Shown: positions 1-64,000 of the stretch, piece by piece | How positions within the stretch are numbered: position 1 is the stretch's first letter | Layout of the letters: every line of letters starts with the position of its first letter | NCBI GenBank assembly: GCA_964571845.1 | Contig: CAZNDM010000062.1 | Location: 18,258 to 82,257 of the forward strand | Source of the DNA: an uncultured bacterium | Lineage (GTDB): Bacteria; Hydrothermota; Hydrothermia; B15-G9; WFZT01 | Reading direction: 5' to 3' | Length of the DNA: 64,000 bases | Program-made: the position numbers and the translations under genes | Notes under the pieces: model-generated | Database searches by the model: none | The model's input: the letters and a program-made list of their open reading frames with translations, nothing else | Told to the model about the DNA's origin: nothing

Positions 1-185
1 TTTGTATAGTAATTTTCGAGGACAACTCCGGCAAATCTTGCCAGATTTTCTTCACCTTCGTAGTTAAAGATCTTAAAGTGCTGTGTTTCAAGCACTTTCC
101 ACTGAAAATCTTTATACTGAACCTTATTTTTGCCAAAGGAGTAATACTGGGAGAAAAGGAGAGCAACTGCAATCAGGAAAGACAT
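1..185 (-). CDS. Hypothetical protein, 5' portion only; the gene continues beyond the window start
   Basis: An ATG at 183-185 on the minus strand sits 2 bp after the stop of the M23 peptidase gene and opens a frame that reads MSFLIAVALLFSQYYSFGKNKVQYKDFQWKVLETQHF... to the window edge. The hydrophobic N-terminus suggests a signal peptide or membrane anchor. The gene is absent from the ORF track because it is truncated. Confidence 0.35.
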   Translation of the reverse strand, partial: MSFLIAVALLFSQYYSFGKNKVQYKDFQWKVLETQHFKIFNYEGEENLARFAGVVLENYYT

Positions 186-187
186 AA

Positions 188-1111
188 TCAGTCGTAAAGG
201 ACAGTATCAGGGATTATGTATTTAATTGGATTGATGGGCCTCCCCATTACTCTAACTTCATAATGGAGGTGTGGACCAGTGGAACGGCCCGTGTTTCCAA
301 CATAACCGATAACCTGACCGCGTCTCACAAACTGTCCCTGTCTAACAGCTGATCTGCTACAGTGTCCGTATCTCGTTGTAACTCCGAATCCGTGATCAAT
401 TTCAATCATCAAACCGTAGCCTTTAACCCACCTGACACTCTTAACAATCCCATCTGCAGGTGCAACGATTGGCGTTCCTTCCGGCGCTGATATATCAATT
501 CCGTCGTGATGCTTTATCTTTCCAGTAAATGGATCCCTTCTGAAACCGAATGGTGATGTCAAAATACCACTTGTGGGATATATTGATGGTGTGTGTCTTC
601 TCAATTTTTCGTCCCTTGCAAGTTTATTGTGGATCTTTGAGAGACTTTGAAGTTCATAATCCGAATATTTGAGCATACGGTTCAACTCAGTATCCAGATT
701 GAAAAGGTCTCTATCAAGCGAGTCTTTAGGAATCTCAAGAGTTCCACCTATACCCATCTGCTTCTGGGCAGGCGGAATCAATGGCAATTCAGCAATGGTT
801 CTGAGCTTATTGTCCCACTCATAAATCTGGTCCAGCTTTTTCCTTATAACAGCGACCTTATCCTCCATCTGTCGGAGGCTCTCTTTTAATTTTTTATTCT
901 CACTCTCCAGTCTCACCTGTTTTTTGTAATCTAATTCCAGCGTAACATACCTGTAAGTTGCAAAGCCCAGAACACCGATAAAAATAAACAATGCAGTGAG
1001 AAAAGAATAAATTTTCAATGGAGTGAGTTTTATCTCTCTTGGTGTAGCATGAGGGTCGGATGGTACTATTTTTATGTCGTATTTAATCTTTTTCATAGCA
1101 GGATGAGCCAA
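188..1111 (-). CDS. M23 family metallopeptidase (LytM/EnvC-like murein endopeptidase) with an N-terminal TM segment and coiled coil
   Basis: The C-terminal LytM domain carries HDGIDISAPEGTPIVAPADG...GYVGNTGRSTGPHLHYEV, i.e. the HxxxD and HxH zinc motifs. The N-terminal region is coiled-coil (KKLKESLRQMEDKVAVIRKKLDQIYE). Confidence 0.85.
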   Translation of the reverse strand: MAHPAMKKIKYDIKIVPSDPHATPREIKLTPLKIYSFLTALFIFIGVLGFATYRYVTLELDYKKQVRLESENKKLKESLRQMEDKVAVIRKKLDQIYEWDNKLRTIAELPLIPPAQKQMGIGGTLEIPKDSLDRDLFNLDTELNRMLKYSDYELQSLSKIHNKLARDEKLRRHTPSIYPTSGILTSPFGFRRDPFTGKIKHHDGIDISAPEGTPIVAPADGIVKSVRWVKGYGLMIEIDHGFGVTTRYGHCSRSAVRQGQFVRRGQVIGYVGNTGRSTGPHLHYEVRVMGRPINPIKYIIPDTVLYD

Positions 1112-1177
1112 CCTTTAGTTTAAAATCGGCTTTTTATAATGTCAAGCTACAAGCCCTTTTCCACAGATGCCAAAATT

Positions 1178-1921
1178 TTAGATAACAAAAAGAAGAGCAC
1201 CCAGCAGGAATGTATAATATGCAAAATAGTGGAGTTTTCTAACAAGGACCACCCTTTTCAAAATCATGATTGCCAAAAGACCTGAAATTAATGCGGAGAG
1301 AAAACCAACAATATAGCCGTAAGAAAGTGCACTTCCGGACAGATCCTTTACTTTGAGAACTGCGGCGCCTGAAATGGCAGCAATAGACAGGAGAAATGAA
1401 AATGAGAACGCCCTTGACGGCTTAATACCAAGTAATAGTGCTGCTGTAATCGTCGCCCCCGATCGCGATATCCCTGGCAGGATGGCAAACGATTGTGCAA
1501 TACCGATTAATAAAGCATCCCTGAGCGTTATCCTCTCCCGCTCACCCCTTGTCCACCTCGTTGTCAGAAGTATGAAGCTATTTAAAAGAAAAAAGTACCT
1601 GACCCAATTGACCGACTCAAAAAGTCCCTCGATAACATCACCCAAAAGAACACCTACCACTCCCGCCGGTATTGTTCCCACAACTATCAATAGCAGAGGC
1701 TGCTCGGTGAAGGAGTATCTCCTGAATTGAAAAATTTCAAGAATATCACGCCACAGGTATATCACAACAGCAGTAAGGGTTGCGACATGCAGGAAAACCT
1801 CAAATGTTATACCCGGAAAATGGACATTGAGGAAATTTTCAAAAACAACGAGATGACCGGACGATGAAATTGGTAAAAATTCTGTTAATCCCTGAACCAG
1901 GCCGAGAAGAAAATACTTCAA
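1178..1921 (-). CDS. uppP: Undecaprenyl-diphosphatase (BacA/UppP)
   Basis: MKYFLLGLVQGLTEFLPISSSGHLVV... and PGISRSGATITAALLLG are canonical UppP motifs. The protein is a polytopic membrane protein. Confidence 0.9.
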   Translation of the reverse strand: MKYFLLGLVQGLTEFLPISSSGHLVVFENFLNVHFPGITFEVFLHVATLTAVVIYLWRDILEIFQFRRYSFTEQPLLLIVVGTIPAGVVGVLLGDVIEGLFESVNWVRYFFLLNSFILLTTRWTRGERERITLRDALLIGIAQSFAILPGISRSGATITAALLLGIKPSRAFSFSFLLSIAAISGAAVLKVKDLSGSALSYGYIVGFLSALISGLLAIMILKRVVLVRKLHYFAYYTFLLGALLFVI

Positions 1922-2311
1922 TTAAGAAATCTCCCCGAGTTCCCTCTTTAATTTCGTTATTTCGTCCAGCAGTTTTCTGATCTCACCTTTAAGGGACCTC
2001 AGAAAAGTCTTCAGGGCACGATTGTAAAAATCCGCGTTGTGTATGTCTCTCAACTGATAACTGATCTTTTTAAGATCCTCACCACTATCCTGAAGAGCTT
2101 TAACTATGAGGGCTATCTGAATATCTCTGCGAGTATATCTTCTCTTTCCACCCTTCCTGACAGGCTTTAAAAGTCCATGCTCCTTCTCCCAATACCTCAA
2201 TTGTTCAGGCCTTACCCCCACAATCTCAGCCACTTCTGATATCTTCCAGTAGAGTTTTTCCGGGATGTCTTGCATTCCATAAAGAGTATAACTACGAAGC
2301 CTTACGGTCAA
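1922..2311 (-). CDS. MerR-family transcriptional regulator
   Basis: A MerR helix-turn-helix (WKISEVAEIVGVRPEQLRYWEKEHGLLKPVRKGGKRRYTRRDIQ) is followed by a coiled-coil tail. The gene abuts uppP with no gap and overlaps the upstream transglycosylase gene by 20 bp. Confidence 0.75.
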   Translation of the reverse strand: MTVRLRSYTLYGMQDIPEKLYWKISEVAEIVGVRPEQLRYWEKEHGLLKPVRKGGKRRYTRRDIQIALIVKALQDSGEDLKKISYQLRDIHNADFYNRALKTFLRSLKGEIRKLLDEITKLKRELGEIS

Positions 2312-4304
2312 GTAATTCTTCTGTTAAGTGCGAATAAAGCATTCTGTAAAGCCTGAAATCTTTCATTATTCTCCTGACATAATTCCGTGTTTCCCGAAAT
2401 GGAATAAACTCAACAAATAGCTGGGGATCTGCTGAGATTCCCATGCTCCTGTACTTCTTTATCCATCTATCTACTCTCTTTTCACCGGCATTATAGGCAG
2501 CAAGAGCAAAAACAGGGTTACCCTGATATCTCTCCAGCAGGGAATTGAGATACTTAACACCAATCTCTATGTTGAAGTAAGGATCAAAGAGTTCATCCAG
2601 CTTAACTTTTCTACCTGCAATTCTTGAGGCTGTTGACGGCATCAACTGTGCTATACCCACAGCTCCCGCTGGTGACACTGCCATGTGGTTAAAATGACTC
2701 TCCTCTCTCAATAAAGAGACAAAGAGAAATGGCTCATCTGTCCTGCCCTCGATAAAAGACCAGTAGGCAAGAGGGAAACCAAAAATCAAGCTTTTCCTGC
2801 CCTGCTCGAGCTTCCTGTATCTCTTGAAAATCTCAACTGTGAGATTATCAGCACCTGTAAGATAGGCAAATTCTACACACTCCTGAAGTTCACACTTCTT
2901 CAAAGATCTCAAGGCGTAGTTATTGAGTCCGAGTAATGTGAAAATGTGGTATCTGTCCCAGTAAGAATCTGGCTTATCGAGAAACTTCCCATTCTTCTCT
3001 ATCATCGGGATGAGAATTGAATCCACATCGGGCAACTTCTTCTCTCCATTGGTTATCCATGTAAAGTAAGAAAACGGATGAGCCTTTATGAGCGAATCCC
3101 TGTAGGCTGAAACCCCAGAAATTTTGTAAAGCCAGAACAATGCCTGAGCACGCGCAAAGGAATCCCTTGTTTTTAAAGATCTTTTGAAGAAATCAATTGC
3201 TCCCCTCTTCTCCCCATAAATCATGTATGTCAGTCCCATACGCATCAAATACTCAGGAGAACCTATACCATGAGGAATTTTTCTCTTCCACTTTTTAAAA
3301 ACGTCCGGATGGTTTATAAAAATGAATGAAAGCTCGTACGACGCATAGGCGCGGTATTTCCCGCTACCTTTAATAACTCTCAAAAATAGGGGCACTGCTT
3401 TTGACAGTTTCCTTTTCTTCTCGTATGAAAGTGCGACATAGTAAAGGAGTGAATCGGGGACAAGCCCCTTTCTGTACAGTTTTAGTAACTTTGAATAATA
3501 CCCCGCCCTGTAATAGGCTATTGTCAGATAATGATACTTCTTCGATAGCTTCGACTTTCTCAGATACTTTATTGCTCTCCTGTATTTTCCTCTGTAAAAA
3601 GCGCACAATCCCTTGTAAAAAGTATATCTTCCGCTGACATACCTGATCACTTTATAAGCAAATGGACTCTTGTAATAACGAGTTACAAGTCTCACAGCTA
3701 TACTGTCAGCTGCGGATTTCTGCTTTTTGAACCTTTTTATGTTGTGTAAGTAATAAAGAGCCTCTGCTCTATTTGCATAAATTTTCAATCTTCGTCTGTA
3801 AGTCCTAAAGATTTTTTCGTAGTCAGCATAATCTCCATCAGAGTACATAAACCGCAAAGCCTGCATTATTGCCCTTTCAACAAAGGGACTCTCAGGATAC
3901 CTCTTTGCAAGGATTTTTAAATCAACCGGTATGTAAGTCTTTCTCTGGAGATCAATATTTTTATTGATCCTCAGGTAAAGCAAGAAATCTCCCAGATCAG
4001 GGTATCTTGTGAGCCCTCTTTCGACAAGCTCATAAAAAACACTGTCACCAGCAGGGGTATTGTAGGCAGAGTAGAGAAACGCAAAAAATTCCGGTTTTTT
4101 AAGAGATCCGGTTCTTGTAGAAAAATACTGATAGAGGATCTCGTACTCCCTCATCCTGAGGAGTGATACAGTGAAGTAGAAACGCTCGTCAACATTGGAA
4201 ATAGAGGAGGAATTGTAAATTGCAGGCCAGTTTCTCGTCAGAATAGCAGTGGAAAGGGAAGCTTTAAGACTGAGAGCGGCGAAAAGAAAAAAAATCATAT
4301 TCAA
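2292..4304 (-). CDS. Soluble lytic murein transglycosylase (Slt family) with an N-terminal superhelical repeat region
   Basis: The C-terminal SLT domain contains ESHFNHMAVSPAGAVGIAQLMPSTA...AYNAGEKRV, the catalytic Glu-Ser and AYNAG motifs. There is an N-terminal signal peptide and long Tyr/Arg-rich helical repeats. Confidence 0.8.
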   Translation of the reverse strand: MNMIFFLFAALSLKASLSTAILTRNWPAIYNSSSISNVDERFYFTVSLLRMREYEILYQYFSTRTGSLKKPEFFAFLYSAYNTPAGDSVFYELVERGLTRYPDLGDFLLYLRINKNIDLQRKTYIPVDLKILAKRYPESPFVERAIMQALRFMYSDGDYADYEKIFRTYRRRLKIYANRAEALYYLHNIKRFKKQKSAADSIAVRLVTRYYKSPFAYKVIRYVSGRYTFYKGLCAFYRGKYRRAIKYLRKSKLSKKYHYLTIAYYRAGYYSKLLKLYRKGLVPDSLLYYVALSYEKKRKLSKAVPLFLRVIKGSGKYRAYASYELSFIFINHPDVFKKWKRKIPHGIGSPEYLMRMGLTYMIYGEKRGAIDFFKRSLKTRDSFARAQALFWLYKISGVSAYRDSLIKAHPFSYFTWITNGEKKLPDVDSILIPMIEKNGKFLDKPDSYWDRYHIFTLLGLNNYALRSLKKCELQECVEFAYLTGADNLTVEIFKRYRKLEQGRKSLIFGFPLAYWSFIEGRTDEPFLFVSLLREESHFNHMAVSPAGAVGIAQLMPSTASRIAGRKVKLDELFDPYFNIEIGVKYLNSLLERYQGNPVFALAAYNAGEKRVDRWIKKYRSMGISADPQLFVEFIPFRETRNYVRRIMKDFRLYRMLYSHLTEELLDRKAS

Positions 4305-4310
4305 TAAAAA

Positions 4311-4382
4311 AGCGGGCGACGGGATTCGAACCCGCGACCCTCAGCTTGGGAAGCTGATGCTCTCCCTCTGAGCTACGCCCGC
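4311..4382 (-). tRNA. tRNA-Gly (anticodon CCC)
   Basis: The reverse complement reads GCGGGCG-TA-GCTC-AGAGGGA-GAGC-A-TCAGC-TTCCCAA-GCTGA-GGGTC-GCGGG-TTCGAAT-CCCGT-CGCCCGC-T. This is a full cloverleaf with a 7-bp acceptor stem, a T-loop TTCGAAT, anticodon loop TTCCCAA and a U discriminator, as is typical of bacterial tRNA-Gly. Confidence 0.85.
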
Positions 4383-4471
4383 ATATATGTGTCTTTATTT
4401 ATAACACCTCCACCTTTATTCAGTCAAGGAGACTCCCATTGTGGGCATCCGGTCCATTAAAATTTTAGCAC

Positions 4472-5998
4472 ATGGAAAAGGTTATCATTCTTGACTTCGG
4501 ATCTCAGTACACCCAGCTTATCGCCAGAAGGGTTAGAGAGTGGCATGTTTACTCCGAAATAGTCCCTTACAACATCACTCCACAAACCATCGGAGATGAT
4601 GTGATCGCTATTATCCTGAGTGGAGGACCTGGTAGTGTGTACGATGAAAATCCGTACCTGCCAGATCCCGGGATATTTAAATTGAATAAACCCATACTTG
4701 GAATCTGCTACGGATTACAGATCATAACCCATCTCCTTGGTGGTAAGGTTGCTCCTGCAAAGGAAAAAGAGTATGGCCTTGCGACACTTACCGTAAAAGG
4801 CAGGTCTCCTTTATTCGAAAACCTCCCTGAAAAATTTAAGGTATGGATGAGTCATGGAGACAAAGTCCTGAGTATTCCACACGGTTTCAAAATTATAGGC
4901 TCCACGGAAAATTCAGAATATGCCGCTATTGCCCACGAGGATTTAAAAATTTATGGCCTCCAATTTCACCCTGAAGTCGCTCACACAGAATATGGTAGTG
5001 AGATCATAAAAAATTTCTTATTCAGAATTGCAAAAGCACGGGGCGAATGGAAACTCGAAAACTTTGCCGAAACCCTGATAAATCAGATCCAGGAGCAGGT
5101 TGATGGTCATGGCGTCATTCTCGCACTCTCAGGGGGTGTTGATTCCTCTGTCGTCGCCAGACTCCTTGAAAAGTCCGTCGGCGAAAGTTTCTATCCCATT
5201 TTTATTGACACCGGACTCCTGAAAATCGGTGAAAAGGAAAGAATCAAACGCCATTTTGGCCACTTAAAAAATTTAATAGTCGTTGATGCCGCCCGTGAGT
5301 TCCTTGAATCCCTGAAAGGTATCGAAGATCCCGAATCGAAAAGAAAGATCATAGGCGAAAAATTCATCGAAATCTTTACGAGGGAGTCTTTGAAATTGAA
5401 GGACAGAATCAGGTTCCTCGCTCAGGGAACCCTCTATCCGGATGTCATAGAATCAACACCTGTAGTTGGACCATCTGAGACCATTAAATCACACCATAAT
5501 GTGGGTGGACTCCCTGACTGGCTGCCTTTTGAACTTCTCGAACCTCTGAGGATGCTCTTTAAAGACGAGGTCAGACAGCTCGGACGAATCCTCGGAATGG
5601 ACGAAGAGCTCATAAAAAGACACCCCTTCCCCGGTCCGGGTTTTGCTATCAGAATTATCGGAAGTGTAACTGAAGAAAGACTGAAACTTGTGAAAACCGC
5701 TGATCTGATTATTGAGGAAGAGATAAAAAAAGCCGGCCTGTACGACGAGCTCTGGCAGATCTTTCCTGTACTCCTCCCTATCAAAACAGTGGGGGTTATG
5801 GGGGATAAAAGAACTTACGAATATGTTATTGCAATCAGGGCTGTTACAAGTGTGGACGGAATGACAGCGGATTGGGCAAAACTTCCTTATGAAGTCCTTG
5901 AGAAAATTTCCTCAAGGATTGTCAACGAAATCGTGGGGATAAACAGAGTTGTGTACGACATAACATCCAAGCCACCTGCCACCATTGAATGGGAATAG
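4472..5998 (+). CDS. guaA: GMP synthase (glutamine-hydrolysing)
   Basis: The N-terminus has a class-I glutamine amidotransferase domain ([18 protein letters not shown]; GICYGLQ). It is followed by the ATP-pyrophosphatase SGGVDSSV P-loop and the conserved GuaA C-terminus ...ATIEWE. Confidence 0.95.
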
Positions 5999-6059
5999 CC
6001 CTCCTGGAACATTAGATTGATCCCCTCCGTCTAAATTAACAAACAACGGAGGTGAAAGA

Positions 6060-6470
6060 ATGAACCTGCTGATGATAACTCTGATAATGCTTGCAGGACC
6101 AATGAACATCCCAGTCAAAAAGTTGATCGTGTCTCCCACCCTGCAGGAGAAGCTGGAGTTAAAGGGAAACCAGTTAAATGAGATCAAAAACATCTGGTTT
6201 GAAAGCCGGGAAAAACTTATACCCCTGAATGCTCGCAGGCAAAAACTTCTGCTCGATATAGAAAAGGAGTTGAGCAAAGACGATGTCAATCTTGAGAATT
6301 TGAAGAAGCTATACGATGAACTTGGAGATGTTATCTCCAGGATCAGGTATATCAAAACAAAGACGATGGTTAGTGTGAAGCAGGTACTGACGAGGAAACA
6401 GCTGATAAAGCTCGAAGAGGAAAGGTTGAGATGGAAGAGATATCCTCCCCCACTTCCTTACCATAAATAA
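6060..6470 (+). CDS. Putative periplasmic coiled-coil protein with LTXXQ-type motifs (Spy/CpxP-like)
   Basis: A signal peptide is followed by a helical protein of low complexity. VLTRKQLIKLEE resembles the LTXXQ motif of the Spy/CpxP periplasmic chaperone family. A strong RBS (GGAGGTGAAAGAATG) precedes it. The family assignment is tentative. Confidence 0.4.
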   Translation: MNLLMITLIMLAGPMNIPVKKLIVSPTLQEKLELKGNQLNEIKNIWFESREKLIPLNARRQKLLLDIEKELSKDDVNLENLKKLYDELGDVISRIRYIKTKTMVSVKQVLTRKQLIKLEEERLRWKRYPPPLPYHK

Positions 6471-6475
6471 AAAGA

Positions 6476-6510
6476 GGGGGCGGGGCGCGCGTTCCGCGCG
6501 CCCCGCCCCC
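6476..6510. terminator. GC-rich perfect palindrome hairpin (16-bp stem, 3-nt loop) between convergent genes, a probable bidirectional terminator
   Basis: GGGGGCGGGGCGCGCG-TTC-CGCGCGCCCCGCCCCC was read directly. It lies 6 bp after the stop of 6060..6470 (+) and 22 bp after the stop of the S8 protease gene (-). Confidence 0.6.
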
Positions 6511-6531
6511 AGAATTTCACAAACCACCCAT

Positions 6532-9402
6532 CTATTTAACTATCATCAACCTCTGAATAGCTCTCGTCTCCCCAGCTCTAAATTCTACAAAGTAAACTCC
6601 AGCTTTCAATCCGCGTAAGTTCATGTCTATCGTGTGGGGGCCAGCCCCAAGTGTTCCCCTGAACACCTTTCTAACCGCTCTTCCACTGATATCGTACAGG
6701 CTGATCTCAACATCCTGCCTGCTCGCGAGCGTGAAGCTCAATGTGCTGAACCCTCTTGTTACATTGGGAGCCAGCTTCAAAGGCACAAATCCGGGCTGAA
6801 CCTGACTCTCCTCAACACTAACAAGGTAGGCATGGTAGGCTGAATCAACATTGGCGTAGTAAGCACCAAGAGATACGCCACCGACAATTGCAAACACAAC
6901 TGAATCTTCCTGGCCCGGTGCAAGGGAGAATGGTCCAGCTGAAACAACGACACTGTAATCGTTTGCTGATGTCTGGTTACCGTAGTGCAAAATTCCCGAC
7001 ATGAATTTCCATTCATTCTGGTCCGTCATTCCCGTGTCCGGATAGACATAGGTTGGGTTGGAGATGGTGCTTATATTTGCAACATTGTCCCTTGGATAGA
7101 GCAGGGTTATACCAACTGCGGGGCTGTAGTTCAGGGGCGTCATGAAAGCTGTGTACCTTGTAGTGTCAACAAAGGCGAAGTTCTGGGATGGATCCTGCCC
7201 TATATCAAAGTCAATAAACTGAGCTGCATAGAGGTTATCAAGTGATGATGTGCCGTTGTTTCTGAAAACATACTTCATTATCACAAAATCATTTATCCCA
7301 TCCCTTGAAAATCCGTAGGCTATCTGCTCGACAGTAACATTCTGTGGATTCGGGTGCCCGGAATCTGACATCATACCCCAGATCTCCTGATTCCCGACTG
7401 CTGGTGGAATGACATAGTAGAGCCTTCCAAGAGGATCCGTTGTATAAACCCAGTCTCCATCCTCTGTTCCGTGTTCATACCAGTTGTCAACGAGATATGT
7501 GGAGTCATTACCAAAGGCGAGTGAGCCATAGAAGAGTGTGTTGGATCCGTTCTTTGGATAAATAAACCCATTCCCCATCAGCTGATCTGAAGACATAAAG
7601 CCGATGCCGCCGTTGTCAGTTACTGTAAGGATGCAGTTCCCGGTGTCAATATTGGCAAAGTCGAATCTTGGAGTACCAATTTCAAGTGAAAATTCGAGGT
7701 CGGTGGTGTAAGAAGTTGAAGTTTCGATGTGGAGGACAAAGTTGACAGTGGTCCCGGATGGAGTTGAAGGTGAAACATAGAGGGTGAACGGATCTGCCTG
7801 GTTGCTCACTGTATCGTTGCGAGCAATATCGCCGAAGTTACCCACAGAGTCAAGGATTGTAACATCCTTTGAGCCGAGTCTTAGATAACCAACAGCCGAA
7901 TGGGCAGTAGAGTCAGCAAGATTGGCAAGGTAAACGATTACATTTGCAGTGTCTCCCGGATCCAGTCTTCCGTTGTTATCGTCCACGACAACATTGATCA
8001 GAGCCAGATACGGCTGATCCGGAGCCGGAGTTAGCTCTATTGCAGCAAGCACATCCAGACGGCCCCAGCCGTAGTCATTGTTCGGGAATGTGTATCCGGG
8101 CACATGGTAAGCGGAATTTGTAAGTATGGAATAAATCTGATAGTAATCGAGAACAGGGTTCTTGGACAGGATAAGTGCAATGGCGCCTGTAACATGAGGG
8201 GCTGACATGGATGTTCCGTCCCATGTCTGGTAACCGCCTCCGGGAACTGATGAGTAAATACTTTGACCTGGTGCCACTATGTCCGGTTTTATGAAATTCC
8301 AATCGGGTCTGCTCCAGTAGGTCTGATCATTCCAGGGATAAGCATTGGGAGCGGGTCCCCTCTGAGAAAAGCTCGTCACGGCATCTGTTCTCGTGGTTGC
8401 TCCCACACCGATTACAGTGGGATAGTTACCCGGTGAACTCGCCCTTATATGCGGGCAGTTCATGTCATAGTTTCCAATTGAGAAAACGGGGATAAGTCCA
8501 AGTGACCTTATTGTCCAGATTACATTCCAGTATGTGGTTGACATCGAGTCACATGAACCCCAGGAATTGTTTATAACCCTGAGGTTGACACCTGAGTCAA
8601 CCACGAGACTGCCGAACCACTGGAAAGATCTTGTAATCCAGCTTGAGTAACCGCCAGACGATGTAAACGCCTTGGCAGCCACAAACATCGCACCCGGGGC
8701 AACTCCTATGTCCCTTGTGAATGGTCCGTAACCGTCTCCTCCCAGTATGGTTCCCATGGTGTGGGTACCGTGACCATTGTCATCGTAAGGAGCGGGAAAA
8801 TTCCCATGTGTGGCATCATAAAAGTGTCCTGCAAACTTTCCAGAAAGCGCAGGATGTGATGTATCCACTCCGGTGTCGAGATTTGCAACTATTATCCCCT
8901 GCCCTGTGTAACCCAGCCTCCAGACACTATCCGCATTTATCTTACTTATGTTCCAATAAACAACTTTTGGATCAGCTGATTGGGTGTTACGGGCAGGTAA
9001 AGCTGTTAAAAACGCCTTACTGTCAAGCTCAATCCTCGCAACATCCTCTCTTTCCGCAAGTCTGTAAATAACATCCTTAGTAGCTTTGACATAAACAGCA
9101 TTGATAATCCAGAAACCCTCTTTTTCCATGACTCTGTCTGCATTCGCATCAAGGAATTCGAGAATCGGCCTCTGGGACTCCTTTGCGAGACTTCTGAGGT
9201 ACTCTACCTCAGTCTTCCTATCTCCCTTAAACATCTTTTCCAGATCCTGATAGGATGGCTGCTCTGCGGGGTACACCATCACTCTAATAAACTCGTCGCT
9301 GCCAGCTTTTTCCAGGACCTTCTGCAGATCCTCTGTAATCGTTGCCTTTGCGTTTAGTACTGTGAACATCAGCAAAGACAACACGACCATCAACTTCTTC
9401 AT
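6532..9402 (-). CDS. Secreted subtilisin-like serine protease (peptidase S8) with an I9 propeptide and a T9SS C-terminal sorting domain
   Basis: There is a signal peptide. The S8 catalytic triad motifs are present: DTGVDTSHPAL (Asp), HGTHTMGTILGG (His) and GTSMSAPHVTGAIALI (Ser). The C-terminus GVYFVEFRAGETRAIQRLMIVK is typical of a T9SS type-A CTD. Confidence 0.85.
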   Translation of the reverse strand: MKKLMVVLSLLMFTVLNAKATITEDLQKVLEKAGSDEFIRVMVYPAEQPSYQDLEKMFKGDRKTEVEYLRSLAKESQRPILEFLDANADRVMEKEGFWIINAVYVKATKDVIYRLAEREDVARIELDSKAFLTALPARNTQSADPKVVYWNISKINADSVWRLGYTGQGIIVANLDTGVDTSHPALSGKFAGHFYDATHGNFPAPYDDNGHGTHTMGTILGGDGYGPFTRDIGVAPGAMFVAAKAFTSSGGYSSWITRSFQWFGSLVVDSGVNLRVINNSWGSCDSMSTTYWNVIWTIRSLGLIPVFSIGNYDMNCPHIRASSPGNYPTVIGVGATTRTDAVTSFSQRGPAPNAYPWNDQTYWSRPDWNFIKPDIVAPGQSIYSSVPGGGYQTWDGTSMSAPHVTGAIALILSKNPVLDYYQIYSILTNSAYHVPGYTFPNNDYGWGRLDVLAAIELTPAPDQPYLALINVVVDDNNGRLDPGDTANVIVYLANLADSTAHSAVGYLRLGSKDVTILDSVGNFGDIARNDTVSNQADPFTLYVSPSTPSGTTVNFVLHIETSTSYTTDLEFSLEIGTPRFDFANIDTGNCILTVTDNGGIGFMSSDQLMGNGFIYPKNGSNTLFYGSLAFGNDSTYLVDNWYEHGTEDGDWVYTTDPLGRLYYVIPPAVGNQEIWGMMSDSGHPNPQNVTVEQIAYGFSRDGINDFVIMKYVFRNNGTSSLDNLYAAQFIDFDIGQDPSQNFAFVDTTRYTAFMTPLNYSPAVGITLLYPRDNVANISTISNPTYVYPDTGMTDQNEWKFMSGILHYGNQTSANDYSVVVSAGPFSLAPGQEDSVVFAIVGGVSLGAYYANVDSAYHAYLVSVEESQVQPGFVPLKLAPNVTRGFSTLSFTLASRQDVEISLYDISGRAVRKVFRGTLGAGPHTIDMNLRGLKAGVYFVEFRAGETRAIQRLMIVK

Positions 9403-9459
9403 TTTGACCTCCTATTTTGAAATTTGATTGGTTTATTTTAATTTATCCCCACCCCCTTT

Positions 9460-10359
9460 TCAAACAACATCCGCACTTCCCGATGGCTTTTTGGGTACAA
9501 ATCCCCTGTAAATACTTTTAACTGACACCTTTTTCGCCCCCATTCGCTTTTTGAACTCCTCTACACCCGGTAAACCTGCACTCGACCCAAGATTGTATAT
9601 CCCCCCTCCCAGCTCCATGACCACAGTGTGGTGAAGTAAATTGTTGGGCCTCAACCATAAGAAATCTCGTTTCGATATACCGTAGTGATAAAAAGCATAG
9701 TTCTTACCGTAAACCACAAAGATGTGGGCTATGGCATTATCCTGATAAACCGCTGAATACAGCTTCCCCACCTTCCTGGCGATCAATTCACCGAAAAAGA
9801 ATTTTTTAATCCTCTTATCAAGCCAGCCTTTCCTCGAAAAGATCTCAACGAGAAAATCGTCCAGCATCTCATTTTCAACCACCAGAACACCTGCCTTTTT
9901 TGCCTTTTTAACACCCCTAAGGAAGTTTTCAGGGAATTTAAAACCCCGGTCCAAATCGATAACATGGGTAAAACTGGAGAAAGTCTTAAAGTCGGGGAAA
10001 TCCTCACTACCCACAGGATTGAAAGGATCGAAATTGATCAAAACACCCAAAAACTTCCTCGAAATAGTTCGAAGAGCCTTCAGCAAGCATACGGGATCGT
10101 GGTTTCCATGAATGAGAACTGGGCCTCCGTATGTTGAGAGGGGATTACTGTAGAGGAATTTTAGGATAAAGGCTTTTGACATGAGGTAGGGGAAGAGGTA
10201 AATTGCATTTTTACACAGAATTTCAAAGGCACCGGCTGAGTAGCCTTTCTTCAGATTTTCGTATGTTTCAAGCCAGTCTGGCGAATAGAATGCAGGGAAG
10301 TATTGAAGGTTATCGAGTAGTTCAAGCCATCTGGATCTGGAAATGGGGATCAGTTTCAT
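9460..10359 (-). CDS. Hypothetical protein, possibly a FemAB-like / GNAT-fold acyltransferase
   Basis: The tracked ORF extends upstream into the terminator hairpin. The likely true start is MKLIPISRSRW, at Met23 of the tracked ORF. Its size of about 300 aa and overall pattern weakly resemble FemAB/Acetyltransf_6-like proteins. No diagnostic motif was confirmed. Confidence 0.35.
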   Translation of the reverse strand: MKLIPISRSRWLELLDNLQYFPAFYSPDWLETYENLKKGYSAGAFEILCKNAIYLFPYLMSKAFILKFLYSNPLSTYGGPVLIHGNHDPVCLLKALRTISRKFLGVLINFDPFNPVGSEDFPDFKTFSSFTHVIDLDRGFKFPENFLRGVKKAKKAGVLVVENEMLDDFLVEIFSRKGWLDKRIKKFFFGELIARKVGKLYSAVYQDNAIAHIFVVYGKNYAFYHYGISKRDFLWLRPNNLLHHTVVMELGGGIYNLGSSAGLPGVEEFKKRMGAKKVSVKSIYRGFVPKKPSGSADVV

Positions 10360-10381
10360 GCGGAATTTTTTGGTAATTAGA

Positions 10382-10414
10382 GGGGCGGAGCGCCGGGAAC
10401 CGGCGCTCCGCCCC
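10382..10414. terminator. GC-rich palindrome hairpin (15-bp stem, GAA loop) downstream of the acyl-CoA dehydrogenase gene
   Basis: GGGGCGGAGCGCCGG-GAA-CCGGCGCTCCGCCCC lies 8 bp after the stop of 10422..11567 (-). Confidence 0.55.
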
Positions 10415-10421
10415 TCACACC

Positions 10422-11567
10422 TCATTTATTCCTCAAAAATGCTCTCGCTATTGTTAACCTGTGAGCTTCGCTCGTCCCCTCGTATATCTCCGTTATCTTC
10501 GCATCTCTGTAATGCCTCTCCACATCAAAGTCTTCTGTATAACCGTATCCACCGTGCACCTGTATGGCTTCTCTTGTCACCTTCATTGCGACATCCGACG
10601 CAAAGAGTTTGGCATAGGCTGAAGCAACCACATAATCCTCACCTCTGTCTTTCAAAAATGCTGCCTTGAGGTACAGGAGTCTTGCTGCCTCGATCAGCAT
10701 CGCCATATCAGCTATCTTCCACTGAATAGCCTGGAACTCAGCTATCGGTCTCCCGAACTGTTTTCTCTCTTTTGCATAAGCCACAGACTCCTCAAAAGCT
10801 GCACGAGCTATGCCCACTGCCTGTGCAGCTATTCCAATACGACCACCATCGTAGGCATCGAGGGCTATGTAAAATCCTTTGCCACGCTCTCCAAGCATGT
10901 TCTCTTCGGGAACCCTCATGTCCTCAAAAATAAGCTCTGCAGTTGAGGAAGCCCGTATTCCCAGCTTATGTTCAATCTTTCCGATGGAAAAGCCCGGAGT
11001 ATCTCTTTCAACGATAAAAGCGGAAAGTCCCTTGTGTCCGAGCTCAGGATCCGTTTTTGCAAAGATAAGATAGATACCAGCCTCTCTTCCATTCGTTATA
11101 AATATTTTCCTGCCGTTAATGACCCAGTATTTGCCATCCTTTACAGCCCTTGTCTTTATGCCAGAAATGTCAGTCCCGGCTTCCGGCTCCGTCATGCCAT
11201 GAGCACCAAGGACTTTACCAGAAGCGAGGAGTGGAAGATATTTCTTTTTCTGCTCTTCGGTCCCGTACTTCATTATAGGATCCACAACGAGGGAGGTATG
11301 TGCAGACATGATCACCCCGGTTCCCGCACACGCCCGTGAAATCTCTTCAACCATGAGGGCGTAACTGACAACATCCATACCAGCGCCACCGTACTCCTCC
11401 GGCACATAAACCCCAAACATCCCAAGTTCTGCCATTTTCTTTACAATTTCAGCCGGGAATTTCGCCTCTCTGTCGAGCTCCCTTGCAACAGGCTTTACCT
11501 CTTTTTCGGCAAATTCCCTTGCCATGTCTCTTGCCATTTTTTGTTCTTCTGTTAACTCAAAATTCAT
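10422..11567 (-). CDS. Acyl-CoA dehydrogenase (short/branched-chain, butyryl-CoA dehydrogenase-like)
   Basis: MNFELTEEQKMARDMAREFAEKEV... is an ACAD N-terminus. The ACAD middle and C-terminal domains are present, including the catalytic base region ...YEGTSE... The protein is full length at 381 aa. Confidence 0.9.
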   Translation of the reverse strand: MNFELTEEQKMARDMAREFAEKEVKPVARELDREAKFPAEIVKKMAELGMFGVYVPEEYGGAGMDVVSYALMVEEISRACAGTGVIMSAHTSLVVDPIMKYGTEEQKKKYLPLLASGKVLGAHGMTEPEAGTDISGIKTRAVKDGKYWVINGRKIFITNGREAGIYLIFAKTDPELGHKGLSAFIVERDTPGFSIGKIEHKLGIRASSTAELIFEDMRVPEENMLGERGKGFYIALDAYDGGRIGIAAQAVGIARAAFEESVAYAKERKQFGRPIAEFQAIQWKIADMAMLIEAARLLYLKAAFLKDRGEDYVVASAYAKLFASDVAMKVTREAIQVHGGYGYTEDFDVERHYRDAKITEIYEGTSEAHRLTIARAFLRNK

Positions 11568-11570
11568 AAC

Positions 11571-12278
11571 TCACCTCCTAAAAATCATTCCAAGTCTTTC
11601 CTTTTTCGGAGAATCAAACAGGATTCTGTTAAAAAGAGACCTTATGGGATCCCTGCCAGATTTAACATCTTCTATGACAAAAAAGGCTCTGCGAAAAATC
11701 AAAAACAGTGAGATGTAAACAACGACTCCCGTAAATTCGGGTTTAAAAAGTTTAAAAAATACCGGGGTCAGTAAAGTTGCAAAAAATGTCGAGAGTGCTG
11801 CCTCTCCTATGAGAATCCCCGCACCTGAGATGACCACGAAAAACACAAATGCAGGTGGAAATAGGGCGAGCAGGACACCGAGTGCAGGCGCAATTCCCCT
11901 GCCTCCATGAAATTTAAGAAAAATCGGGAAGCAGTGACCCACGATAACTGCGAGAACGGAGAGGGTAAAAAGACTGTTGTAATGAATGGCAAGCTGGGCT
12001 GATACATAGCCCTTGAGAAAGTCAAGCATACCGGCTGCAACTCCCACCAGCAGACCGGCGTTTCTGATGGCATTTGAGCCACCTACATTTCTTGATCCAA
12101 CCTTTCTTGTGTCAATACCTTTAAACCATATAGGCAGAATGTAGGAGAATGGAATGCTTCCGATAATATAAGTCAGGACTGGCACAAAATGAAGTATAAA
12201 ACCACAAAAGGAAAAATTCCACAGGAACACATTGTGGGGATATTTGAGTCGGAACTGACGGCAGCTGATTAAATGCAT
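11571..12278 (-). CDS. plsY: Glycerol-3-phosphate acyltransferase PlsY (acyl-phosphate dependent)
   Basis: YIIGSIPFSYILPIWFKGIDTRKVGSRNVGGSNAIRNAGLLVGV carries the PlsY signature motifs. The start is uncertain: Met7 of the tracked ORF is used here, and the tracked ORF starts at 12296. Confidence 0.75.
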   Translation of the reverse strand: MHLISCRQFRLKYPHNVFLWNFSFCGFILHFVPVLTYIIGSIPFSYILPIWFKGIDTRKVGSRNVGGSNAIRNAGLLVGVAAGMLDFLKGYVSAQLAIHYNSLFTLSVLAVIVGHCFPIFLKFHGGRGIAPALGVLLALFPPAFVFFVVISGAGILIGEAALSTFFATLLTPVFFKLFKPEFTGVVVYISLFLIFRRAFFVIEDVKSGRDPIRSLFNRILFDSPKKERLGMIFRR

Positions 12279-12332
12279 AAAAGTTGAAAATTTCACATGC
12301 GTGCTTTATTTTGTGGAAAAAAGGAGTGGCAC

Positions 12333-13940
12333 ATGTTCAGGATTGAATCCAGGGTAAAAACCACCAGTCCCGAGTTTATTGAGAACATGAAATACAACAA
12401 GGAGCTTGTAAAACAGCTCCGGGAGAGACTGGAACAGGTTAAAAAGGGAGGACCACCTGAGGCAATTAAAAGACATAAGGAGCGTGGGAAACTTCTTGCC
12501 CGAGAAAGGATAGAGCTTCTGCTGGACAAAAACACACCTTTTCTTGAACTTTCCCCACTTGCAGCATGGGGGATGTATGACAATCAGGTACCGGCTGCCG
12601 GGATTATCACAGGAATTGGTGTCGTTCACGGAAGAGAGGTCTGCATAGTTGCAAACGACGCAACAGTGAAGGGAGGAACATATTTCCCTGAAACCATAAA
12701 AAAACACATACGGGCGCAGGAAATCGCAATGCAAAATCGTCTGCCCTGCGTTTACATGGTTGACTCAGGTGGTGTATTCTTGCCACTCCAGGCTGAGGTA
12801 TTCCCCGATAAAGAACATTTTGGCAGAATTTTCTACAACCAGGCGAGAATGTCAGCCGAAAATATTCCCCAGATTTCCATTGTTATGGGATCTTGCACGG
12901 CTGGTGGAGCTTATGTACCTGCCATGAGTGACGAGACCATCATCGTTAAGGAACAGGGGACGATTTTCATCGGTGGTCCACCACTGGTCAAAGCAGCAAC
13001 TGGCGTTGATGTAACAGCTGAAGAGCTCGGTGGTGCGGATGTACACACCCGTATTTCCGGTGTGGCAGACCACTTCGCGGTGGATGATCGCCACGCCATC
13101 CAGATTGCCAGAAACATCATTGAAAACCTTAATAGATCCGATAAGTTCCCGCTCGATATATCTGAACCGGAGGACCCATATTACGATCCAGAGGAAATAT
13201 ACGGAATTATACCAAGAGACCTGAAAAAACCATTTGACGTTAGAGAAATTATTGCCAGAATAGTTGATGGCTCGAGATTCCATGAGTTCAAAGCGAGATA
13301 CGGCACGACACTTGTTACCGGATTTGCAAGAATAATGGGGTATCCGGTATGTATAGTCGCTAATAACGGCGTATTTTTCTCTGAAGCCGCACAGAAAGGG
13401 GCTCATTTTATATCCATGTGTTCGGTGAGGAAAATACCGATTGTGTTTTTACAGAATATAACCGGGTTTATAGTCGGGAAACAGTACGAACATGGTGGTA
13501 TTGCTAAGGACGGCGCCAAGATGGTCCATGCTGTTGCTGTTGCCCAGGTACCCAAATTCACCGTCATTATCGGAAATTCCTTCGGGGCAGGAAACTATGC
13601 AATGGCTGGTAGAGGATATGACCCCAGACTCCTCTTCATGTGGCCCAATGCAAAGATTGCTGTAATGGGTGGTGAGCAGGCGGCTGATGTCCTCGTTACT
13701 GTCAAAAGGGATCAGCTCAGAAGAAAAGGTCTCGAGCTATCACCTGAAGAAGAAAGAAAGATCAGGGAGCCGGTACTGAAAAAATACGAGGAAGAATCAA
13801 GCGCTTACTACAGCACAGCAAGGCTCTGGGATGACGGAATTATCGACCCTCTCGATACCCGCACGATCCTGGCTCTCGGAATATCCATGTCACTTAATGC
13901 TCCAATACCCGACCATAAATTCGGAGTGTTCAGAATGTAA
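12333..13940 (+). CDS. Acyl-CoA carboxylase carboxyltransferase subunit (PccB/MccB-type, beta chain)
   Basis: The protein has a two-lobed carboxyl-transferase domain and the conserved N-terminus ...[35 protein letters not shown]... Start MFRIESR is preceded by an AAGGAG RBS. It is about 535 aa. Confidence 0.85.
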
Positions 13941-13944
13941 TAAG

Positions 13945-15306
13945 ATGCCAAAAGTACTCATCATAGAGGACGAAGTAAATCAAAGAGAGCTTCTAAAAGA
14001 ATTCCTGTCAACAAAGGGTTACGAAGTTGAGACAGCAGGAGATGGAAGTGAGGGGATAGCTCGGTTCAGAGAAGACATTTTTGATGCAGTCCTGCTCGAT
14101 ATCAAACTACCCGACATGTCAGGTATCGATGTTTTGAAACAAATCCAATCAATTAACCCGGGAATACCCGTAATAATGACAACCGCCTACTCTGATGTGG
14201 AGCTCGTGGTCGAAGCCATGAAGTCAGGTGCCTACCATTATCTTGTAAAACCGATAAATCTCGAAGAACTCCTCATTATTCTCAGCAGGGCGATAAAACA
14301 CTTTAATCTAATAAGGGAAGTTGAAATTTTAAGAGAGAAAACAGAGCTCGCATACCCGGATATTGAGGGGATAATTGCAGAGTCACACGAAATGAAGAAA
14401 GTGCTCGCAACTGCTCTCAAGGTGGCAAAGTCAAAAGCAACGGTACTCATTACCGGAGAAACGGGGACCGGGAAAGAGCTTATTGCAAGATTTATCCACA
14501 GATACTCACCGAGGAAAAACAAACCCTTTGTCCCGGTTAATGTGGCAGCTATACCGGAATCACTTGTAGAATCAGAACTTTTTGGGCATGTAAGAGGGGC
14601 ATTCACAGATGCGGTAAAGGATCGTAAGGGATACTTTGAAATTGCCGATGGAGGTACAATTTTCCTTGACGAAATTGGTGAATTACCTCTGTCTGTCCAG
14701 CCAAAACTTCTAAGAGTGCTACAGGAGGGAGAATTCTACCCTGTAGGCTCGTCAAAACCAGTAAAGGTTGACATCAGGGTTATAGCCGCTACAAACCGCA
14801 ACCTCGAGGAGGAAGTGAAAGAAGGTAAATTCCGTGAAGATCTTTACTATCGCCTGAATGTCATCAACATCCATATCAAACCTCTGAGGGAGAGAAGGGA
14901 GGATATTCCTTATCTGCTGGATCACTTCCTGAAAAAGTACAGTCAGAAAGAGGGGAAGAAGATCCTCGGTTTTACACGAGAGGCATACGAGGCACTATTG
15001 AGATACGATTATCCCGGCAATGTGAGAGAACTGGAAAACATTGTGGAAAGAGCGGTGGTGCTTGCTCAGGGTGATTATATTACAACTGCTGAGCTCCCTT
15101 TGCATCTTGTCTCATCCGAATTCCCCATTGATACTGCTAAACCCTTATCATTGCCTGAAAAGCTCGAATTGCTCGAGAGAAGCATAATCCTTGAAGCCTT
15201 AAAGAAACACGGATGGGTGAAAACACGGGCTGCCAGAGAACTCGGAATATCTGAAAGGGTATTGCGCTACCGTATGCAGAAACTCGGCATTAAAGAGAAC
15301 GGTTAA
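13945..15306 (+). CDS. Sigma-54-dependent response regulator (NtrC/AtoC family: receiver + AAA+ sigma-54 activator + Fis HTH)
   Basis: The receiver domain carries MPKVLIIEDE...DAVLLDIKLPDMSG with the phospho-acceptor Asp. The AAA+ core has GETGTGKE (Walker A), GAFTDA, and ESELFGH, which matches the GAFTGA sigma-54 contact motif. The C-terminus has a Fis-type HTH (RAARELGISERVLRYRMQKLGI). The ATG lies 5 nt after the pccB-like stop. Confidence 0.9.
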   Translation: MPKVLIIEDEVNQRELLKEFLSTKGYEVETAGDGSEGIARFREDIFDAVLLDIKLPDMSGIDVLKQIQSINPGIPVIMTTAYSDVELVVEAMKSGAYHYLVKPINLEELLIILSRAIKHFNLIREVEILREKTELAYPDIEGIIAESHEMKKVLATALKVAKSKATVLITGETGTGKELIARFIHRYSPRKNKPFVPVNVAAIPESLVESELFGHVRGAFTDAVKDRKGYFEIADGGTIFLDEIGELPLSVQPKLLRVLQEGEFYPVGSSKPVKVDIRVIAATNRNLEEEVKEGKFREDLYYRLNVINIHIKPLRERREDIPYLLDHFLKKYSQKEGKKILGFTREAYEALLRYDYPGNVRELENIVERAVVLAQGDYITTAELPLHLVSSEFPIDTAKPLSLPEKLELLERSIILEALKKHGWVKTRAARELGISERVLRYRMQKLGIKENG

Positions 15307-15370
15307 ATTTTTGCAATAAAATCGTTTAGATCGAATCCAGTAATCGTGAATTTCACCCGTGTGTCGTAAG

Positions 15371-15400
15371 TTGACACAAAAATTGAGCGAAGTCTATAAT
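15371..15400 (+). promoter_or_regulatory. Candidate sigma-70-type promoter upstream of the EF-G paralog
   Basis: TTGACA, an 18-nt spacer and TATAAT (ttgacacaaaaattgagcgaagtctataat) lie about 40 nt upstream of an AGGAGG RBS and the ATG at 15438. Confidence 0.35.
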
Positions 15401-15437
15401 TTATGCCAATTTTTGAAATCCACGAAGGAGGACGAAT

Positions 15438-17480
15438 ATGAGTTTAGATGTTAACGCCATCAGGAATTTTGCACTTATTGGACACGGTGGTTCTGGTAAG
15501 ACCTCCCTTGCTGAAGCTCTTCTTTACAAGGCGAAGGTTACAAACCGATTGAACAGTCCAGATCAGGGCAATTCTATTCTGGACTTTGATCCTGAGGAGA
15601 TTAAAAGAAAGATAACAATCAATCTTGCTGTTGCGCATTTCGAATGGAAAGGCAAATGGATGAACCTCATTGATACTCCTGGTTACCTCGATTTCGCCGG
15701 AGAAGTGGCTGCAGGTCTGAGAGCTGCTGACAACGCCATTGTTGTTATTGATGCGTCCTCCGGTGTTGAAGTTGGAGCTGAAAAGTATTACGAAATTGCA
15801 AAAAAGAGGGGAATTCCGAGAATTATTTTTGTAAACAAAATGAAATCCCCGGAGATCAATGTTGATTCCCTTATCCAGGAACTCAAAGAAGCCTTTGGAA
15901 ACGGCGTCGTTCCCGTCCAGATTCCCATTGGATCCGGGGAAAATTTTGAAGGTGTTTTTGACCTTATAAGCGGCGATCCTTCAACATTGTCGGGGGAGAC
16001 AAAGGAATACGCAGAATCCAAAATTGAGGAGCTCAAGGAAGCCACGATCGAGCTTTCAGAGGAACTGCTCGAAAAGTACATGGAAGGTGAAGAGATCTCC
16101 ACCGAAGAGCTTGCCAGGACCCTCAGAGAAGGGATAATAAGCGGAGAGCTCATCCCTGTACTTTTCGGTGAGGCAAAGGAGCTAATAGGTGTTGAGGAAC
16201 TTGCTGACTTCATAGCTGAGTATGGCGCCTCACCGGTCAATGCTCCAAAAGAAATTGGAAAAATGGGAGACGAAGAAGTAGAAATTGTCCCGGATCCAAA
16301 TGAGCCTCTTGTTGCTTTTGTCTTTAAAACCATCTCAGAGCTCCATGTCGGAGAGCTATACCTCGTTAAAGTCTATTCCGGAACACTGACACCCGGTATT
16401 GAAGTTATCAACGCAAATCTCGGTAGAACAGAAAAAATCAATCAGGTTTACCTCGTCAGGGGTAAGGAAAGAAAGGAAACTGATAAGCTCATACCCGGTA
16501 TGATAGGTGCACTCGTCAAGCTCAAGGAGACAAAGACTGGTCACACACTCTGCTCAAAAGACAGACCTGTTGTGCTTCAGGGAATTGAATTCCCACATCC
16601 AACGATTTCTGTTGCCATCGTACCCAAAACCCGTGAGGACCAGGAAAAGGTCTCTGAAGGACTTTCAAGACTCAGAGACGAGGACCCCACATTTGAATTT
16701 CACTATGATCCTGAACTAAAACAGACCCTGATTTCAGGACTTGGAGAGATACACCTCGATGTGATCGTCTCAAAGTTGAGAGACAAGTTTGGAGTTAATG
16801 TTGAAACTTCCAAGCCCAAGATCCCTTACAGGGAGACGATTCGAAAACCTGCTCAGGCTATGGGTAAGTATGTGAAGCAGACAGGCGGGCACGGTCAGTA
16901 CGGAATATGCTACATAAAAATCGAACCTCTTCCGAGAGGCGGTGGTTATGAGTTTGTAAACGAGATATTCGGAGGAGCTATTCCCTCCCAGTTTATTCCC
17001 TCAGTGGAAGCCGGTATAAAGAAAGCTATGGAGAAAGGTGTACTTGCTGGCTATAAGGTGGTCGATGTCAAGGTTACCCTTTACGATGGTAAATATCATC
17101 CAGTTGATTCTTCCAACCTTGCTTTTGAAATTGCCGGTTCAATGGCGTTCAAAGAGGCAGAGGCTAACGCAGATCCCTATCTCCTCGAACCCATCTATGA
17201 AGTCGAGGTGCGCGTACCCGAAGAGTACATGGGAGATGTGATCGGTGATCTGAACGCAAGAAGAGGCAGAATTCTCGGAATGGAAGCAGAGGGCAAGATG
17301 CAGATAATCAAGGCTCATGTTCCGCTTGCCGAGCTCTACAAGTACTCATCCACACTGAGATCCATAACCAAGGGACGCGGCACATTCACTATGAAATTCT
17401 CGCATTATCAGGAAGTTCCAAAAGAAATTGCACAGAAGATCATAGAAGAGGCGAAAAAGGAACAGGAAGAAGGCAAGTGA
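15438..17480 (+). CDS. Elongation factor G family GTPase (EF-G2-like paralog)
   Basis: The G domain carries ALIGHGGSGKTSLAEAL (G1), DTPGYLDF (G3) and NKMK (G4). EF-G domains II to V follow, with the conserved ...GGHGQYG... region. At 680 aa it is short, and the sequence is divergent, as is typical of EF-G2 paralogs. Confidence 0.85.
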   Translation: MSLDVNAIRNFALIGHGGSGKTSLAEALLYKAKVTNRLNSPDQGNSILDFDPEEIKRKITINLAVAHFEWKGKWMNLIDTPGYLDFAGEVAAGLRAADNAIVVIDASSGVEVGAEKYYEIAKKRGIPRIIFVNKMKSPEINVDSLIQELKEAFGNGVVPVQIPIGSGENFEGVFDLISGDPSTLSGETKEYAESKIEELKEATIELSEELLEKYMEGEEISTEELARTLREGIISGELIPVLFGEAKELIGVEELADFIAEYGASPVNAPKEIGKMGDEEVEIVPDPNEPLVAFVFKTISELHVGELYLVKVYSGTLTPGIEVINANLGRTEKINQVYLVRGKERKETDKLIPGMIGALVKLKETKTGHTLCSKDRPVVLQGIEFPHPTISVAIVPKTREDQEKVSEGLSRLRDEDPTFEFHYDPELKQTLISGLGEIHLDVIVSKLRDKFGVNVETSKPKIPYRETIRKPAQAMGKYVKQTGGHGQYGICYIKIEPLPRGGGYEFVNEIFGGAIPSQFIPSVEAGIKKAMEKGVLAGYKVVDVKVTLYDGKYHPVDSSNLAFEIAGSMAFKEAEANADPYLLEPIYEVEVRVPEEYMGDVIGDLNARRGRILGMEAEGKMQIIKAHVPLAELYKYSSTLRSITKGRGTFTMKFSHYQEVPKEIAQKIIEEAKKEQEEGK

Positions 17481-18325
17481 AAGCAGGTCCTGAGTGCTTT
17501 CCGTGCGCACTCAACCAGGTTTTGAGGTTGATGCGCGCGGTTAATATGAACGACGAAACTATCCTTGACGCAATTAAAGAGGCCTGGGAATACATCAAGG
17601 GCCTTGACCTTAACTATTCACCGGCATACATTGCTACCCGTTCGATCCGAACGGGTAGCAAGTATTTTCCGGTGAAAGATCCATACCTTGAATTCAAGAG
17701 AGAACACAACTTAATAGCGAAAAAGGTACTCGAAGAAGTCAAGGACCGGGTTGAAAACACTTCTGACCCACTAAAATTTAGACTCATTCTCATGGCTTCG
17801 GGGAACATCATCGATCTCGGCACACAGGATAAATTCGATCTCGTGAAAACACTCGAGGCAAACTTTGACGCCGGCTTCGGAATTGATCACTATGAAATCT
17901 TCAAAGAAAAATTGAGCAATGCAAATAAATTTATGCTGATCGCCGACAATGCCGGTGAAGTGGTTTTCGATATCTACTTTCTCAAAAAACTGGATGTAAA
18001 AGAAAAAATCCTCGCAGTAAAGAGCGGACCTGTCCTGAACGATGTAACCATGTATGACCTCGAAGACCTTGATACAGAGGGGTTGAGAGTAATTGAGACG
18101 GGTTCAAATGCCCTCGGTGTGGATTTCAAAGAGGTTTCAGAGGAATTTCTTGATGAGTTCAACAGCTCGGACATTGTGCTTGCTAAGGGACACGCTAACT
18201 TTGAAACACTGGACGATGCACCAAGAGAAGTGTTTCTCCTGCTCCAGATAAAGTGTCAGGTGGTTTCAAGAAGACTTGGTAAACCGGTGGGTACACCTGT
18301 TTTTGCTCTGAATACGCTGATTTAA
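17477..18325 (+). CDS. DUF89 (ARMT1-like) family protein, a putative damage-control phosphatase
   Basis: The conserved DNAGE metal-binding motif is present (LIADNAGEVVFDIYFLKKL), the N-terminal region contains ECFPCAL, and the length is about 280 aa. A GTG start overlaps the EF-G stop (GTGA). Confidence 0.65.
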   Translation: MKAGPECFPCALNQVLRLMRAVNMNDETILDAIKEAWEYIKGLDLNYSPAYIATRSIRTGSKYFPVKDPYLEFKREHNLIAKKVLEEVKDRVENTSDPLKFRLILMASGNIIDLGTQDKFDLVKTLEANFDAGFGIDHYEIFKEKLSNANKFMLIADNAGEVVFDIYFLKKLDVKEKILAVKSGPVLNDVTMYDLEDLDTEGLRVIETGSNALGVDFKEVSEEFLDEFNSSDIVLAKGHANFETLDDAPREVFLLLQIKCQVVSRRLGKPVGTPVFALNTLI

Positions 18326-18330
18326 GCTAC

Positions 18331-18540
18331 CTACTCCCTGACAAGATCAACTGCCTCTTCGTAAAACTCTTCAGGGACAAGAATTCTGACCTGCCCGAGC
18401 CCATCAACAGTTAAACCATAGATCTGACCGATTGCCTCGTACTCGAGTTTTACCGGTATATCATTTGATTCGAGCAAACCTTTTACAATGTAGGCTTCGG
18501 GCAGGCCATTTACAATCTTCACGATTTTCCAGCTATCCAT
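18331..18540 (-). CDS. Small DUF2007-like protein (putative signal-transducing protein)
   Basis: The 69-aa product resembles DUF2007 in size and pattern (...VKGLLESNDIPVKLEYEAIG...). Its start abuts the kbl stop with no gap. Confidence 0.4.
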   Translation of the reverse strand: MDSWKIVKIVNGLPEAYIVKGLLESNDIPVKLEYEAIGQIYGLTVDGLGQVRILVPEEFYEEAVDLVRE

Positions 18541-19722
18541 TTAGCTTATCACACCAAGTTCACGCCCCACTTTTGCGAATTTCTCAAGTGCAAAATCGAG
18601 ATCTTCCTTTGAATGTGTAGCTGAAATCATGACCCTTATTCTTGCCTTACCGCGTGGAACTGTTGGATACCCGATTGCCTGGGCAAAAATACCTTCTTCA
18701 AAAAGTCTCTTGGAAAATTCCTGAGCAACACTCGCCTCGCCCAGCATGACCGGTGTTATTGGAGTCTGACTCTTACCAATGTCAAACCCGAGATTTTTCA
18801 TGTTTTCTTTGAAATACTTGGCATTATCCCAGAGCTTTCTCACAAGCTCGTCCGATTCCATGAGTATGTCCACAGCTGCAATTGAAGCTGCAACATCAGG
18901 TGGAGTTACCGCACTTGAGAAGAGGAATGGCCTTGCCTTCTGCTTAAGATATTCAACAATCTCTTTTGATCCTGCGACATAACCACCCACAACACCAAAA
19001 GCCTTCGAAAGTGTCCCGACCTCAATATCAACCTTTCCGTGAAGATCGAAATGATCCACTATACCTCTGCCACCTCTACCAAGTACGCCCTCACCGTGGG
19101 CATCATCCACCATCAGGATTGCCTCGTACTTTTCTGCTATTTCAGCAATCTCTGGTAGTGGCGCGATGTCTCCGTCCATTGAGAAAACACCGTCTGTTAC
19201 AACAAGTTTCCTCCTGTATTTCGGACCCTCCTCTTTCAGCTTTCTCTCAAGATCTTCTGGATCGTTGTGGTTATACCTTATGATCGTCGCTCTTGAAAGC
19301 CTTGAACCATCAATGATAGATGCATGGTTCAATTCATCTGAAAAAATGGCATCTCCTCTTCCAACAAGTGCAGGTATGGTTGCAAGATTGGCGTTGAAAC
19401 CACTCTGGAAAGAGATGGTCGCCTCTGCTCCCTTAAACTCTGCAAGTTTCCTCTCAAGCTCGTTGTGCAGGGACATGGTGCCAGCAATGGTCCTTACAGC
19501 CGCCGGTCCAACACCAAATCTATCTATTGCCTCCTTTGCCTTCTTTCTCAATTCAGGATGATTGGCAAATCCAAGGTAATTGTTTGAACACAGATTCAAT
19601 ACTTTCTTGCCGTCAACGACAATCCAGGCACCCTGCGGGGACTCAATGGTCCTGATGATGATGTAAAGTCCCTCTTTCTTCAGATTTTCTATGTCTTCAC
19701 GAATAAAATCGAGTTTTCCCAT
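18541..19722 (-). CDS. kbl: Glycine C-acetyltransferase (2-amino-3-ketobutyrate CoA ligase)
   Basis: The protein belongs to the alpha-oxoamine synthase family ([12 protein letters not shown]; PLP lysine region GTLSKAFG). It lies immediately downstream of tdh in the same orientation. Confidence 0.85.
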
Positions 19723-19732
19723 GCTTCACCTC

Positions 19733-20761
19733 CTAAAAACTCATAACAATTTTTGCAGCTTCCTTCTTTATCAAAAGCTCCATCCCCTTTTCAATCTCGT
19801 CAATTTTCAACTGATGAGTGATTATTGGTGTTAGATCAACCTTACCTGACGCAAGGAGAGCCGTTGATTGGTACCATGTCTCAAACATTTTGCGCCCCGT
19901 AATTCCGTATATCTTCAATCCCTTAAAAATCACATTTTCAGCAAGATCAACGGAAATTTTCTTGTGAGGGATTCCGAGAAGGGAGATTCTGCCCCCATTT
20001 CTTATAACTTTAAACATCTGCTGGATAGCTGGCTCGGCTCCTGACATCTCAAGCACAACATCCACACCGAGACCACCTGTCTCATCGAGAATCACCTCGA
20101 TGGGATTATCTTTCTCTGGATTGATCAGCCTATCAGCTCCCATCTTTTCACCGAGAGACAGACGAAAACTGTTGGGCTCGATAAGGAATATCCTCGAGGC
20201 TCCTCCTGCCCTTGCCACAGCAACGGACATAAGACCAATAGGTCCCCCTCCAAAAACCGCAACTGTCTTGGCTGTTATATCTTCAACAAGTGTAGAATAA
20301 ACGGCATTTCCAAATGGCTCCTGAAGAGTGGCAACCTCAGGCGGGATGGTTCTATCAGTCTTCCATACATTCTCCTCCGGCACCTTCACATATTCAGCAA
20401 ATGCACCGTTTACATCCACCCCCAGGATCTTGACATTCACGCAAATATGGGAGTTTCCTGTCCTGCATAAATAACAATGCCCGCAGGCAATGTGTGTCTC
20501 TGCTGAAACATAATCCCCCGGATTAACGGATTTTACCTCCTTACCCACCTCGACGACTTCACCTACAAACTCGTGACCAAATATGATAGGCGGCTTTATT
20601 CGGGAAGCGGACCACTCGTCCCATGTGTATATGTGTACATCTGTGCCACAGATACTGTTCTTAATAACTTTAATCAACACATCATGGGGACCTACCTCGG
20701 GAATCGGGGCATCCACGATCTCGAGGCCCGGTCCCGGCTTCTGTTTCATAACAGCTTTCAT
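19733..20761 (-). CDS. tdh: L-threonine 3-dehydrogenase (zinc-dependent medium-chain dehydrogenase/reductase)
   Basis: MKAVMKQKPGPGLEIVDAPIPEVGPHDVLIKV...CGTDVHIY carries the zinc-binding motif, and a Rossmann GGGPIGL motif follows. Met20 of the tracked ORF is preceded by a GGGAGG RBS. Confidence 0.85.
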   Translation of the reverse strand: MKAVMKQKPGPGLEIVDAPIPEVGPHDVLIKVIKNSICGTDVHIYTWDEWSASRIKPPIIFGHEFVGEVVEVGKEVKSVNPGDYVSAETHIACGHCYLCRTGNSHICVNVKILGVDVNGAFAEYVKVPEENVWKTDRTIPPEVATLQEPFGNAVYSTLVEDITAKTVAVFGGGPIGLMSVAVARAGGASRIFLIEPNSFRLSLGEKMGADRLINPEKDNPIEVILDETGGLGVDVVLEMSGAEPAIQQMFKVIRNGGRISLLGIPHKKISVDLAENVIFKGLKIYGITGRKMFETWYQSTALLASGKVDLTPIITHQLKIDEIEKGMELLIKKEAAKIVMSF

Positions 20762-21075
20762 TTTCAAGCCTCCCTGTAAAATAACCCGTCCAAAGTATAA
20801 TTCAACCAAATGAACCATTCAATCGTGTTAAATACATATATCAGGGACAGAAACCCACCCATCCATCAACCACACTAAAATGCTCTTGAAAAAAGATAGC
20901 ACTCCGGATCAGCCACTTCAAAAAAGTCTGTGGCTATACGACACGAATATGACATTAGTGTCGAAAGAAACCGCTAAAAATTGTTCTGCATAAAACGGGA
21001 AGTGATCGTTTTTTCCTCCGTATTGAAGAGCTTTGATGGCTGCATTTTTGTCCCTGCAAAGTGTAAGACTGTTAG

Positions 21076-21645
21076 GAAATATTTTACCGGTGACCATTTT
21101 CCCTTTAACTTTGCGGAAAAAATCTTTTTCTCTCTTATGCTTGCGTAAGCCCATTTCGTAGCAAAAATCACACTGGCTCCTTTCCCGCTTTGTGAGAGGA
21201 ATCACTTCAAACTTCCACTCCTGCTTGCAGGAGGAACCACTACTAATCTTCTTTCCAGCAAGGCGAGAGGGATCATTTCCAATTTCCCCTCCCACACGGC
21301 GGGAGTGATCACTTCCAATCTCCCCTCCCGCACGGCGGGAGAGACCTTTCCAATCTCCCCTCCCGCACGGCGGGAGGGGACAAAGGGGAGGGCAAAAATA
21401 CCCTTCATTACTCTTCCAGTCAATTTTGTTCATTCTGCCCCCTCCTTAATCCTCCCCGACAAAGTGGGGGGAGGAGATTGATGAGCGTCCCCCACAAAGT
21501 GTTACCGTGTCCTGTGGGGGAGGGAGTCATTGGGAGCCCACAAGACATCCATTTTGTAGGGAAGGAATAAGTGTCCTCCCACAGTACCAAACACTCTGGG
21601 GAAGGAAGTTAAAAAATCACATGCTCCTTTTACCCTAAAGGATTT
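21076..21645 (+). repeat. Copy A of a three-copy composite intergenic repeat family (see copies B and C), forward orientation
   Basis: The 5' arm GAAATATTTTACCGG...CTTTGCGGAAAAAATCTTTTTCTCTCTTATGCTTGCG is shared with copies B and C. The internal array is three 35-bp units TTCCAATCTCCCCTCCCGCACGGCGGGAG(N6) at 21276-21382. The shared core is AAGGGGAGGGCAAAA...CTTCCAGYCAAT...CCTCCCCNACAAAGTGGG...AGATTGATGAG...CAGTACCAAA...AGTTAAAAAATCA..CTTTTACCCTAAAGGA. Confidence 0.6.
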
Positions 21646-21939
21646 CTCCGAAGATTCTCCTGCGAAGTATTAGCACCGGGAGGAAAATGTAGGTGGACCT
21701 TCCCGATAGGAGTAGGAATTGTGGAGATAGTATCATCACTTTAACCTCCCTCTATGACGCTAAAGGGTGTAGAAAGAATTAATCTTGAATCTCGGTGGAA
21801 ACGACACCAGAGAACCATGTGTAATGGAATCTCCGTTGCATGAATTGAAACAGTTGAAAAGAATGGGATTTGGGAACATGTGGGGGCATATGGATGTTTT
21901 TCCGATGCCCATTGGGCATTGTGGAATTTGGGAACATGT

Positions 21940-21970
21940 GGGGGCGGGACCGCTTCGCGGTCCCGCCCCC
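21940..21970. terminator. GC-rich palindrome hairpin (14-bp stem) at the 3' end of the minus-strand OMP gene
   Basis: GGGGGCGGGACCGC-TTC-GCGGTCCCGCCCCC sits 8 bp beyond the stop of 21978..22601 (-). Confidence 0.55.
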
Positions 21971-21977
21971 ACCCTCT

Positions 21978-22601
21978 TTAAAACACCAAAACCGGCCCAA
22001 GAGATATCGTGAAGATCTTTGTATTGATGTCGTTGTAATCCGTTGTCGTGAACACAAGATCGAAGTTCAGATTCAGGTCTATTCCAAGCTTCTTCCTCGG
22101 CTGCACATGGAATCCTGCACCAAAGCTCAGTCCCACCGAGTTGTGCGTCGCCTTATCCTTTGTACCCTGTCCCACATTTTTAACCTCCGTTGACACCATG
22201 TACAGACCACCTCCACCCTGGAGATAGGGCATAAGTGGCCTGTTGGGAAGTGTGAGATAGTATCTCACAATCCCTTTTATTGCCAGAATCTTGTCGTAAA
22301 CCTTCTGAACATGCGGATCTATCGTTCTGTTACCGGCTTTGTTTATCTTGTAGCTTGCATTGGATATACCAAGCATCGTGAGGATATTCTTTGTTAATCC
22401 AAAGGAGAAGAATCCTGTCAGGTTAAATCCATTTTCGCCTCCAAGTGCTATTCCCCTATCCTCAGGGAACATGTCGGGCATGTCACCAATGGGTATCCCG
22501 ATACCCGCATAACCGTGTACTGTGAATTTGTTCATGAAATTGTACGAATAAACATTTCCCGTGACCATAAACAATGCCAATATTACAAGGTATTTCCTCA
22601 T
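21978..22601 (-). CDS. Outer-membrane beta-barrel protein (OmpA-like small beta-barrel/porin family)
   Basis: A signal peptide (MRKYLVILALFMVTGNVYS) is followed by alternating amphipathic beta-strand patterning over about 200 aa, with a C-terminal aromatic residue (…LGPVLVF). Confidence 0.6.
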   Translation of the reverse strand: MRKYLVILALFMVTGNVYSYNFMNKFTVHGYAGIGIPIGDMPDMFPEDRGIALGGENGFNLTGFFSFGLTKNILTMLGISNASYKINKAGNRTIDPHVQKVYDKILAIKGIVRYYLTLPNRPLMPYLQGGGGLYMVSTEVKNVGQGTKDKATHNSVGLSFGAGFHVQPRKKLGIDLNLNFDLVFTTTDYNDINTKIFTISLGPVLVF

Positions 22602-23131
22602 TTTTTCACCTCCTTTATTTTATAAATCTTTCCAAACTCTTTCCCACCACATGCATTCTCGAAGTAGTACTGGGCGTCAAGATTTATGTTTGATACTGTT
22701 CCTGTAATTCTCATAAACACAAAGTTGTTATTTTGCATGTCAGGATGACAACCGAAGATGATATCATCCTCGTAACCATCCCCATCCGCATCAACGCAGT
22801 CGCTTAGGGCAAATATGATCATGTAATCATCTGTCGAATAACCCTCCGGTATGTTGAAAGTTACATTAGAAAAGGTAAGTCCCACCTGTACGGGATTGGT
22901 CTCAACATCCTGGTCATCCAACCTCTGATCGTGCGAGAATACAATTTCAAGGTTGTACTGCTGGAATCCTGCATGGTCCGTTATTCTACCGGAGACTGTT
23001 ACGGTATTGGTTGTGCCTCCGCCTCCGCCACCTACGCCGCCACCACCCAATCCTGTTCCCGTAACTTCAGTTGATTTACACCCTCCAAATATCAGGGCAC
23101 CAACAATTATTAGAGGCAACAACTTCTTCAT
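22598..23131 (-). CDS. Hypothetical lipoprotein with a Gly-rich linker
   Basis: A lipoprotein signal and lipobox (…ALIFGGC) are followed by a poly-Gly stretch (GGGGVGGGGGG). The stop overlaps the downstream OMP start by 4 bp. Confidence 0.5.
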   Translation of the reverse strand: MKKLLPLIIVGALIFGGCKSTEVTGTGLGGGGVGGGGGGTTNTVTVSGRITDHAGFQQYNLEIVFSHDQRLDDQDVETNPVQVGLTFSNVTFNIPEGYSTDDYMIIFALSDCVDADGDGYEDDIIFGCHPDMQNNNFVFMRITGTVSNINLDAQYYFENACGGKEFGKIYKIKEVKK

Positions 23132-23358
23132 TTTGACACCTCCTTTTTCCCTGTCTCTTTTAAAAATCTCTGGATAAACTCAATGGCTTCGTCCACACTA
23201 TGGAAAATCCTTTCCTTGACTTCTGTATCGAGGATTCTTATTAATATCCTCTCCTCGCCCGCTTCAGTTTTTATGAATTCAAGTGTGAGGAATTTCTTTA
23301 TCATCGTTCTCTATGTTACAATTTAAGTGTTACAAAAAAGTTAACACTGAGTTAACAA

Positions 23359-25521
23359 GTGATGGATGTCGAAAAAGTCATAAAGAGAGTGGAGGAGCTT
23401 TATTACGACGGGAAATTTGAGGAAGGCTTAAAACTCCTTGAAGAAATCCCTGACGAGGAAAAACCTGAGTTCGCCTATTTGCTCCTCGGTGTGGGCAATA
23501 AATTTTTGAATAGATTCTATGAAGCCGAGCTTTTTTTAAACAAAATATTGAATTCAAGTGATCCCAAAATCAGAAGTTACGCACGCTGGCAGATTGGCGC
23601 CATTGAAATTTACAAGGGTAACATGGAACGGGGGATAAATCTGCTCAAAGAAATTGAGCCTGAGATGAGGAAAACGCCACAATATGCGTCTTTTATCTTC
23701 GATCTCGTTGAAGGACTGTATTTAAGAAACGAGATTGATGAGTGCATCGAATACCTACAGAAGGCTCTAAAGTTTTCCAGAGAGAGAGGTGATTTAAACC
23801 TGATTGTTACTGCAATTTCCAACCTTGCCCTTGCTTATGATACAAAGGGGGATATCAAAAACGCCCTCACAATGTATCTTGAAGCTGCAAAAATAGCCGA
23901 AAGACAGGACATTTTACACATAGCCTGTTCAACCCTTGTAAATCTTGCTGAGCTCTATGCAGAACTCGGAGATTTTGAAAGTGCATTCAAAACCATAGAG
24001 AGAATTAAAAAGAAAAAATGTCTGAGCTATGAACCCAAACGAGGAATCACCTTATCTGGCATTGCTAAAGTGTATCTCCTGTCAGATAGATTGAAAGACG
24101 CCCGTAAGACACTCACCTTTTTACACGACATTTTACTCGAAAGGGACAACAGCGTTGAGCATGTCACCTATCATATCCTTCAAACACTTCTCAAGTTCAA
24201 AGAAGGTGCCCTTACAGATGTGGAAAACCATATTGAGTACATTCTCGAAAACTGGGAAGCTAAAGATTCGTTTGAATACAGGATAGCAAAATTTTTTAAA
24301 CTCTACATGGAGGCATATTCTGGTCGAGAAATAAATCTATCCGAAATCGAGGAAGTTGTTCACGGACTGTGCAGTGATATGATCGTAATCTCACCCCTCT
24401 ATGTTAAAGTTCTACTCGATTTCGGCAATAAAGAGAAAGCCCTCTCGGTAATGGACGAAATTTCCGATTGTCTGAGGAAAAGGTATGGCAAAACGGGATA
24501 CTTCACATTCTTCAAAGATGAGCTCAAAGAGGTTATAAGAAACCTTTCAAGGGACATAAGATCACCCGAGTTGCTGTTGAAAACCGGGACACTCCTTGCA
24601 GATCGAGAGATACTCGAAAATCTCTTCAAAAGATTTGAGATTACAGAAATTATAGACGAGCTGCGGAAAAATCCGGTCTTCCACCCACATCTCTTCCTCA
24701 CACTAAAATCCCAGCTAAAAAAAGAACCTCACAGGGAGGCGTATCACAAACTCGTGAGGGAGTACCTTTCAAAAAATTCAATATCGATAATCACATTCGG
24801 TCATCTTGAAGTTTACATTGGCCCTTACAAACTCACACCAAAAGACTGGAAAAGGCCTGTAACCCGTGATCTTATAAAATTTTTCATTGTTAACAAAAAC
24901 AAGCTCATTCCGCGTGAGGTCATTTATGAGGCACTATGGCCCGGAGAAGATCCACAGAAAACCTCAAGCAAATTCAGGGTTTACATCTCAATTCTTAGAG
25001 ATGTAATTGAGCCCTGGCTGCTCAAAGACGAAAAGCCCCGAATAATAATTTACACCGAAGGTAAGTACCTCTTTTCAACGGAAAACATCAACATAGATGT
25101 TGAGGATTTTGAAAAACTCGTTGCAGACGGCCTGAAATCCATGGACAGTGCTGAGGCGATGTACAATCTCGAAAAAGCAGTGGAACTCTACAGAGGCGAT
25201 TTCCTGGAGGACGATATCTACAGCGATTTCATTTACATTGAGAGGGAAAGATTGAGAAACATTTTCTTCCGTGCAGTCAACAGACTGAAGGAACTTTACG
25301 ATGAAAAAGGGAATACAGGGAAGGCGAGAGTCCTGCTTGATAAAGCATTTTTCGTTGATCCAACAAACGATACCGTGGCATACGATTATATCGAACTTCT
25401 TCTCAAAATAGGTGAAAGAGCCAACGCAAGGAGAATCTTGGAAATCCACAAAGAAACCCTGAAAAAGAGATACGAAATTGAACCCTCTGAGAAAATCCTG
25501 AAACTTATTGGAGAAAGCTGA
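23359..25521 (+). CDS. TPR-repeat protein with a C-terminal SARP-like module (OmpR-type winged helix + bacterial transcriptional activator domain)
   Basis: The N-terminal ~470 aa are TPR-like helical repeats. The C-terminus has ...ITFGHLEVYIGPYKLTPKDWKRPVTRDLIKFFIVNKNKLIPREVIYEALWP..., an OmpR/SARP-type winged helix. This is followed by DVEDFEKLV...LYRGDFLEDD...YEIEPSEKILKL, which matches the DnrI/AfsR activator-domain (BTAD) pattern. Confidence 0.55.
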   Translation: MMDVEKVIKRVEELYYDGKFEEGLKLLEEIPDEEKPEFAYLLLGVGNKFLNRFYEAELFLNKILNSSDPKIRSYARWQIGAIEIYKGNMERGINLLKEIEPEMRKTPQYASFIFDLVEGLYLRNEIDECIEYLQKALKFSRERGDLNLIVTAISNLALAYDTKGDIKNALTMYLEAAKIAERQDILHIACSTLVNLAELYAELGDFESAFKTIERIKKKKCLSYEPKRGITLSGIAKVYLLSDRLKDARKTLTFLHDILLERDNSVEHVTYHILQTLLKFKEGALTDVENHIEYILENWEAKDSFEYRIAKFFKLYMEAYSGREINLSEIEEVVHGLCSDMIVISPLYVKVLLDFGNKEKALSVMDEISDCLRKRYGKTGYFTFFKDELKEVIRNLSRDIRSPELLLKTGTLLADREILENLFKRFEITEIIDELRKNPVFHPHLFLTLKSQLKKEPHREAYHKLVREYLSKNSISIITFGHLEVYIGPYKLTPKDWKRPVTRDLIKFFIVNKNKLIPREVIYEALWPGEDPQKTSSKFRVYISILRDVIEPWLLKDEKPRIIIYTEGKYLFSTENINIDVEDFEKLVADGLKSMDSAEAMYNLEKAVELYRGDFLEDDIYSDFIYIERERLRNIFFRAVNRLKELYDEKGNTGKARVLLDKAFFVDPTNDTVAYDYIELLLKIGERANARRILEIHKETLKKRYEIEPSEKILKLIGES

Positions 25522-26890
25522 ATATAATCACTCCCCTCTTGGTTCCAGCATAAAGATTTCTGCCGTCAAAATAGAGAGATTTAATCACAGGAAGACTGAA
25601 CCCCGGAGTATATCTTTCAAATCCCAGATCCTTCAGATTGAGAATGTATAGCCCATCCGGTGCACCTATAAAAATTTTATCATCTGCCACAACCATAGGA
25701 TAATCAAATCCACGGGACGGTTTGAAAGGTACAGGTAGTTTATCGACAATTCCGTTTTTAAACTCCAGGATTCCAATGTCTGATAAAACATAAAGCCTGC
25801 CACCTGAAACCGCGGCTGAGTATATGGGAGCAAATTTGTTGTATTTTCTTTGAGGCTGTAATTCTCTCGAATAGATTTTGCCGTCCATCAGAAAAAGGGG
25901 AGAATCTTCATAAATCACCATTTTCGATATTTCCAAAGGAATTTTCAGTCTGGACAGAACATTGCCAGCAGGTGTTACCTCAAGCAATCTCCCCGACATT
26001 TGAACGAAGAGCAAGCCATCGAATACACCCAGGAGTTTCCCATTGTCCAGGAATTTCCTGATCCACCTATTCTTCAGAACAAAAATTCCACATCTGCTGC
26101 TAAAATAAAGGGAACTGTCGAGTGGCGAGATCATCTCGACATCCGGGCAATCTGTGCGTATAAAGCTCCAGAACCTGCCATTCTTCAATGCAATACCACC
26201 GTTTCCGGCAATAAAGATCTTCCCGCTAATTCCAGTAATACAGTTGACCTCAGAAAAGGGGAGTCCGATCTGTATGGAGTCTCGGACAATTTTCAGGTTA
26301 AAATCGTACCTGTAAATTCCCTTTTTATCCGTCCCCACCCAGAGAGTGTTGAAATCTCGGTAAAAATAGGTAAAGTTGACCTTGCCAGCCAGTGGATCAT
26401 AGAAAAAGAACGGGGCAAGGAATGCCACCTTCAGACTATCCCTCGTCAGTGAATTGAGCCGCCCCACCCAGACAGTACCACTTTCAGGCTTTCTATTCCC
26501 CAATCTGAACCCTGAAGTTGTGAAGGCGATTATTTCTCCGTTGTTCTCCACATAAATTTTATCACAGCATATACCGAGAGAGGTCGCAGGCCCGGCAGAG
26601 GCAAGAAAAGTTACATCCTCAGAAGTGGTCGTCCATCTATAGAGATTCCCAAAAACATCAATGAAAAACACACTCAGGAGATTCTGCATCACAGCAAATT
26701 TAACGGGAGTTTCCGTTAAAACGGATCTCTCCATACGGTTGTCGAAAAGGTTGTAAGTGTAGATACCACCAGGAGTTGAAACGAGCAATCTGTTGTTTTG
26801 CCTGACCAGAGAATTTATGTGCAAAAATTCACCGATTTTCGAGACATTTGCTGAGTGGATGGAAAATGCCAGAAGAATACTAAAAATCAT
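25505..26890 (-). CDS. Hypothetical secreted beta-propeller-like protein
   Basis: A signal peptide is followed by repeated ~45-aa segments rich in G/Y/F/D (GGIYTYNL..., GKIFIAGNGGIAL..., GRLYVLSDIGILEF...). These resemble the Reg_prop/two-component-regulator propeller repeats. No catalytic motif is seen. Confidence 0.4.
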   Translation of the reverse strand: MIFSILLAFSIHSANVSKIGEFLHINSLVRQNNRLLVSTPGGIYTYNLFDNRMERSVLTETPVKFAVMQNLLSVFFIDVFGNLYRWTTTSEDVTFLASAGPATSLGICCDKIYVENNGEIIAFTTSGFRLGNRKPESGTVWVGRLNSLTRDSLKVAFLAPFFFYDPLAGKVNFTYFYRDFNTLWVGTDKKGIYRYDFNLKIVRDSIQIGLPFSEVNCITGISGKIFIAGNGGIALKNGRFWSFIRTDCPDVEMISPLDSSLYFSSRCGIFVLKNRWIRKFLDNGKLLGVFDGLLFVQMSGRLLEVTPAGNVLSRLKIPLEISKMVIYEDSPLFLMDGKIYSRELQPQRKYNKFAPIYSAAVSGGRLYVLSDIGILEFKNGIVDKLPVPFKPSRGFDYPMVVADDKIFIGAPDGLYILNLKDLGFERYTPGFSLPVIKSLYFDGRNLYAGTKRGVIIFSFLQ

Positions 26891-28409
26891 CGTCAGATTC
26901 TTCGTAATCCTTCAGGTATTTGATCGCCTCTGGAATGTAGTTAATGAGATCCCCTGCAATCATCGTGTGTCTTGGCTGTTCGACAACACCAATGTCAGCG
27001 GCAAGGCCATGTAAAAATGTACCGAGTAACGCCGCTTTGACAGGCTCAACTCCCTGAGCAAGGAGACCTGAAATCATTCCCGTAAGGACATGACCGGTTT
27101 CCCCAGACGCAAGTCCTGGCGTGCCCGTAGAGTTTATCCATGTCCTCTCATCAGGTGAAAAGACAACTGCTGGCGCACCCTTTACGACCACAACGATACC
27201 GTTGTCTTTTGCAAATCTTACTCCTGCACGAGGGTCAAGTGGATTTCCCCGAATACCCTGCATGCTCAAAAGTTCTGCAAACTCTTTGTGATTCAACATC
27301 AGAATTCCCGGTGCCTCCCTGTTCCTCAGACAGTTCATGTGGATTCCCTTGAGCTGGTCAACCTGTGCGTCAATCAAAATTGGGCCTGGAAATTCCCTTA
27401 TTAACTTCAAAAAGGACGAAGATGTAAGCATCCCGGACAGGGCACCACGCGAAACAGTCAGTGCATTAAAATTCAACCCATAGTTGAAAATCTGCTGGAT
27501 AGAATCATCGTTAAAGATCCCGTCCCTATCCTGAACGGCGAGCTCCACAACATCAGGTCCCGGGGATGTAAAGACCCACTTATATTCCAGTGGTATGGTG
27601 ACATAAGCTGTGGCGGCTCCGGTCTTCACTGCCGCAAGTGATGCAACCACCATTTCTGCCATACTACCTATAAACAGCGCTTTTCCACCAGAAACACCGG
27701 TAATCATAAACTTCGCGGCATCCTCCTCCTCAAATGTGGACCTTTTAACGAATGAAGACACTATCTTTTCCGGAATTCCTGTATCTGCGACAACGAGCTT
27801 GCCGGTGTGTAACTTACCGGGATAAAAAAGATTACCTATCTTTGGGAAAACCATTGTGACAGTGAGATCCGCATAAACTGCCTCTCCCAGAACCTCGCCA
27901 CTCCATGGATTCACACCGGATGGGATATCCACAGAAAGGGTATAGGCACGGGATTCGTTTATCCAGTTTATAATCTCATTGTAAACACCCTTCACCCTGC
28001 CTCTGAATCCAGTTCCAAAAATAGCATCAACCACAAGATCAGCTCCAAGAATCTGACCTTTAACCTCCTCCTCGCAGGAAGTAACCTCGACCACCTTACC
28101 GCCAAGCCTCTCGTACAGCTTCAGGTTGCTCTTTGCGTCTTTCTTTAACCATCTCTTTTTTCCTATCAGAAAAACCGTTGTCTCTTTTGATTTTTCCAGC
28201 AAATACCTCGCTATTACAAGCCCCTCTGCACCATTATTTCCGGTACCGATTACGACAACAGACCTGTTAACAGGAAATTCTATTTCTTCAAGTAAAACGG
28301 AAAAGGCGGTCCTGCCGGCATTCTCCGTTAGTATGAGACTCTTCAATCCGAGCTCTTTTATTGCGGTTTCCTTTATTTTTTTCAGTTCTTCAGGTGTTAG
28401 TACATACAT
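26880..28409 (-). CDS. nnr: Bifunctional NAD(P)H-hydrate repair enzyme Nnr (epimerase + ADP-dependent dehydratase)
   Basis: The N-terminal YjeF-N domain carries VVIGTGNNGAEGLVIARYL. The C-terminal carbohydrate-kinase-like domain carries ...GDLVVDAIFGTGF... and ...HVLTGMISGLLAQG. Confidence 0.85.
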   Translation of the reverse strand: MYVLTPEELKKIKETAIKELGLKSLILTENAGRTAFSVLLEEIEFPVNRSVVVIGTGNNGAEGLVIARYLLEKSKETTVFLIGKKRWLKKDAKSNLKLYERLGGKVVEVTSCEEEVKGQILGADLVVDAIFGTGFRGRVKGVYNEIINWINESRAYTLSVDIPSGVNPWSGEVLGEAVYADLTVTMVFPKIGNLFYPGKLHTGKLVVADTGIPEKIVSSFVKRSTFEEEDAAKFMITGVSGGKALFIGSMAEMVVASLAAVKTGAATAYVTIPLEYKWVFTSPGPDVVELAVQDRDGIFNDDSIQQIFNYGLNFNALTVSRGALSGMLTSSSFLKLIREFPGPILIDAQVDQLKGIHMNCLRNREAPGILMLNHKEFAELLSMQGIRGNPLDPRAGVRFAKDNGIVVVVKGAPAVVFSPDERTWINSTGTPGLASGETGHVLTGMISGLLAQGVEPVKAALLGTFLHGLAADIGVVEQPRHTMIAGDLINYIPEAIKYLKDYEESDDDF

Positions 28410-28625
28410 GCTGTTAACCTCAGTGTTAAATTTTAATCTTACGCGGGTAAAAATACCACGAAGGATGTTAAACAGCTGTTAATCTGATGCAGGGGATATA
28501 CCAGCAGGTGATTTCCACAGGTAATTGATTTAATTGCAGAAGTAGGTTTAACGCTCGGGTAAGTTGATAGCGGGTTTTTGTATTGACTAAGTTGGTGGGG
28601 CGTTTCCTTTAAAGAGGTATTAATA

Positions 28626-28670
28626 AAAGGTGGGTGGGGCGCGCGCGAAGCGCGCGCCCCACCCACCTTT
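28626..28670. terminator. GC-rich palindrome hairpin (~20-bp stem) flanked by an A-run and a T-run, a terminator of the large S8 protease gene
   Basis: AAAGGTGGGTGGGGCGCGCG-CGAAG-CGCGCGCCCCACCCACCTTT lies 5 bp after the stop of 28675..32169 (-). Confidence 0.6.
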
Positions 28671-28674
28671 ATTA

Positions 28675-31600
28675 TCACTTCAGTATCACAATCTTCCTCG
28701 TCTTACTGTAATTTCCAGCCTCAATGCTCAAAAAGTACACTCCTCCACGAATCTTTTCCGTACTCCAGTCGATACTGTGGTTTCCTGCCTCCATCCTTCC
28801 CTCGTACAACTTTGACACAACCCTGCCACTCACATCATACAGTCTAATTTTGACATCCGTTGCCGCTGGAATAACAAATGAGATCTTCCCTCTTCTAACC
28901 ACTGGATTCGGTGTTACATCGAAGAAGAACTTTACGGGTTTCAGAGCACCCTCACCCACGCCCACTGTCGGGGGCAATGTCGTGAATTTGATGGCTTTAC
29001 CTGCTGATATTCCAGTTGCGAGTCTATCCGAGACACCGTCATAGTAAATCTGGATTCCGTCTGTTTCTGAAGCGTTTTCAATTCCTGTCGTGAAATCATC
29101 CTGCATTGGATCAGATAGATACTGGAAAACAATTTCCCCGTCACCTGTAGGTGTTGTGTAGTACATTGGATCGTAGAGGAGCACCTGAAATGTCTCCACC
29201 TCGTTTGAATGGGCAAAATGAGGCACCTGATACCATTCCACGATAAAAATGTGGTTGTCAGAGTCATAGTAATATGCGACCTGGCCACCTCTTGAGGGAT
29301 TGAGGTCGTCCCACAGGGGAGCAATCATATTTGATGGACCATCACTGTTGGGTATGCCAGAGTTGCTGAAATCTCTTGCATTCTCACTGCCCATAGCAAG
29401 GTTTCCATTTGATCCGATGGTAATCTGGGTGAATGATGCACCGTAATAGTTAAATGTGAATGGGAGATTAACGAGCTGGTCATCGTCGTCTCCGAGCTGG
29501 ATGACCGTTCCGCTACCGCCAGCCGCAGGTGCAATTTCTATCCAGTTGAAAACCGGTGCCGGTGAATAGGAAGAGTCGTTGTTCTCGTAAGCATAATAAC
29601 CGTAGCTATCAGGTCCTGATGGATCATTCACCGTCATCTGACCTATTGTGAGTGTGTAATTAATACTCTTGGTATAACCGGATGAATCCACGAGTGTAAT
29701 TGTCAGTTCTGCACTATGCTCTCTCGGTGTGGATGGAGATGCCTGAACAAAGAACATTGTGTCGCTCACCTCGCCTCCGTTGGCTGGAATAGAGGGGATA
29801 AAGGCGGTCGAATCAAGGACCTGGAGAAATGTGTCCTGTGTGGACAGAGAGACTGAGACATTGCCGGCGTCCTGTGTCCCAATATTCCTAAGAGTTACGA
29901 GAAACCTTCCACTTTCACCGGGATCGATCACCCCATTTCCCGACTCATCAAGAACGGAGATTCCGGTAAAGCTAACAACCACACCTTCAAGCGGCAGGTC
30001 CTTTTCAATGGTGAGATCGTCGATATACCATCCGTCCCGTGTAATTGAGCCGTCAGAGGTAATGAGAAATCTGATGTACACGGTGGTTGAACCCACAAAG
30101 GGCGAGAGATTGACAAAAACCTCCTCCCATGTGCTTTGCGAGCCGTTAACAGAAGCGAGATTTGTCCATTCGCCATTGGGGTCTGTCGCAGCCTGGACAT
30201 AACCATAGTCAAAGCCACTTTCAAATTCATACCTCTGCCAGAAGTGGAGTCTTGCGAAGTAGGCGTCAGAAAGATCTATTGGTGTCGCAAGCATTGCATA
30301 GTAATTTGCGTTGTTTGGATACTGACCATTGGGGGAATCGGTGAGACTTCCATTCCCCGAATGGGCGTAAGATGTGGTGATTCCCCAGCTACCTGTTAAT
30401 ACCCAATCGGGAAGAGAAGACTCAAAGTCCTGTACATACCAGGGGTAGTAAGTGGGCTGTCCTATGACAACCGTAATCGTGTCAACTTTGGTGTATCCGG
30501 TCATGGATGTGTCACTACCTGTAATTGTGATGACAAATTGAGCGGCGAGACCGGCACGCCATGTTGAATCAACTGAAAATGAGAATCCATCTCCTGAAAC
30601 TATAGAGTCATGCGGGATATCACCGTAAAATGAGGAGTTGTCCGTGATCGTGATAAGCGGGTTATCGGTTGATATCGTGGCATTCACATTGAGGACATCA
30701 AGTCCCAGGTTTCTAAGAGGAATGGTCATTGTTACACTCTCTCCTGGATCCGGCATACCATTACCATTTCCAGACGCATCATCATACACAGGTTGAAGTA
30801 ATCTCAGGTAAGGAGCGTCAAGAGTCGGAGTTGATTCAATGACTTTCAGGGCATTTATACGACCCCACCCATAGTCGTTGTTGGGATAGGTATTGCCTGC
30901 TGGATGATCGACACCATAGTTTGTGAGAATATCATAAATGGTACTGTAGTCGAGAGATGGATTGAGTTCAAACATAAGGGCAATGACACCGGTTACATGG
31001 GGAGTGGCCATGGATGTTCCATCCCAGCTTTCGTAACCGCCGCCGGGTGTGCTTGATCTAACATTGACTCCTGGAGCTGAAATATCGGGCTTGATAAAAT
31101 TCCAGTCTGGTCTTGACCAGAGTGTCGTATCTGACCAGGGGTACTGGTTGGGAGCCGGTCCCCTCGAGCTAAAGCTCGCAATATTATCATTAATGTCTGT
31201 TGCTCCAACTCCGATAACATTTGGAAAGTTACCGGGTGTTCCAGCAGATCCACTACCGGGACCAGAATTACCGCTGGCAAAAACCGGGATTATGTCAAAC
31301 TCGTGCCAGGCCCTCACAAACGGTAAAAAGGTCGTGTCTGTTTCATCCGTACTACCCCATGAATTAGACACAGCCTTTATGTCCACACCTGAATCGACTT
31401 TCAAGGACACGAACCACTGGAAACATTCGATAATATCCTGATCCTGCCCGCTTCCTCCGGAATTAAATGCCTTGGCAGATGCAATCTGTGCCCTGTAAGC
31501 CACGCCAATGTCGTTTGTAAACGGACCAGGTCCATCACCACCAGCAATTGTCCCGGCCACATGTGTTCCGTGGCCGTGATCGTCATACGGGGTCGTCCTG

Positions 31601-32169
31601 TCATTCACAGCATCAAAGAAATAACCTGAGAAGTTGCCAGATAAGGCAGGGTGTGATGGATCTATTCCAGTGTCCATTGTTCCGACTATTACACCGTCTC
31701 CTGAGAGGCCATAGGCAGACCAAACTGAATCTGCTTTTATTTTCGTGATATTCCATTCAACAGACTTCTCCTGGGGTATGTCTTTAAAAGACTTTTTGGG
31801 CATAATGATGTGTCTCTCACGCACAACATCGACGAGAGCGACATCTTCTCTCTTCGCAAGCTCGACAATTACCTCTGGTGTGGCTTTGACATATAGCATG
31901 TTCACAAGCCAAAAACTCTCATACTCGGCAACATCTTCGGAACTCAGGAATGATATGACATCCCTCTGTGAATTCCTTGCGACGGTTTTCAGGACTTCGG
32001 CTTTGGCTTTGTAGCCTTTAATACCTGAAAGGTCCGCCTGCTGTTTCATCCAGACAAGAGCCTGAATACTCTCTCCAGGCCCTGCCTTGCTCAGTTTCTC
32101 CATCATGGCATCAGAAAGTTTCCCTGCATACAGGGAAGTTACCATGACCAGTGCAAGCAGATACTTCAT
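28675..32169 (-). CDS. Large secreted subtilisin-like serine protease (peptidase S8) with an I9 propeptide, extra beta-rich domains and a T9SS C-terminal sorting domain
   Basis: There is a signal peptide. The S8 motifs are DTGIDPSHPAL (Asp), HGTHVAGTIAGGDG (His) and GTSMATPHVTGVIALMF (Ser). The C-terminus GGVYFLSIEAGNYSKTRKIVILK is a T9SS CTD. Its N-terminal half is paralogous to 6532..9402. Confidence 0.85.
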   Translation of the reverse strand: MKYLLALVMVTSLYAGKLSDAMMEKLSKAGPGESIQALVWMKQQADLSGIKGYKAKAEVLKTVARNSQRDVISFLSSEDVAEYESFWLVNMLYVKATPEVIVELAKREDVALVDVVRERHIIMPKKSFKDIPQEKSVEWNITKIKADSVWSAYGLSGDGVIVGTMDTGIDPSHPALSGNFSGYFFDAVNDRTTPYDDHGHGTHVAGTIAGGDGPGPFTNDIGVAYRAQIASAKAFNSGGSGQDQDIIECFQWFVSLKVDSGVDIKAVSNSWGSTDETDTTFLPFVRAWHEFDIIPVFASGNSGPGSGSAGTPGNFPNVIGVGATDINDNIASFSSRGPAPNQYPWSDTTLWSRPDWNFIKPDISAPGVNVRSSTPGGGYESWDGTSMATPHVTGVIALMFELNPSLDYSTIYDILTNYGVDHPAGNTYPNNDYGWGRINALKVIESTPTLDAPYLRLLQPVYDDASGNGNGMPDPGESVTMTIPLRNLGLDVLNVNATISTDNPLITITDNSSFYGDIPHDSIVSGDGFSFSVDSTWRAGLAAQFVITITGSDTSMTGYTKVDTITVVIGQPTYYPWYVQDFESSLPDWVLTGSWGITTSYAHSGNGSLTDSPNGQYPNNANYYAMLATPIDLSDAYFARLHFWQRYEFESGFDYGYVQAATDPNGEWTNLASVNGSQSTWEEVFVNLSPFVGSTTVYIRFLITSDGSITRDGWYIDDLTIEKDLPLEGVVVSFTGISVLDESGNGVIDPGESGRFLVTLRNIGTQDAGNVSVSLSTQDTFLQVLDSTAFIPSIPANGGEVSDTMFFVQASPSTPREHSAELTITLVDSSGYTKSINYTLTIGQMTVNDPSGPDSYGYYAYENNDSSYSPAPVFNWIEIAPAAGGSGTVIQLGDDDDQLVNLPFTFNYYGASFTQITIGSNGNLAMGSENARDFSNSGIPNSDGPSNMIAPLWDDLNPSRGGQVAYYYDSDNHIFIVEWYQVPHFAHSNEVETFQVLLYDPMYYTTPTGDGEIVFQYLSDPMQDDFTTGIENASETDGIQIYYDGVSDRLATGISAGKAIKFTTLPPTVGVGEGALKPVKFFFDVTPNPVVRRGKISFVIPAATDVKIRLYDVSGRVVSKLYEGRMEAGNHSIDWSTEKIRGGVYFLSIEAGNYSKTRKIVILK

Positions 32170-32170
32170 A

Positions 32171-32455
32171 CTAACCTCCTTTTAGTGCTGAAATTAACAA
32201 AATTAAGCCTATAAGGACAAAAATTGCCCCTGTTATCAGATTTATTATCCTGTGGGGGATGGTGTTTCCGAGCAGGGTTCCGGCAGCTATTGACAGTACC
32301 GATGCAGCCATAAATGCGAGTGTGGCAGAAACAAAAATACTGACTCGACTGATCTCTGGATGTGTTGAAAACAGGAATGTTGTTATGTTGGTCTTATCCC
32401 CAAGCTCTGCGAGGAAAACGGTTATAAAAATTAGGAAGAAAACCTTCAGGTTCAA
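32171..32455 (-). CDS. UPF0016 (GDT1/TMEM165/MneA-like) single-domain membrane protein, a putative Mn2+/Ca2+ transporter half-unit
   Basis: AELGDKT matches the E-x-G-D-(K/R)-(T/S) signature of UPF0016. The protein is 94 aa with three TM helices, i.e. one repeat only. Confidence 0.7.
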   Translation of the reverse strand: MNLKVFFLIFITVFLAELGDKTNITTFLFSTHPEISRVSIFVSATLAFMAASVLSIAAGTLLGNTIPHRIINLITGAIFVLIGLILLISALKGG

Positions 32456-32458
32456 AAA

Positions 32459-33043
32459 CTAATCAACTCCTTTACCGAATGCCTCTTTTTCCCTTTCAAT
32501 GAAATCTTCAAGAAAATTTGCAACAAATTTGTAAAATTTGAGTCTTGCCTCACTTCTGAGGTCCGCAATAAAGTCAGGCACCCATTGAAGAATATGCTCC
32601 TCAAAGAACTCTCTGGCGAGATCAAGATCACCTTCTTCCAGCAAAAATCGCATAAAATCCAGCTCGTAGGATATGTGATCCGGGAGATCCTCTTCGGGGA
32701 TCATAAGGTTGTAAAGTGAATAGTACTTCGACACCTCCTCTGCATAGTCTCCCATCAACAACATTTCTCTGTATGCAGATTCATATGGTGGACACGGTAA
32801 GGTGGGAAAGCTATTGATAAACAGTCTCGTGTGTTCTGCCTGAAGTTCCTCAGGTGGAAGGGTCCTGAGCTCGTCAATTGCCTCACTAAATTGAAAAATA
32901 AGATTCTCAGCCTCAGAATACTCCTGAAGGACATCCTGAATGTAGTCTTCGATTTCGTTCAGTTTCTCGAAAAATTCCTCGTCAGGATAGAAAAACAGCT
33001 GGCTCAGGATCCTGTAGATACGAGCTCTATCATCAACATTCAT
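32459..33043 (-). CDS. TorD/DmsD-like redox-enzyme maturation chaperone (putative)
   Basis: EEDLPDHISYELDFMRFLL matches the E-P-x-DH...L.FM motif of the TorD family, and the protein is all-helical at about 195 aa. The likely start is MNVDDRARIY, at Met27 of the tracked ORF. Confidence 0.5.
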   Translation of the reverse strand: MNVDDRARIYRILSQLFFYPDEEFFEKLNEIEDYIQDVLQEYSEAENLIFQFSEAIDELRTLPPEELQAEHTRLFINSFPTLPCPPYESAYREMLLMGDYAEEVSKYYSLYNLMIPEEDLPDHISYELDFMRFLLEEGDLDLAREFFEEHILQWVPDFIADLRSEARLKFYKFVANFLEDFIEREKEAFGKGVD

Positions 33044-33194
33044 GGTGGTTAATTTTAATGCCAAATAAATAATGGTCAACCATCCCGGACATTTGGAAAA
33101 TATCAAACCACTTCTTCTCAAAAAACTTTTTATCGAACAGCCTCACCGTCCTGTGACACGAGCATTTGTAGAATTTTATTCTGCGAGGAATCTA

Positions 33195-33235
33195 TTTTTG
33201 ACCTGAAAGGTGGAACATATTACAGTCATGGTATA
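33195..33235 (+). promoter_or_regulatory. Candidate promoter for the envelope operon (TTGACC ... extended -10 TGGTATAAA)
   Basis: tttttgacctgaaaggtggaacatattacagtcatggtataaaatt lies about 40 nt upstream of the AGGGAGG RBS and ATG at 33273. The fit to consensus is weak. Confidence 0.25.
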
Positions 33236-33272
33236 AAATTTGTGGACGCTATTCAAAAGGGAGGTTTCGTGC

Positions 33273-34415
33273 ATGATTGAACTATTGCGAAATTTAACTA
33301 TCCTCGTGCTGGTTTCATTAAAACCAGCTCCGGCAACCAATGTTAGAGCCTTTGACACTCCCAATGATGCTGGAGGAAGTGTTATCGTAAAATGGGACCT
33401 CTCAAAAGACGATTCTATCGTGACAAAGTATGAGATCATCAGGATCGTGGGGAGTCCTGATGGCAAAAGGGTAACTGCTGGATTTGTACTTCGTGGTACA
33501 AACACTTACAGGGATGTGGATCTTAAAAACGGTGAAAAATACTACTACATGGTTAGGACATGGGCAGACGGAGAATATTCGGACTCTGAGATAACAGCTG
33601 AGCCAGCGATACCCCGTCCCCAATGGTTCCATACCAAACGAGTCGTTGCACTTATCATCCTCCTCGTATTCGGGTCCCTGTTTTTCTATTACTTGAAGCT
33701 GGCAAAAGAAGGTGCTCCACTCTGGATCAGAAAGATTGCCGGTCTTGAGGCAATTGATGAGGCTGTTGGTAGATCAGTTGAGATGGGACGGCCTATTCTT
33801 TACATCCTCGGACTTGGATTCATATCAGACATACCGACCATTGCAGGTCTTGCCATACTTAAGAGAGTTGCCAAAAAGGCCGCTGAATACGAGGCAGATA
33901 TTATTGTTCCCAACTATGATCCCATCGTGATGGTTGCTGCGCAGGAAACGGTAAAGGAAGGATACATGGAAGCAGGAAGGCCCGATCTGTTTAACGAATC
34001 AAATATTATGTTTCTCACTCAGGACCAGTTTGGGTACGCCGCCGGTGTTGATGGAATAATGGTAAGGGAGAAACCTGGAGCCATCTTCCTTCAGGGTCTA
34101 TTCTATGCTGAATCCCTTATCCTTGCTGAGACAGGGCACTCCATAGGTGCGATACAGATCTCCGGAACAACATCGGTAACCCAGCTCCCATTCTTTATTG
34201 CTGCAACAGACTACACACTTATCGGAGAGGAAATGTATGCAGCAAGTGCTTATTTAACGAGGGATCCACTGGCACTTTCTACGCTAAAGGCAGAGGACAT
34301 CATGAAAGCCCTATTTATCGGCCTCATGGCACTGGGCACAATTTTCGAAACTATCGCCCTTCTGACTGGTAATCCGGGTTTTCATGTTCTTAAAAACTTT
34401 TTCAACATGTTTTAA
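33273..34415 (+). CDS. Membrane protein with an N-terminal extracytoplasmic fibronectin type III-like domain, one TM helix and an uncharacterised ~230-aa C-terminal domain
   Basis: The start MIELLRNLTILVLVSL (signal-like) is preceded by an AGGGAGG RBS. An FN3-like beta-sandwich follows (VRAFDTPNDAGGSVIVKWDL...YEIIRIVG...GEKYYYMVRTWADGEYSDSEIT), then the TM helix VVALIILLVFGSLFFYYL. The C-terminal domain has no motif I recognise. Confidence 0.5.
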   Translation: MIELLRNLTILVLVSLKPAPATNVRAFDTPNDAGGSVIVKWDLSKDDSIVTKYEIIRIVGSPDGKRVTAGFVLRGTNTYRDVDLKNGEKYYYMVRTWADGEYSDSEITAEPAIPRPQWFHTKRVVALIILLVFGSLFFYYLKLAKEGAPLWIRKIAGLEAIDEAVGRSVEMGRPILYILGLGFISDIPTIAGLAILKRVAKKAAEYEADIIVPNYDPIVMVAAQETVKEGYMEAGRPDLFNESNIMFLTQDQFGYAAGVDGIMVREKPGAIFLQGLFYAESLILAETGHSIGAIQISGTTSVTQLPFFIAATDYTLIGEEMYAASAYLTRDPLALSTLKAEDIMKALFIGLMALGTIFETIALLTGNPGFHVLKNFFNMF

Positions 34416-34427
34416 CGGAGGAAGACT

Positions 34428-35213
34428 ATGAAAAGGGAAGTTCCAATAGCAATTACCTTTATTTCCGGTGTATTACTCGTGATTGCGTTCTTTATCCCGC
34501 ACGAGCCTTTTGGAAGCCTCGAGCAGAGATTCAACGACTGGTACATAATCGTATCTGGATTTGCACTTATCCTCGGAATTGATTCTTTGCTTCTGCACCA
34601 CTGGAACAAGGTCTCAAGAAGAAGCAAAGATTGGTTCCATTCATTGAGTTTGATCATCGCCTTTTTCGTAACCCTGATATGGGGATTTTATTCCGGGATC
34701 AAGACGGGGCATTTTCTCTCAGCACAGTCAACATTCAGACAGTACTTCTACATGTATGTCTTCGTCCCGTTGCAGGCAACGATGTTCTCACTTCTTGCGT
34801 TTTTCATTGCATCAGCAGCGTACCGTGCGTTCCGGGCTGACAGATTTGAAGCTGCTCTGCTCCTCTTCTCAGCAGGAATTGTCATGCTCGGAAGAGTTCC
34901 CCTCGGAAATTCTGTAGCTCCATACATGGTTGCTCTCGTATTCCTCATTTTTGCCTTCCTGCTGTACACTGACGGCCGAAAAGAAGTTGATCCTATGAGG
35001 AAATATCTCAAGATTGGGGGAGCCGTAGTGAGTCTTCTCCTGATTTACCCTGTTGGATGGTTCTTCCTTCACTATACGGCACAGACAGCGGGATGGATAA
35101 TGAATATACCACAGCTTGCGGCCAAAAGAGGGATCTTTGTCGGGATAGCTCTCGGTGGTATTGCGATGTCTCTCAGAATTATCCTTGGCATAGAAAAAAC
35201 TTATCTGAGGTGA
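34428..35213 (+). CDS. Uncharacterised polytopic membrane protein (~7 TM)
   Basis: Hydrophobic helices run throughout (VPIAITFISGVLLVIAFFI..., IIVSGFALILGI..., LSLIIAFFVTLIWGF... and so on). It starts 12 bp after the previous stop. Confidence 0.5.
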   Translation: MKREVPIAITFISGVLLVIAFFIPHEPFGSLEQRFNDWYIIVSGFALILGIDSLLLHHWNKVSRRSKDWFHSLSLIIAFFVTLIWGFYSGIKTGHFLSAQSTFRQYFYMYVFVPLQATMFSLLAFFIASAAYRAFRADRFEAALLLFSAGIVMLGRVPLGNSVAPYMVALVFLIFAFLLYTDGRKEVDPMRKYLKIGGAVVSLLLIYPVGWFFLHYTAQTAGWIMNIPQLAAKRGIFVGIALGGIAMSLRIILGIEKTYLR

Positions 35214-35217
35214 GAAA

Positions 35218-36036
35218 ATGAAATACATTGAGAAACTTGCAAGAATTGACAGAAGGATAATTTATCTGATCCTCTTTTTAACGGTTCTGCTGCCTTATCT
35301 TTTTAAGATCAGTCTGCCGATGAAACCACTTCCTGAGGTGGTTCAGGCTTATAAGGAGATAGACAAACTTCCCGCTGGATCAGTTGTTATGATTTCAATA
35401 GACTACGATGCGGCTTCCATGCCTGAGGTCCAGCCCATGCTGTACGCGATTCTTCGACACTGTTTCAGCAAAGACCTGAAAATCATCATGCTTGGTCACT
35501 GGCCTCTTGGAATCCCTCTTGGTATTGCAGCTCTCGAGGATGTGGCGAAAGAATACGGTAAAAAATACGGTGAAGATTATGTGTTTCTCGGATTCAGACC
35601 GGGGGTTGCCGCTGTAATGATCAACATTGGTAAAGAAATCAGATCCGTGTTCAGAGAGGATTACTGGGGTACTCCGCTCGATTCTCTACCAATGATGCGG
35701 AATGTCCACACATACGATGATATCGCCATCCTCGTGGGACTTGAGGCAGGAGCGACCGGAGACTACTGGGTACAGTATGCTCAGGCGAGATACAATCAAA
35801 AGATCATACTGGGTGGAACAGCAGTGGTGGCGCCTGACTGGTATCCCTATTTACAGTCCAACCAGATCGTGGGCCTGATAGGCGGTCTTAGAGGTGCTGC
35901 TGACTACGAGAACCTTGTTCATAACAAAGCTCTTGCTTACTACGGAATGACTCCTCAGGCAGCAGTTCACATTCTCATCGTCATATTCATAATTCTCGGT
36001 AACATCGGATACTTAGCATTAAGGAGGAGGAAGTAA
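35218..36036 (+). CDS. Uncharacterised bitopic membrane protein (N- and C-terminal TM helices flanking a ~200-aa soluble domain)
   Basis: An N-terminal TM helix (IIYLILFLTVLLPYLF) and a C-terminal TM helix (VHILIVIFIILGNIGYLAL) flank a soluble domain. It lies 4 bp after the previous stop. Confidence 0.5.
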   Translation: MKYIEKLARIDRRIIYLILFLTVLLPYLFKISLPMKPLPEVVQAYKEIDKLPAGSVVMISIDYDAASMPEVQPMLYAILRHCFSKDLKIIMLGHWPLGIPLGIAALEDVAKEYGKKYGEDYVFLGFRPGVAAVMINIGKEIRSVFREDYWGTPLDSLPMMRNVHTYDDIAILVGLEAGATGDYWVQYAQARYNQKIILGGTAVVAPDWYPYLQSNQIVGLIGGLRGAADYENLVHNKALAYYGMTPQAAVHILIVIFIILGNIGYLALRRRK

Positions 36037-36037
36037 A

Positions 36038-36682
36038 ATGGCACAGGTTTTCTGGACTTGGGTAGCTGCATTTTTAACCCTCGCTATATTCAGCTTTTTG
36101 TACAAGGATAATCCTTTTTACAAATTTGCAGAACACATTTATGTTGGCAGTTCCGCAGCTTTCTGGTTCGTTTACCTCTGGTATTTCGACATAAAACCCA
36201 AACTCATTGACGGCTGGAGGTACAACACGGGATTGGAAAAATATATTTTGATCATCCCGGCTATTCTTTCAGTTTTTATGCTCATGAGATTTATAAGACC
36301 CCTTGCCTGGCTTTCACGGTGGGCAATTGCATTTACCGTCGGAATGGCAGCAGGACTTGGAATAACAGCGGCTCTTCAGGGCTTCCTCGTTCCGCAGATC
36401 CAGGCTACATTTCTGCCACTCTGGGTCTCCAAAGGGAATTTCTGGCAGTCTCTCGGTGCCTCCCTGAACAACATTGTTCTCGTGCTCGGAACCATTGTAA
36501 CAATCTTTTACTTTTACTTCTCCAAGGAGCACAAAGGTACTCTCGGTGCACTCTCACGGGCAGGTATCGTGTTTATCATGATCGCTTTCGGAGCATCCTT
36601 CGGCTATACGGTAATGGCAAGAATATCACTGCTGATCGGTAGGGTTTATTTTCTAATTCACGACTGGTTGCACATTGTCTAA
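36038..36682 (+). CDS. Uncharacterised polytopic membrane protein (~6 TM)
   Basis: Six hydrophobic helices are present. It starts 1 bp after the previous stop and overlaps lspA by 8 bp. Confidence 0.5.
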   Translation: MAQVFWTWVAAFLTLAIFSFLYKDNPFYKFAEHIYVGSSAAFWFVYLWYFDIKPKLIDGWRYNTGLEKYILIIPAILSVFMLMRFIRPLAWLSRWAIAFTVGMAAGLGITAALQGFLVPQIQATFLPLWVSKGNFWQSLGASLNNIVLVLGTIVTIFYFYFSKEHKGTLGALSRAGIVFIMIAFGASFGYTVMARISLLIGRVYFLIHDWLHIV

Positions 36683-37145
36683 AAAATTAAGTAACAGCCT
36701 GCTCACCATACTCATTGTCGTTGCAGTGGATCAGGTCTCAAAGTATCTGGTTTACTCGAACCTCAAGCTCTATCAGTCAATTCCACTGATAGATGATATT
36801 TTGAGGATCACCTACATCCACAATCCAAATTCCGTTTTCGGTCTCAGTCTTGGATCCCGATTTCCGTATCCTCTCATGATCATTGTCCTCATCCTGATTG
36901 TGGGTGTTATCTGGTTCTTTGAGAGACGAGCAGAATTCTACTATCTCTACAGCGCAATTATCGGAGGAGCAATCGGGAATCTGATAGACAGGGTTAGATT
37001 CCACGAGGTGGTTGATTTTATTGACATAGGGATCTCAAAAAACCTGAGATGGCCCGTTTTTAACATAGCGGATGCTTCAATTTCAATTTCTGTTGTATTA
37101 ATATTAATCCTGAGTTTGAAAAAATCCGGATCGGAGGTAGATTAA
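36675..37145 (+). CDS. lspA: Lipoprotein signal peptidase (signal peptidase II)
   Basis: ILRITYIHNPNSVFGL, GGAIGNLIDRV and VFNIADASISISVVL carry the conserved Asn/Asp boxes, including the catalytic Asp of FNxAD. It is 156 aa with 4 TM helices. Confidence 0.85.
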   Translation: MSKKLSNSLLTILIVVAVDQVSKYLVYSNLKLYQSIPLIDDILRITYIHNPNSVFGLSLGSRFPYPLMIIVLILIVGVIWFFERRAEFYYLYSAIIGGAIGNLIDRVRFHEVVDFIDIGISKNLRWPVFNIADASISISVVLILILSLKKSGSEVD

Positions 37146-37148
37146 AAC

Positions 37149-38180
37149 ATGCTCAACGCCTTTTGGGTTACAACTTTATATTTTTTTCTGGGAGCGAACT
37201 CTGTTCTGCCGGTAACTTCGCTTTCAATTGCTGATTCTCTATACAATCCCGGTGTATTCAAAAACACGGAAAAATTCAGTTTAAATTTAATCATAGAACC
37301 TTCGTTTATCACTGAGATCGAAGACGAGTACGAATATGCATACGACCAGTTCAACTCGACTATTGGAAAGATAAATACATACAGCGGTCAGTTTTCCTAT
37401 GTGAAGCCGGTGAACATGCTACTTGGATGGACCTATAAAAACTTCAGCTTTGTAGCTGGATACGAACTTTACAAATCCTTTGAGAAGAGGGTGGATAGGG
37501 ATATCTACAATAGAGATAACATGAGGATTGTGCACGAACACTTTGTTTCAAAAGGGGGAATCAGTGGAATTTATGCAGGATTCGGAATAAAAAACCGTCG
37601 TATCGGGGTTGGCACCAGAATTGTTAGATATACTTACGACCTCTCACTGGACGATGATACAGACCTGAATAGTGAAAAAACTGGTATTGAGATCTTTTCA
37701 AATGTAAACATTACCAGGAGGATCAGAGTTTCAACATTTTTCAGCCCGGATGTGGACTTTTTCAAGGCTCATCCTTCGGAGCAGTACTTGAATTATCTAC
37801 AGGAAAACTTCCTCAACTACCACAGACTGCCAGACAGAAAGGGACTGGAAATCGTTTATCTTCCAGCAACGGACATTGTTACCATGACATCATTCACATT
37901 AATGAAAGAAGGGGAATCAAGATACATCCATCTGGATTTCAAGCACAACTTCCTTAATGTAAACGCCTTTGAATTTGGAGGAGGACTCTTCAGAGATAAA
38001 AACGACAGATGGGGCAGCTTTGTCAATTTCGGTCTTGGAATGTTGTATAAAAATCTTGGATTTGACACGCAGGTGAGGTACAGTTTCGTTGCCGACGAAG
38101 GCTCCAGTTTGTGTGAAAATCCATGTGAGAAAAATTTCTCTCTTGTAACCTTAAATCTGGTTTTGAGGTACAGGTTATGA
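37149..38180 (+). CDS. Putative outer-membrane beta-barrel protein (family unassigned)
   Basis: A signal peptide (…FFLGANSVLP) is followed by a Tyr/Asn/Asp/Gly-rich sequence with alternating hydrophobic strands. It lies 3 bp after lspA. Confidence 0.4.
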   Translation: MLNAFWVTTLYFFLGANSVLPVTSLSIADSLYNPGVFKNTEKFSLNLIIEPSFITEIEDEYEYAYDQFNSTIGKINTYSGQFSYVKPVNMLLGWTYKNFSFVAGYELYKSFEKRVDRDIYNRDNMRIVHEHFVSKGGISGIYAGFGIKNRRIGVGTRIVRYTYDLSLDDDTDLNSEKTGIEIFSNVNITRRIRVSTFFSPDVDFFKAHPSEQYLNYLQENFLNYHRLPDRKGLEIVYLPATDIVTMTSFTLMKEGESRYIHLDFKHNFLNVNAFEFGGGLFRDKNDRWGSFVNFGLGMLYKNLGFDTQVRYSFVADEGSSLCENPCEKNFSLVTLNLVLRYRL

Positions 38181-39058
38181 CCGCAATACTAATTTTTGTG
38201 GTCCTGGGGTTTTCTCAAAAATCGTTCAGCTATAATTACCTTCTGCTTCCATTTGGAAGTGATGGTGCGGTCTTTCGAACTGCACTCGTGTCGGACCCGA
38301 CATCCGATTTTTCAGTTTACTACAATCCGTCCTTCAAATTCCACTCAAAGCTGGCTACATTTGCCTCTTCCTATCTTGTGGGATCGAGCTACGGAGGTAT
38401 TCTGTTTTCTCCAGCAAAAGACATAACTGCTGGAGTGCTGTTCTTTTCCGACGGTGGACAGGACGAAGTGAACTATGAGGGAATAAAGATCGGGACATAC
38501 TCATCCACTTATCTCTCACTCTTTGCGAGCACACCATTACCCTACACACACAGGATAGGTGAAAGGGTATTAGTTTCTGGTGTTACCGGGAAACTGCTTT
38601 ATCAGTCCATTGCCGATAGAAAATCTCTTGCAGTTGCAATTGATGGCGGGATTTATCTTCCATTCAATTCGAGGGTAAAAATTGGTGCATCTGTGAGGAA
38701 CATCGGTATCGAAATCAAACATTTCTACGAAAAGAACTACTTTCCACCGCCTGTAATTTCCATAGGGGGTTTTGTCAAATTATCAGAAAAACTCGTGTTT
38801 CTCCTTGCCGGTGGTCTGGAGCTGAATTACGGCTTTATTTTCGACGCAGGAATCCGATTATCTCCTGTCAGGATGTTTCAAATTTCAGCAGGATACTCGC
38901 TCAAAGGACGGGAGCTGAATACAGGAGCAAATCTTGACATCTTGAATGGACTTGCAGGCGGATTTATTTTTAAGGTCAAAGATCTCAAAGTGAGTTATTC
39001 AATTATGCCCATGGGGGAACTTGGACTCACACATTATGTTGGCATAGTTTACAGATAA
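38177..39058 (+). CDS. Putative outer-membrane beta-barrel protein (family unassigned; possibly T9SS/envelope-associated)
   Basis: A signal peptide (MTAILIFVVLGFS) is followed by amphipathic beta-strands to the C-terminus (…GLTHYVGIVYR). It overlaps the previous gene by 4 bp. Confidence 0.4.
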   Translation: MTAILIFVVLGFSQKSFSYNYLLLPFGSDGAVFRTALVSDPTSDFSVYYNPSFKFHSKLATFASSYLVGSSYGGILFSPAKDITAGVLFFSDGGQDEVNYEGIKIGTYSSTYLSLFASTPLPYTHRIGERVLVSGVTGKLLYQSIADRKSLAVAIDGGIYLPFNSRVKIGASVRNIGIEIKHFYEKNYFPPPVISIGGFVKLSEKLVFLLAGGLELNYGFIFDAGIRLSPVRMFQISAGYSLKGRELNTGANLDILNGLAGGFIFKVKDLKVSYSIMPMGELGLTHYVGIVYR

Positions 39059-39059
39059 A

Positions 39060-39518
39060 ATGGTAGCAACAAAGACGCTGGTTGAAAACAGAAAGGCACG
39101 CAGAGATTACGAGATTCTTGAAACTTACGAAGCAGGAATAGCTCTCAAGGGGAGCGAAGTAAAGTCAGCAAGGTTAGGGAAAATCTCCATAAAAGACGCC
39201 TATGCCGAGGTCCGGGATGGTGAACTGTATCTCGTGGACATGCATATAGCACCCTATCCCCAGGCAGGGAGGTTTGGTCATCATCCTGAACGCCCGAGGA
39301 AACTCCTTCTTCACAAGTATGAGATAAAAAGGCTTATTGGCAAGGTCAAGGAAAAAGGACTCACACTCATTCCCCTACGAGTTTACCTTAAGGGCCACCT
39401 GATAAAGGTGGAGCTTGCTCTCGTAAGGGGTAAAAAACAGTATGAAAAAAGAGAGGCAATCAAAAAGAGAATCATTGAAAAAGAAATTGCTCGTGCTTTA
39501 AAGTATGACAAAAGATAA
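39060..39518 (+). CDS. smpB: SsrA-binding protein
   Basis: ...ENRKARRDYEILETYEAGIALKGSEVKS...GELYLVDMHIAPY...LLLHKYEIKRLIGKVKEKGLTLIPLRVYLK... is the canonical SmpB sequence. Confidence 0.9.
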   Translation: MVATKTLVENRKARRDYEILETYEAGIALKGSEVKSARLGKISIKDAYAEVRDGELYLVDMHIAPYPQAGRFGHHPERPRKLLLHKYEIKRLIGKVKEKGLTLIPLRVYLKGHLIKVELALVRGKKQYEKREAIKKRIIEKEIARALKYDKR

Positions 39519-39561
39519 ATCTTAACACATCAGGAGGGAAGTCCCTGAGGAGGAAGAAAAC

Positions 39562-41529
39562 ATGGTACCAGAATTCACATTGACCGAAGAAAAATTAGAT
39601 GAACAGAAAGAAGAAATTTTAAAAATCCTTGAAGAGAATAAGAAGAAGCTGGAGCAGCTTATCTCGATCCCGGATAAGACTTATGAAAATTTTGTAAAAC
39701 CCTACCAGCTTATGAATCACAGGCTACAGGTCCTATTCACACCTGTAGCCCTCCTGCACAGTGTAAAAAACTCTGAAAAAACAAACGAAGTTTTCTCACA
39801 TTTATTACCGCAGATAACCGGATACTTCACTTCCCTGCACCAGGATCCCCGACTTTATGAGGCATTCAAAGAGATCCTTGAAAAAGAAAATGGTACCCTG
39901 AACCAAGAACAGAAACGAGTCCTTGAGTTACTTGTCAAATCATTCCAGCTCGAGGGTGTCAAACTCCCGGACAGTGATCGGGACAGGGTAAAGACAATCA
40001 ACATCAAACTCTCTGAGCTGAGTAACAAATTTGCCCAGAATGTCTTGAATGCCATTAACAGCTATGAGTTGATCATCGAGGATCCTGAAGATGTTAAAGA
40101 ACTTCCTGAAATGGAAAAACAGAAGGCACTGGTGGAGAAAGATGGCAAAAAAGTTTACAGATTTACCCTCTTTCAACCGAGTTACATCGCCTATTTGACT
40201 TACGGCTCCAGCAGGGAAAAGAGAGAGGAGCTTTACAGAGCCTATGTTACCAAAGCACCAGAGAATGACGAAATAATAACAGAAATCCTGGCTCTGAGAA
40301 ACGAGAAGGCAAAACTTCTTGGTTTTGAAAACTTTGCTCAGCTTGCCCTTCAGATGAGAATGGCAGATTCACCAGAGGAAGTAATCTCTTTTCTCAAAAA
40401 ACTTGCAAGGGAGAGCAGAAACGCAGCTTTAAGGGAATACGAAGAACTGAATGAATTTGCCCACAAGAAAGGGCTCAACGATGATGTCCAGCCCTTTGAC
40501 TTTTACTACTATGCCGAGAAACTCAAGAAAGAGAAATTTGATGTTGATGATGAGATCTATAAACCCTATTTTGAGCTAAACAGTGTACTCAACGGTCTTT
40601 TCACTTTTTTAAACAAACTCTTTGGACTCGAATTTGAACCTGTAAAAGTACCGGTATGGCATCCATCTGTCAAAGTTTTCCACATTTACAGGAACAAAGA
40701 GTTTATCGGTAGAATTTACTATGATCTCGAGGCGAGAAAAGGGAAGAGAAGCGGCGCATGGATGGGCGACTGGGTGGTTCATCATACAAACGAGAAAGGC
40801 GAGACAGTACCACCTGTTGCATTCGTTGTGGCCAATTTCCCTGAAGCATCCGGGGACTCTCCATCCCTTCTGAGACCTTTTGATGTGAAGACACTGTTTC
40901 ACGAAATGGGACACGCACTCCAGCATCTACTGAGCAAGGTCAACGAGCCCAATGTCAGTGGAACCGGCGGCGTGGAATGGGACGCAGTGGAGTTCCCATC
41001 ACAATTCCTCGAAAACTTTGTTTACGAAAAGGAGGTCTTGAATCTCTTTGCAAGACACTATAAAACTGGCGAACCAATGCCGGACGAACTTCTTAGAAAA
41101 CTCAAAGATATCAAAAATTTCCTTTCGGGTTTACTCATGCTTCGCCAGCTCGAATTTGGACTTTTTGATATGCTTATTCACCTCGACAAATACACGGTAA
41201 ATGATGTCTATGACATCCTGTGGAATGTAAGAAGGGAAATTTCCGTCATAATGCCCCCCAAGTATGAAAGATTTTACAGGAGCTTCAACCACATTTTTGC
41301 TGGTGGCTATGCCGCAGGATACTACAGTTACAAATGGGCAGAGGTCCTCTCAGCAGACGCCTTTCTCCATTTTGTGGAAAATGGTATTTTCAACAAAGAG
41401 ATTGCAGAAAGATTTTACAATGAAGTCCTCACCAAAGGAGGAAGTCTACCTGCAAGACAGATATTTAGAAACTTTATGGGAAGAGATCCTGATCCCGAAT
41501 CACTCCTGCGTTTAAGCGGCATAAAGTAA
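39562..41529 (+). CDS. M3-family zinc oligoendopeptidase (oligopeptidase A / Dcp-like)
   Basis: The HEXXH zinc motif is present (LFHEMGHALQHLLS). Length and helical architecture fit the M3 family, with a downstream Glu region (...VEFPSQFLENF...). Confidence 0.85.
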   Translation: MVPEFTLTEEKLDEQKEEILKILEENKKKLEQLISIPDKTYENFVKPYQLMNHRLQVLFTPVALLHSVKNSEKTNEVFSHLLPQITGYFTSLHQDPRLYEAFKEILEKENGTLNQEQKRVLELLVKSFQLEGVKLPDSDRDRVKTINIKLSELSNKFAQNVLNAINSYELIIEDPEDVKELPEMEKQKALVEKDGKKVYRFTLFQPSYIAYLTYGSSREKREELYRAYVTKAPENDEIITEILALRNEKAKLLGFENFAQLALQMRMADSPEEVISFLKKLARESRNAALREYEELNEFAHKKGLNDDVQPFDFYYYAEKLKKEKFDVDDEIYKPYFELNSVLNGLFTFLNKLFGLEFEPVKVPVWHPSVKVFHIYRNKEFIGRIYYDLEARKGKRSGAWMGDWVVHHTNEKGETVPPVAFVVANFPEASGDSPSLLRPFDVKTLFHEMGHALQHLLSKVNEPNVSGTGGVEWDAVEFPSQFLENFVYEKEVLNLFARHYKTGEPMPDELLRKLKDIKNFLSGLLMLRQLEFGLFDMLIHLDKYTVNDVYDILWNVRREISVIMPPKYERFYRSFNHIFAGGYAAGYYSYKWAEVLSADAFLHFVENGIFNKEIAERFYNEVLTKGGSLPARQIFRNFMGRDPDPESLLRLSGIK

Positions 41530-41797
41530 AGGGCACGGTTCAAAAATTTAAGAAGGTGGTACACGAAAAATTCATGTCCACACCTGCGGGTGTTGGAATA
41601 ATTTTTTACATTGTAGAAAGATTCTCTTTCTGCTTGCAAGAAGATCCATCTATTCCCCAACTTTCAATTCATGAGAGAAAATCGAGGGAAGTTATCTTCT
41701 CCACAGTGTTAACGCACTGTGGAGAGAGAGTCGAAAAATACATTCCTTCTATTTCCGAAGCTTTTTCGAATAACCCTATGAACTCCTCTGGATGTTT

Positions 41798-42270
41798 GAA
41801 AAATATTTTACCAGTAGTTGCTTTCTCGTCACTTTGTGGAAAAACTCCTTTTTCTCCCTTATTTTTGCGAGGGGATCCACCCACAACCTCCCCCCATTTG
41901 TGAAAATCCACCTACAACCTTCCCTCCCATTTGTGAGATTTCACCTACAACCTCCCGCTCTGCGGGGGTACCCACAACTCCCCTCCCGCCTTGCGGGAGG
42001 GGATTAAGGGGAGGGCAAAAGGACCACTAACTTCTCTTCCAGCCAATCCTCCCCTACAAAGTGGGAAATAAGATTGAAGAGGATCCTCCGCCCACTTATC
42101 GAAGGCTCAAGAAATCTCGCAACAGTTCCGGAGGAGATTGGTAAGTGTTCCCTACTCAGTGCTGACTTACCCCGGGTAAGTATCCTTTCCCAGAGTACCA
42201 AATGCTCAGGAGTGAGTTAAAAAGTCATATCCCCTTTTATACCCTAAAGGAATTTTTTCGAACACCCTCT
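41798..42270 (+). repeat. Copy B of the composite intergenic repeat family, forward orientation
   Basis: The 5' arm GAAAAATATTTTACCAGTAG...CTTTGTGGAAAAACTCCTTTTTCTCCCTTATTTTTGCG is shared with the other copies. The internal array is four ~31-bp units CCACCYACAAC(C)TYCCC... at 41887-42013. The conserved 3' arm runs through ...AGTTAAAAAGTCATATCCCCTTTTATACCCTAAAGGAATTTTTTCGAACACC. Confidence 0.6.
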
Positions 42271-42279
42271 ATGTACTTC

Positions 42280-42308
42280 TTGACCTCACTCTGTCATGAA
42301 TGTATAAT
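42280..42308 (+). promoter_or_regulatory. Candidate sigma-70-type promoter for argC-argB-argG, immediately 3' of repeat copy B
   Basis: TTGACC, a 17-nt spacer and TATAAT (ttgacctcactctgtcatgaatgtataat) lie about 190 nt upstream of the argC ATG. Confidence 0.35.
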
Positions 42309-42497
42309 TATTCACCGAAAATGAAAGAATATAATTTCAACAAGCCTCATAAAAGCCTGAACTTCCCTTCGGGCATTACTGTTAGATTCCCTTATAGAAG
42401 ACCTTTCTAAGCCCGGGGTGTCTTCTTCACCCTGGAGGAGATGTAGAATGATGGCGTGGTATATTTTTACAAAATTTTTAAAATCGGAGGAAAAAGG

Positions 42498-43490
42498 ATG
42501 GTGAAGGTTGGTATCGTTGGCGGATCAGGTTTCACAGGTTACGAACTCTTAAGGCTCTTAAATTCTCACTACTCCGTTGAAATAATCTTTGTCACCTCGG
42601 ATGAACATGCTGGAAAACCCGTGAATTCTGTCTTCCCATCCGTTAACTCCACAAAGCTGAGCTACATCCCACATGAAAGGTCATTTGAATTTAAAGATGT
42701 GGACCTTGTTTTTACGGCACTTCCACACGGCAAATCCGGAACCTTTGTACAGAAGTTTTTTGACCTCGGCGTGCGCGTCATCGACCTTGCCGGTGACTCA
42801 AGGTTTTCCGATCCAGACATATTTAAAAAATGGTATCACATGGATCATCCCTCTCCTCAATACCTCAGCAACATTGTTTATGGAATACCAGAAATTTTCA
42901 AAGACAAAATAAAATCGGCACCTATTGTGGCCAATCCGGGATGTTATCCAACGAGTGTCATCATACCCTTATACCCGGTCCGCGAACTGATTGATGATGT
43001 TATTGTGGATGCAAAATCCGGCGTTTCAGGCGCAGGCAAAACCTGCACGGAAAAAACACACTTTGTCAATGTAAACGAAAACTTTTTTGAATATTCGGTG
43101 GGGAAATCCCACAGACACATAGGCGAAATGGAGGTATATTTAGGTAAAAATGTTACCTTCTCCGCAGGTCTCCTCCCCATCACCAGGGGAATTCTGTCCA
43201 CCATTTATGTTAAAAAACGTACCCCCACGGATTTTTACGAAAAGATCTCCAACTATTACAAAGACTCCCCATTTGTCAGGATTTACAGGGAGAAAACAAT
43301 CTCCATCAAATCCGCTATCTACTCAAACAATATTCTCATTTCAATTTTCGAAAATGACAAAAATGCGATAATCATTTCTGTTATTGACAACCTTATAAAA
43401 GGAGCAGCCGGACAGGCTATCCAGAACATGAACATCATGTTTGGTATTGATGAATGTAAAGGGCTCCCCAATGGAGGTATTGAGCTATGA
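42498..43490 (+). CDS. argC: N-acetyl-gamma-glutamyl-phosphate reductase
   Basis: The sequence carries MVKVGIVGGSGFTGYELLRLL and the catalytic Cys region (ANPGCYPTSVI). It is preceded by a GGAGGAAAAAGG RBS. Confidence 0.9.
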   Translation: MVKVGIVGGSGFTGYELLRLLNSHYSVEIIFVTSDEHAGKPVNSVFPSVNSTKLSYIPHERSFEFKDVDLVFTALPHGKSGTFVQKFFDLGVRVIDLAGDSRFSDPDIFKKWYHMDHPSPQYLSNIVYGIPEIFKDKIKSAPIVANPGCYPTSVIIPLYPVRELIDDVIVDAKSGVSGAGKTCTEKTHFVNVNENFFEYSVGKSHRHIGEMEVYLGKNVTFSAGLLPITRGILSTIYVKKRTPTDFYEKISNYYKDSPFVRIYREKTISIKSAIYSNNILISIFENDKNAIIISVIDNLIKGAAGQAIQNMNIMFGIDECKGLPNGGIEL

Positions 43491-44272
43491 AAATTTTAAT
43501 TAAAGTGTCAGGAAAAATGACAAAAAAGGCAAATTTCCTCCCTATAGCGGAGGAGATCGCAGAATTGAAAGATAACGGGCACCAGGTCATCGTCGTCCAC
43601 GGAGGCGGAAACGAAATATCAGAGATGCTCGACAAACTGGGAATAGAAACGAAGTTTGTCAACGGATTACGCGTTACCACACAGGAAGTCCTCAAAGTCG
43701 TGGAAATGGTCCTTTGCGGTGTGGTCAATAAACGACTGGTAAGCGCCATGCAGGAGGCTGGTGTTCCTTCCATAGGTATCTCCGGCAAAGATGGAAACTT
43801 CATCGAGGCAGAGATGTATGATCCTGCACTCGGATATGTTGGAAAGATAAAGCGGGTGAACACTCACATTGTTGAAAACATCCTCAGCACCGGCTATGTC
43901 CCAGTCATCGCACCTGTCGGAACTGACAGACACGGGAACTCTTTGAATATCAACGCCGATACTGTTGCCTCGTCAGTTGCCGGCGCCCTCGGTGTTGACC
44001 ACCTTTTCCTCATCACAGATGTCCCGGGAATTATTGACAATGAAGGTAACATCATTAGCGTGATCACACTCGATGAAATTGATAAACTTGCATCAGCAGA
44101 CTTTATAAAAGGTGGAATGATCCCAAAACTAAAGGCAGCCCGTGATTCGCTGATCCAGGGGACGGAGTTCGTCCACATCATTAACTGGACAGGAAAAGGC
44201 TCTATAAAAGACCAATTAATTAACATGGCAAAAGGAACCACATTAAGGAGGAGTTACTCATGGGTGATGTAG
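43487..44272 (+). CDS. argB: Acetylglutamate kinase
   Basis: MKILIKVSGK...VVHGGGNEI..., GISGKDG and a C-terminal amino-acid-kinase fold are present. It overlaps the argC stop by 4 bp. Confidence 0.9.
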   Translation: MKILIKVSGKMTKKANFLPIAEEIAELKDNGHQVIVVHGGGNEISEMLDKLGIETKFVNGLRVTTQEVLKVVEMVLCGVVNKRLVSAMQEAGVPSIGISGKDGNFIEAEMYDPALGYVGKIKRVNTHIVENILSTGYVPVIAPVGTDRHGNSLNINADTVASSVAGALGVDHLFLITDVPGIIDNEGNIISVITLDEIDKLASADFIKGGMIPKLKAARDSLIQGTEFVHIINWTGKGSIKDQLINMAKGTTLRRSYSWVM

Positions 44273-45438
44273 TGCTCGCGTACTCAGGTGGACTCGACAC
44301 TTCCACCGCAATAAAGTGGATAGAAGAAAAGTATGGACTCGGAGTCATTGCTGTAACAATAGATGTAGGACAGGGCGAGGATCTTGAGGAGATCAAAGAA
44401 AAAGCCCTCAAAATCGGCGCCAAAAAGGTCTATGTATTTGATAAAAAAGAGGAATTTGTAAACGAATATGTCATGCCCGCATTAAAAGCCAATGCACTTT
44501 ACGAGGGCGTATATCCTCTTATTAGCTCACTTTCAAGACCTTTGATAGCAAAAACCATCGTGGAAGTGGCGCGAAAAGAGGGAGCTGTGGCAGTTGCACA
44601 CGGATGCACAGGCAAAGGCAATGACCAGGTGAGATTCGATGTATCTTTCAATATCCTCGCTCCAGATCTCAAGGTTATTGCTCCAATCAGAGAATGGGGT
44701 TTCTCCAGAGACGAGTTAATTGACTACGCCCGGGAAAAGGGGGTTCCGGTACCTGTTACAAAAAAGAGCCCTTATTCGATTGACTTCAATGTCTGGGGTA
44801 GATCCATCGAGGCAGGAGTGCTTGAAGACCCTTACACAGAACCACCGGAAGACGCGTTTGTCATGACAGTATCTCCGCAGAATGCACCGGACAAACCCAC
44901 TTATGTTGAAGTTGAATTTGAAAAAGGCATCCCCGTTGCCGTCGATGGCAAAAGGATGTCAGCACTTGAAATTATCCAGCTCCTGAACAGAATAGGAGGG
45001 GAAAATGGATTTGGCAGGATTGATCACATTGAGAGCAGACTTGTGGGGATTAAGTCTCGTGAGGTTTACGAGGCACCTGGTGCCTTGAGCCTGATAGAGG
45101 CTCACAAAGCCCTTGAGTTCCTGACACTGCCAAAAGATTTGATTTTCATAAAACAAAATCTGTCCAATTATTACGCAAGACTGATTTATTTTGGTCAGTG
45201 GTTTTCTCCAATGAAAGAAGCAATCGACGCATTTATGGAGAAAACACAGGAGCATGTAACGGGTACAGTAAGGCTGAAATTCTACAAGGGAAGTATGCAG
45301 GTTGTTGGTAGAAAGTCACCCAAATCGATATACAGGGAAGAGCTTGCGACATACAGTGAGGGGGACAAATTTGATCACAGGGCATCAGAAGGGTTTATCA
45401 AGATTTACGGACTTGACCTAGTGCTTTACGAAAATTAG
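44260..45438 (+). CDS. argG: Argininosuccinate synthase
   Basis: VVLAYSGGLDTSTAIKWIEEKYG is the PP-loop ATPase signature, and the C-terminal synthetase domain is conserved. Confidence 0.9.
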   Translation: MGDVVLAYSGGLDTSTAIKWIEEKYGLGVIAVTIDVGQGEDLEEIKEKALKIGAKKVYVFDKKEEFVNEYVMPALKANALYEGVYPLISSLSRPLIAKTIVEVARKEGAVAVAHGCTGKGNDQVRFDVSFNILAPDLKVIAPIREWGFSRDELIDYAREKGVPVPVTKKSPYSIDFNVWGRSIEAGVLEDPYTEPPEDAFVMTVSPQNAPDKPTYVEVEFEKGIPVAVDGKRMSALEIIQLLNRIGGENGFGRIDHIESRLVGIKSREVYEAPGALSLIEAHKALEFLTLPKDLIFIKQNLSNYYARLIYFGQWFSPMKEAIDAFMEKTQEHVTGTVRLKFYKGSMQVVGRKSPKSIYREELATYSEGDKFDHRASEGFIKIYGLDLVLYEN

Positions 45439-45454
45439 CACTGCCTCCTTCAAG

Positions 45455-45493
45455 GTGGGGGCGAGGCGCGCTTTTAGCGCGCCTCGCCCCCAC
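45455..45493. terminator. GC-rich palindrome hairpin (18-bp stem, TTT loop) between convergent argG and pilin genes
   Basis: GTGGGGGCGAGGCGCGCT-TTT-AGCGCGCCTCGCCCCCAC lies 17 bp after the argG stop and 15 bp after the pilin-gene stop. Confidence 0.6.
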
Positions 45494-45507
45494 ATCACAC
45501 ATCCCAC

Positions 45508-46068
45508 TTAAAAATGGATCTTCCCTGCACCCGGCGGATATGAAATTATCTCACTTTTCTCATCCGTCGTGTAAAATGTTATAAATATCCCATCACCATC
45601 GAGATCGCCGGTAGCGTAGATAGTAATGTCTGAAATTCCGTCAATTGGCTGAGGGGTGGGACCCCTGAAATTTCCCTGATCATCCAGAACTGTTGACACA
45701 TTGTATCCAACACCACCGTGTATTCCCCCGACATTTCCCTCCCTCACTGCATAGGAAAAATACACATCACCCGCTGGTTTAAAGCCGAGAAGACCAAATC
45801 CCTCATTGTCCGGAACAACTGGCCACTTTCTTTTACGGGGAGTCGGCTTTGAGGCTGGAGTTGAAGCACAGACAACATAGATGTCGTACTCTGCCACAAA
45901 GCTCTCCTCAAGATTTCTGATGGCACCGAGATTTGTGTATGCCTCCGTGATCTTGGCTTTAATCTGGAATTTTTTGTACTGGTTAACCGAGATTACAACC
46001 AGCACTGAGATGATCAAAATCCCCACAAGAACCTCAATAATTGTGAATCCAGAATCTAATTTTTTCAT
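45508..46068 (-). CDS. Type IV pilin / pseudopilin (prepilin-type N-terminal methylation domain)
   Basis: MKKLDSGFTIIEVLVGILIISVLVVISV is a class III signal with G-F-T-x-x-E cleavage/methylation motif. The C-terminal domain is variable. Met4 of the tracked ORF is used as the start. Confidence 0.7.
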   Translation of the reverse strand: MKKLDSGFTIIEVLVGILIISVLVVISVNQYKKFQIKAKITEAYTNLGAIRNLEESFVAEYDIYVVCASTPASKPTPRKRKWPVVPDNEGFGLLGFKPAGDVYFSYAVREGNVGGIHGGVGYNVSTVLDDQGNFRGPTPQPIDGISDITIYATGDLDGDGIFITFYTTDEKSEIISYPPGAGKIHF

Positions 46069-46404
46069 TCCTATCAATTATAGCCATCTGGTTTCATTAA
46101 AGCAAGACTATAGATTTACATTTAAGACGCCCAAATCAGTCGTATTTAAAGGTAATCCTGAAATTGTCATCCCTTAATCTTTTAGCATAGAAAATAATTC
46201 AAAACCTGAAATTTGTTTGTATAGTGAAAATTTTCAAAAGTCGTGTTTATAGGTTAACTTACAGGCTAAATCCATCTCGTGGACTTTTTATTTTCCCTGT
46301 GATTTTTTGAGAACAAGGTTGGCGAGAATTTCGGATTCAGGTAGATTAAAAGCCTGTTTTTTGTTGATTTATGGAGGTTTTTGAACTATAATTTAAACCT
46401 CGTG

Positions 46405-47428
46405 ATGCAGATTTCCCGAATATTTCTCCATAACTTCAGGAATTACGAACGACGGACTTTTGAGTTTGACCCCGGAATTAATGTTATTGTCGGACCTAAC
46501 GGTATAGGGAAGACGAATCTTCTTGAGAGTATCGCATATCTTTCAATGCCCAGGTCATTCAGGGGTGTCAGAGATCAGGAGCTCATTAAATGGGGGAAAA
46601 ATGGTTTCGATCTCAAGGGAGTCGTAGAGACCTCCTATTCGTCACATCTTCTTGAAGTACACTATCACGGTGGCAGGAAAAATTATTTGATCGACGGTAA
46701 GAAGATAGAAACTTTTGCAGATATTTTTAAAATCTTCGTAACACTTGTTGTGACAGCCAAGGATCAGGAGATAATTGACGGACCTCCGGAGGAAAGGAGG
46801 AGAAACATTGATTATTTTGGTAGTTTCTACGATCCTGCCTATTACCAACTGCTCCTCGATTACAGACGGGCATTAAAGGAGAAAAATGCACTTTTAAAAA
46901 AGAATCCACCAATGGAGCATGTTATCCCGTGGAATTTAAAGTTGTATGAGCTCGCAGAGGAGATCGTATCTTCGAGGGAGAGATTTATCAAAATGATTGA
47001 AAACATTTTGAACATAAAGATCGTGGAGCTTGGTCTCAACGGGAAGATAGAGTTTATTTACGAGCCATCAATTGAAGGGCTTAAGGAGTATTCAAGGGAA
47101 CTCTTTGAAGAGGAGAAGAGGGCCGGGCACTCACTGGCTGGTCCTCATAGGGATAGGATAAATCTAAACTTTATGGGGTACCCAGTGAATGTGTCAGCGT
47201 CTGAAGGCCAAAAAAGGCTCATCCTCCTGGGACTTTTCCTGACGGAGAGAGAGATTCTGGGAGACAGGATAGGAGAACTACCGGTATTGATACTCGATGA
47301 GCCTTTGAGCGTGCTGGGTGAAGACAAAATCTCCATGCTCATATCCAGTTTGAGTGGTCAGGTCTTCATTTCATCGGTAAGGTATCTGGAAGGATTCAAG
47401 GCTATTGAGCCGGGAGTGGTAGAAATTT

Positions 47429-47442
<14 letters not shown>
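46405..47442 (+). CDS. recF: DNA replication and repair protein RecF
   Basis: MQISRIFLHNFRNYE...GINVIVGPNGIGKTNLLESIAYL is the Walker A motif. The SMC-like signature and Walker B ...LPVLILDEP follow. Confidence 0.85.
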
Positions 47443-50825
<3,383 letters not shown>

Positions 50826-50845
<20 letters not shown>

Positions 50846-51320
50846 AAAGCTCATTCCATTAATTGCCCTGATTGCTGGTGCTTGCACATATTCCTTCTCA
50901 GGCTACTTCCCCTCTCATTTGAAAAAAGTTTCCATTCATGTGTTTCAAAACAAAACCATGATGTACGGACTTGAGGGGACTGTAACTGAATACTTTATTG
51001 ATAAAATCAGGGAGGATGGAAGATTCACCATTGTTCCCGATAACGAGGCAGGGATGATCATTGATGGGAGTGTTGTTGGTTACAAAAAGGCGCCTTTCAG
51101 GTATGATGACCAGGGGAACATTCAGAGCTACAGAATTGAGCTCAGACTCGAGCTTGAATTTTTTGATAAGGTGGAGAACAAACCCTTTCTGCCAAAGGCA
51201 GTTTATAGTGGTAACGGCACTTATGATGTAGCCACAGAAACCGAGGAAGACGGGATAGAGAGGGCTGTTGACGACATTTTCTCAACGGTAATTCACAAAC
51301 TCTTTCAGGTGGCTTTTTGA
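50826..51320 (+). CDS. Hypothetical lipoprotein (LptE-like size/pattern, unconfirmed)
   Basis: A lipoprotein signal with lipobox (…LIALIAGAC) is present, at ~164 aa. LptE-like is a guess from size and secondary-structure pattern only. Confidence 0.3.
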
Positions 51321-52645
51321 TGAAGAGGCTCCTACTTGAAGTAGAAAAGATGATTCCTGGTGGCGATGCAATCTCTTACTACGATGGTAAGGCTGTTTTT
51401 GTGGACGGTGGTGTACCCGGTGACAGGGTGGAAGTGGAAATAATCAAGGAGAAAAAAGATTATCTCGTAGGCAAAATAAGGAAACTGCTTGAACCATCGG
51501 AAGCGAGGACAAAACCCGTCTGTCCTTACTTTCCAGAATGTGGTGGATGCCAGTGGCAGATGGTTGACTATTCCTGGCAACTTAAGTTCAAAAAAGACAT
51601 TATCCTCGATGCCTTTCGGAGAATCGGGAAAATGCAGGAAATTCCTGTTGGCGATGTAATCGGAATGGACTACCCCTGGCATTTCCGCAACAAGGCACAG
51701 TATCCGCTAAAACGAACGAAAAACAGGGTCCTGATAGGGTATTACAGAGAAGGAACTCATCACATTGTTGACATAGACTCCTGCCGGGTACAACTCAAAC
51801 AATTTGACCCTGTTTTAAAGGGTGCCAAAGAAATCCTGAAAAGAGAACCTCTGACAATTTACAACGAACTCAAACACTACGGAAAACTAAGGCATTTTGT
51901 ACTTAGAGGTTCAGAGAATACCGGTGAGACCCTCATTGTGCTCGTCGTCAAAGAAACAGCCATAGTAAAAACTTTCGCAGAAAAGCTCATGGCTCTTGAC
52001 CCTGAAAGGATTATAGGCGTGGTTGAGAATATTAATCCCAAGAGAACAAATGTGATTTACGGACCCAAGACTCGAAAGGTATTGGGTAGACCTTATTACA
52101 TGGAAAAAGTGCTCGGTAAATCTTTCCGTGTCTCCGCCCTTTCTTTCTTTCAGGTTAATGTCAAACAGGTTACAAAACTCCTTGAATTTATGAGGTCGAA
52201 GATCGGAGACAACTATAATCTCGTAATTGATGCCTACGCAGGTGTCGGTTTGTTTGCCCTGAATGTTGCCGATAGAGCAAGAGTGGTTATCGGTATAGAG
52301 GAAAGCACATCCTCTGTTAAAGATGCTCATGAAAACATTGGGATAAACAACCAGTTTAATGTTGAGTATTACGAAGGAAAAGTGGAAAACATCCTTCCTA
52401 CATTGAAAAAACCCGATCTTCTGCTACTTGATCCCCCGAGAAAGGGACTGGAAAAGGAGGTGATTGATTTTATTATCGAAAAAAGACCTCCGGAGATAAT
52501 CTATGTCTCCTGTAATCCCGTAACACTTGCAAGGGACTTAAAGATTCTCATAGAAAAATACGAAATAGAACTCATCCAGCCTTATGACTTTTTCCCTCAT
52601 ACCCATCATGTGGAAAGCCTCGTGATACTGAAGTCAAAAGCCTGA
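51317..52645 (+). CDS. rlmD: 23S rRNA (uracil-5)-methyltransferase RlmD/RumA family
   Basis: A TRAM domain is followed by the 4Fe-4S Cys cluster CPYFPECGGCQWQ. The SAM-MTase motif DAYAGVGLF, LLLDPPRKG and a catalytic Cys near the C-terminus are present. Confidence 0.85.
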   Translation: MMKRLLLEVEKMIPGGDAISYYDGKAVFVDGGVPGDRVEVEIIKEKKDYLVGKIRKLLEPSEARTKPVCPYFPECGGCQWQMVDYSWQLKFKKDIILDAFRRIGKMQEIPVGDVIGMDYPWHFRNKAQYPLKRTKNRVLIGYYREGTHHIVDIDSCRVQLKQFDPVLKGAKEILKREPLTIYNELKHYGKLRHFVLRGSENTGETLIVLVVKETAIVKTFAEKLMALDPERIIGVVENINPKRTNVIYGPKTRKVLGRPYYMEKVLGKSFRVSALSFFQVNVKQVTKLLEFMRSKIGDNYNLVIDAYAGVGLFALNVADRARVVIGIEESTSSVKDAHENIGINNQFNVEYYEGKVENILPTLKKPDLLLLDPPRKGLEKEVIDFIIEKRPPEIIYVSCNPVTLARDLKILIEKYEIELIQPYDFFPHTHHVESLVILKSKA

Positions 52646-52744
52646 CACAAACTTCCCCGATCTTGCTTTTCCACTGAAAAGTACCATTTTTGATCTTTAA
52701 TGACGAAAGTATAAGTGATTGAGAGCCTCCTTTTATCCTAAACC

Positions 52745-53165
52745 CGCGATGGTGTTTGAAAAACATTTCTCCGGGGTAAAAGGGATATTTAATTTTTTAA
52801 CTTTCTCCCCCCGGGCGTTCGGTACTGAAGGGACACTCATCGTACTCTTTTCCACAGGATACATCAACCCTGTGTGGGAGACACTCATCAATCTTCTCCC
52901 CACTTTGTGGGGAGGATTGACTGGAAGAGAAGTAAGTGGTCTTTTTGCCCTCCCCTCAATCCTCCCGCAATGCGGGAGGGGAGTTGTGGGTACTCCCGCA
53001 GAGCGGGAGATTGTAGGTGAAATCTCACAAACGGGCGGGAAGGTTGCAGGTGGATTTTCACAAATGGGGGGAGGTTGTGGGTCGATCTTCTCGCAAGCAT
53101 AAGGGAGAAAAAGAGAGTTTTTTCCGCAAAGTAAAGTGAAGTATCTACTGGCAAAATATTTTCGG
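52745..53165 (-). repeat. Copy C of the composite intergenic repeat family, inverted orientation
   Basis: The reverse complement matches copy B almost end to end (…CTTTGCGGAAAAAACTCTCTTTTTCTCCCTTATGCTTGCG / CCACCCACAACCTCCCCCCATTTGTGAAAAT… / …AAGGGGAGGGCAAAAAGACCAC…AGTTAAAAAATTAAATATCCCTTTTACCCC…TTTTTCAAACACC). The internal tandem units lie at 52961-53085. Confidence 0.6.
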
Positions 53166-53244
53166 ACATCCTCTTCTCTGACACTTGGCAATTGTAATGA
53201 AACCAAATATAATAAAGTGTTCATTATTTTAGAAGGAGGATGTC

Positions 53245-54426
53245 ATGGATATTTTCCAGAAATGTGCCAACTTCGTGGAGGCAGACAAGGTTAAAGAGGA
53301 AGGGCTTTATCCATACTTCAGACCAATAGCCTCAGCTGAGGACACTGAGGTGATCATCGAGGGCAAAAAAGTCCTGATGTTCGGGTCTAACAATTACCTT
53401 GGCCTGACAGTCCATCCAAAGGTTAAAGAAGCAGCCATCAAGGCAATAGAAAAGTATGGTACGGGAACATGTGGATCACGATTTCTCAACGGCACTCTTG
53501 AAATACATCTGGAGCTTGAAAGAAAGCTTGCCCGGTTTATGAAAAAAGAGCGTGCACTCGTATTTTCTACAGGTTATCAAACAAACCTTGGCACAATATC
53601 AGCCCTCGCCGGAAAAGATGATGTTGTCATCACTGATAAATGGGACCATGCGAGTATCATAGACGGTACAAGACTGTCTCTCGGTGAAATAAGAAGGTTT
53701 AAACACAACGACATGGCTGATCTCGAACGGGTTTTGAAGTCTATACCAGACAATAAGGGAAAACTTATTGTCGTTGATGGTTTATTCAGCATGGAAGGAG
53801 ATATTGCTGATCTTCCCGGTATTGTAGAACTTGCCAAGAAATATGGTGCAAGACTTATGGTGGATGATGCCCATGCGATCGGTGTACTTGGTCCAAATGG
53901 TCGAGGAACAGCCGAGCACTACGGCCTTGAAGATGAAGTGGATCTCGTCATGGGTACATTTAGCAAGTCCTTTGCCTCTCTCGGTGGATTTATTGCAGGA
54001 AAAGAATATGTTGTTAATTTCATCCAGCATTTTGCGAGATCCCTGATCTTCTCTGCAAGTATGCCACCTGCAAATGTGGCAGCCGTCTCTGCCGCTCTTG
54101 ATATTATTATCAACGAGCCAGAAAGGAGACAGAGACTCTGGGACAACACAAAAAGAATGCTCGAAGGACTTAGGGGAATGGGTTATGACACCGGCTTATC
54201 AGAAACCCCTGTTATTCCTGTAATCATCGGAGATGACATGAAAACATTCATGTTCTGGAGGGCTCTGCTGGACAACGGTGTTTATGTAAATCCTGTAATT
54301 TCCCCAGCAGTTCCCCCGGGAAGACAGCTTCTCAGAATCAGCATGATGGCCACACACACTGATGAACAGATCGATCGGGCACTTGAAATTTTTGAAAAGC
54401 TCGGCAAAAAATTTGGAATAATATAA
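53245..54426 (+). CDS. Alpha-oxoamine synthase family PLP enzyme, serine palmitoyltransferase-like (second paralog besides kbl)
   Basis: FGSNNYLGL...[25 protein letters not shown] resembles SPT (GSRxLNGT...H.ELE) more than BioF or Kbl. The PLP-Lys region is [12 protein letters not shown]. The protein is 393 aa and is not adjacent to bio genes. Confidence 0.65.
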
Positions 54427-54438
54427 AGGAGGACCGAT

Positions 54439-54960
54439 ATGGCAACCAAAGACGATGTTATTAAGGCTTACGAATTCGCAATAGAACTTGAGAAAGAAAG
54501 CCTTAAAAGCTATCTTGATCTTGCAAAAAGAACCCATGACATGACCGGAAAAAACATGTTTATCTGGCTCGCAAGGGAAGAATTTGAACACATGAGAATC
54601 CTCGAAGCCATAAGGGACAGGGTCCTGAAGGATCTGCCCATTGGCAAAATAGAAATAGAGGAAGACGAGCTCGAAAAACTCCTACCTGATATCAAAAAAC
54701 TCGAAAAGAAAAAATCCACTGCCGCGGAAACCCATCAGATTGACGCACTCCAAGCCGCACTCGAACACGAAGCCCAATCGCGAGACTATTACAAAGAACA
54801 GGCAGATAAAACGGATGACCCTGAATTGAAGCAGCTTTTTAACAGACTTGCCGAGATGGAACAGGCCCACTATGACCTTATTCTCGCACAGCTTGACTTT
54901 ATCAAGGGAACGGGCTTCTGGTTTGGAATTCCTGAATTTGATGTAGAAGGACCTGCCTGA
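54439..54960 (+). CDS. Rubrerythrin-like / ferritin-like diiron four-helix-bundle protein (no rubredoxin domain)
   Basis: Two E-x-x-H diiron ligand motifs are present (REEFEHMRILE and EMEQAHYDL), and the protein is all-helical. It lies 12 bp after the SPT-like gene. Confidence 0.55.
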   Translation: MATKDDVIKAYEFAIELEKESLKSYLDLAKRTHDMTGKNMFIWLAREEFEHMRILEAIRDRVLKDLPIGKIEIEEDELEKLLPDIKKLEKKKSTAAETHQIDALQAALEHEAQSRDYYKEQADKTDDPELKQLFNRLAEMEQAHYDLILAQLDFIKGTGFWFGIPEFDVEGPA

Positions 54961-54973
54961 AACCTAAAAACTT

Positions 54974-55516
54974 TTACCACCCGGGAGGGGGAGGGGTCTG
55001 AATACTTTTTTGCTTCTTGGTTTGCCAAAAATCGTAAAAAGCCAGAACCAATCCTGCAAATGCAAATAAAACACTGAGGAAGAAATCAACTCCCGGAACT
55101 TTTTTAACCTTGGCTGGTTTCATTCTTAGCTTCTTCTTTTCAAAAACCATTTTTGCAATGTTATCAACCCTTTCACCAGTGATCAAAAATATATCTGTAA
55201 AAGGAATCCTGACCACATACCCTTTCACAAGCACCGCATCTCTATCCCTGACTCTATGATTGTTTGTTAAAACAAAAACTCTATTATTCTGCATTAAAGA
55301 TAAAAATCTAACATTTGATAACGATATAAGGTCGTTAATGAATGGAATCTTTTCAAAACTCGTCTCTTTAACATTTCCAACAAGCTTTACCTTCTCCCCG
55401 GTCTTAAAATCTACATGTGAATTACCCACTTTTGTCACGCCTAATTTAGGGTATGTGTATAACGAAAATAAAATACCTACCACAAAAAGTATCAATCCCA
55501 CAATAACTTTATTCAT
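54974..55516 (-). CDS. Hypothetical membrane protein (N- and C-terminal TM helices)
   Basis: A 180-aa ORF fills an otherwise empty gap. It has hydrophobic N-terminal and C-terminal helices and a Pro-rich tail (…TPPPPGW). Confidence 0.35.
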   Translation of the reverse strand: MNKVIVGLILFVVGILFSLYTYPKLGVTKVGNSHVDFKTGEKVKLVGNVKETSFEKIPFINDLISLSNVRFLSLMQNNRVFVLTNNHRVRDRDAVLVKGYVVRIPFTDIFLITGERVDNIAKMVFEKKKLRMKPAKVKKVPGVDFFLSVLFAFAGLVLAFYDFWQTKKQKSIQTPPPPGW

Positions 55517-55794
55517 GACAACCCTCCTTCCTTTTCATATATTTTAACATTTTGATACAACAATTTAAACCTTTTCTCTGCAGAAAATCAAAACTTGTTT
55601 ATAATGCGAAACAAAAATTCCAAACACTCATACTCAAATTTACACTACACAGGCCGGAAAAATGAGCGAAACCCTGACTTCAAACACTTTATGGAATTTC
55701 TACCTTCCAGAAAATTTTCCACAGGTCCGTGAATCTGTTGACACTTGTATAAGTGTAGAATTACAATTTGCAAAATTCCATTGGGAGGAAATAA

Positions 55795-56664
55795 ATGTCT
55801 ATACTTGTAGGGAAAGATACGAGAGTGTTGGTACAGGGTATTACAGGTAGGGATGGTTCATTTCATACCAAATTAATGAAAGAATATGGCACGAATGTAG
55901 TTGCAGGTGTTACCCCGGGAAAGGGAGGAGCAACAGTCGAGGGAGTTCCGGTCTTTAACACGGTTCACGAAGCTGTGGAAAAAACAGGTGCAAACGCATC
56001 AGTTATCTTTGTTCCGGCACCTTTTGCGGCTGACGCCATCATGGAAGCAGCTGATGCCGGGATTGAACTCGTCGTCGCCATAACCGAGGGTATCCCTGTT
56101 AACGATATGCTTCGTGTTGTCAGATTCCTTGAAGAAAAAGGAACAAGGCTTATAGGACCCAACTGTCCGGGCCTCATTACTCCCGGTGAAGCCAAGCTGG
56201 GGATTCTACCCGGGCAGATTTTCAAGAGAGGTCCTGTGGGAGTGATCTCAAGAAGCGGTACACTCACATATGAAATTGTAAGCCATCTTACGGCAAACGG
56301 GCTCGGACAGTCCACCGCAATCGGTATTGGCGGAGACCCCATAATTGGATCCAAATTTATAGATCTTCTCAAACTTTTCAAGGATGATCCAGAGACAGAA
56401 GCGGTTGTTGTTATTGGAGAGATAGGCGGCACGGACGAACAGGATGCAGCTGAGTACATCAAGAGCGAGTTTAACAAGCCAGTTGTCGCTTTTATTGCTG
56501 GTCGGACAGCGCCTCCAGAGAAGAGAATGGGTCATGCTGGTGCTATAATTTCAGGCAGCTCAGGGACAGCTGAAGAGAAGATAAAGGCTTTCAACGCTGC
56601 GGGAGTACCTGTAGCCGCAGAGCCTGCAGAAGTTGCTGTACTTGTGAAAGAAAAACTATCTTAG
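55795..56664 (+). CDS. sucD: Succinyl-CoA ligase [ADP/GDP-forming] alpha subunit
   Basis: [24 protein letters not shown] is the CoA-binding Rossmann N-terminus. The phosphohistidine loop ...MGHAGAII... is present. The protein is 289 aa. Confidence 0.9.
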
Positions 56665-56673
56665 GAAATTTAT

Positions 56674-56704
56674 GGGGGGCGACGCCCTTCGGGCGTCGCC
56701 CCCC
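56674..56704. terminator. GC-rich palindrome hairpin (14-bp stem) downstream of sucD
   Basis: GGGGGGCGACGCCC-TTC-GGGCGTCGCCCCCC lies 10 bp after the sucD stop. Confidence 0.55.
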
Positions 56705-56711
56705 TTCCATC

Positions 56712-57671
56712 ATGCCCCTCCATATCCCTAAATTTTTCTATAATTTCCTAAATTCCTCCATCATCGCTATCCTTCTTTCGATCTTCAGTAACAGCTGTCT
56801 AAATGAGACAGGTGAAACTCACGAGATCACATCCTGGGCGTATCAGCTACAAAATGCTGATCCCAACGAAGTGGCAACCTCCGGTTTTGACCTTGCCGTC
56901 ATAGATTACTCCCGTGATGGCACAGAGGAGGGTGAGTACTCACACGACGAAATTGCCACAATTGTTAGAGGAAATGTAACTCCGGTTGCCTACATAAGCA
57001 TAGGTGAGGCAGAAAACTACAGATTTTACTGGAATTCATCATGGGATAGCTTACCACCCCCATGGCTCGGTCCCGAAAATCCAAACTGGCAGGGCAACTT
57101 TGCAGTAAGATACTGGTATCAGGATTGGCATGAAATAATTTTCTCTTATCTTAATAGAATCCTGTCTCAGGGGTTCAAAGGCGTTTACCTTGACAAAGTT
57201 GATGAGTTTGAATTCTGGAGCGAGTTTGATACAACCATGTCAGAACAGGCTGCTGCCGATAGTATGATCAACTTTATTCTTGAAATAGCGAGGTACTGCA
57301 AATCACGAGCAGGTGAAGATTTTCTAATAATACCACAGAACGGAGAAACGCTGCTCAGATTTGATGATTCCGGTGAACTCTTGAGAGAAATTTCGGGCTG
57401 GGCAGTTGAAGATCTCTTCTACGATGGTCTCCTCCCCAATCCTCCTGAAGTCATATATGAACGTCTTCGTTACTTTAACATCGTTTTAAACTCCGGTAGA
57501 TTTGTCCTTTCAGTTGATTATGTGGATGATGGAACAGGATATCACGGTGAAAACAAAAACAGGATCGATGACTATCGTGCAAGAGCCATATCATCAAACC
57601 TGATCCCCTATGCTGCAAGATCCGACCGTGAGCTCGATGAGCTGAACATCATACCGGGTGTGCAACCCTGA
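56712..57671 (+). CDS. Putative lipoprotein glycoside hydrolase, GH114-like (endo-alpha-1,4-polygalactosaminidase / TM1410 family)
   Basis: A lipobox (…SIFSNSC) is followed by a (beta/alpha)8-type pattern. Motifs YWYQDW and GFKGVYLDKVD recur in the GH114/TM1410-like family. The assignment is by motif recollection only. Confidence 0.5.
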   Translation: MPLHIPKFFYNFLNSSIIAILLSIFSNSCLNETGETHEITSWAYQLQNADPNEVATSGFDLAVIDYSRDGTEEGEYSHDEIATIVRGNVTPVAYISIGEAENYRFYWNSSWDSLPPPWLGPENPNWQGNFAVRYWYQDWHEIIFSYLNRILSQGFKGVYLDKVDEFEFWSEFDTTMSEQAAADSMINFILEIARYCKSRAGEDFLIIPQNGETLLRFDDSGELLREISGWAVEDLFYDGLLPNPPEVIYERLRYFNIVLNSGRFVLSVDYVDDGTGYHGENKNRIDDYRARAISSNLIPYAARSDRELDELNIIPGVQP

Positions 57672-57750
57672 CACCCTGCATATTTTCCCTCATTGTTACC
57701 CATTCCCTATCTCTGTTGAAAAATTCATGTACCTGATTTAATGTAAAGGC

Positions 57751-58725
57751 ATGATCGTTGTGACAGGTGGAGCCGGGTTTATAGGAAGCGCCATTATCTG
57801 GCGGCTAAATATGGAAGATATCAGGGACATCCTTGTGGTTGATCATCTTGGCACATCTGACAAATGGAAAAATCTTTCACCCCTTTATTTCAAAGACTAC
57901 ATGGAGAAGGATGAATTCATAAAACTGATCGAAGCTGGAAAAGAAATCCCGAATCTGGATGTCATTGTCCACATGGGGGCACGGAGTGATACACTCGAAA
58001 AAGACATGAGTTTTCTTATCGAGAATAACTTTAAGTTCTCTCAAAAGCTTGCAAAGTACGCAATTTCAAGGAACATTAAATTCGTTTACGCCTCCAGCGC
58101 GGCAACTTACGGCAGTGGTAAGCTTGGTTTTGATGATAATGAGGTTCTACTGCATTCCCTTAGACCTCTCAATCCCTATGCATTTTCAAAGCATATTTTT
58201 GATCTGTGGCTTTATGAGAACGATCTTCTCAGGTACACAGTTGGACTGAAATTTTTCAATGTTTATGGTCCTAATGAGTATCACAAAGGTGAAATGCGGA
58301 GTAAGGTACTTAAAGCCTACGAGGAGATAAAAAAGACCGGCAGGATAAAACTTTTCAGGTCGTACAATCCAAAATTCAGGGATGGAGAGCAGAAGAGGGA
58401 TTTTATTTACATAAAAGATGCTGTGGAGATCGTTATGTTTCTTATAAAAAACGAGAGAGCTCATGGAATATACAATGTGGGCACCGGGAAGGCACACTCC
58501 TGGCTTGATCTTGCAAATGCGGTGTTTAAAGCACTTGAAATGGAGCCGCAAATCGAATTTATAGACATGCCGGATTGGCTGAAACCCCGGTATCAATACT
58601 TCACGCAGGCCAGTATATCAAAGTTAAGAAGACTCGGCTATCCGGGACAGTTTTACTCCTTTGAAAATGCGGTGAGGGAGTACATAAAAGAATACATAGA
58701 ACCGGGAAAACACCTCGGAGACTAA
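57751..58725 (+). CDS. hldD: ADP-L-glycero-D-manno-heptose 6-epimerase
   Basis: MIVVTGGAGFIGSAIIWRLN, VYASSAATYGSG, FNVYGPNEYHKGEMRS and RDFIYIKD align closely with HldD/RfaD signature regions. Confidence 0.85.
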   Translation: MIVVTGGAGFIGSAIIWRLNMEDIRDILVVDHLGTSDKWKNLSPLYFKDYMEKDEFIKLIEAGKEIPNLDVIVHMGARSDTLEKDMSFLIENNFKFSQKLAKYAISRNIKFVYASSAATYGSGKLGFDDNEVLLHSLRPLNPYAFSKHIFDLWLYENDLLRYTVGLKFFNVYGPNEYHKGEMRSKVLKAYEEIKKTGRIKLFRSYNPKFRDGEQKRDFIYIKDAVEIVMFLIKNERAHGIYNVGTGKAHSWLDLANAVFKALEMEPQIEFIDMPDWLKPRYQYFTQASISKLRRLGYPGQFYSFENAVREYIKEYIEPGKHLGD

Positions 58726-59678
58726 TCCAGTTCTACATACTTTCCGATTCTGACGTACTTCTCGCGTCTTGCTTCTATCAACTTTCCAGCTGGAGTTGGC
58801 AGGAGTTCCTCAACAGCTTTTAAAATCGTTGATTTTATTTTCTCCGCTGTCCAGTTGATGTCATTGTGTGCTCCCCCAAGAGGTTCTTCGATGATACCAT
58901 CAATGATTCCGAAAGAATAGAGATCCTGAGCCGTAAGTTTCAGTGCCTCAGCGGCTCTTGGCGCCTGTTTACCGTCCCTCCAGAGAATGGACGCACAACC
59001 CTCGGGTGAGATTACTGAATAAATGGTGTATTTCAGAGCAAACACCCTATCTCCAAGAGCTATTGCAAGGGCGCCACCTGATCCTCCCTCCCCGATAACC
59101 ACAGTAATGAGAGGGGTTTTGAGGGACAGCATAACTTTTAGATTTTCGGCTATAGCAAATGCCTGCCCCCTCTCCTCAGCTCCCACTCCGGGATAAGCGC
59201 CAGGCGTGTCAACAAAGGTGATAACAGGAAGACCAAATTTTTCAGCAAGCAACATCAACCGCTTTGCCTTTCTATAACCTTCAGGATGGGGCATCCCGAA
59301 ATTTCTGTAGATCTTCTCCTTCGTGTCCCTCCCTTTCTCCTGTCCGATGATCATCACCTTATGGTTCTCCAGGGTAGCAAGACCACCAATAATTGACGGA
59401 TCATCCCTGAAATTTCTGTCTCCATGCAATTCAACAAAGTCTTTAAAAATCAGGTGGATGTAATCAATGAAATGGGGTCTGTCCGGGTGTCTCGCTATCT
59501 GAACGATCTGCCATCGGGTGAGATTTCTGTAAACTTTTTCCTTTAATCTTCTCGCTCTTTCCTCAAGTTCCTTTATCTCTTTCTCGAGTTCCGGCGATTC
59601 TTTTACCTTCTCCTTGAGCTCGTTAATCTTTTTTTCAACCTCGTATATGGGTCTTTCAAAATCCAATAACCTCTTCAT
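58722..59678 (-). CDS. accA: Acetyl-CoA carboxylase carboxyltransferase alpha subunit
   Basis: MKRLLDFERPIYEVEKKINELKE... is followed by the carboxyl-transferase domain (...TFVDTPGAYPGVGAEERGQAFAIA...). The protein is 318 aa. Confidence 0.9.
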   Translation of the reverse strand: MKRLLDFERPIYEVEKKINELKEKVKESPELEKEIKELEERARRLKEKVYRNLTRWQIVQIARHPDRPHFIDYIHLIFKDFVELHGDRNFRDDPSIIGGLATLENHKVMIIGQEKGRDTKEKIYRNFGMPHPEGYRKAKRLMLLAEKFGLPVITFVDTPGAYPGVGAEERGQAFAIAENLKVMLSLKTPLITVVIGEGGSGGALAIALGDRVFALKYTIYSVISPEGCASILWRDGKQAPRAAEALKLTAQDLYSFGIIDGIIEEPLGGAHNDINWTAEKIKSTILKAVEELLPTPAGKLIEARREKYVRIGKYVELD

Positions 59679-60523
59679 ATCTCAAGCTGGAGATTTATTG
59701 TTTTTAAAGTGCCAAAACCCCTGTCAATGGGCCTGATACCTGCAACCACATTGACGATGGATTTTTTGAATCCAATCCAGATTACGAGAGGCGATACATC
59801 GTTACCCGTTTCATAACCGGCTCCGTAGTTAAAGTATTTAAAAGAATGTGACACCTGTATGAAATTTCTCACATCTCCATTCGTCAAGCTCTGGAAAGCC
59901 CCTTCGTAGGTCAAAACTTTGGAAAAATTCCAGTCAATTCGAAAATTTCTGAAGGTGTAAGTCAGTCCCATACTCCCGAGAATGGGGGCTCTGTATTCAT
60001 TGTAAATGAAGCCCTTTTTAAATCCGATATTTTCGAAGGAGACACCTACTCTGAGATTTTTGATCCTCTCAGGTGTGTATAGCAATCCAACAGATGTGTA
60101 AAATCCACCTGTACTGTTGTTCAAAATTGTCTGATGGAAGTACTGAAGCATGATACCAAGCTTCAGTTCGGGATCAACCTGAAAACTCCTGCCAAACTTG
60201 ATCTCGTAAGCGTAAGGGGAAAACAGGACTTCAGTGTAATCGTCGGGAGTCAGGTCCTGATATTCCAGATCGCCGAACCTATAATAACTGACAGAAAATC
60301 CGTAGTTGTTCCAGTTGAACTGGAATGTCGAGATGCCTGCGTCGGCAATCCAGTCAGTGGATGCGAAAAGAAAAGATCTACCACTACTTAAACCAGCAGG
60401 ATTTCTATTTACAGCGGCAATTCCTGTATCAGACGCCACAGGTACTGTAAAAAATGGCTCCGTATTCAGAAAGTCAAAGCTTGGCTGAACATTGATAATG
60501 GCTGCCAGAATAAAGGCTATCAT
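59675..60523 (-). CDS. Putative outer-membrane beta-barrel protein (family unassigned)
   Basis: A signal-like N-terminus (MIAFILAAIINVQP) is followed by Gly/Tyr/Phe/Asn-rich alternating strands over 282 aa. The gene overlaps accA by 4 bp and lies 9 bp from parB. Confidence 0.4.
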   Translation of the reverse strand: MIAFILAAIINVQPSFDFLNTEPFFTVPVASDTGIAAVNRNPAGLSSGRSFLFASTDWIADAGISTFQFNWNNYGFSVSYYRFGDLEYQDLTPDDYTEVLFSPYAYEIKFGRSFQVDPELKLGIMLQYFHQTILNNSTGGFYTSVGLLYTPERIKNLRVGVSFENIGFKKGFIYNEYRAPILGSMGLTYTFRNFRIDWNFSKVLTYEGAFQSLTNGDVRNFIQVSHSFKYFNYGAGYETGNDVSPLVIWIGFKKSIVNVVAGIRPIDRGFGTLKTINLQLEI

Positions 60524-60531
60524 CGAACCTC

Positions 60532-61377
60532 CTAAAATTCTATTTCCTCACCTACAAGCTCTGAAAGAAACCTTCTTAACTCCTCTTTGTTTTTGAATTC
60601 TATTGTTAGCTTGCTCTTACCTTTTGGGTTGAAGTTTACCCTCACCCTGTACTTGAGCCTGTCTGTCAGGAATTTTGAAATGATACGGGAAATTTCCAGA
60701 TCTTTTGAGTGTCTTTTCTCATCCTGACTTTTCTGCCTTTTAACAAGATCCTCCACCTGTCTGGCATTCAATCCCTTTTCAACGATGGCCTTTGCAATTT
60801 TTATCTGAGTTTCATCAGGTAAACCCACAAGTGGTCTTGCCTGCCCTTCGGTTATCTTCCCCTGGAGGATGAGATCCTGAACAAACTCGTGGAGCTGGAG
60901 CAATCTTAGAGTGTTGGCGACTGCAGATCTGCTTCTTCCGATCTTCTTAGCGATTTCATCCTGAGTCAGGCCAAATTTTTCTCGCAGGAGCTGATATCCC
61001 CGCGCGAGCTCAATGGGATTCAGGTCCTTCCTATCAAGGTTTTCCACAAGTGCAATTTCAAGTGCCCCGTTGTCGTCAATATCAATAACTCTTGCAGGAA
61101 TTCTGTCCAGTCCTGCTACTTTCGCTGCTCTCCATCTCCTTTCCCCCGCTATCAACTGGTACTTCCCATCGATTTTTCTCAGTATAACTGGTTGAAGTAC
61201 CCCTCTCTTTTTTATAGACTCTGCGAGTGACTGGATTTCCTCCTCCGAGAATGTAATTCTTGGTTGAAATGGACTCGGCTCTATTTCGTTAATATCAACA
61301 AGTATTATTTCTTCCGTGTTAACAATCTCATTTGATATTAGGGCGTCGAGCCCTCTACCCAGTACTTTCTTTCCCAT
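60532..61377 (-). CDS. parB: Chromosome partitioning protein ParB (Spo0J)
   Basis: The ParB box GERRWRAAKVAGL, the GRGLDALIS N-terminus and an HTH (…TQDEIAKKIGRSRSAVANTLRLL) are present. Confidence 0.9.
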   Translation of the reverse strand: MGKKVLGRGLDALISNEIVNTEEIILVDINEIEPSPFQPRITFSEEEIQSLAESIKKRGVLQPVILRKIDGKYQLIAGERRWRAAKVAGLDRIPARVIDIDDNGALEIALVENLDRKDLNPIELARGYQLLREKFGLTQDEIAKKIGRSRSAVANTLRLLQLHEFVQDLILQGKITEGQARPLVGLPDETQIKIAKAIVEKGLNARQVEDLVKRQKSQDEKRHSKDLEISRIISKFLTDRLKYRVRVNFNPKGKSKLTIEFKNKEELRRFLSELVGEEIEF

Positions 61378-62122
61378 TTAAAAACTCCTTTGCTAATTCG
61401 AGATAATCCCTGGCGCCCTGTGATGTGGGAGCATAGGCACCAACGGGGCGACCAAAACTCGGAGATTCCGCAATTCTGACACTTCTGTGGATCACACTCC
61501 TGTAAACTTTTTTATCAAAAAATCGCCTCACTTCCTGTTCAACCTGGCTCGACAGATTCAGCCTCCTGTCATACATGGTAAGGAGAAAACCTTCGATCTT
61601 CAGATCAGGGTTGTACGCCTGTTTAATCTTCTTGAGTGTCCTGAGGAGCTGACCGAGACCTTCGAGTGCATAGTATTCACATTGAACAGGTATGAGAACA
61701 CTCCTTGCAGCAGTAAGGGCAACAACTGTGAGAAGGCCGAGTGAAGGAGGAGTGTCTATAAAGACGAAACTATAACCCTCAAGATCTTTTAGTTTTTTCT
61801 TGAGAGTCAAATGCCAGTTCTCACGCTCCCTGAGCTCCACATCCGCGCCCACAAGATCCGTCGTGGATGGAACAAGGTACAGGTTTTCGTATGGAGTTTT
61901 GATGGTGGCTTCATCGATCGATACATCTGGATCTATAAGCACATCATAGATGGTTAACTCCGGTTTTTCAGTAATTCCCAGTCCACTTGTGGCGTTTGCC
62001 TGAGGATCAATATCAATGACGAGAACCCTTTCACCAAGTCCTGCAAGGTAGTAAGACAGGTTGATTGCTGTGGTCGTTTTTCCAACTCCACCCTTCTGGT
62101 TGGAAATGGAGACAATTTTCAT
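61355..62122 (-). CDS. parA: Chromosome partitioning ATPase ParA (Soj)
   Basis: MKIVSISNQKGGVGKTTTAINLS is the deviant Walker A motif. Met13 of the tracked ORF is used as the start. The gene overlaps parB. Confidence 0.9.
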   Translation of the reverse strand: MKIVSISNQKGGVGKTTTAINLSYYLAGLGERVLVIDIDPQANATSGLGITEKPELTIYDVLIDPDVSIDEATIKTPYENLYLVPSTTDLVGADVELRERENWHLTLKKKLKDLEGYSFVFIDTPPSLGLLTVVALTAARSVLIPVQCEYYALEGLGQLLRTLKKIKQAYNPDLKIEGFLLTMYDRRLNLSSQVEQEVRRFFDKKVYRSVIHRSVRIAESPSFGRPVGAYAPTSQGARDYLELAKEFLNGKESTG

Positions 62123-62154
62123 GGCAGGAATTATAAAGTGCACTATTTCCCTGT

Positions 62155-62742
62155 TCAACGGTTGATTGTTTCACGTGAAACAATCAGACAGGTATCCGCA
62201 TCAATAAAGGGGTTTCTCACTCTTCTGCTACATCCCTCATCTTTACTTGTTATGTAAATAAACTTACCCCCTGACTTCAAAATTCGCTCAGTTACATTAA
62301 AAATCCTCTCATACCCTGTACCCATGGAAACCACGGTATCAAATTTTTCATCAAGATCATCCCAAGACATGCACATAACCGTTACATTCTGCAATTTTAG
62401 AAGGGCAGAAATGTATTCGAGGAAAATACACTTTTTCCTGACTATCTCCACAAGTGTAAAGTCTTTCTCCGGAAGCACAATGGCGAGGGGGATCCCTGGA
62501 AATCCGCCGCCAGATCCAAGGTCAGCCACTCTCTTACCTTCAATTTCAGAAACGACGATAAGGGAATCGAATGTGAGGCCAAGAAGCCTCCTGTCATCAA
62601 TTCTCTTCGAGACAATTGTCGTCTTTTTTGACCATTTTTTCACCTCACTTAAAAAAGACTCCACCTTTGCGAGCTCATCCCTGCCCAGCTCCACGCCCTG
62701 TTTTCTGAGATAATGTCTCAGTTTTTCTATTGATGTTATCAT
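62155..62742 (-). CDS. rsmG: 16S rRNA (guanine527-N7)-methyltransferase
   Basis: The SAM motif LGSGGGFPGIPLAIV is present, the size is ~195 aa, and the gene lies upstream of parA as in the conserved rsmG-parA-parB arrangement. Confidence 0.85.
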   Translation of the reverse strand: MITSIEKLRHYLRKQGVELGRDELAKVESFLSEVKKWSKKTTIVSKRIDDRRLLGLTFDSLIVVSEIEGKRVADLGSGGGFPGIPLAIVLPEKDFTLVEIVRKKCIFLEYISALLKLQNVTVMCMSWDDLDEKFDTVVSMGTGYERIFNVTERILKSGGKFIYITSKDEGCSRRVRNPFIDADTCLIVSRETINR

Positions 62743-62778
62743 TGGTTGGCATTATAACTTATATCGGAGGTGAGAGAC

Positions 62779-64000
62779 AATGGATCTTTACGAAATGATT
62801 AAAACAAAACCCAAAACCGTAAAGGCTCCACGGGGGACCGAGCTCCATGCCAAAGACTGGCATGCCGAGGCTGCCATCAGAATGCTTATGAACAATGTTG
62901 ATCCCGAGGTGGCAGAAATTCCGGAAGAACTTATCGTTTATGGCGGCTCAGGAAAAGCAGCCCGTAACTGGGACGCCTTCTGGGCAATTATTAAAACCCT
63001 TCTCGAAATCGAACCAGATGAGACCCTCCTGGTGCAGTCAGGTAAACCCGTGGGAGTCTTTAAAACCCACGAATGGGCTCCAAGGGTGATCATTGCTAAC
63101 TCAAATCTTGTCCCAAAATGGGCAGACTGGGATTACTTCCATAAACTCGAAAAAATGGGCCTCATTATGTACGGTCAAATGACCGCAGGCTCCTGGATAT
63201 ACATTGGAACTCAGGGAATTCTTCAGGGCACCTATGAAACATTCGCCGCAGCAGGCAGAAAAAGATTTGGAGTCAACGACCTCAGAGGCAAACTCATCGT
63301 CTCCGGTGGCTGCGGCGGTATGAGTGGAGCCCAGCCCCTTGCCGCAACAATGAATAACGCCACCTATCTCGCCGCTGAAGTGGTTGAAGAAAGAGCAAAA
63401 AAGAGACTGAGAACCCGTTACCTCGATGAAATTGAGCACAACCTCGATGCTGCAATAGACCGTGCAATTGAATACAAGGAAAAAGGAATAGCTCGAAGTA
63501 TCGTCTGGATCGGAAATGTCGTAACTCTCCTTGAAAGACTTGTAGAAAGGGGAATAACTCCGGACCTCCTCACCGATCAAACTTCAGCACACGACCCACT
63601 CAATGGCTACATCCCCGAAGGTCTCTCCTATCAGGAGGCTGTTGAACTGAGAGAAAAGGATCCTGACGAATACCTGAGAAGATCATATAAAACGATGGCA
63701 AAACATGTCCGTCTGATGATAGAACTGCAGAAGAGGGGAGCTGAAACATTCGATTATGGTAATAATCTCAGAGGAAATGCCCTCGCAGGCGGTTTCATAA
63801 GCGAAGAAGAGATAAAGAATCCCGACGGTTCGTGGAAGTATCCTGGATTCGTCCCTGCCTATATCAGACCCCTGTTCTGCGAAGGACAGGGACCATTCAG
63901 ATGGGCTGCTCTATCCGGCGATCCTGAAGACATATACACAATTGATGAGGAGCTCATCAAACTCTTCCCGGAGAAAGAACACATGGTCAGATGGATCAAA
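62779..64000 (+). CDS. hutU: Urocanate hydratase (3'-truncated by the window end)
   Basis: The ATG at 62779 follows a GGAGGTGAGAGACA RBS. The translation [67 protein letters not shown]...[16 protein letters not shown]... is canonical urocanase. The frame is open to the last base, so the gene is absent from the ORF track. Confidence 0.9.

Follow-up and report, generated by a model that had tools for sequence, protein, structure and literature searches.

Six GC-rich palindromes lie just past the ends of genes in the DNA analysed here, a 64,000-nt stretch from the genome of an uncultured bacterium (hereafter the window). The question that they raise is whether such structures terminate transcription, protect the 3′ ends of messages or belong to a family of dispersed repeats. 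An earlier note on this DNA had suggested a dedicated REP-like class of terminators or mRNA-stability elements, rather than ordinary intrinsic terminators.

Anatomy of the six palindromes

All six intergenic perfect inverted repeats described in the earlier note were found at the sites given there. The limits were exact for four of them, while H2 occupies 10380-10416 (not 10382-10414) and H3 occupies 21938-21972 (not 21940-21970). Pairing is indeed perfect, every stem being 100% Watson–Crick; the arms measure 14–21 bp, where 14–20 bp had been given, and the spacer is always 3 nt, where 3–5 nt had been given. As noticed before, all six share a GGGGCG near the 5′ base and a CGCCCC near the 3′ base, and the arms (76–100% GC) are much richer in GC than their surroundings (40–47% across the window, 44% GC DNA). 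Each hairpin starts 4–21 nt past a stop codon, in line with the proximity to stops reported earlier; divergent intergenic regions and supported coding regions are free of them.

H1 (6476..6510, both strands) has perfect 16-bp arms, GGGGGCGGGGCGCGCG-TTC-CGCGCGCCCCGCCCCC, and a fold energy of −42 kcal/mol. It lies 5 nt and 21 nt from the stops of ORF 6060-6470 (+) and of the S8 peptidase gene 6532-9402 (−). A U-tract at 6464..6475 on the minus strand reads TCTTTTTATTTA on that strand, with 7 Ts in 8; it is the only full U-tract (TCTTTTTATT) among the window hairpins. Hairpin and U-tract together make what appears to be a canonical intrinsic terminator of the S8 peptidase gene.

H2 (10380..10416) is a 17-bp perfect palindrome with the spacer GAA, located 5 nt past the stop of the acyl-CoA dehydrogenase gene (10422-11567, −). 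It has no U-tract, and just 20 nt beyond the hairpin the next gene probably starts, with an ATG at 10359-10357.

H3 (21938..21972) is a 16-bp perfect palindrome with the spacer TTC, 5 nt past the stop of a gene for an outer-membrane beta-barrel protein (21978-22601, −). It also lacks a U-tract, and its sequence is identical in three near-identical strain contigs. The 22-bp direct repeat that had been reported before this hairpin is real; it is exact over 20 nt (22/23 with flanks) and, rather than merely preceding the stem, overlaps it. The repeat (21868..21945) has the sequence ATTTGGGAACATGTGGGGGC, with copies at 21868-21887 and 21926-21945, of which the second shares the first 8 nt of the stem; a small palindrome, ATGCCCA-T-TGGGCAT, lies between the copies. 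It is kept in the strain contigs and is the sole case among the 16 hairpins checked.

H4 (28626..28670) is the longest, a 21-bp perfect palindrome with the spacer GAA and a fold energy of −48.6 kcal/mol, 4 nt past the stop of a gene for a 1164-aa S8 peptidase (28675-32169, −). Its AT-rich flanks lengthen the pairing to 28621-28674, with one bulged A, which gives it the shape of a bidirectional terminator. A 9-nt copy (GGTGGGGCG) of part of the 5′ arm (28633-28641) is present 31 nt upstream, at 28594-28602. It places a second CGCCCCACC past the hairpin on the minus-strand transcript, an echo of the larger direct repeat at H3; no flanking copies like these two were found at the other hairpins (16 checked).

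H5 (45455..45493), an 18-bp perfect palindrome with the spacer TTT, sits 16 nt from the stop of argG (44260-45438, +) and 14 nt from that of a convergent pilin-like gene (45508-46077, −); neither strand has a U-tract. H6 (56674..56704), a 14-bp perfect palindrome with the spacer TTC, lies 9 nt past the stop of sucD (55795-56664, +) and has no U-tract.

The claim that most of the hairpins lack a U-tract is thus borne out: H1 has one on the minus strand, H4 has a weak one in the form of short A/T flanks, and H2, H3, H5 and H6 have none on either strand. Several of the palindromes had been placed between convergent genes; two are so placed (H1 and H5), and the case of H1 presumes that ORF 6060-6470, which matches no family, is real.

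Two of the genes concerned, at 6532-9402 (−) and 28675-32169 (−), encode paralogous S8 subtilases with type-9-secretion C-terminal sorting domains, and each is followed by a hairpin with A/T flanks (H1 and H4). Among the genes that bear hairpins, those for secreted proteases, for an outer-membrane protein and for a pilin-like protein are over-represented, which would fit highly expressed messages.

A discrete class of gene ends

Chance does not produce such stems in DNA of this composition. In 100 dinucleotide-preserving shuffles of the window the longest perfect stem had 13 bp and stems of at least 12 bp numbered four in total; the window itself has six GC-rich stems of 14–21 bp. We also folded 100 nt around each of the 54 gene ends and scored the best 50-nt fold energy. 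The distribution is bimodal. Eight of the 54 ends fall at −37 to −48 kcal/mol; these eight are the six hairpins, two of which are shared by convergent genes. The remaining ends resemble 150 coding controls (−11.9 ± 2.8, minimum −19.9), save one at −24.9, and the same energy gap appears in a fold scan of the whole window. A consensus scan for canonical terminators between 1 and 20 kb returned 23 sites versus 19.8 ± 4.3 in shuffles, that is, no excess beyond H1. A gene end in the window bears a massive perfect hairpin or no recognisable structure at all.

Two further structures were seen outside this class. A perfect 14-bp hairpin of only 57% GC, TTGCTACCCGTTCG-ATC-CGAACGGGTAGCAA (17631-17661, −33 kcal/mol), lies within a gene for an ARMT1-like phosphatase; we regard it as coding rather than intergenic because the Pfam match of that gene starts at residue 5. 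A second structure (17489-17544, −24.9 kcal/mol) is located at the junction with an EF-G-like gene.

Host lineage and distribution of the hairpins

The genomes closest by argG are metagenome-assembled genomes (MAGs) labelled candidate division WOR-3, with 88–93% amino-acid identity. WOR-3 has been reported from hot springs and hydrothermal vents and has one cultured member, which grows at 70°C (PMC12285271, PMC12542636); that strain has 60.6% GC and belongs to a lineage different from that of the window (PMC12285271, PMC12542636). The IVYWREL fraction of the window proteins, 0.425 over 16,000 residues, predicts growth near 63°C, and the single tRNA of the window, tRNA-Gly, has 67% GC. By these sequence measures the host is probably thermophilic.

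The window may span the replication origin region (~28000-46000). The minimum of the cumulative GC skew falls at ~28–44 kb, gene orientation changes from minus to plus at 33121/33240, and the rightward genes include a recF-like gene, dciA, gyrB, parA, parB and rsmG.

The close clade, in ~215 kb of sequence, has 16 distinct G-first perfect hairpins. Such hairpins numbered zero in 490 kb from 38 unrelated contigs of 38–50% GC and zero in ~102 kb of other WOR-3 lineages (sucD 82–85% identical; Hydrothermus pacificus). Mismatches and G-U pairs are absent from all 16 clade hairpins, and the spacer is 3 nt in 15 of them. When hairpins with at least 12 pairs and at most two mismatches were counted, the ratio of perfect to imperfect was 17:1 in the clade versus 8:36 in all other loci pooled (Fisher p = 2e-8), the exact counts being dependent on the threshold; one clade hairpin, in L067, fell out of this count because an AT-rich extension lowered its GC. 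The hairpins are thus restricted to the clade, and they are neither confined to one region nor derived from one duplicated sequence.

Two simpler regularities did not hold. The GGGGCG flavour is not clade-specific, as G-first hairpins based on GGGGC also occur past argG in unrelated alphaproteobacteria, namely Magnetospirillum and an Odyssella MAG (L053, L054 and L033). Nor does the reading of the spacer as TTC or GAA depend consistently on which strand carries the gene upstream. In Rfam 15, at the gathering threshold, tRNA-Gly was the sole match in the whole window; permissive scans of 21200-22000 and 41780-42460 gave no family for the hairpins or for a nearby repeated element (described below), and only chance hairpin matches around H3.

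This distribution bears on the proposal of a REP-like class. REP and REPIN elements of proteobacteria are, like the hairpins, extragenic palindromes at 3′ ends, and REPs can stabilise upstream mRNA against 3′ exonucleases, as in the case of malE-malF. If the hairpins were mobile palindromes spread by a RAYT-type transposase, with secondary effects on mRNA, one could understand their common GGGGCG head, their presence in a single clade and the 20-nt direct repeat that adjoins H3. They do not, however, form a sequence family: the arms vary in length and sequence beyond GGGGC(G), and no conserved repeat is present. All are singletons, with none of the doublets or clusters of REPs, and all are perfect whereas REPs are imperfect. 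There is no sign of mobility; 15 of the 16 hairpins have no flanking duplication, and neither a Y1 (RAYT) nor any other transposase domain was present in ~40 window proteins, all hairpin neighbours included. The same gene ends are moreover occupied in different species whose neutral sites are saturated (see below), which is conservation in place and not recent spread. We regard a mobile origin as very unlikely.

Two related ideas were rejected as well. Target-site duplication is represented by the H3 repeat only; H4 has its 9-mer, and the other 14 hairpins have nothing longer than 8 nt. An uptake-sequence (DUS/USS) role was dismissed because 14 of the 23 GGGGCG matches in the window are in the six hairpins and the nine outside them are fewer than the 14 expected by chance, a deficit that also speaks against a repeat family.

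Conservation at orthologous gene ends

Relatives have hairpins at four orthologous gene ends, with a perfect hairpin past argG in five species, past the acyl-CoA dehydrogenase gene in three, past sucD in four and past the S8 peptidase gene in two.

Past argG, a perfect GC-rich palindrome is present in the window, L004, L005, L008 and L067, in five different sequences. In L003, a strain 99.9% identical to the window, H5 differs only by TTA for TTT in its loop. A sequence of 18 nt, GCACTGCCTCCTT(T)CAAGG (45439-45454), extends from the last base of the argG stop up to the hairpin and is invariant in these five species, next to a hairpin that varies. It holds CCUCCU, which resembles an anti-Shine–Dalgarno sequence, and could pair with CTTGA..AGTGC in the final argG codons, enclosing the stop codon.

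At the end of the acyl-CoA dehydrogenase gene, L069 has GGGGCCGCGCGCC-GGA-GGCGCGCGGCCCC in place of H2; the two differ by two transversions, each mirrored in the opposite arm, and by a remodelled stem apex. L070 has yet another hairpin, ~94 nt downstream of the gene. The gene downstream of H2 has a conserved N-terminus, RWL(E/Q)LLDNL, and its ATG is ~11 nt past the hairpin in L069. At the end of sucD, L149 and L150 have G-first hairpins with T-tracts, and L148 has a textbook C-first terminator made of an A-tract, the hairpin AAAGCCCCCCTTC-TTCA-GAAGGGGGGCTTT and then Ts. At the end of the S8 peptidase gene, the L069 ortholog of H1 (10710-10736) is located 20 nt beyond the stop and is followed by a T7 tail, the counterpart of the U-tract at H1.

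Alignment of the five argG hairpins by MAFFT and RNAalifold was out of register owing to unequal stem lengths, which made its pair counts meaningless, and stems were instead compared from the loop outwards. Counted in this way, different Watson–Crick pairs occupy 7/12, 9/13, 9/11 and 3/12 positions, with no non-Watson–Crick pair; which positions correspond to each other is uncertain in this count. Between these genomes the flanking genes have reached saturation at four-fold degenerate sites (identity 0.28–0.38). Since a hairpin is kept at the same gene end while neutral sites are saturated, its retention reflects selection and not from shared ancestry of neutral sequence; the sequence comparison thus argues that both the structure and the position of the hairpins are under selection. 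At shorter range, L149 and L150 have a four-fold identity of 0.51 and still have 11/11 core stem pairs in common, with a different loop, which points to purifying selection on the stem. The idea that the hairpins change faster than neutral DNA, and hence are replaced or mobile, was rejected because the four-fold sites are already saturated (0.28–0.38).

Changes mirrored in both arms could also come from mutation alone. Template switching in replication can create or repair perfect stems and produce two-sided changes in one step (PMC8794818), and hairpins that were by-products of it, with little or no function, would have the observed perfection and minimal spacer. A by-product is not expected to persist at the same four gene ends when neutral sites are saturated, nor to avoid coding and promoter regions, and we consider this explanation extremely unlikely. 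Template switching is nevertheless possible as a maintenance mechanism beside selection.

Probable termination and protection of 3′ ends

The placement at gene 3′ ends and the orthologous retention despite changes of stem sequence are what a terminator or mRNA-stability element, the function proposed in the earlier note, predicts. The other part of that proposal, a dedicated REP-like class separate from ordinary intrinsic terminators, is not supported: a repeat-family sequence is absent, and in about half of the 16 hairpins of the clade a good U-tract follows on the strand from which the upstream gene is read (H1, the L069 ortholog at 10710, L067, L149 and L150). Judged by sequence, these U-tract-bearing hairpins are canonical intrinsic terminators with unusually long stems.

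We think it fairly probable that the six palindromes are transcribed into hyperstable RNA hairpins that mark and protect the 3′ ends of mRNAs in a WOR-3 bacterium, probably a thermophile, with a compact genome. Where a U-tract is present (H1 and, weakly, H4), the hairpin would act as a canonical, partly bidirectional intrinsic terminator. Because a perfect palindrome is identical on both strands, one element can serve both genes of a convergent pair. Where there is no U-tract (H2, H3, H5 and H6), the hairpin would most likely be unable to release RNA polymerase alone. Transcription would then end slightly downstream, probably by the action of Rho on a C-rich, G-poor tract, or would read into the next cistron (H2), and the hairpin would block 3′-to-5′ exonucleases, leaving a stable 3′ end on the upstream message. 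An element that has to work at ~60–70°C and only 4–9 nt from stop codons, where the base of the stem would be opened by the ribosome as it terminates, plausibly needs such extreme stability.

H2 cannot be a full stop, because the conserved start of the next gene is 20 nt on (~11 nt in L069); it would serve as a barrier between cistrons, keeping the upstream segment stable, or else as a partial attenuator.

The sequence past the hairpins is compatible with a role of Rho. The 70 nt past H6 (56705..56774, +) have a C content of 0.34 and a G content of 0.03, and we infer that this tract is a putative Rho-loading (rut-like) region. The difference C−G is +0.20 past H3 (21868-21937, minus), +0.23 past H4 (28556-28625, minus) and +0.19 past H5 (45494-45563, plus). 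Over 17 strand-sites the 70 nt past the hairpins have a mean C−G of +0.147, versus 0.00 ± 0.10 in random 70-nt windows, and values of at least 0.15 occur at 10 of the 17 sites versus 7% of random windows; where genes converge, part of the skew comes from reading a coding region in antisense. It is absent at three sites (L004, L070 and the minus strand of H5), and it was sought in other intergenic DNA and was absent there. No Rho domain was seen among the window proteins scanned.

There are precedents for such an arrangement. In E. coli, transcripts terminated by Rho have their ends protected by stem-loops that lack U-tracts and have rut sites immediately beyond them (PMC6061677), and in bacteria generally perfect inverted repeats are over-represented after stop codons and ahead of Term-seq ends (PMC13155455). 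The window hairpins resemble the E. coli stem-loops in being stable, in having no Us after them and in the C-rich, G-poor tract downstream, where the E. coli rut sites were mapped. They differ in that their stems are far stronger and perfect, and their activity is deduced here from sequence.

Arguably, all the hairpins, including those without a U-tract, could terminate transcription if RNA polymerase in this lineage were able to let go at very strong hairpins without one, by itself or with NusA/NusG, as at the 'I-shaped' terminators proposed for mycobacteria and other lineages. These too are post-gene hairpins with no U-trail, in genomes where canonical terminators look rare, as they do here; the window, however, is AT-rich, and the hairpins stand out from it instead of reflecting an overall high GC. 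The position past the stop is the same for hairpins with and without a U-tract, the two kinds are interchangeable at orthologous sites, weaker canonical terminators are not seen at the other gene ends of the window, and the extreme strength of the stems could offset a missing U-tract at high temperature. Whether 'I-shaped' terminators can terminate is itself disputed: mycobacterial RNA polymerase, from the one lineage rigorously tested, requires a U-tract in vitro and gives no release at U-less hairpins even with NusA and NusG (PMC3993855). Full termination at H2 would silence the gene that starts 20 nt on, and a C-rich 3′ arm would leave a stable RNA–DNA hybrid. Release by the polymerase at hairpins of every kind therefore seems to us rather unlikely, and protection of 3′ ends, with termination where a U-tract exists, remains the preferred reading.

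Features beyond the needs of an RNA hairpin

Some properties do not follow readily from a function in RNA alone. Stems of −37 to −48 kcal/mol, with no mismatch or G-U pair in 16 hairpins, exceed what such a function needs. The modal spacer of bacterial inverted repeats is 4 nt (PMC13155455), and here it is a constant 3 nt (15/16 clade hairpins). The perfection and the 3-nt spacer hint at an added process at the DNA level. The polarity of the stems, G-first and C-last, means that a strong rC:dG hybrid would form right past the hairpin, which is unfavourable for unaided release.

One form of this idea places the function itself in DNA, the palindromes forming cruciforms or single-strand hairpins for protein binding, replication pausing, recombination or insulation at gene ends. 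The symmetry is perfect, with no asymmetry of the G-U type even where one strand should be transcribed, the spacer is constant, and eight of the 16 hairpins read C-GAA-G on one strand. The C-GAA-G triloop forms very stable DNA mini-hairpins, d(GCGAAGC). The spacing of the GGGGCG half-sites, on the other hand, ranges from ~10 to 26 nt, which makes a fixed dimeric binding site unlikely; placement follows stop codons and not replication features; and the hairpins are interchangeable with ordinary U-tract terminators. We hold a purely DNA-level function to be highly improbable.

A second form would keep the RNA role and add to it. The palindromes might make up a clade-specific system whose perfection and minimal spacer are maintained by a one-step, self-templating DNA process, for example template switching or arm-to-arm conversion, with the conserved GGGGC(G)/(C)GCCCC base being read by a dedicated factor that ends or processes transcripts independently of a U-tract. 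We offer this as a speculation with a small chance of being correct.

Relation to known terminators

A GC-rich hairpin just past a stop codon is the hallmark that the palindromes share with canonical intrinsic terminators; at H1 and several of the orthologs a true U-tract is present as well, and H4 is flanked by A/T on either side. The use of one element for a convergent pair (H1 and H5) recalls canonical bidirectional terminators, and the L148 site is a textbook terminator. The differences are these: canonical stems typically have 5–14 bp and are often imperfect, whereas those described here have 14–21 bp and are always perfect; the spacer is 3 nt instead of the usual 4; four of the six have no U-tract; and G predominates in the 5′ arm and C in the 3′ arm. 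Exceptional stem length is also the striking feature of TerR of plasmid pLS20, a terminator that resists processive antitermination (PMC10325885). TerR, unlike the hairpins, has A- and U-tracts and a specific antitermination system, of which none is evident in the window.

A second repeated element in the window

A non-coding element of ~400–500 nt is present in three copies, at ~21280-21700 (+), ~41870-42290 (+) and ~52650-53160 (−). It opens with a tandem array of 27–38-nt units, each a C-first hairpin, and closes this array with a perfect TCCCCTCCCGC-nnn-GCGGGAGGGGA. The conserved blocks that follow are AAGGGGAGGGCAAAAA, CTCTTCCAGTCAAT, a CCTCCCC-ACAAAGTGG-GGAGGAG hairpin, AAGTTAAAAAATCA and CCCTTTTACCC. 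Neither the Rfam scan of the window nor the permissive scans of 21200-22000 and 41780-42460 gave a match for it. The third copy is missing at the syntenic site in L008, and the number of hairpin units varies between strains that are 99.8% identical (L152 and L001 versus the window). It may be mobile, or it may be a structured RNA present in several copies.

A strain-level difference was seen at the edge of the second copy. At 41698-41725 the window has the hairpin TCTCCACAGTG-TTAACG-CACTGTGGAGA, where the 99.8% identical strain L001 has instead CCTCCCCCACGCCGC-TTC-GCGGCGTGGGGGAGG (124-156); the two contigs cease to align upstream of 41951.

Implications

From the sequences, the best reading is that the hairpins constitute a single class of RNA 3′-end elements, of a known kind, in a new lineage and with extreme quantitative features. 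They provide a first picture of transcript punctuation in an uncultured, probably hydrothermal WOR-3 lineage, in which gene ends are marked by few, discrete and extremely stable hairpins. In the annotation of these MAGs the hairpins can be used as markers of operon ends. The total absence of mismatches makes them a candidate case for the maintenance of stems by template switching, and if a self-templating process and a dedicated factor were indeed at work, the hairpins would represent a new route of 3′-end formation in a thermophilic, uncultured phylum. The mixture of hairpins with and without U-tracts at interchangeable orthologous sites bears on an old dispute, namely whether hairpins lacking a U-tract are true terminators or do no more than protect 3′ ends, and this WOR-3 lineage would offer a clean natural test set for that question.

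Follow-up and report, generated by a model that had tools for sequence, protein, structure and literature searches.

Mirolase of Tannerella forsythia is a T9SS-secreted subtilisin-like protease in which an S8 catalytic domain is followed by a type-A C-terminal domain (CTD). This arrangement, which mirolase has in common with the CTD-bearing S8 proteases of Bacteroidota, is also that of two proteases encoded in the 64,000-nucleotide stretch of DNA analyzed here (the window). Unlike mirolase, the window proteases come from WOR-3 and carry 400 to 650 extra accessory residues before the CTD, consisting of either a supersandwich or MAM, CARDB, and NIDO modules. We consider it likely that they are two anciently diverged paralogous extracellular S8A endopeptidases and that they are T9SS cargo of a thermophilic WOR-3/Hydrothermia bacterium. 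The arrangement is of a known kind, that of ordinary T9SS cargo; what is new is the phylum, for which a full-text search found no T9SS study.

Both S8A subtilase open reading frames (ORFs) lie on the minus strand, protease 1 (956 aa) at positions 6532 to 9402 and protease 2 (1164 aa) at positions 28675 to 32169. Their coordinates, strand, lengths, and C-terminal letters are exactly those given by an earlier annotation of this DNA (the sequence-only reading). Protease 1 is composed, in order, of a signal peptide, an I9-like prodomain, the S8A domain, a CARDB/Ig-like domain, a beta-supersandwich, and a type-A T9SS CTD. In protease 2, the signal peptide, I9-like prodomain, and S8A domain are followed by a CARDB-like domain, an InhA-like MAM domain, a second CARDB-like domain, a NIDO domain, and a type-A T9SS CTD. 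The hydrophobic N-termini, judged by inspection, are of the Sec type (MKKLMVVLSLLMFTVLNAKA and MKYLLALVMVTSLYAGK), as had been claimed for both proteins. When isolated N-terminal fragments were searched, PF05922 (inhibitor I9) was the top-ranked family for either protease, though its scores of 13.2 and 13.9 bits were below the cut-off of 21.2. A precomputed PF05922 match is present in 4 of 120 relatives, and the alignment to pro-subtilisin E starts at query residue 95, inside the prodomain.

The S8 catalytic domain spans residues 167 to 447 of protease 1 (positions 8062 to 8904, minus strand; PF00082, E 5e-49, 167.6 bits) and residues 157 to 436 of protease 2 (positions 30862 to 31701, minus strand; E 2e-53, 181.8 bits). 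The PF00082 cut-off is 21.8 bits, and both matches cover profile positions 1 to 288 of 288. The D/H/S triads, already recognized in the sequence-only reading, are intact in both proteases: the active site of protease 1 reads DTGVD176, HGTH211, NNSWG279 (N279 being the oxyanion-hole Asn), and GTSMS398, and the triad of protease 2 reads DTGID166, HGTH200, and GTSMA386. These catalytic-site residues are invariant in 31 relatives. The closest solved catalytic domains, with E values from 6e-31 to 1e-29, are those of subtilisin E, subtilisin BPN', and a subtilisin-like serine protease of 539 aa (3afg). These enzymes and the window proteases have the same S8A-type order of triad residues and an oxyanion Asn, whereas the T9SS tail, the supersandwich, and the MAM/NIDO modules are found only in the latter. 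Judged from their sequences, both proteases are S8A-like members of peptidase family S8.

The claim that the two proteases are paralogous held when they were aligned. They have 46% identity over residues 4 to 580 (BLASTP, E 4e-148), and their CTDs have 34% identity (BLASTP, E 6e-16), with different modules following the catalytic domain. Full-length orthologues form a series for each, extending down to ~36% identity for the protease 1 type and ranging from 45 to 81% for the protease 2 type. We regard the duplication as ancient, since orthologues of protease 1 and of protease 2 form separate series throughout the phylum. A recent duplication, or an artifact of assembly or binning, with one copy decaying into a pseudo-protease is extremely improbable. 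It has nothing in its favor beyond two similar genes 19 kb apart, and set against it are the full length and intact triads of both ORFs, the mere 46% identity between them, and the separate full-length orthologue series. An artifact is further contradicted by independent assemblies (ENA, JGI, Logan, NCBI) in which window genes recur letter for letter; a protein identical to protease 1 is encoded on ENA contig k141_412559, and protease 2 is identical to P0092 on a 92.9-kb NCBI contig.

What separates the S8 domain from the CTD differs between the two proteases. The post-catalytic Ig/CARDB-like domain of protease 1 (residues ~465 to 575; positions 7678 to 8010, minus strand) aligns with protease 2 twice, collinearly and again at residues 737 to 843 (28% identity, E 3e-7). 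The latter segment of protease 2 (positions 29641 to 29961, minus strand) is a second CARDB-like domain, an internal repeat of the post-catalytic domain; as an isolated fragment it matches CARDB with an E value of 0.0015, and the CARDB match of the post-catalytic copy is weak. Protease 2 also contains an InhA-like MAM domain (residues 625 to 724; positions 29998 to 30297, minus strand; PF20773, 29.1 bits, GA 26.9) and a NIDO-like domain (residues 915 to 998; positions 29176 to 29427, minus strand), the latter matched by PF06119 (GA 25) with 28.6 bits in the whole protein and 34.2 bits as an isolated fragment. In protease 1, residues 573 to 867 (positions 6802 to 7686, minus strand) form a beta-supersandwich in the AlphaFold model (295 aa; pLDDT 92, pTM 0.91). 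Its Foldseek matches are the N-domains of GH94, GH15, and GH116, aldose 1-epimerase, and YidC-P1 (TMq 0.5 to 0.64). The supersandwich is conserved in 20 relatives and is present in proteases of WOR-3, Zixibacteria, and Krumholzibacteriota; a module of 295 residues that belongs to no Pfam family is a small practical gain. The larger protease had been described as having ~200 residues of beta-rich inserts, but the C-terminal halves proved to be different sets of modules. These modules probably direct the two proteases to different substrates or surface partners.

The tails occupy residues 878 to 956 of protease 1 (positions 6535 to 6771, minus strand) and residues 1085 to 1164 of protease 2 (positions 28678 to 28917, minus strand). 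PF18962 (Por_Secre_tail) scores 30.2 and 35.8 bits, respectively (gathering score 27), and TIGR04183, with which the sequence-only reading had proposed to check its Por-secretion-tail-like CTDs, matches both proteases, with 33.4 bits at residues 878 to 954 and 44.2 bits at residues 1085 to 1162 (cut-off 23). Both tails are thus above the curated cut-offs of both models, as that reading had anticipated, and the matches stop 2 residues short of the stop codon in each protein. The series of CTD motifs, PNP, YDxxGRxV, GxH (or GxY), GxYF, and a K-x-h-x-h-K basic-hydrophobic end, is kept in an alignment of 22 relatives. Because the curated cut-offs are passed and the motif series is present, the tails are assigned as true type-A T9SS CTDs. 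A CTD profile built from the lineage scores 96 and 103 bits on proteases 1 and 2, and the CTD HMM from relatives matches only these two proteases among the 361 six-frame ORFs of the window. Searched against the PDB, the lineage profile matches 8glk_D (E 2.7e-6) and 8glj_D, which are CTDs solved in substrate-bound SprA-PorV complexes, as well as the RgpB CTD and the mirolase CTD 8qb1_A (E 2.7e-4), so that the likeness to mirolase extends to the CTD. The RgpB CTD of P. gingivalis and the F. johnsoniae cargo CTDs (8glj and 8glk) have in common with the window CTDs, which are known from sequence, an Ig-like tail of ~75 to 90 residues and the motif series, at only about 20 to 35% identity. The protease CTDs score on FlgD_ig too.

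The sequence-only reading had seen no genes for T9SS machinery in the window and had put forward three outer-membrane protein genes, at 37149, 38177, and 59675, as candidates for T9SS-associated barrels. The first statement is wrong because two PorV/PorQ-family genes are present, and the candidacy stands for 38177 and 59675 and falls for 37149. The ORF at positions 38177 to 39058 (plus strand, 293 aa) is matched by NF033711 (PorQ) with an E value of 8.7e-18 and 64.4 bits (cut-off 220) and by NF033709 (PorV_fam) with an E value of 5.8e-9 and 36 bits (cut-off 90). The ORF at positions 59675 to 60523 (minus strand, 282 aa) is matched by NF033711 with an E value of 3.5e-8 and 32.9 bits (cut-off 220) and by an HMM from the barrel-family alignment with 80.3 bits (E 1.5e-24). 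Both barrels are therefore below the curated NCBIfam cut-offs (equivalog, subfamily). Among 97 phmmer relatives of ORF 38177, the PorQ and PorV_fam models match all 97 and PorV matches 82. Single PorQ-like sequences returned nothing useful from the PDB; the family profile alone matched, to PorV chain 6h3i_F (E 3.9e-34). The model of ORF 38177 (pLDDT 95) has its best TM-scores with PorV chains 8gl6_F (0.67) and 6h3i_F (0.62). By profile, transitive-homology, and fold evidence, both ORFs are divergent members of the PorV/PorQ family, the family of F. johnsoniae PorV (6h3i_F, 8gl6_F) and PorQ. Unlike these, they score under the NCBIfam cut-offs and have no adjoining PorU gene, and they are shorter (282 to 293 aa, compared with 402 residues in the PDB PorV sequence). 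Since the superfamily takes in UPF0164-type and FadL-like proteins, membership alone is no proof of a role in the T9SS. The two barrel genes are in housekeeping-type positions that do not adjoin cargo, one of them in a conserved lspA-ORF-PorQ-like-smpB operon. The ORF that precedes the PorQ-like gene (343 aa; positions 37149 to 38180, plus strand) is unassigned and keeps its position in loci L085 to L089; model scans gave it no Pfam or NCBIfam match, and hhalign against the PorV/Q family gave a probability of 1.7%, so it was rejected as a T9SS barrel. The ORF at positions 21978 to 22601 gave a weak PorG match (17 bits against 130) and is taken as a generic 8-stranded outer-membrane protein.

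SprA, GldK/L/M/N, and PorU were found neither in the window or its flanks nor, in a search of low sensitivity, in ~0.35 Mb of WOR-3-type contigs. The lineage DNA sampled amounts to at most about 20% of one genome equivalent, which makes this a weak negative, and the window's own PorQ-like gene, which has no precomputed Pfam match, illustrates the insensitivity. A CTD-profile search for homologues of PorU and PorZ returned short CTD fragments only. A C25+CTD protein on the complete WOR-3 chromosome CP070834.1 was rejected as the PorU sortase because the PorU model matches its tail only. In a metagenome scan with a tight PorV/Q alignment, the neighbors were cargo, with no core machinery; six large neighbors were scanned, of which three had CTD-type matches only (two of these matching PorZ/PorU models, over their tails only), one was a histidine kinase, and two were giants with no informative match. 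Because the negative for core machinery is weak, a T9SS-positive genome, as the sequence-only reading had it, is probable but unproven.

The named closest relatives are Candidatus Hydrothermae/candidate division WOR-3. In the NCBI taxonomy, WOR-3 is the phylum Caldifarciminota, placed directly under Pseudomonadati, and the 17 children listed for the FCB group do not include it, so the FCB placement proposed earlier does not agree with this ranking. The full protease architecture with CTD is kept in relatives from WOR-3, Zixibacteria, and Krumholzibacteriota. A scan of a genome collection with the protease alignment, whose S8 motifs are universal, yielded at least a few WOR-3-type loci. Among 80 S8-centered loci from across the tree, matches to the CTD HMM were restricted to FCB-type and WOR-3 lineages. 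Many further CTD-tagged hydrolases are encoded on WOR-3 contigs; C10 and C25 peptidases are among them, and so is an island of CTD genes. Of 48 metagenome loci from outside Bacteroidota, 17 pair type-A-like cargo one to one with an adjoining PorV/Q-like gene; for the type-A cargo of Bacteroidota no such organization is described (PMC12618676). WOR-3 bins were reported to rank near the top in extracellular peptidases (PMC4411801). No paper found by full-text search ties WOR-3 or Hydrothermae to the T9SS or to secretion generally.

If the proteases are T9SS cargo, each would be exported by Sec to the periplasm via its signal peptide, with the I9-like prodomain aiding folding. By the Bacteroidota route, the CTD would then be bound by a PorV shuttle at the SprA translocon and removed, and the cargo would be released or attached to the surface. 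Their likely role would be degradation of extracellular protein, feeding a metabolism that uses peptides and amino acids. Several observations run against the cargo reading: core machinery was not found in the sampled ~0.35 Mb, the window, or its flanks; the barrels are far below cut-offs and away from cargo; and the phylum is outside the NCBI FCB clade, with no WOR-3 paper found that mentions the T9SS. A role as processing enzymes of the periplasm or the cell interior, with an unrelated beta-sandwich at the C-terminus, is very improbable. The narrow margin by which protease 1 exceeds the Pfam gathering score (30.2 versus 27) would fit such a view, but two independent curated models are passed by both proteins, the lineage profile (96 and 103 bits) matches known T9SS CTDs in the PDB, and the domain forms the very C-terminus of the proteins, with a typical basic-hydrophobic end.

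A rather unlikely account is that the CTDs are of T9SS type by descent in a lineage that lacks the canonical translocon and motor, where they would serve a reduced or different form of outer-membrane export or anchoring, possibly together with the PorV/PorQ-like barrels, or as a simple Ig-like surface-attachment module. The failure to find core components in the sampled lineage DNA, the score of the CTDs on FlgD_ig, and the one-to-one pairing in 17 of 48 loci, which is not described in Bacteroidota (PMC12618676), are consistent with this account, and Poribacteria offer a precedent, as they are reported to have CTD-like domains but no Por structural genes (PMC3909097). However, the sampling is small and insensitive, the CTD holds every motif of the canonical system and matches CTDs solved bound in translocon complexes, and PorV-family genes are retained. 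A more specific version, in which WOR-3 has many type-A CTD hydrolases and PorV/PorQ-like barrels while SprA/GldKLMN is absent or strongly remodeled, we hold to be quite unlikely; if true, it would mean a reduced or alternative CTD-dependent route of outer-membrane export. Type-A-like cargo with adjoining PorV/Q-like genes also occurs in other uncultured lineages.

Were the core machinery absent, how CTD proteins exit the cell would be a puzzle. The window's PorV/PorQ-like genes are so far under annotation cut-offs that routine annotation would miss both. If the proteases are standard T9SS cargo, the known range of the T9SS cargo signal, and implicitly that of the T9SS itself, would extend to the recently cultured phylum WOR-3 (Caldifarciminota), and these secreted thermophilic subtilases would be part of the richness of WOR-3 in extracellular peptidases.

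The two proteases lie on the minus strand, protease 1 (P1) at 6532-9402 (956 aa) and protease 2 (P2) at 28675-32169 (1,164 aa); the coordinates, lengths, and C-termini quoted for them in the sequence-only reading were confirmed exactly. Both matched the full Peptidase_S8 profile (E = 5e-49 and 2e-53, respectively), the Asp/His/Ser triad and the oxyanion Asn are intact in each, and by inspection both begin with a typical Sec signal peptide. The proposed paralogy was borne out by pairwise alignment, which gave 46% identity over residues 4 to 580 (E = 4e-148); the tails are 34% identical to each other. Independently made ENA, JGI, Logan, and NCBI assemblies contain identical copies of these genes, which excludes an assembly artefact.

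P1 and P2 have in common the signal peptide, a prodomain of ~125 residues, and an S8A catalytic domain followed by a single Ig/CARDB-like domain. As to the suggested I9 propeptide, Inhibitor_I9 ranked first in Pfam for both prodomains, but at a subthreshold 13 to 14 bits versus a cut-off of 21.2. The alignment with pro-subtilisin E begins within the prodomain region, and the nearest solved relatives of the catalytic domain are subtilisin E/BPN' and the 539-aa subtilisin-like serine protease 3afg. The ~200 extra residues of P2 had been described as inserts; instead, the post-catalytic parts differ in kind. In P1, amino acids 573 to 867 (295 residues; 6802-7686, minus strand) matched nothing in Pfam or NCBIfam and are predicted to fold as a beta-supersandwich (AlphaFold, alignment of 20 relatives; pLDDT 92, pTM 0.91), resembling the N-domains of GH94, GH15, and GH116 enzymes, aldose 1-epimerase, and the YidC P1 domain (TMq 0.5 to 0.64, ~12% identity). 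This region has 14 invariant positions over 20 WOR-3-type homologues and is a candidate new domain family; full-length matches in metagenome-assembled genomes (MAGs) of Zixibacteria and Krumholzibacteriota also keep it. In its place, P2 carries an InhA-like MAM domain (aa 625 to 724), followed by a second CARDB-like copy (aa 737 to 843) and, before the C-terminal domain (CTD), a NIDO-like domain (aa 915 to 998). Three relatives (P0107, P0109, and P0119; 49 to 52% identity in the catalytic domain) have dockerin modules (PF00404) instead of a CTD, suggesting that the same protease core is joined to different surface-display systems in other lineages.

The claim that the tails are T9SS CTDs was upheld, with the ~78 C-terminal residues of P1 and P2 scoring above the curated limit in each of two independent models: for PF18962 Por_Secre_tail, with a gathering score of 27, P1 reached 30.2 bits and P2 35.8 bits; for TIGR04183, with a cut-off of 23, the values were 33.4 and 44.2 bits. 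Alignment with 20 relatives revealed the motif series PNP, YDxxGRxV, GxH/Y, GxYF, and a basic-hydrophobic end. The CTD profile matched CTDs solved within substrate-bound Flavobacterium johnsoniae translocon complexes (8glk_D, E = 2.7e-6; 8glj_D), as well as those of two T9SS cargoes, mirolase and RgpB. Both tails are thus genuine type-A sorting domains and not generic beta-sandwiches. A CTD HMM derived from the relatives, run on all 361 six-frame ORFs in the window, found no third CTD. The 461-aa ORF at 25505-26890 (minus strand), two genes from P2, has a repetitive beta-rich sequence and no match in Pfam or NCBIfam.

Contrary to the statement that the window lacks T9SS machinery genes, two of the three barrel candidates named in the sequence-only reading belong to the PorV/PorQ family; the third (37149-38180) has no detectable relationship. 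The ORF at 38177-39058 (plus strand) matched the models for PorQ (E = 8.7e-18) and for the PorV/PorQ family (E = 5.8e-9), both scores being far under the curated cut-offs. An exhaustive phmmer search returned 559 representative relatives, and all 97 of those aligned matched PorQ and PorV_fam, 82 PorV, and 76 PorV2, itself an NCBIfam model. The family profile matched solved PorV (6h3i_F) at E = 3.9e-34 versus ~1e-7 for TodX, and the AlphaFold model (pLDDT 95) gave its top TM-scores to the PorV chains 8gl6 (0.67) and 6h3i (0.62), exceeding those to FadL/TodX. The second barrel, at 59675-60523 (minus strand), matched PorQ at E = 3.5e-8 and scored 80 bits against the family HMM. A weak match of amino acids 56 to 107 of the first barrel (38342-38497) to crAss-like phage cargo protein 1 gp45 (7qog_M, E = 0.006; Pfam crAss_CARG1, E = 0.3) is probably due to chance.

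The first barrel gene lies in a tight conserved string (33240-41529, plus strand), and L089, a relative with 64% identity, has the genes in the same order. The string starts with a 391-aa DUF6754 protein with an fn3-like N-terminus, continues with three small membrane proteins (261, 272, and 214 aa), LspA, the unassigned 343-aa ORF (37149-38180), and the PorQ-like barrel, and ends with SmpB followed by an M3 oligopeptidase; the stretch from lspA to smpB is kept in the window's relatives, with cargo not adjacent. Of 48 metagenome loci built around PorV/PorQ-family genes, 17 have the barrel directly adjoining a large same-strand ORF with a type-A-like CTD, often in tandem as cargo-barrel-cargo-barrel (L096-L132, e.g., L101, L107, L112, L116, L122, and L124). 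In Bacteroidota, a single PorV reportedly serves all type-A cargo, and adjacent PorP/SprF shuttles pair with type-B cargo only (PMC12618676). Elsewhere, recF-DUF721-gyrB (46381-49608) lies within 15 kb of rsmG-parA-parB (60532-62742), which suggests a nearby chromosomal replication origin. Immediately left of the window (L001:19218-21983, ENA contig k141_412559), precomputed Pfam annotation of a 921-aa protein lists Omp85 as well as Tricorn_N, Tricorn_2nd, and PD40, an unusual combination of tricorn-like beta-propeller and Omp85 barrel.

Among the best 120 matches, the closest full-length homologues (72 to 36% identity) come from MAGs named Candidatus Hydrothermae, Hydrothermota, or Hydrothermales and candidate division WOR-3. 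The assignment to the FCB superphylum is formally incorrect, since NCBI now gives WOR-3 the rank of phylum (Caldifarciminota), immediately below Pseudomonadati, and the FCB clade's 17 children do not include it; TIGR04183 is treated in the literature as an FCB-restricted marker (PMC5317091, PMC4737851). The full protease architecture also occurs, among the matches listed, in Zixibacteria and Krumholzibacteriota MAGs. As a control, the CTD HMM was run on 80 listed S8-centred loci across bacteria and archaea and matched only ten: two from WOR-3, two from Zixibacteria, one each from Hydrothermus, Krumholzibacteriota, Eisenbacteria, Ignavibacteriota, and Bacteroidota, and one from an unclassified MAG. 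A 47%-identity relative (L137:1-12907; JGI 3300038380, 120.9-kb contig) has five consecutive CTD genes, two encoding S8 proteases; its interleaved 291- and 260-aa ORFs were rejected as PorV/PorQ-like. The complete WOR-3 chromosome CP070834.1 (L134:1-14169) has CTDs on a C10 peptidase and a 1,277-aa gingipain-like C25 peptidase, with an 86-aa ORF made of a CTD alone just upstream of the C25 gene.

When the best 120 P1 matches were compared with both paralogues, 97 scored higher against P1 and 23 against P2. At least about 15 of the 23 are full-length P2-type orthologues (45 to 81% identity over ~1,160 to 1,190 residues), and the rest are shorter or dockerin-bearing relatives with near-equal scores against both; the P1-type series extends to ~36% identity. 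The split therefore predates much of the diversification of the phylum: P1 and P2 represent two established types of protease and did not arise by recent duplication.

SprA, GldK/L/M/N, and PorU were not found in the window, its flanks, or a total of ~0.35 Mb of WOR-3-type contigs (at most about one-fifth of a genome equivalent), either in precomputed Pfam annotation or in NCBIfam scans aimed at them. This negative is weak because the sample is small and many neighbouring genes have no Pfam match; the window's own PorQ-like gene is undetected by Pfam. The C25-plus-CTD protein of CP070834.1 was rejected as PorU and reads as gingipain-like cargo, since the PorU model matched only its tail. Full-text searches found no mention of secretion systems in the WOR-3 literature. 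The main rival reading, retention of CTDs and PorV-like barrels by a lineage without the canonical translocon and motor, as once reported in a similar case for Poribacteria (PMC3909097), would fit the lack of core genes in this sample but is considered unlikely. The favoured reading is that P1 and P2 are probably Sec-exported, prodomain-assisted subtilases: Sec would export both, the prodomain would assist them, and a T9SS-type pathway would move them over the outer membrane through their type-A CTDs. Their differing accessory modules may direct P1 and P2 to different substrates or surface partners. WOR-3 is a phylum noted for many extracellular peptidases (PMC4411801), and the point of the finding lies in this unexplored phylum and the question of its secretion machinery.

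Follow-up and report, generated by a model that had tools for sequence, protein, structure and literature searches.

MITEs are small elements defined by terminal inverted repeats, target duplications and a highly paired structure, and they carry no transposase (PMC3049150, PMC10969869). Two described repeats have an architecture that matches the locus considered here. The pneumococcal BOX element is assembled from boxA, tandem boxB units in varying number, and boxC (Croucher et al. 2011, PMC3049150), while BrickBuilt, a MITE from Porphyromonas gingivalis, has a minisatellite within it (Klein et al. 2015, PMC4596501). The DNA under study is a stretch of 64,000 nucleotides from an uncultured bacterium (the window), in which a sequence-only reading had noticed three copies of a composite repeat, A, B and C, and had judged that they fit no described repeat class. 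This holds with respect to REP/BIME, CRISPR and retron elements, but it is overstated given the build of BOX and BrickBuilt. Judged from sequence comparisons, the three copies likely constitute a lineage-specific family of MITEs, non-autonomous and characterized by terminal inverted repeats and a hairpin array.

Extent and internal structure of the three copies

The three copies, with their shared blocks in one order, were recovered by MAFFT alignment, repeat finding and low-stringency blastn. In the last of these, B and C share 87% identity across ~305 nt, and repeat finding returned the two as inverted repeats whose arms, 153 and 54 nt long, are 93% identical. A is 61–66% identical to B or C by low-stringency blastn, and A–B and A–C matches were obtained from repeat finding as well. 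No further copy of this type was found by low-stringency blastn in the 64-kb window, nor in the ~10 kb past its end and ~5.5 kb before its start in the source genome, extensions that hold one solo terminus. The segments are present as first noted, but the elements are slightly longer (Table 1) and end in inverted termini that had gone unnoted.

The internal tandem arrays that had been described between conserved arms are borne out in A, B and C by Tandem Repeats Finder and the alignment, and the hairpins quoted at the time are present. Each unit of the array in A contains CTCCCGC-ACG-GCGGGAG, and degenerate, older units can be followed from ~21178; the array of B is succeeded by two CTCCCGC..GCGGGRG hairpins. 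The tandem units of all three copies are contiguous and without spacers. A CRISPR array was rejected on this ground and because the Pfam listings of the neighbouring genes contain no cas domains, and a retron msr/msd was rejected since there is no RT domain among the neighbours (an OMP gene, tdh, an M3 peptidase gene, argC, rlmD and a kbl-like gene).

A, B and C are non-coding. As previously stated, they have no reading frame in common: 2-nt indels separate B from C, and the ORFs differ from copy to copy. ORFs of 163–171 aa overlap the copies, in differing frames and on differing strands, and the 163-aa ORF of C is annotated in NCBI; a search of 5.8 billion proteins returned no homologue of it, only the self-match. 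Exact look-ups of this ORF, and of argC, gave no record.

Termini, target-site duplications and site occupancy

The homology between A, B and C begins and stops exactly at inverted termini of ~16 nt, with the consensus A-GGGTGTTCGAAAAAT, and the flanks are unrelated right up to these termini. B is bounded by TGGATGTTTGAAAAAT ... ATTTTTTCGAACACCCT and C by AGGATGTCCGAAAAT ... TTTTTCAAACACCAT. The termini of A are degenerate, reading AGACTGTTAGGAAAT on the left and ATTTCTCCGAAGATTCT on the right (the latter being AGAATCTTCGGAGAAAT as reverse complement). Taken copy by copy, the terminal inverted repeats did not reach significance against shuffles; their weight derives from position and recurrence. 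A fourth element of the window, Bp, lies immediately upstream of B and had been missed in the sequence-only reading.

A weight matrix for the terminus, with hits scoring at least 15 counted, returned convergent intergenic pairs in the window (41588/41775, 41790/42267 and 52750/53171), in the sister genome L008 (4833/5148 and 17484/17617) and in the sister genome L011 (2837/3322 and 7262/7497). The exceptions to this pairing are two solo sites and one single hit each in L013 and L014, in or beside coding sequence. At this score level ~1 hit is expected in random sequence, versus the 7 that were observed. A second matrix, built only from the ends found in sister genomes, gave 8 hits in the window where ~4 are expected by chance; it recovered both ends of B, both ends of Bp and one end of C, with the four B and Bp ends ranking top. 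In L013, a relative with 79% identical GyrB, no paired termini were found in 21.9 kb.

All-against-all blastn revealed a structure of lineage-specific subfamilies in which interiors are homologous only within the group of A, B and C and within the pair L8a and L8b of L008. GC-rich hairpins are found inside all of the elements, their unrelated interiors notwithstanding. The shared ends and unrelated interiors thus indicate a family that is defined by its termini and its GC-rich hairpins and not by its interior. Its members are 134–593 bp in size, four being located in the window and four in two sister genomes.

Table 1. Positions of the elements and of associated features, in window coordinates unless another locus is named
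Feature	Position	Strand	Description
Copy A, whole element	21066..21658	+	593 bp, degenerate termini
A target-site duplication, left	21053..21065	.	CCTGCAAAGTGTA, 13 bp
A target-site duplication, right	21659..21671	.	CCTGCGAAGTATT, 13 bp
A tandem hairpin array	21254..21376	+	36-nt unit x 3.4 (Tandem Repeats Finder)
Solo terminus-like motif	33127..33142	-	+ strand reads TTTTTATCGAACAGCC; ~1 chance hit of this score expected in window
Element Bp	41588..41775	+	188 bp, termini GGGTGTTGGAATAAT ... TTTTTCGAATAACC, unrelated interior, no target-site duplication
B target-site duplication, left	41776..41788	.	CTATGAACTCCTC, between Bp and B
Copy B, whole element	41789..42268	+	480 bp
B tandem array	41875..41956	+	33-nt unit x 2.6 (Tandem Repeats Finder)
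B target-site duplication, right	42269..42281	.	CTATGTACTTCTT; ends on the TT of the argC -35 hexamer
argC promoter-like site	42280..42308	+	TTGACC-17-TATAAT, 11/12; starts 11 nt after last base of B, outside B
Copy C, whole element	52749..53172	-	424 bp
C tandem array	53003..53077	-	33-nt unit x 2.3 (Tandem Repeats Finder)
kbl-like gene promoter-like site	53185..53213	+	TTGGCA-17-TATAAT, 11/12; 12 nt beyond 5' terminus of C
Solo terminus, L018	3168-3183		score 18.9

Target-site duplications were sought by matching the n bases that end the left flank to the n bases that begin the right one. For A, B and L8b, which lie at three unrelated loci, flank identity is sharply maximal in one and the same register, n = 13, where 10/13 bases match; a score of 10/13 has a chance probability of 2.5 × 10−4 per register. 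For L8a and L11b the peak falls at n = 11–14, displaced by homopolymer or single-base indels, and the register scan detected no target-site duplication for C, Bp and L11a. A first-pass test with 9-mers had given 8/9 matches in four of the eight elements (p = 0.0037 each). This signal is present, but the 9-bp model was replaced by the 13-bp register. The duplication at B shows that this copy inserted within the 13 bp separating Bp from the argC promoter.

The copies occupy differing surroundings. A has an outer-membrane beta-barrel (OMP) gene on one side and the minus-strand tdh-kbl operon on the other. It had been described as lying after tdh, which is incorrect: relative to the minus-strand tdh promoter it is ~245 bp upstream, in the gap that separates tdh from the OMP gene. 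B is situated between an M3 peptidase gene and argC; the neighbours of C are rlmD and kbl2, a second kbl-like aminotransferase gene. The GyrB protein is 96% identical to proteins of a few metagenome-assembled genomes (MAGs), and the more distant named matches, at ~75% identity or less, belong to Candidatus Hydrothermota/Hydrothermales and candidate division WOR-3; the window proteins remain singletons when clustered at 90%. An exact-pattern scan of 185,579 species genomes found the core shared by the copies, GGGGAGGGCAAAA-N10-18-CTCTTCCAG, in no species-representative genome. In JGI metagenomes it occurs on one contig only, from the same organism (L003, copy A), the remaining hits to the pattern being coding-sequence coincidences, as in secA. 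The element has been seen only in one uncultured WOR-3/Hydrothermota-like lineage.

Within this lineage the sites differ in occupancy. Gain and loss were compared among the genomes with 96% identical GyrB, the element survey covering three genomes of one genus-level group. The rlmD-kbl2 gap, which is the site of C, measures 90 bp in L008 and L023 versus 599 bp in the window, and the OMP-tdh gap, the site of A, measures 478 bp and contains no A-type sequence in L014 versus ~1200 bp in the window, although the intergenic DNA of the sisters is only ~60–70% identical, such that these “empty” sites are not nucleotide-clean. Approximately 100 nt more beside C (52646–52748) are likewise missing from the sister genome. 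Conversely, a 134-bp element upstream of sucD is found in L008 and L023 and is absent from the window, and upstream of argC, L008 harbors a 316-bp element that belongs to its own subfamily and has its right end placed as that of B. Several short-read contigs terminate inside elements, as dispersed repeats would predict.

Promoter placement and the choice between readings

Eighteen ends, comprising the 16 element ends and the two solo termini, were scanned outward for promoter-like sites using the consensus criteria of a promoter tool. At 8 of these 18 ends a promoter-like site has its -35 hexamer starting 9–12 nt past the terminus, or 10–13 nt past it if every element boundary is drawn one base further in. 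Five of the eight match the consensus in at least 10/12 positions, namely those of argC (window and L008), sucD (L008), kbl2 (window) and one end of L11a. For a random intergenic end the chance is 0.6%, or 0.27% at the level of at least 10/12, giving binomial tails of 5.6 × 10−14 and ~1 × 10−9, respectively. B adjoins its neighbouring promoter by the 3' arm and C by the 5' arm, and L11a has a promoter-like site past each of its two ends; A and L11b are not adjacent to promoters. Both solo termini display the same spacing, the window motif lying 9–10 nt upstream of GTGACA-18-TATTCT. Several of the right-hand duplication copies finish in the TT of TTGAC(A). The promoters are not part of the element, since in the comparison of sister genomes that of sucD in the window and that of kbl2 in L008 are present without it, and since the intervening 13 nt are the duplicated target. 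Three insertions appear to have struck the argC promoter edge: Bp followed by B in the lineage of the window, and L8a, which has an unrelated interior, in the sister lineage.

A fixed promoter spacing together with two solo termini would also fit a binding site for a host protein. One reading of the repeats accordingly treats them as a host cis-regulatory module, in which the terminal motif is an operator or upstream promoter element and the hairpin block an insulator, possibly as an exapted, secondary role of a MITE. The spacing to near-consensus promoters at 8/18 ends, the solo motifs that hold it in the absence of any element, and the paired promoter-like sites of L11a all speak for such a module. 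Against it, the 13 nt between terminus and -35 hexamer are duplicated across the element, which is the mark of an insertion, and A and L11b have no neighbouring promoter. The genes downstream are also unrelated in function (argC, sucD, the kbl-like gene, a transporter operon and unknowns), a sister genome has the same promoters without the motif (again sucD in the window and kbl2 in L008), and the solo motif of the window has a score at which one chance hit is expected. As the main reading the regulatory cassette raised in the sequence-only reading is therefore unlikely, and what survives of it is a possible secondary effect through the fixed promoter spacing.

The pairing within the elements raises two further readings. 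The copies might be genes for a family of structured non-coding RNAs, the hairpin array and a stem closed by the termini folding into a functional RNA. In keeping with this, the predicted folds of B and C are more stable than those of shuffles (z = −3.9 to −5.2). When 8 distinct units are compared, the 7-bp stem CTCCCGC/GCGGGAG keeps its pairing in 98% of cells and shows two compensatory changes, a result matched by only 21/500 shuffles. The hairpin shape is thus maintained, though kept pairing is equally typical of MITE and REP DNA. Yet both strands of B and C fold about equally, so that the fold energies give no strand assignment, and at gathering thresholds only a tRNA in the whole window passes Rfam. 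A search of the A and B regions at E ≤ 10 likewise remained far from a gathering score, the best scores inside the elements being 13.7–22.5 bits versus thresholds of 38–100 bits. No internal promoter or terminator is found, bar weak consensus hits; the orientation to neighbouring genes is inconsistent, and orthologous sites are empty in genomes with 96% identical GyrB. Moreover, the same termini enclose unrelated interiors, and flanking 13-bp duplications are not expected of an RNA gene. The proposal of a structured RNA, which had been among the original candidates, thus finds no support and is improbable.

The same hairpins could also be regarded as palindromic units of the REP/BIME type, clustered in mosaics and spread by a RAYT (IS200/IS605-like). 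The tandem, GC-rich palindromes of 17–25 nt, strictly intergenic and with stems kept by compensatory change, would agree with this. RAYT/IS200-type single-strand transposition, however, makes neither terminal inverted repeats nor duplications of this kind, and the whole elements carry both. In addition, it is the hairpin sequences that vary between elements and the termini that are shared, and the Pfam listings of the sampled loci include no Y1 transposase, making this a very improbable origin. The sequence-only reading had also named the outcome that would render the copies mundane, which is an ancient local segmental duplication with decayed genes. The ORFs that overlap the copies, one of them annotated, might be taken for such remnants, but their differing frames and strands and lack of homologues, the flanks that are unrelated up to the termini, and the absence of the copies from close relatives effectively refute it, and its probability is close to nil.

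The MITE reading, which was likewise among the original candidates, is the one supported by the terminal inverted repeats, the 13-bp duplications, the site polymorphism and the wider family that shares termini only. The elements have inverted termini at their exact ends, duplications in A, B and L8b, small size without a transposase, and multiple copies with presence or absence between genomes. In anatomy they consist of terminal inverted repeats of ~16 nt around GC-rich hairpin modules, part of them tandem. A transposase encoded elsewhere would bind both termini, and insertion by a 13-bp staggered cut would duplicate the target; the hairpin array could later gain or lose units by slippage or unequal recombination, leading to copies of differing length. 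The insertions overwhelmingly border sigma70-type -35 hexamers on their upstream edge. This placement may reflect either a target preference of the transposase or selective retention of insertions. More specifically, and only tentatively, the putative transposase may target the upstream edge of sigma70-type promoters, perhaps by way of bent or RNA-polymerase-bound promoter DNA, with the downstream end of the 13-bp staggered cut in the TT of TTGACA. The terminal repeat would then be left at about -48 to -63, solo termini included, as a portable upstream promoter module. The elements may also have an effect on transcription.

As for the source of the transposase, ~190 kb of sequence sampled across three genomes yielded no transposase gene with these termini. 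An IS630-like IS in L011, the only IS seen in the sampled loci, was rejected as mobilising partner because its ends are unrelated. The end of IS903 (IS5 family) on the plasmid locus L017, GGCTTTGTTGAATAAATC, resembles the termini GGGTGTTTGAATAAT and GGGTGTTGGAATAAT in its GG start and TGTT-GAA(T/A)AAT core, a match that is short and post hoc. This IS903 is flanked by a 9-bp duplication (CTGCCAGAT), in contrast to the 13 bp of the present elements, and it was rejected as the parent on account of that difference, the likeness of the ends notwithstanding. Nor did an IS5-family transposase with these ends turn up in the sampled loci. The hallmark of the IS4 family (PMC2266710) is a duplication that spans roughly one helix turn or more; the ends of this family look different from the termini described here.

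Comparison with known repeat elements

As a repeat class these elements are ordinary, adding one more lineage-specific MITE that is BOX/BrickBuilt-like in build. They explain long “empty” intergenic stretches, spurious gene calls and contig breaks in MAGs of a poorly known WOR-3/Hydrothermota-like lineage. The 13-bp duplication is unusual among bacterial elements with terminal inverted repeats. Should the near-constant position of the ends, which precede the -35 hexamer on its upstream side by the length of one duplication, prove general, it would represent a rare case of promoter-targeted transposition in bacteria, or else of a transposon end that is selected for as a promoter-upstream module.

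The enterobacterial REP/BIME mosaics are similar in that they too are intergenic and group GC-rich palindromes, interspersed with other motifs, into clusters, but they are spread by RAYTs and have no terminal inverted repeats or target duplications at the level of the element. The Correia elements of Neisseria make a TA duplication, and they differ further in their length of at most ~156 bp, their 26-bp inverted repeats, their own promoter hexamers and the lack of an internal tandem array. They are nevertheless comparable in that they are small, have terminal inverted repeats, lie mostly just upstream of genes and can influence neighbouring promoters (PMC10969869, PMC3049150).

The likeness to BrickBuilt and BOX lies in the composite build, and in both cases it is one of architecture only. 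Like the elements described here, BrickBuilt has a spacerless tandem repeat between “leader” and “tail” subunits and small inverted-repeat ends, and it is always intergenic, multi-copy and of narrow host range. Its unit, however, is 23 nt long and it has promoter elements of its own, whereas here the promoters lie outside, past the duplicated target; host phylum and sequence are also different. With BOX the elements share an intergenic, composite organization in which conserved 5' and 3' modules surround a variable tandem array, as well as terminal inverted repeats, extensive predicted secondary structure and a length set by the number of modules. The resemblance extends to clustering with adjacent insertions, to spurious ORFs in large copies and to confinement to one species group. 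They depart from BOX in that the tandem unit is itself a GC-rich hairpin, in arms of ~70 and ~250 nt as opposed to ~50–60 in BOX, and in having a detectable 13-bp duplication and ends at a fixed distance from -35 hexamers. Relative to BOX and BrickBuilt, then, these elements differ in the GC-rich hairpin unit, the 13-bp duplication and the placement of the ends at promoters.

Insertion sites of the elements

The repeat copies A, B and C are best read as MITEs. At C, no target duplication was found, and the approximately 100 nt that separate the rlmD stop codon from the element are also missing in the sister genome. The 3' flank of C may have been rearranged or may contain a remnant of another element. 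In the sister genome (locus L008), where the kbl2 site is "empty", GAGTTTTTCGGCAC lies immediately 5' of the -35 hexamer and is similar to the inner part of the C terminus, ATTTTCGGACATCC; it may be what a deletion left behind, or a target that resembles a terminus. Upstream of B, at a distance of 13 bp, sits a fourth element that shares its inverted termini with A, B and C but has an unrelated interior, and B appears to have been inserted between this element and the argC promoter. Short-read contigs of the same organisms (L003, L006, L007 and L010; JGI, Logan) terminate within elements, and these repeats therefore fragment assemblies of this lineage.

Features in and around the elements and at other loci
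Feature	Location	Strand	Remarks
rlmD stop codon to C	window 52646-52748
"Empty" kbl2 site	L008 14928-14965
Fourth element	window 41588-41775		188 bp
163-aa ORF in C	window 52733-53224	-	called gene in NCBI
171-aa ORF in A	window 20918-21433	-
G-quadruplex-type motif GGGAGGGGAnnAAGGGGAGGG	window 21372-21392 (A), 41995-42015 (B)
Direct repeat CCCCCACATGTTCCCAAAT	window 21868-21886, 21926-21944	-	exact, 19 nt, 58 nt apart
Solo terminal motif	window 33127-33142		9-11 nt upstream of promoter-like site
Solo terminal motif	L018 3168-3183		9-11 nt upstream of promoter-like site
Hairpin-bearing long intergenic regions	L011 14940-15531, L014 9523-10000		C-rich 5' arm, G-rich 3' arm
IS630-like insertion sequence	L011 20506-21595		DDE_3 and HTH domains

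Reading frames and sequence motifs

The ORF in C has no homologue among the 5.8 billion proteins searched, and its gene call is therefore likely a spurious annotation. Beside A, the probable start codon of tdh is the ATG at 20764, with both GGGAGG and a promoter-like TTGAAT-17-TATACT (20822-20794) ahead of it; a start at the ATG further upstream, at 20818, is less likely. An orthologue with 96% identity is 342 aa long.

Immediately past the final array hairpin, A and B share a conserved, canonical G-quadruplex-type motif, one G tract of which is shortened in C by a 2-nt deletion. The two copies of CCCCCACATGTTCCCAAAT lie outside A, downstream of the OMP gene, and adjoin a GC-rich terminator-like hairpin.

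Related termini and hairpins elsewhere

The partnerless terminal motifs may be one-ended remnants or retained functional ends; alternatively, that in the window may be a chance match. Hairpins similar to those of the elements (for example, CCCTCCCCCGC..GCGGGGGAGGG) are found in two long intergenic regions of sister genomes, neither of which contains a high-scoring terminus pair, and these regions may be older, decayed elements. The ends of the IS630-like insertion sequence in a sister genome, TATTGACCTTTGC, are unrelated to the MITE termini.

Follow-up and report, generated by a model that had tools for sequence, protein, structure and literature searches.

What are the three head-to-tail units of ~35 bp, each with a CTCCC(G/A)C-N3-GCGGGAG stem-loop, at positions 21276-21382 of the 64-kb stretch of DNA analyzed here (the window), and to what do they belong? 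A preliminary description had recognized these units and had regarded them as a hairpin-bearing module that was replaced or expanded within a mosaic element. We find that the arrays form the variable-length middle of a small non-coding repeat scattered between the genes of a WOR-3/Hydrothermota bacterium, and that the element belongs to a known kind of bacterial interspersed repeat rather than to a new system. The GyrB encoded in the window was closest to proteins from MAGs that carry the label candidate division WOR-3, Candidatus Hydrothermota, or Hydrothermales, and the window also encodes T9SS sorting domains. The recF-dciA-gyrB and parB-parA-gidB genes (46381-49608 and 60532-62742) lie within 15 kb, with dnaA and dnaN absent between them, and a replication origin may be located near this region.

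Hairpin units and their arrays

The units at 21276-21382 were built as (T)TTCCAAT(C/T)TCCCC followed by CTCCC(G/A)C-ACG-GCGGGAG and 5 to 7 nt, confirming both the three tandem hairpins and the unit sequences reported previously. Tandem Repeats Finder detected arrays at all three full copies of the element in the window: array A (21254-21376; period 36, 3.4 copies, 86% matches), array B (41875-41956; period 33, 2.6 copies), and array C (53003-53077; period 33, 2.3 copies). When up to two mismatches were allowed, CTCCCGC-N3-GCGGGAG occurred eight times in the 64-kb window compared with 0.04 times expected from shuffles, so that the tandem hairpin observation is real and far from chance. All but one of these occurrences fell within the arrays (A, 21289, 21325, and 21360; B, 41952 and 41983; C, 52962 and 52993).

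The array of copy A proved longer than the three units ascribed to it. It comprises about seven units, the similarity of which drops toward the 5' side, and its upstream units carry hairpins of other sequence (CTTATG/CGTAAG, TCCTTTC/GAGAGGA with one G-U pair, and CTCCTG/CAGGAG). Copies B and C hold four units each, in agreement with the preliminary description. The statement that the units always carry the hairpin is accurate for the arrays, each of which has it, but not for the individual units: in B and C the stem-loop is confined to units 3 and 4, units 1 and 2 having a degenerate CCC(A/G)TTTGTGA with poor pairing, and the first of the three 3' units of A reads CTCCCAC, which introduces an A-C mismatch into the stem. 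All units are in direct orientation with a period of 31 to 36 nt, and their stems start with CTCCC or TCCCC. The letters of the stems vary while pairing is retained (CTCCCGC/GCGGGAG, CTCCTG/CAGGAG, TCCCCCTT/AAGGGGGA, and CTCCCCAC/GTGGGGAG). Perfect GC-rich stems of at least 7 bp were 13 times denser within the elements than elsewhere (3.9 versus 0.29 per kb).

For comparison among copies, the unit boundaries were set at the recurring ...CAC punctuation. Position by position, the units of B and C were 90-100% identical, unit A7 was 71-74% identical to B4/C4, and unit A2 was 64-68% identical to B2/C2; units A5-A7 were 81-89% identical to one another. Judged by these sequence identities, the units of A and of B/C are diverged positional homologues, not swapped modules, and they go back to a single ancestral array that diverged, the 3'-most unit of A having been amplified later and recently. 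The earlier mosaic proposal thus stands with respect to expansion, to which divergence must be added, but not with respect to replacement, since the units are homologous.

The dispersed element and its variation among strains and species

The full element measures 0.45 to 0.6 kb, and the window holds three full copies (A, B, and C) together with one mini copy (B'), all of them intergenic (Table 1). Alignment of A, B, and C bore out the earlier statement that conserved arms of a repeated element flank the arrays. The order is an inverted end motif (approximately GGGTGTTYGAAAAAWATTTT) at both ends, a 5' arm (AAATATTTTRCCRGT...CTTTGYGGAAAAA...CTTATGCTTGCG), the array, a G-rich core, and a 3' arm. 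Each array unit (~31-36 bp) consists of a C-rich arm, a loop of 3 to 4 nt, and a G-rich arm, and the units follow one another head-to-tail. The alignment gave AGGGGAGGGCAAAA-N-CTCTTCCAG-N-CAAT for the invariant core, and the 3' arm contains further stem-loops (CCTCCCC-ACAAAGT-GGGG, GAGATTGATGAG, AGTACC, AGTTAAAAA, and CCCTTTTACCC). A three-copy nhmmer profile matched only A, B, and C in the window, apart from weak matches to both arms in B', which ends 14 nt upstream of copy B. The mini copy, the inverted-repeat-like termini, the presence or absence of elements between species, and the promoter-adjacent ends were absent from the preliminary description.

Table 1 Positions of the element copies, their parts, and neighboring features in the window
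Feature	Position	Strand	Remarks
Copy A, whole element (~595 bp)	21067..21661	+	Ends are degenerate terminal motif; from A/B/C alignment, nhmmer profile matches, and termini table
Array of copy A, about seven ~35-bp units	21149..21382	+	Last three (21276-21382) are the originally noted units
Most conserved core, AGGGGAGGGCAAAA...CTCTTCCAGTCAAT	21383..21425	+	Invariant in all three copies; with last hairpin arm makes four G-tracts
Mini copy B' (~190 bp)	41588..41775	+	Both terminal motifs, one 12-bp hairpin, tandem array absent; weak nhmmer matches to 5' and 3' arms
Copy B, whole element	41790..42267	+	3' end 12 nt upstream of argC promoter
Array of copy B, four units	41876..42003	+	Hairpins in units 3 and 4
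Copy C, whole element	52750..53171	-	5' end 13 nt upstream of aminotransferase promoter on opposite strand
Array of copy C, four units	52961..53085	-	Each unit 90-100% identical to its B counterpart
argC promoter, TTGACC-17-TATAAT (11/12)	42280..42308	+	Host sequence adjoining end of B; orthologous promoter in L013
Aminotransferase promoter, TTGGCA-17-TATAAT (11/12)	53185..53213	+	Host sequence adjoining end of C; present in L013, where element is absent
Solo terminal motif TTATCGAACAGCC, element absent	33130..33142	+	10 nt upstream of promoter-like site
Gene-end palindromes	6476-6510, 10380-10416, 21938-21972, 28626-28670, 45455-45493, 56674-56704		Gene ends

All copies occupy unusually long intergenic gaps. 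Copy A lies between a threonine dehydrogenase gene and an outer-membrane beta-barrel gene, B' and B between an M3 peptidase gene and argC, and C between a TRAM methyltransferase gene and an aminotransferase gene. In three other assemblies, short-read contigs are interrupted within the copies (Logan and JGI contigs end in A, B', and C), which is the behavior expected of a multi-copy repeat. The 14 kb past the window contained no further full copy and a single solo motif.

Several other sequence features were observed in and around the elements. The last hairpin arm and the invariant core together read GGGAGGGGA-yw-AAGGGGAGGG, giving four G-tracts with short loops (21370-21393, 41993-42016, and, weaker, 52945-52968 on the minus strand); by its sequence this stretch (GCGGGAGGGGACAAAGGGGAGGGC) would represent a G-quadruplex-type motif on the sense strand of the element. 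Between copy A and the outer-membrane protein (OMP) gene, the direct repeat GGGATTTGGGAACATGTGGGGGC occurs twice, 60 bp apart (21866-21888 and 21926-21948), and its second copy runs into a terminator-like palindrome. Gene ends in the window also carry a separate palindrome family (GGGGGCG...CGCCCCC), with GC-only stems of 14 to 21 bp and no T tail, the members of which are probably bidirectional terminators or REP-like repeats. In the sister species (L028), the palindrome that follows the OMP gene differs in its stem sequence, with its pairing intact.

Comparison with near-identical strains revealed a change in array length at locus A. One strain (L002, ENA ERZ27262694) matches the entire 1.2-kb spacer save for a 71-bp insertion in array A, which consists of two extra units with variants of their own (TTCTAATC... 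and ...CCCATTATCCCC...), so that the array has nine units versus seven in the window; these private variants argue against simple assembly duplication. A third assembly (L006) has three near-identical units at this locus, the last with a different loop. The expectation that unit number varies between strains was therefore borne out at locus A (three versus five near-identical units, a difference drawn from short-read metagenome assemblies), but not at B and C, which in the second strain keep four units and show point changes only. Variants in L008 affect the core of the element and disrupt a stem (CTCCAGC and GGGGAAGGC). The ENA contig that covers copy B differs from the window by ~6% over its final ~160 nt (L008 12440-12596, corresponding to window 42000-42157), compared with 0.4% over the preceding 470 nt; the changes include the "invariant" core and reflect either a contig end that is chimeric, having run into another copy, or true divergence between alleles.

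The sister species (L013 and L021; 96% GyrB identity to the window) differs in both the occupancy of loci and the sequence of the hairpins. Copy C is absent from L013 and L021, where the gap at locus C measures 90 bp. Upstream of argC, L013 carries an element of 320 bp (4832-5149). At sucD, L013 and L021 have an element of 135 bp (L013 17484-17617), where the window has a degenerate motif only, and the orthologue of locus A (the tdh-OMP spacer) holds an element of ~330 bp (L028, about 7560-7900). All of the sister-species elements use TCCCCCTT-N4-AAGGGGGA hairpins (CCCCCTT/AAGGGGG), not CTCCCGC-N3-GCGGGAG. A third species (L019, GCA_027053075.1) has more elements with related ends and CCCTCCCCCGC/GCGGGGGAGGG-type hairpins, and the same ends with other hairpins were thus seen in L013, L028, and L019. 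Species-specific hairpins at orthologous loci suggest either homogenization within genomes or repeated re-colonization.

Beyond these relatives the element was not encountered. Such elements were absent from 22 kb of L016 (79% GyrB identity). The core pattern GGGGAGGGCAAAA-N10-16-CTCTTCCAG had one match in 185,579 species genomes, a chance match inside secA, and in JGI metagenomes it matched only locus A of the same population plus two chance sites. Among viral contigs, a scan for the end motif returned two unrelated matches and a scan for the double-hairpin pattern returned none. Within the reach of these genome and JGI metagenome pattern scans, the element in this form is confined to a narrow lineage.

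Origin and possible roles of the element

The ends of the elements resemble inverted repeats. When read inward and aligned, 13 of 15 termini from three species share a GGGTGTTCGAAAAA(T)ATTTT-like sequence. Comparison of the 5' end with the reverse-complemented 3' end gave 12 to 15 identities out of 22 in six elements (B, B', C, two from L013, and one from L019), where random 22-mers average 5.6 identities and the probability of at least 13 is 0.0009. A repeat tool identified a 17-nt inverted repeat (88%) at the ends of the 320-bp L013 element upstream of argC, and the ends of copy A are decayed and barely recognizable. With a length of 190 to 600 bp and a non-coding sequence, the elements fit the range of miniature inverted-repeat elements (MITEs; 50-1000 bp without coding capacity); they possess terminal inverted repeats, degenerate in copy A, and they are dispersed, with insertion polymorphism among related genomes at sites that are not clean when empty. 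A closing RNA helix between the two ends was rejected, the end differences of copy C reading in the sequence as uncompensated C-A mismatches.

Several observations count against a MITE. No matching direct repeat indicative of target-site duplication was present at the ends of B, B', C, or the L013 elements, which is a weak negative as the copies may be old. We found no clean empty site; the "empty" locus C of L013 retains a TTTTTCGG-like remnant, and its flanks have diverged. An autonomous element with matching ends was not found in the DNA examined (window, flanks, and related contigs), and no transposase was present among the genes called in the window and in the adjoining 14 kb. The only transposase seen was IS630-like (L019 20507-21595), and this element was rejected as the parent because its ends (TTATTGACCTTTGC) are unrelated to those of the repeat. 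The poor ends of copy A, the small number of copies examined, and the fixed distance of 10 to 13 nt between the end motif and promoters (described below) also weigh against this reading.

Taken together, the explanation that we favor, with some reserve, is a MITE-like composite repeat that is non-coding and lineage-specific and encloses a minisatellite of stem-loop units, similar to BOX and BrickBuilt. Its repetition, inverted-repeat-like ends, non-coding nature, array-length polymorphism, presence or absence among genomes, and adjacency to promoters were observed directly. Unit number differs by copy (four, four, and seven), and the array with the most alike units is the one that changes length between strains; such changes would arise where near-identical units undergo replication slippage or recombine unequally. 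Whole elements may spread via transposition in trans or recombination between copies, and homogenization of copies within a genome would yield the species-specific hairpins at orthologous loci. Any effect on the host would likely be on transcription, in that stem-loops situated between the end of a transcription unit and the next promoter would fold in read-through RNA, and the terminal motif is placed where an upstream promoter element would act.

The relationship to promoters bears on other possible origins. The end motif TTTTCGAACACCC (up to two mismatches, read outward) was followed 10 to 13 nt on by a sigma-70-like promoter in 7 of 20 occurrences, compared with 0.8% of random positions. 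The motif-promoter stretches are located at 42255-42308, 53159-53213, and 33130-33180 in the window, 5136-5190 and 17605-17660 in L013, ~920 (minus strand) in L031, and 3171-3225 in L023. Five of the seven promoters agree with the consensus at 11 or 12 of 12 positions (in the window, those of argC and the aminotransferase gene; in L013, those of argC and sucD; and in L031, that of one gene). The -35 and -10 boxes are host sequence, and for sucD and the aminotransferase gene the promoter is conserved in the genome without an element at the site. Two of the seven occurrences, in the window (33130) and in L023 (3171), are solo motifs, and the motif before the L031 promoter (920) was also read as solo. 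An L019 element (2838-3324) has apparent outward promoter-like sites beyond both ends, the right one identified by scan and the left one by eye. The A/T-rich part of the end motif may resemble an UP element. The regularity of 10 to 13 nt is not predicted by random insertion; it could reflect selection for ends that serve as upstream promoter elements, insertion that is targeted, or a regulatory motif that is native.

If the motif were native, the elements would be regulatory cassettes that do not move, with the motif placed ~10-13 nt ahead of the -35 box and acting as an upstream promoter element or activator site, and the arrays acting as insulators or terminators that change length by slippage. 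Such cassettes would account for the spacing and strength of the promoters, the solo motifs, the outward sites of the L019 element, the UP-like composition, and the position of all three window copies between the end of one unit and the next promoter. They leave unexplained why an inverted pair of motifs surrounds a common internal architecture, and 13 of the 20 termini face no promoter (the 5' end of B, both ends of B', the 3' end of C, and the 5' ends in L013). Moreover, ~20 nt at the solo motif at 33130, flanking bases included, equal the 5' end of the sucD mini element of L013 with one mismatch (aligned termini, by eye), which is remnant-like rather than typical of a binding site. The real gene-end hairpins of this DNA are of a different and much longer family, and the units lack the features of intrinsic terminators, with no terminator-like sites on them and no T tails. 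Immobile cassettes are the main rival explanation, and we consider them unlikely. Of similarly low probability is a combination in which the elements are mobile insulator and upstream-promoter-element cassettes: the motif would have to sit 10 to 13 nt from the -35 box, insertions and solo remnants would be kept where they boost strong promoters, the array would block read-through from upstream, and copies would be homogenized within the genome. If true, this repeat family would be rewiring promoter architecture across a whole uncultured lineage. In the same region, the argC leader of ~190 nt between promoter and start codon (42309-42497; L013 5190-5380) is conserved in the sister species and includes a small stem-loop at 42355-42374; it had no Rfam match at E ≤ 10 and is a candidate regulatory leader.

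A multi-copy family of ~0.5-kb structured non-coding RNA genes, in which the stem-loops would be modular hairpins for binding proteins or ligands by analogy with sponge RNAs, appears improbable. Copy A folded better than shuffles (z = -4.5 for the plus strand and -3.8 for the minus strand), strongly conserved blocks lie between the hairpins, and double changes keep the pairing (e.g., CTCCTG/CAGGAG versus CTCCCG/CGGGAG), all of which would suit such RNAs; however, better folding of both strands is as expected for a string of palindromes. Rfam returned only tRNA-Gly at the gathering score and nothing meaningful even at E ≤ 10. The RNAalifold consensus of the 3' arms, drawn from three sequences only, had an unfavorable covariation term (+2.9) with almost all pairs invariant. 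A conserved promoter or terminator bounding the element was not found, the L008 variants disrupt a stem, the evidence from G-U versus A-C pairs for a preferred strand is mixed, and in the sister species the element is missing at locus C and other hairpins replace these elsewhere. A role of the hairpin as a specific protein-binding site has no support, and the earlier proposal that products of adjacent small ORFs bind it lacks a basis because those ORFs are not genes.

Translation of the arrays does produce the GGEIG and PPICE ORFs that had been called artefactual, and that judgment was upheld. ORFs of 70 to 171 amino acids span the arrays, with the GGEIG ORF antisense in A and the PPICE ORF sense in B, but frames and strands differ among copies, B is broken into short ORFs, and a search of the copy C ORF against 5.8 billion proteins recovered nothing but this locus in another assembly. 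Among the genes called over 78 kb (window plus flanks), none encoded a cas, reverse-transcriptase, or transposase domain. A degenerate CRISPR-like array or a real repeat-protein gene is therefore scarcely credible despite the regularly spaced GC hairpins of CRISPR-repeat-like composition and the length of the ORFs: unique spacers are absent, as the preliminary description had held, the stretches that separate the hairpins belonging to the repeat unit, and the coding alternative fails on unconserved frames and the lack of homologues.

Significance and comparison with known bacterial repeats

For annotation, these results mean that three large "empty" intergenic regions and several spurious ORFs called by gene callers are repeat elements, which also account for the breaks of short-read assemblies at these loci in this population. 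We know of no interspersed repeats described in WOR-3/Hydrothermota, and the element adds to this candidate division a repeat of the BOX/BrickBuilt type with an internal variable-number array. The array at locus A could serve as a strain marker. Of potentially greater importance are the coupling of the end motif to strong promoters and the presence, at orthologous loci, of hairpins particular to each species; if upheld, both would bear on how small repeats shape promoter regions and on homogenization within genomes.

The element shares with REP/BIME sequences, Neisseria Correia elements, and NIMEs the clustering of short GC-rich intergenic palindromes and mosaic modules, and such repeats can affect termination, mRNA stability, and promoters. 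REPs differ in having a GTAG or CGTC tag, a largely inverted pairing of units, and a RAYT transposase, whereas the units here are direct with a period of 31 to 36 nt, carry no GTAG/CGTC tag, and are accompanied by no RAYT gene (Y1 transposase) among the annotated genes seen. Correia elements differ in their size (about 100-150 bp), 26-bp ends, and TA duplications.

The closest analogues are two composite repeats with internal arrays. Pneumococcal BOX has the structure boxA-boxB(n)-boxC, in which the number of boxB modules varies between strains, more so in larger arrays, and the effect on downstream genes can be stimulatory for boxA and boxC and inhibitory for boxB (Croucher et al. 2011, PMC3049150). 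Like BOX, the present element is an intergenic composite with conserved 5' and 3' modules, bearing inverted-repeat ends, around a tandem module (~35-45 bp) the number of which differs by copy and strain, and it has a tight predicted fold if transcribed. Unlike BOX, to which it has no sequence relationship (WOR-3 versus Firmicutes), it is longer (0.45-0.6 kb), its units are GC stem-loops, its end motif lies at a fixed distance from host promoters, and no candidate parent IS was found here. BrickBuilt, a MITE of Porphyromonas gingivalis, has an internal minisatellite in which a 23-nt unit is present in 1 to 22.8 copies (Klein et al. 2015, PMC4596501); it shares its ends with known ISPg elements (IS5 family), and it carries promoter activity (PMC4596501). 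Its unit is shorter than the 31- to 36-nt hairpin units of the present element, for which no matching IS is known, and the word "hairpin" is not used for it in the main text of that report. In both, a leader and a tail that bear small inverted repeats at their ends enclose spacer-free repeats of variable number, and both are always intergenic; many BrickBuilt copies likewise have degenerate ends and inconsistent target duplications, and its host is from the same FCB superphylum. BOX and BrickBuilt both affect neighboring promoters, and the element described here has the arrangement that typifies them: conserved end modules around an array that varies by locus (4, 4, and 7 units) and by strain (7 versus 9).

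Follow-up and report, generated by a model that had tools for sequence, protein, structure and literature searches.

What does a SARP-type regulator control when it is found in a bacterium far removed from Streptomyces, and where on the DNA would it act? SARPs are described in the literature as proteins of actinomycetes with an N-terminal SARP module (PMC10972967), and reviews treat them as actinomycete-specific activators of antibiotic gene clusters. The gene considered here lies in a stretch of 64,000 nucleotides (the window, analysed over its whole length). Judging from its sequence, it is a real transcription-factor gene, in which a helical-repeat sensor is joined to a Streptomyces-type (SARP) DNA-binding module. 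The gene and the parts of its product are as follows.

23362..25521, + strand: regulator gene, TPR sensor plus SARP output, 719 aa (open reading frame list, orthologs, database protein P0001)
23362..24771, + strand: TPR/MalT-like superhelical sensor domain, aa 1-470 (Pfam, AlphaFold2, Foldseek)
23926..24471, + strand: span with four conserved cysteines, C189 (23926-28), C220 (24019-21), C337 (24370-72) and C370 (24469-71)
24781..25086, + strand: OmpR-type winged-helix DNA-binding domain, aa ~474-575 (Pfam, profile search, AlphaFold2)
25093..25506, + strand: BTAD, the bacterial transcriptional activation domain (PF03704)

The first-pass annotation gave an open reading frame of 720 residues at 23359..25521 on the + strand. 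That frame exists, but translation almost certainly begins at ATG 23362, because all of the orthologs align there and lack the upstream GTG, and because database protein P0001, which is 100% identical to the window protein, is likewise 719 residues long. Thus, GTG 23359 was rejected as the start. The orthologs come from metagenome-assembled genomes (MAGs) of candidate division WOR-3, which places the gene outside the Actinobacteria, as had been claimed. Bacteroidales loci L009-L011, which surfaced in a genome scan, were rejected as members of the family; they encode ordinary REC + Trans_reg_C response regulators and were caught through a shared peptide word.

The SARP module is C-terminal, occupying residues ~474-716 of 719. 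Its BTAD (PF03704, aa 579-716 in the 720-aa numbering) covers profile positions 1-141 of 146 and scores 54.5 bits against a gathering threshold (GA) of 22.1. The winged helix, matched by Trans_reg_C at aa 503-553 in the same numbering, scores 25.2 bits, just under its GA of 26.2. However, a profile made from the C-terminal 280 residues of 16 sequences matches the AfsR SARP domain (8hvr_I) in a single stretch spanning profile positions 22-273 (E 3.4e-27), EmbR (2fez, E 3.6e-23), and the DNA-binding domains of PhoB/OmpR (~1e-6). These matches show that the winged helix is real despite its sub-threshold Pfam score. In the relatives P0018 and P0020, Trans_reg_C does exceed the Pfam threshold (27.1 and 29.4 bits, respectively). 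The AlphaFold2 (AF2) model gives this domain a β-sheet, three helices, and a hairpin, at a low pLDDT of 28-52, which is expected from an alignment of 6 sequences. Across the family the winged-helix segment is the best-conserved part of the protein: the recognition-helix segment R539-R546 is almost invariant, and, at an overall identity of 27%, W496, R498, P499, K506, F507, W526, P527, V540, Y541, R546, E550, and P551 do not vary. Pfam reports no GerE (LuxR-type HTH) and no Response_reg match in the protein, whose C-terminus consists of Trans_reg_C and BTAD.

The remaining ~470 residues had been described as TPR-like repeats placed first, and this description is borne out by two Pfam matches and by the helical-repeat AF2 model. 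TPR_MalT (PF17874) matches aa 123-216 (in the 720-aa numbering) with 49.5 bits against a GA of 45, and TPR_12 matches with 52.3 bits; significant Pfam TPR matches are confined to about aa 120-220. In the AF2 model of aa 1-471, helical repeats begin at residue 3 and comprise 26 helices (about 13 hairpins) with pLDDT values of roughly 70-95, best over the first 300 residues. A Foldseek search of the full-length model against the PDB returned generic TPR superhelices only, and nothing specific on the sensor. Among the 27 Pfam families that match the regulator there is no AAA, NB-ARC, or NACHT domain, nor does NCBIfam yield an ATPase. Together, Pfam, the module profile, and AF2 indicate that the domain content and order first proposed, TPR followed by winged helix and then BTAD, are correct.

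This order had been regarded as an unusual, inverted form of the SARP architecture, a view that does not hold. An exhaustive phmmer search of 1.84 billion representative proteins with the C-terminal 280 residues gave 15,883 matches. Among about 160 best of these, the module is C-terminal with at least 150 residues ahead of it in 101, N-terminal in 21, and stand-alone in 35. The C-terminal modules are preceded by TPR, REC, PAS, GAF, or STAND-ATPase domains; about 25 of the 101 belong to proteins of 716-762 residues, and a Pfam scan found TPR, Trans_reg_C, and BTAD together in 9 of 10 sampled proteins of that length. The search and the Pfam scans of its matches thus rule out a rare architecture. 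The gene had also been suggested to be lineage-specific. This is so for the close relatives of full length, which make up 6-7 clusters (≥50% identity) and come only from WOR-3 MAGs, but not for the architecture of a TPR array followed by a SARP module. Likewise, the first-pass annotation had allowed that the protein might turn out to be a common family with a known role. The architecture is common, but no member of it has a known, tested role, so that only half of this proved true. No paper on a SARP with its TPR array first, or on regulation in WOR-3, turned up in literature searches.

A conserved block of DNA lies immediately upstream of the gene, in a divergent intergenic region.

23312..23357, no strand assigned: conserved 46-nt cis-regulatory block within the 57-bp divergent intergenic region (alignment of six orthologs)
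23313..23318, - strand: predicted -10-like TAACAT of the leftward operon, 7-8 nt before the ATG of the 58-aa open reading frame
23314..23322, + strand: predicted extended -10-like TGtTACAAT of the regulator gene (TGTTAMAAT in 6 of 6 orthologs)
23329..23335, no strand assigned: imperfect GTTACAA forming a third repeat, 11 bp upstream of the first GTTAAC, invariant in six orthologs
23340..23356, no strand assigned: GTTAAC-N5-GTTAAC, two palindromic hexamers at an 11-bp phase, candidate operator

In six orthologs whose proteins are only 50-70% identical, 36 of the 46 block positions are invariant. For comparison, the coding sequences of the same six have 3.2% invariant third codon positions, and their longest invariant run is 5 nt. 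The intergenic region is exactly 57 bp long in five of the six. The only spacer that varies within the block is the one between the two GTTAAC hexamers, and since the other spacers are kept as well, promoter elements rather than contacts with the regulator may account for part of the conservation. The promoter hexamers were picked by eye; a consensus promoter scan of the intergenic region gave no σ70-type promoter. The 7-8-nt spacing between TAACAT and the ATG is kept in 5 of 6 orthologs with a different spacer sequence, and the layout is of the leaderless type, with no Shine-Dalgarno sequence. A further GTTACAA is present at 23315-23321.

The position given for the GTTAAC pair in the first-pass annotation is exact, and the idea that it could be an operator is strengthened by the invariance of the block, by the presence of the motif beside distant relatives, and by its distribution. 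The pair occurs once in the 64-kb window, with no second copy there; when up to 2 mismatches are allowed, 3 are found against 1.9 expected. P0018/P0169 and P0020, relatives of about 27-32% identity from GC-rich genomes, have the same motif in their divergent intergenic region; the loci of distant relatives with an upstream motif are L016/L101 and L019/L020. In the 22 kb of L101 it occurs once, against 0.01 expected. Of 83 other loci, about 70 of them coding for other SARP modules, none contains it, and two relatives of the same architecture (P0019 and L025) lack it. The distance from motif to regulator start is 5-8 nt in the window clade and L019 versus 19-37 nt in L016/L101. The three in-phase repeats are kept beside the gene and in the distant relatives; on the leftward strand, the window clade, L019, and L016 have a -10-like hexamer at a distance of 10 nt from the proximal repeat.

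The published sites of SARPs are heptameric direct repeats, often three, in classical units of 11 bp (PMC10972967), and those of AfsR are placed 8 nt upstream of the -10 element, overlapping the -35 (PMC11301090). The candidate site resembles these, having 2-3 repeats at an 11-bp phase beside a -10-like element (PMC10972967, PMC11301090).

On either side of the regulator gene lie genes for exported proteins, together with one small open reading frame.

21978..22601, - strand: 207-aa outer-membrane β-barrel protein (OMP_b-brl, 32.7 bits against a GA of 28.7)
22598..23131, - strand: 177-aa lipoprotein with lipobox FGGC, its start overlapping the stop of the 58-aa frame
23128..23304, - strand: conserved 58-aa orphan protein, first gene of the divergent operon (translation; called in the orthologous loci)
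25505..26890, - strand: convergent 461-aa exported tandem β-propeller protein (AF2, Foldseek, synteny)

An outer-membrane protein/lipoprotein pair and a secreted β-propeller had been named as neighbors, and the lipobox, the OMP_b-brl match, and the AF2 and Foldseek results bear this out. The L007 ortholog of the lipoprotein has the lipobox LAGC. The 461-aa protein is modeled by AF2 as all-β with an N-terminal hydrophobic helix, and its best Foldseek matches are the tandem β-propellers BT4663, BT4673, and PorZ (E ~1e-13); its gene overlaps the regulator by 17 nt at its 3' end and is syntenic in all close orthologs. The divergent genes encode proteins with a signal peptide or lipobox in 4 of 4 lineages, and in sister lineages a C11 lipoprotein peptidase replaces the lipoprotein and the outer-membrane β-barrel. 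The earlier suggestion of an envelope or secretion regulator fits this pattern of exported products.

SARPs activate transcription through contacts with RNA polymerase, namely σ region 4, the β flap, and the α CTD. Our preferred reading, which is on balance probable, is that of a one-component regulator of the SARP type: the protein would bind the 11-bp-phased repeats, control the divergent envelope operon, and act on its own gene as well. It would be a cytoplasmic transcription factor whose N-terminal TPR/MalT-type superhelix of ~470 residues receives a signal or binds a partner, and whose C-terminal SARP module (OmpR-type winged helix plus BTAD) is, by homology, the part that binds DNA. Two to three SARP modules would sit side by side on GTTACAA / GTTAACA / GTTAACA (23329-23357). 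Read leftward, these repeats would fill the -35 region and end 10 nt upstream of TAACAT, in what would be the geometry with which characterized SARPs replace σ region 4 and activate transcription; because of this placement, the regulator would be expected to switch on the operon for the 58-aa protein, the lipoprotein, and the outer-membrane β-barrel. The same repeats would follow closely downstream of TGtTACAAT, the extended -10 of the regulator gene itself, which overlaps the leftward -10 on the opposite strand, so that occupancy would also repress the regulator gene.

A different assignment of the site is unlikely, though it has some points in its favor. The GTTAAC pair and the block could belong to another, symmetric dimeric regulator, or be merely two overlapping core promoters, with the TPR-SARP protein acting elsewhere in the genome. 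Since GTTAAC is palindromic, the pair is also an inverted repeat, extended by 1-4 bp in some loci (to TTGTTAAC..GTTAACAA in L007, L012, and L014), as would suit a symmetric dimer of another family. The conserved block also spans -10-like elements on both strands, and the link between protein and site is one of sequence comparison. However, the motif travels with the regulator gene over three clades that share about 27-32% identity and differ greatly in GC content, and no other copy is present in the 64-kb window, the 22 kb of L101, or the 83 other loci. In addition, the 11-bp phasing and the third in-phase repeat match published SARP sites (PMC10972967).

The small open reading frame between the regulator and the lipoprotein gene was missed in the first-pass annotation. 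Its product has orthologs that are 48-59% identical and no Pfam or NCBIfam match; a profile search finds its family in 7 clusters, only in the same lineage and co-distributed with the regulator, most of the clusters being on contigs that match the regulator-bearing ones in length. Such a distribution raises the idea of an RRNPP-like arrangement, in which the 58-aa protein would serve as a ligand or anti-activator, binding to the TPR domain and exerting feedback on the regulator. A TPR-domain regulator does adjoin a small frame strictly co-distributed with it, and that frame comes first in the putative target operon, whatever cargo follows. This peptide- or partner-sensing version is quite improbable, however. 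The protein, which is highly charged, lacks both a signal peptide and a hydrophobic segment and thus is no secreted pro-peptide; in the P0018 and P0020 relatives the motif persists without an adjacent small frame; and the DNA-binding domain is of the OmpR type rather than the XRE-type HTH of RRNPP proteins. An intracellular partner role for the 58-aa protein would be compatible with our preferred reading.

The sensor may also have a chemistry of its own. C189, C220, C337, and C370 are almost the only cysteines of the regulator, and they are invariant in the 6 orthologs and the P0018/P0169 clade (32% identity), though absent from the more distant TPR-SARP proteins compared. They may form a metal, Fe-S, or thiol-redox site. 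A fuller proposal, which we regard as rather doubtful, would make the TPR domain a sensor of this cysteine-based kind and have signal-dependent SARP binding flip RNA polymerase between the two face-to-face, overlapping -10 elements, turning the regulator gene off and the leaderless small-protein and envelope operon on. If true, a SARP-type regulator outside the Actinobacteria would for the first time have a defined regulon, operator, and signal, and it would serve as a template for thousands of uncharacterized sensor-SARP proteins.

It is very unlikely that the motif works in RNA, as a 6-bp hairpin (GUUAAC-N5-GUUAAC) in the 5' leader of the regulator mRNA, directly ahead of the start codon, that controls translation or stability. 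For each of the six leaders tested, RNAfold includes this hairpin in the fold of minimum energy. Its stem stops 5-8 nt short of the ATG in the window clade and L019, at the place expected for a ribosome-binding site. The folding energies, however, are no better than those of shuffled sequences (z -1.3 to +0.3), and the stem sequence is strictly invariant, with no compensatory change, even in GC-rich genomes. Rfam gives nothing credible in 22500-26000, and the pair of L016/L101, being upstream of the likely -10, is probably not part of the rightward transcript. On the strength of the Rfam result and the energies, an RNA element was rejected.

That the DNA-binding domain has decayed and no longer functions, leaving the protein as a TPR scaffold, as the sub-threshold Trans_reg_C score and the low AF2 confidence over aa 475-578 might suggest, is highly improbable given that the winged-helix segment is the best conserved in the protein (12 residues invariant at 27% identity), that P0018 and P0020 pass the Pfam threshold, and that the profile matches solved OmpR/PhoB and SARP DNA-binding domains.

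In contrast to the picture in the reviews, most of the nearest relatives of the module found in the survey lie at the C-terminus of sensor proteins in other bacteria, none of them with a tested function. The WOR-3 locus offers a compact, unusually clear test case, with a control region of fixed length (57 bp), a conserved candidate operator, and a few exported candidate targets; the well-conserved candidate site and the adjoining exported-protein genes make the gene testable. Work on it could show how sensor-SARP regulators operate outside Streptomyces, and its value is as an experimental entry point rather than as a surprising new principle.

Known systems share some but not all of these features. 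The small SARPs (ActII-ORF4, DnrI, and RedD) and the AfsR SARP domain (PDB 8hvr/8jke/8k60) have the same output module, winged helix and then BTAD. Unlike in the Streptomyces SARPs, the module of the window protein is not N-terminal but follows a 470-aa sensor, the host is an uncultured WOR-3 bacterium rather than an actinomycete, the neighbors are envelope and secreted-protein genes rather than a biosynthetic cluster, and the repeat unit is a palindromic hexamer. The AfsR-type large SARPs (SARP, NB-ARC ATPase, TPR) also unite a SARP module and a TPR array in one polypeptide, but in the reverse order; the window protein has no NB-ARC or P-loop ATPase, and AfsR matches its SARP part only.

Regulators of the MalT/STAND type resemble the window protein in having the sensor (TPR_MalT) first and the DNA-binding domain last, although MalT ends in a LuxR-type HTH and not in a SARP module. 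Uncharacterized STAND-TPR-SARP proteins of ~1000-1130 residues (such as P0007, P0011, and P0017) share the Trans_reg_C + BTAD ending, and their SARP modules rank with the closest ones; the P0017 alignment spans 63% of the query. The window protein differs from both groups in lacking an N-terminal NTPase. RRNPP proteins combine an XRE-type HTH and TPRs with an adjacent secreted-peptide gene, whereas here the DNA-binding domain is C-terminal and OmpR-type and the 58-aa neighbor has no signal sequence.

In EmbR the FHA domain is C-terminal. Like the window protein, EmbR of Mycobacterium tuberculosis (PDB 2fez) has a SARP module fused to a signal-input domain. The REC-, PAS-, and GAF-SARP proteins also share the order of the window protein, with the input domain first and the SARP module last. 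The input of the window protein, however, is a TPR superhelix and not FHA, REC, PAS, or GAF. One relative, P0037, does have a receiver (Response_reg) domain. Another protein, P0044, carries the JGI label COG3947 'SAPR family', which we take to denote the REC-wHTH-BTAD response regulators.

By its sequence, the gene under study is that of a SARP-type regulator outside the Actinobacteria, with a credible candidate operator and envelope-related neighbours. The first-pass annotation had placed it in this setting, which the orthologs, found in WOR-3 MAGs, and the divergent lipoprotein and OMP beta-barrel genes bear out. The frame it gave, 23359..25521 on the + strand (720 aa in the ORF list), also stands, but the start does not: six orthologous upstream regions share an alignment point at ATG 23362, none has the preceding GTG, and the database protein P0001, 100% identical, is of 719 aa. 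Thus, the start is taken as 23362.

Genes of the locus
21978-22601, - strand, 207-aa OMP beta-barrel protein
23128-23304, - strand, small ORF of 58 aa, starting 57 bp from the regulator and overlooked at first pass
23362-25521, + strand, regulator, 719 aa
25505-26890, - strand, convergent gene, 461 aa, whose 3' end overlaps the regulator by 17 nt
28675-32169, - strand, subtilisin-like protease, 1164 aa

The regulator was said to carry TPR repeats first and a SARP module, an OmpR-type winged helix (Trans_reg_C) plus BTAD, last. A Pfam scan places the TPR and BTAD matches above their gathering scores and leaves Trans_reg_C just below.

Pfam matches of the regulator (720-aa numbering)
Residues 122-181 (best stretch), TPR_12, 52.3 bits, gathering score 30.1
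Residues 123-216, TPR_MalT, 49.5 bits, gathering score 45
Residues 503-553, Trans_reg_C, 25.2 bits, gathering score 26.2
Residues 579-716, BTAD, 54.5 bits, gathering score 22.1

NCBIfam gives weak partial matches only, including AfsR and BagI/FevR for the SARP part and MalT for the TPR part. Because the winged helix is borderline in Pfam, a profile was built from 16 family members, aligned over their C-terminal ~280 aa, and run against PDB sequences. Its best non-designed match is the SARP domain of AfsR (8hvr_I; E 3.4e-27, profile 22-273 to chain 40-279), next to which stands EmbR (2fez; E 3.6e-23); weaker matches, at 1e-6 to 1e-4, are PhoB, CovR, ArlR, and other OmpR-type DNA-binding domains. 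These matches rescue the winged helix and indicate that the C-terminal third of the protein is a complete SARP module.

The AlphaFold2 model, made from an alignment of the six orthologs, is consistent with this domain order. Residues 3 to 471 form 26 helices in about 13 hairpins, with high confidence for the first 300 residues and moderate confidence (about 70-90) onward to 470. The predicted secondary structure after 471 (a small beta-sheet, three helices, and a hairpin) fits a winged helix, whose low pLDDT is expected since the alignment is so shallow, and a helical BTAD lies downstream. A Foldseek search of the model against the PDB returned nothing beyond generic TPR superhelices.

The same order had been singled out as an unusual, "inverted" architecture, a view that the database survey overturns. 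An exhaustive phmmer search with the C-terminal 280 aa against 1.84 billion representative proteins (E<=1e-3) gave 15,883 matches, and the position of the module was scored locally in about 160 of the closest.

Where the SARP module lies in about 160 closest proteins
C-terminal, with at least 150 aa before the module: 101
Roughly stand-alone: 35
N-terminal: 21
In the middle or other: 3

Proteins with a C-terminal module fall into three length classes: about 400 aa, with PAS-SARP (P0036) and REC-SARP (P0037) proteins; about 716-762 aa, with TPR, Trans_reg_C, and BTAD in nine of ten sampled and GAF-SARP in the tenth; and about 1000-1130 aa, with a STAND/MalT-like ATPase, TPR, and SARP (for example P0007, P0011, and P0017). 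Sensor first and SARP last is therefore the dominant layout among relatives of this module, and the domain order of the regulator is the common one among its uncharacterised relatives. The published picture of SARPs differs from this, and literature searches found no paper on a TPR-first SARP. The regulator shares with SARPs the output module and probably the mode of DNA binding, but it differs from every characterised SARP in its sensor-first layout, phylum, palindromic repeat unit, and putative target genes; it also resembles the sensor-plus-output half of MalT-like STAND proteins, with the SARP module replacing the LuxR HTH. A specialist would not be surprised by it, but for experiments on a large and unstudied class the locus is a clean point of entry.

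Close full-length relatives make up a small family of six clusters at 50-100% identity, all from WOR-3 MAGs wherever the source organism is given. Three deeper branches, P0018/P0169, P0019, and P0020, share about 27-32% identity with the regulator. Four cysteines, C189, C220, C337, and C370 (codons within 23926-24471), are invariant in the six orthologs and P0018/P0169 (32% identity) and are nearly the sole cysteines of these proteins, which have 4-6 per 720 aa. P0019 retains just the first pair, P0020 just the second, and more distant TPR-SARP proteins none of the four. Together, the cysteines might provide the TPR sensor with a metal, Fe-S, or thiol-redox site.

Upstream of the regulator, GTTAAC-N5-GTTAAC is present exactly at 23340-23356, where the first-pass annotation had read a possible operator. 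It is the sole exact copy in the 64-kb window, in which a search allowing two mismatches found nothing further above chance. The six aligned upstream regions give the consensus TATGTTAMAATTTARGYGTTACAAAAWWGTTAAC-N5-GTTAACA; 36 of 46 positions in this block are invariant, and the one variable spacer is that separating the two perfect hexamers. By comparison, the 2.1-kb alignment of the six coding sequences keeps just 3.2% of third codon positions unchanged; invariant runs there reach 5 nt at most, and any 45-nt window holds at most 28 invariant positions. Heptamers GTTACAA (23329), GTTAACA (23340), and GTTAACA (23351) follow an 11-bp phase, with an extra GTTACAA at 23315, and five of six lineages keep the distance to the small ORF at exactly 57 bp. 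What the sequences show is a SARP output module behind a TPR sensor and, going with the gene, a control region that is rigid, strongly conserved, and repeat-bearing.

The strongest evidence for a putative operator comes from distant relatives. The motif recurs between the divergent genes, immediately upstream of P0018/P0169 (L016 3922-3938, L101 9965-9981) and of P0020 (L019 4976-4992; also L020), in GC-rich genomes with unrelated flanking sequence; it occurs once in the 22-kb locus L101 versus 0.01 expected. It is absent from all of 83 other loci examined, of which about 70 carry genes for other SARP modules; P0019 and L025 are two relatives that lack it. Since the motif follows the regulator family across large divergence, its 12 bases are best explained as a candidate binding site of that family itself.

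The divergent genes are all predicted to encode exported proteins, as lipobox, OMP, signal-peptide, or T9SS-sorting features appear in every lineage compared. After the small ORF come lipoprotein and OMP beta-barrel genes in the window and the orthologous loci L001 and L007, and a Peptidase_C11 protein with a lipobox in L012, L014, and L015. Opposite P0018/P0169 is a 1146-aa protein that has a signal peptide and faint LVIVD repeats, and opposite P0020 (L019) is one of >2053 aa that carries a sorting domain for type IX secretion (T9SS). This lends some support to the earlier suggestion of an envelope or secretion regulator. The small ORF, called in all orthologous loci and conserved at 48-59% identity, has no family assignment in Pfam or NCBIfam; its orphan family comprises seven clusters, which mostly sit on contigs equal in length to those that carry the regulator. 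Its product is highly charged, and the gene sits between those of the regulator and the lipoprotein. In L007, the regulator and small ORF are 143 bp apart (L007 5850-5995, L006 1-140), and a 30-codon mini-ORF starts at 5934 (-), the small-ORF start position of other lineages, overlapping the start of the 55-aa ORF; the arrangement suggests an insertion that spared the original start codon. The 207-aa OMP beta-barrel protein, encoded in the putative target operon, weakly resembles PorG, a T9SS protein, at a score far below threshold (NCBIfam NF052316, 17 bits versus a cut-off of 130).

SARPs recognise heptamer repeats, two or three of them, set in 11-bp units (PMC10972967). AfsR protomers lie side by side on one DNA face and, where the -35 is poor, substitute for sigma region 4, with 8 nt between the proximal repeat and the -10 (PMC11301090). 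On the leftward strand, three repeats would end 10 nt before a candidate -10, TAACAT (23318-23313), which lies 7-8 nt before the small-ORF ATG in five of six lineages. The spacer between them varies in sequence and contains no Shine-Dalgarno sequence; the gene after the small ORF, by contrast, has AGGAGGTG. Given the kept spacing, the lack of a Shine-Dalgarno sequence, and the nearby repeats, the leftward region looks like a SARP-dependent promoter yielding a leaderless transcript. In L019 and L016, too, the leftward strand bears hexamers resembling a -10 (TATATT and AAATAT), each separated by 10 nt from the proximal hexamer. On the rightward strand, a putative extended -10, TGtTACAAT (23314-23322), would overlap the leftward one and start the regulator mRNA near 23329. 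With the repeats within the first ~30 nt of that mRNA and the -10s overlapping, occupancy would activate the operon and repress the regulator gene. On balance, we favour a model in which the divergent exported-protein genes are under the control of the regulator, bound to these repeats. Which way each effect runs is less certain; regulator-side geometry differs in the P0018 clade from that in the window clade, and a consensus scan of the intergenic region recognises no promoter.

The GTTAAC pair could instead be the site of another regulator, or bare promoter elements, as its palindromic form and its extension in some loci might suggest; this is unlikely, since the motif is exclusively associated with this regulator's gene family. 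An RRNPP-like peptide system involving the small ORF is more doubtful still, as the small protein has no export signal; it is possibly an intracellular partner of the regulator. Folding does predict an RNA hairpin at the pair, but its stability is no better than that of shuffled sequences, covariation is absent, and Rfam has no match, making this explanation improbable. Decay of the DNA-binding domain is very improbable, since no other part of the family is as well conserved as the winged helix.

The 461-aa convergent gene is syntenic in close orthologs only, always followed by a YjeF-type NAD(P)HX repair gene, and its product matches nothing in Pfam or NCBIfam. It had been read as a secreted beta-propeller, with which its model agrees: all-beta behind an N-terminal hydrophobic helix, with best structural matches to tandem propellers, those of PorZ (a T9SS component) and of the Bacteroides sensors BT4663 and BT4673, in the parts that form periplasmic sensor domains of hybrid two-component systems. 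Any functional link between this predicted tandem beta-propeller and the regulator is hypothetical. The 1164-aa protease has a C-terminal segment characteristic of sorting domains for type IX secretion, and its L001 ortholog matches Peptidase_S8, InhA-like_MAM, and Por_Secre_tail; these features would fit a T9SS-bearing relative of the FCB group. Between the alcohol-dehydrogenase-like and OMP genes, a ~1.1-kb stretch (20819-21977) without convincing genes, only ~480 bp long in L001, holds a 36-bp tandem repeat (21254-21376, 3.4 copies, consensus TCCCGCACGGCGGGAGAGATCATTTCCAATCTCCCC). G-rich repeats of period 35-36 also occupy L017 4650-4950, upstream of the P0019 paralog.
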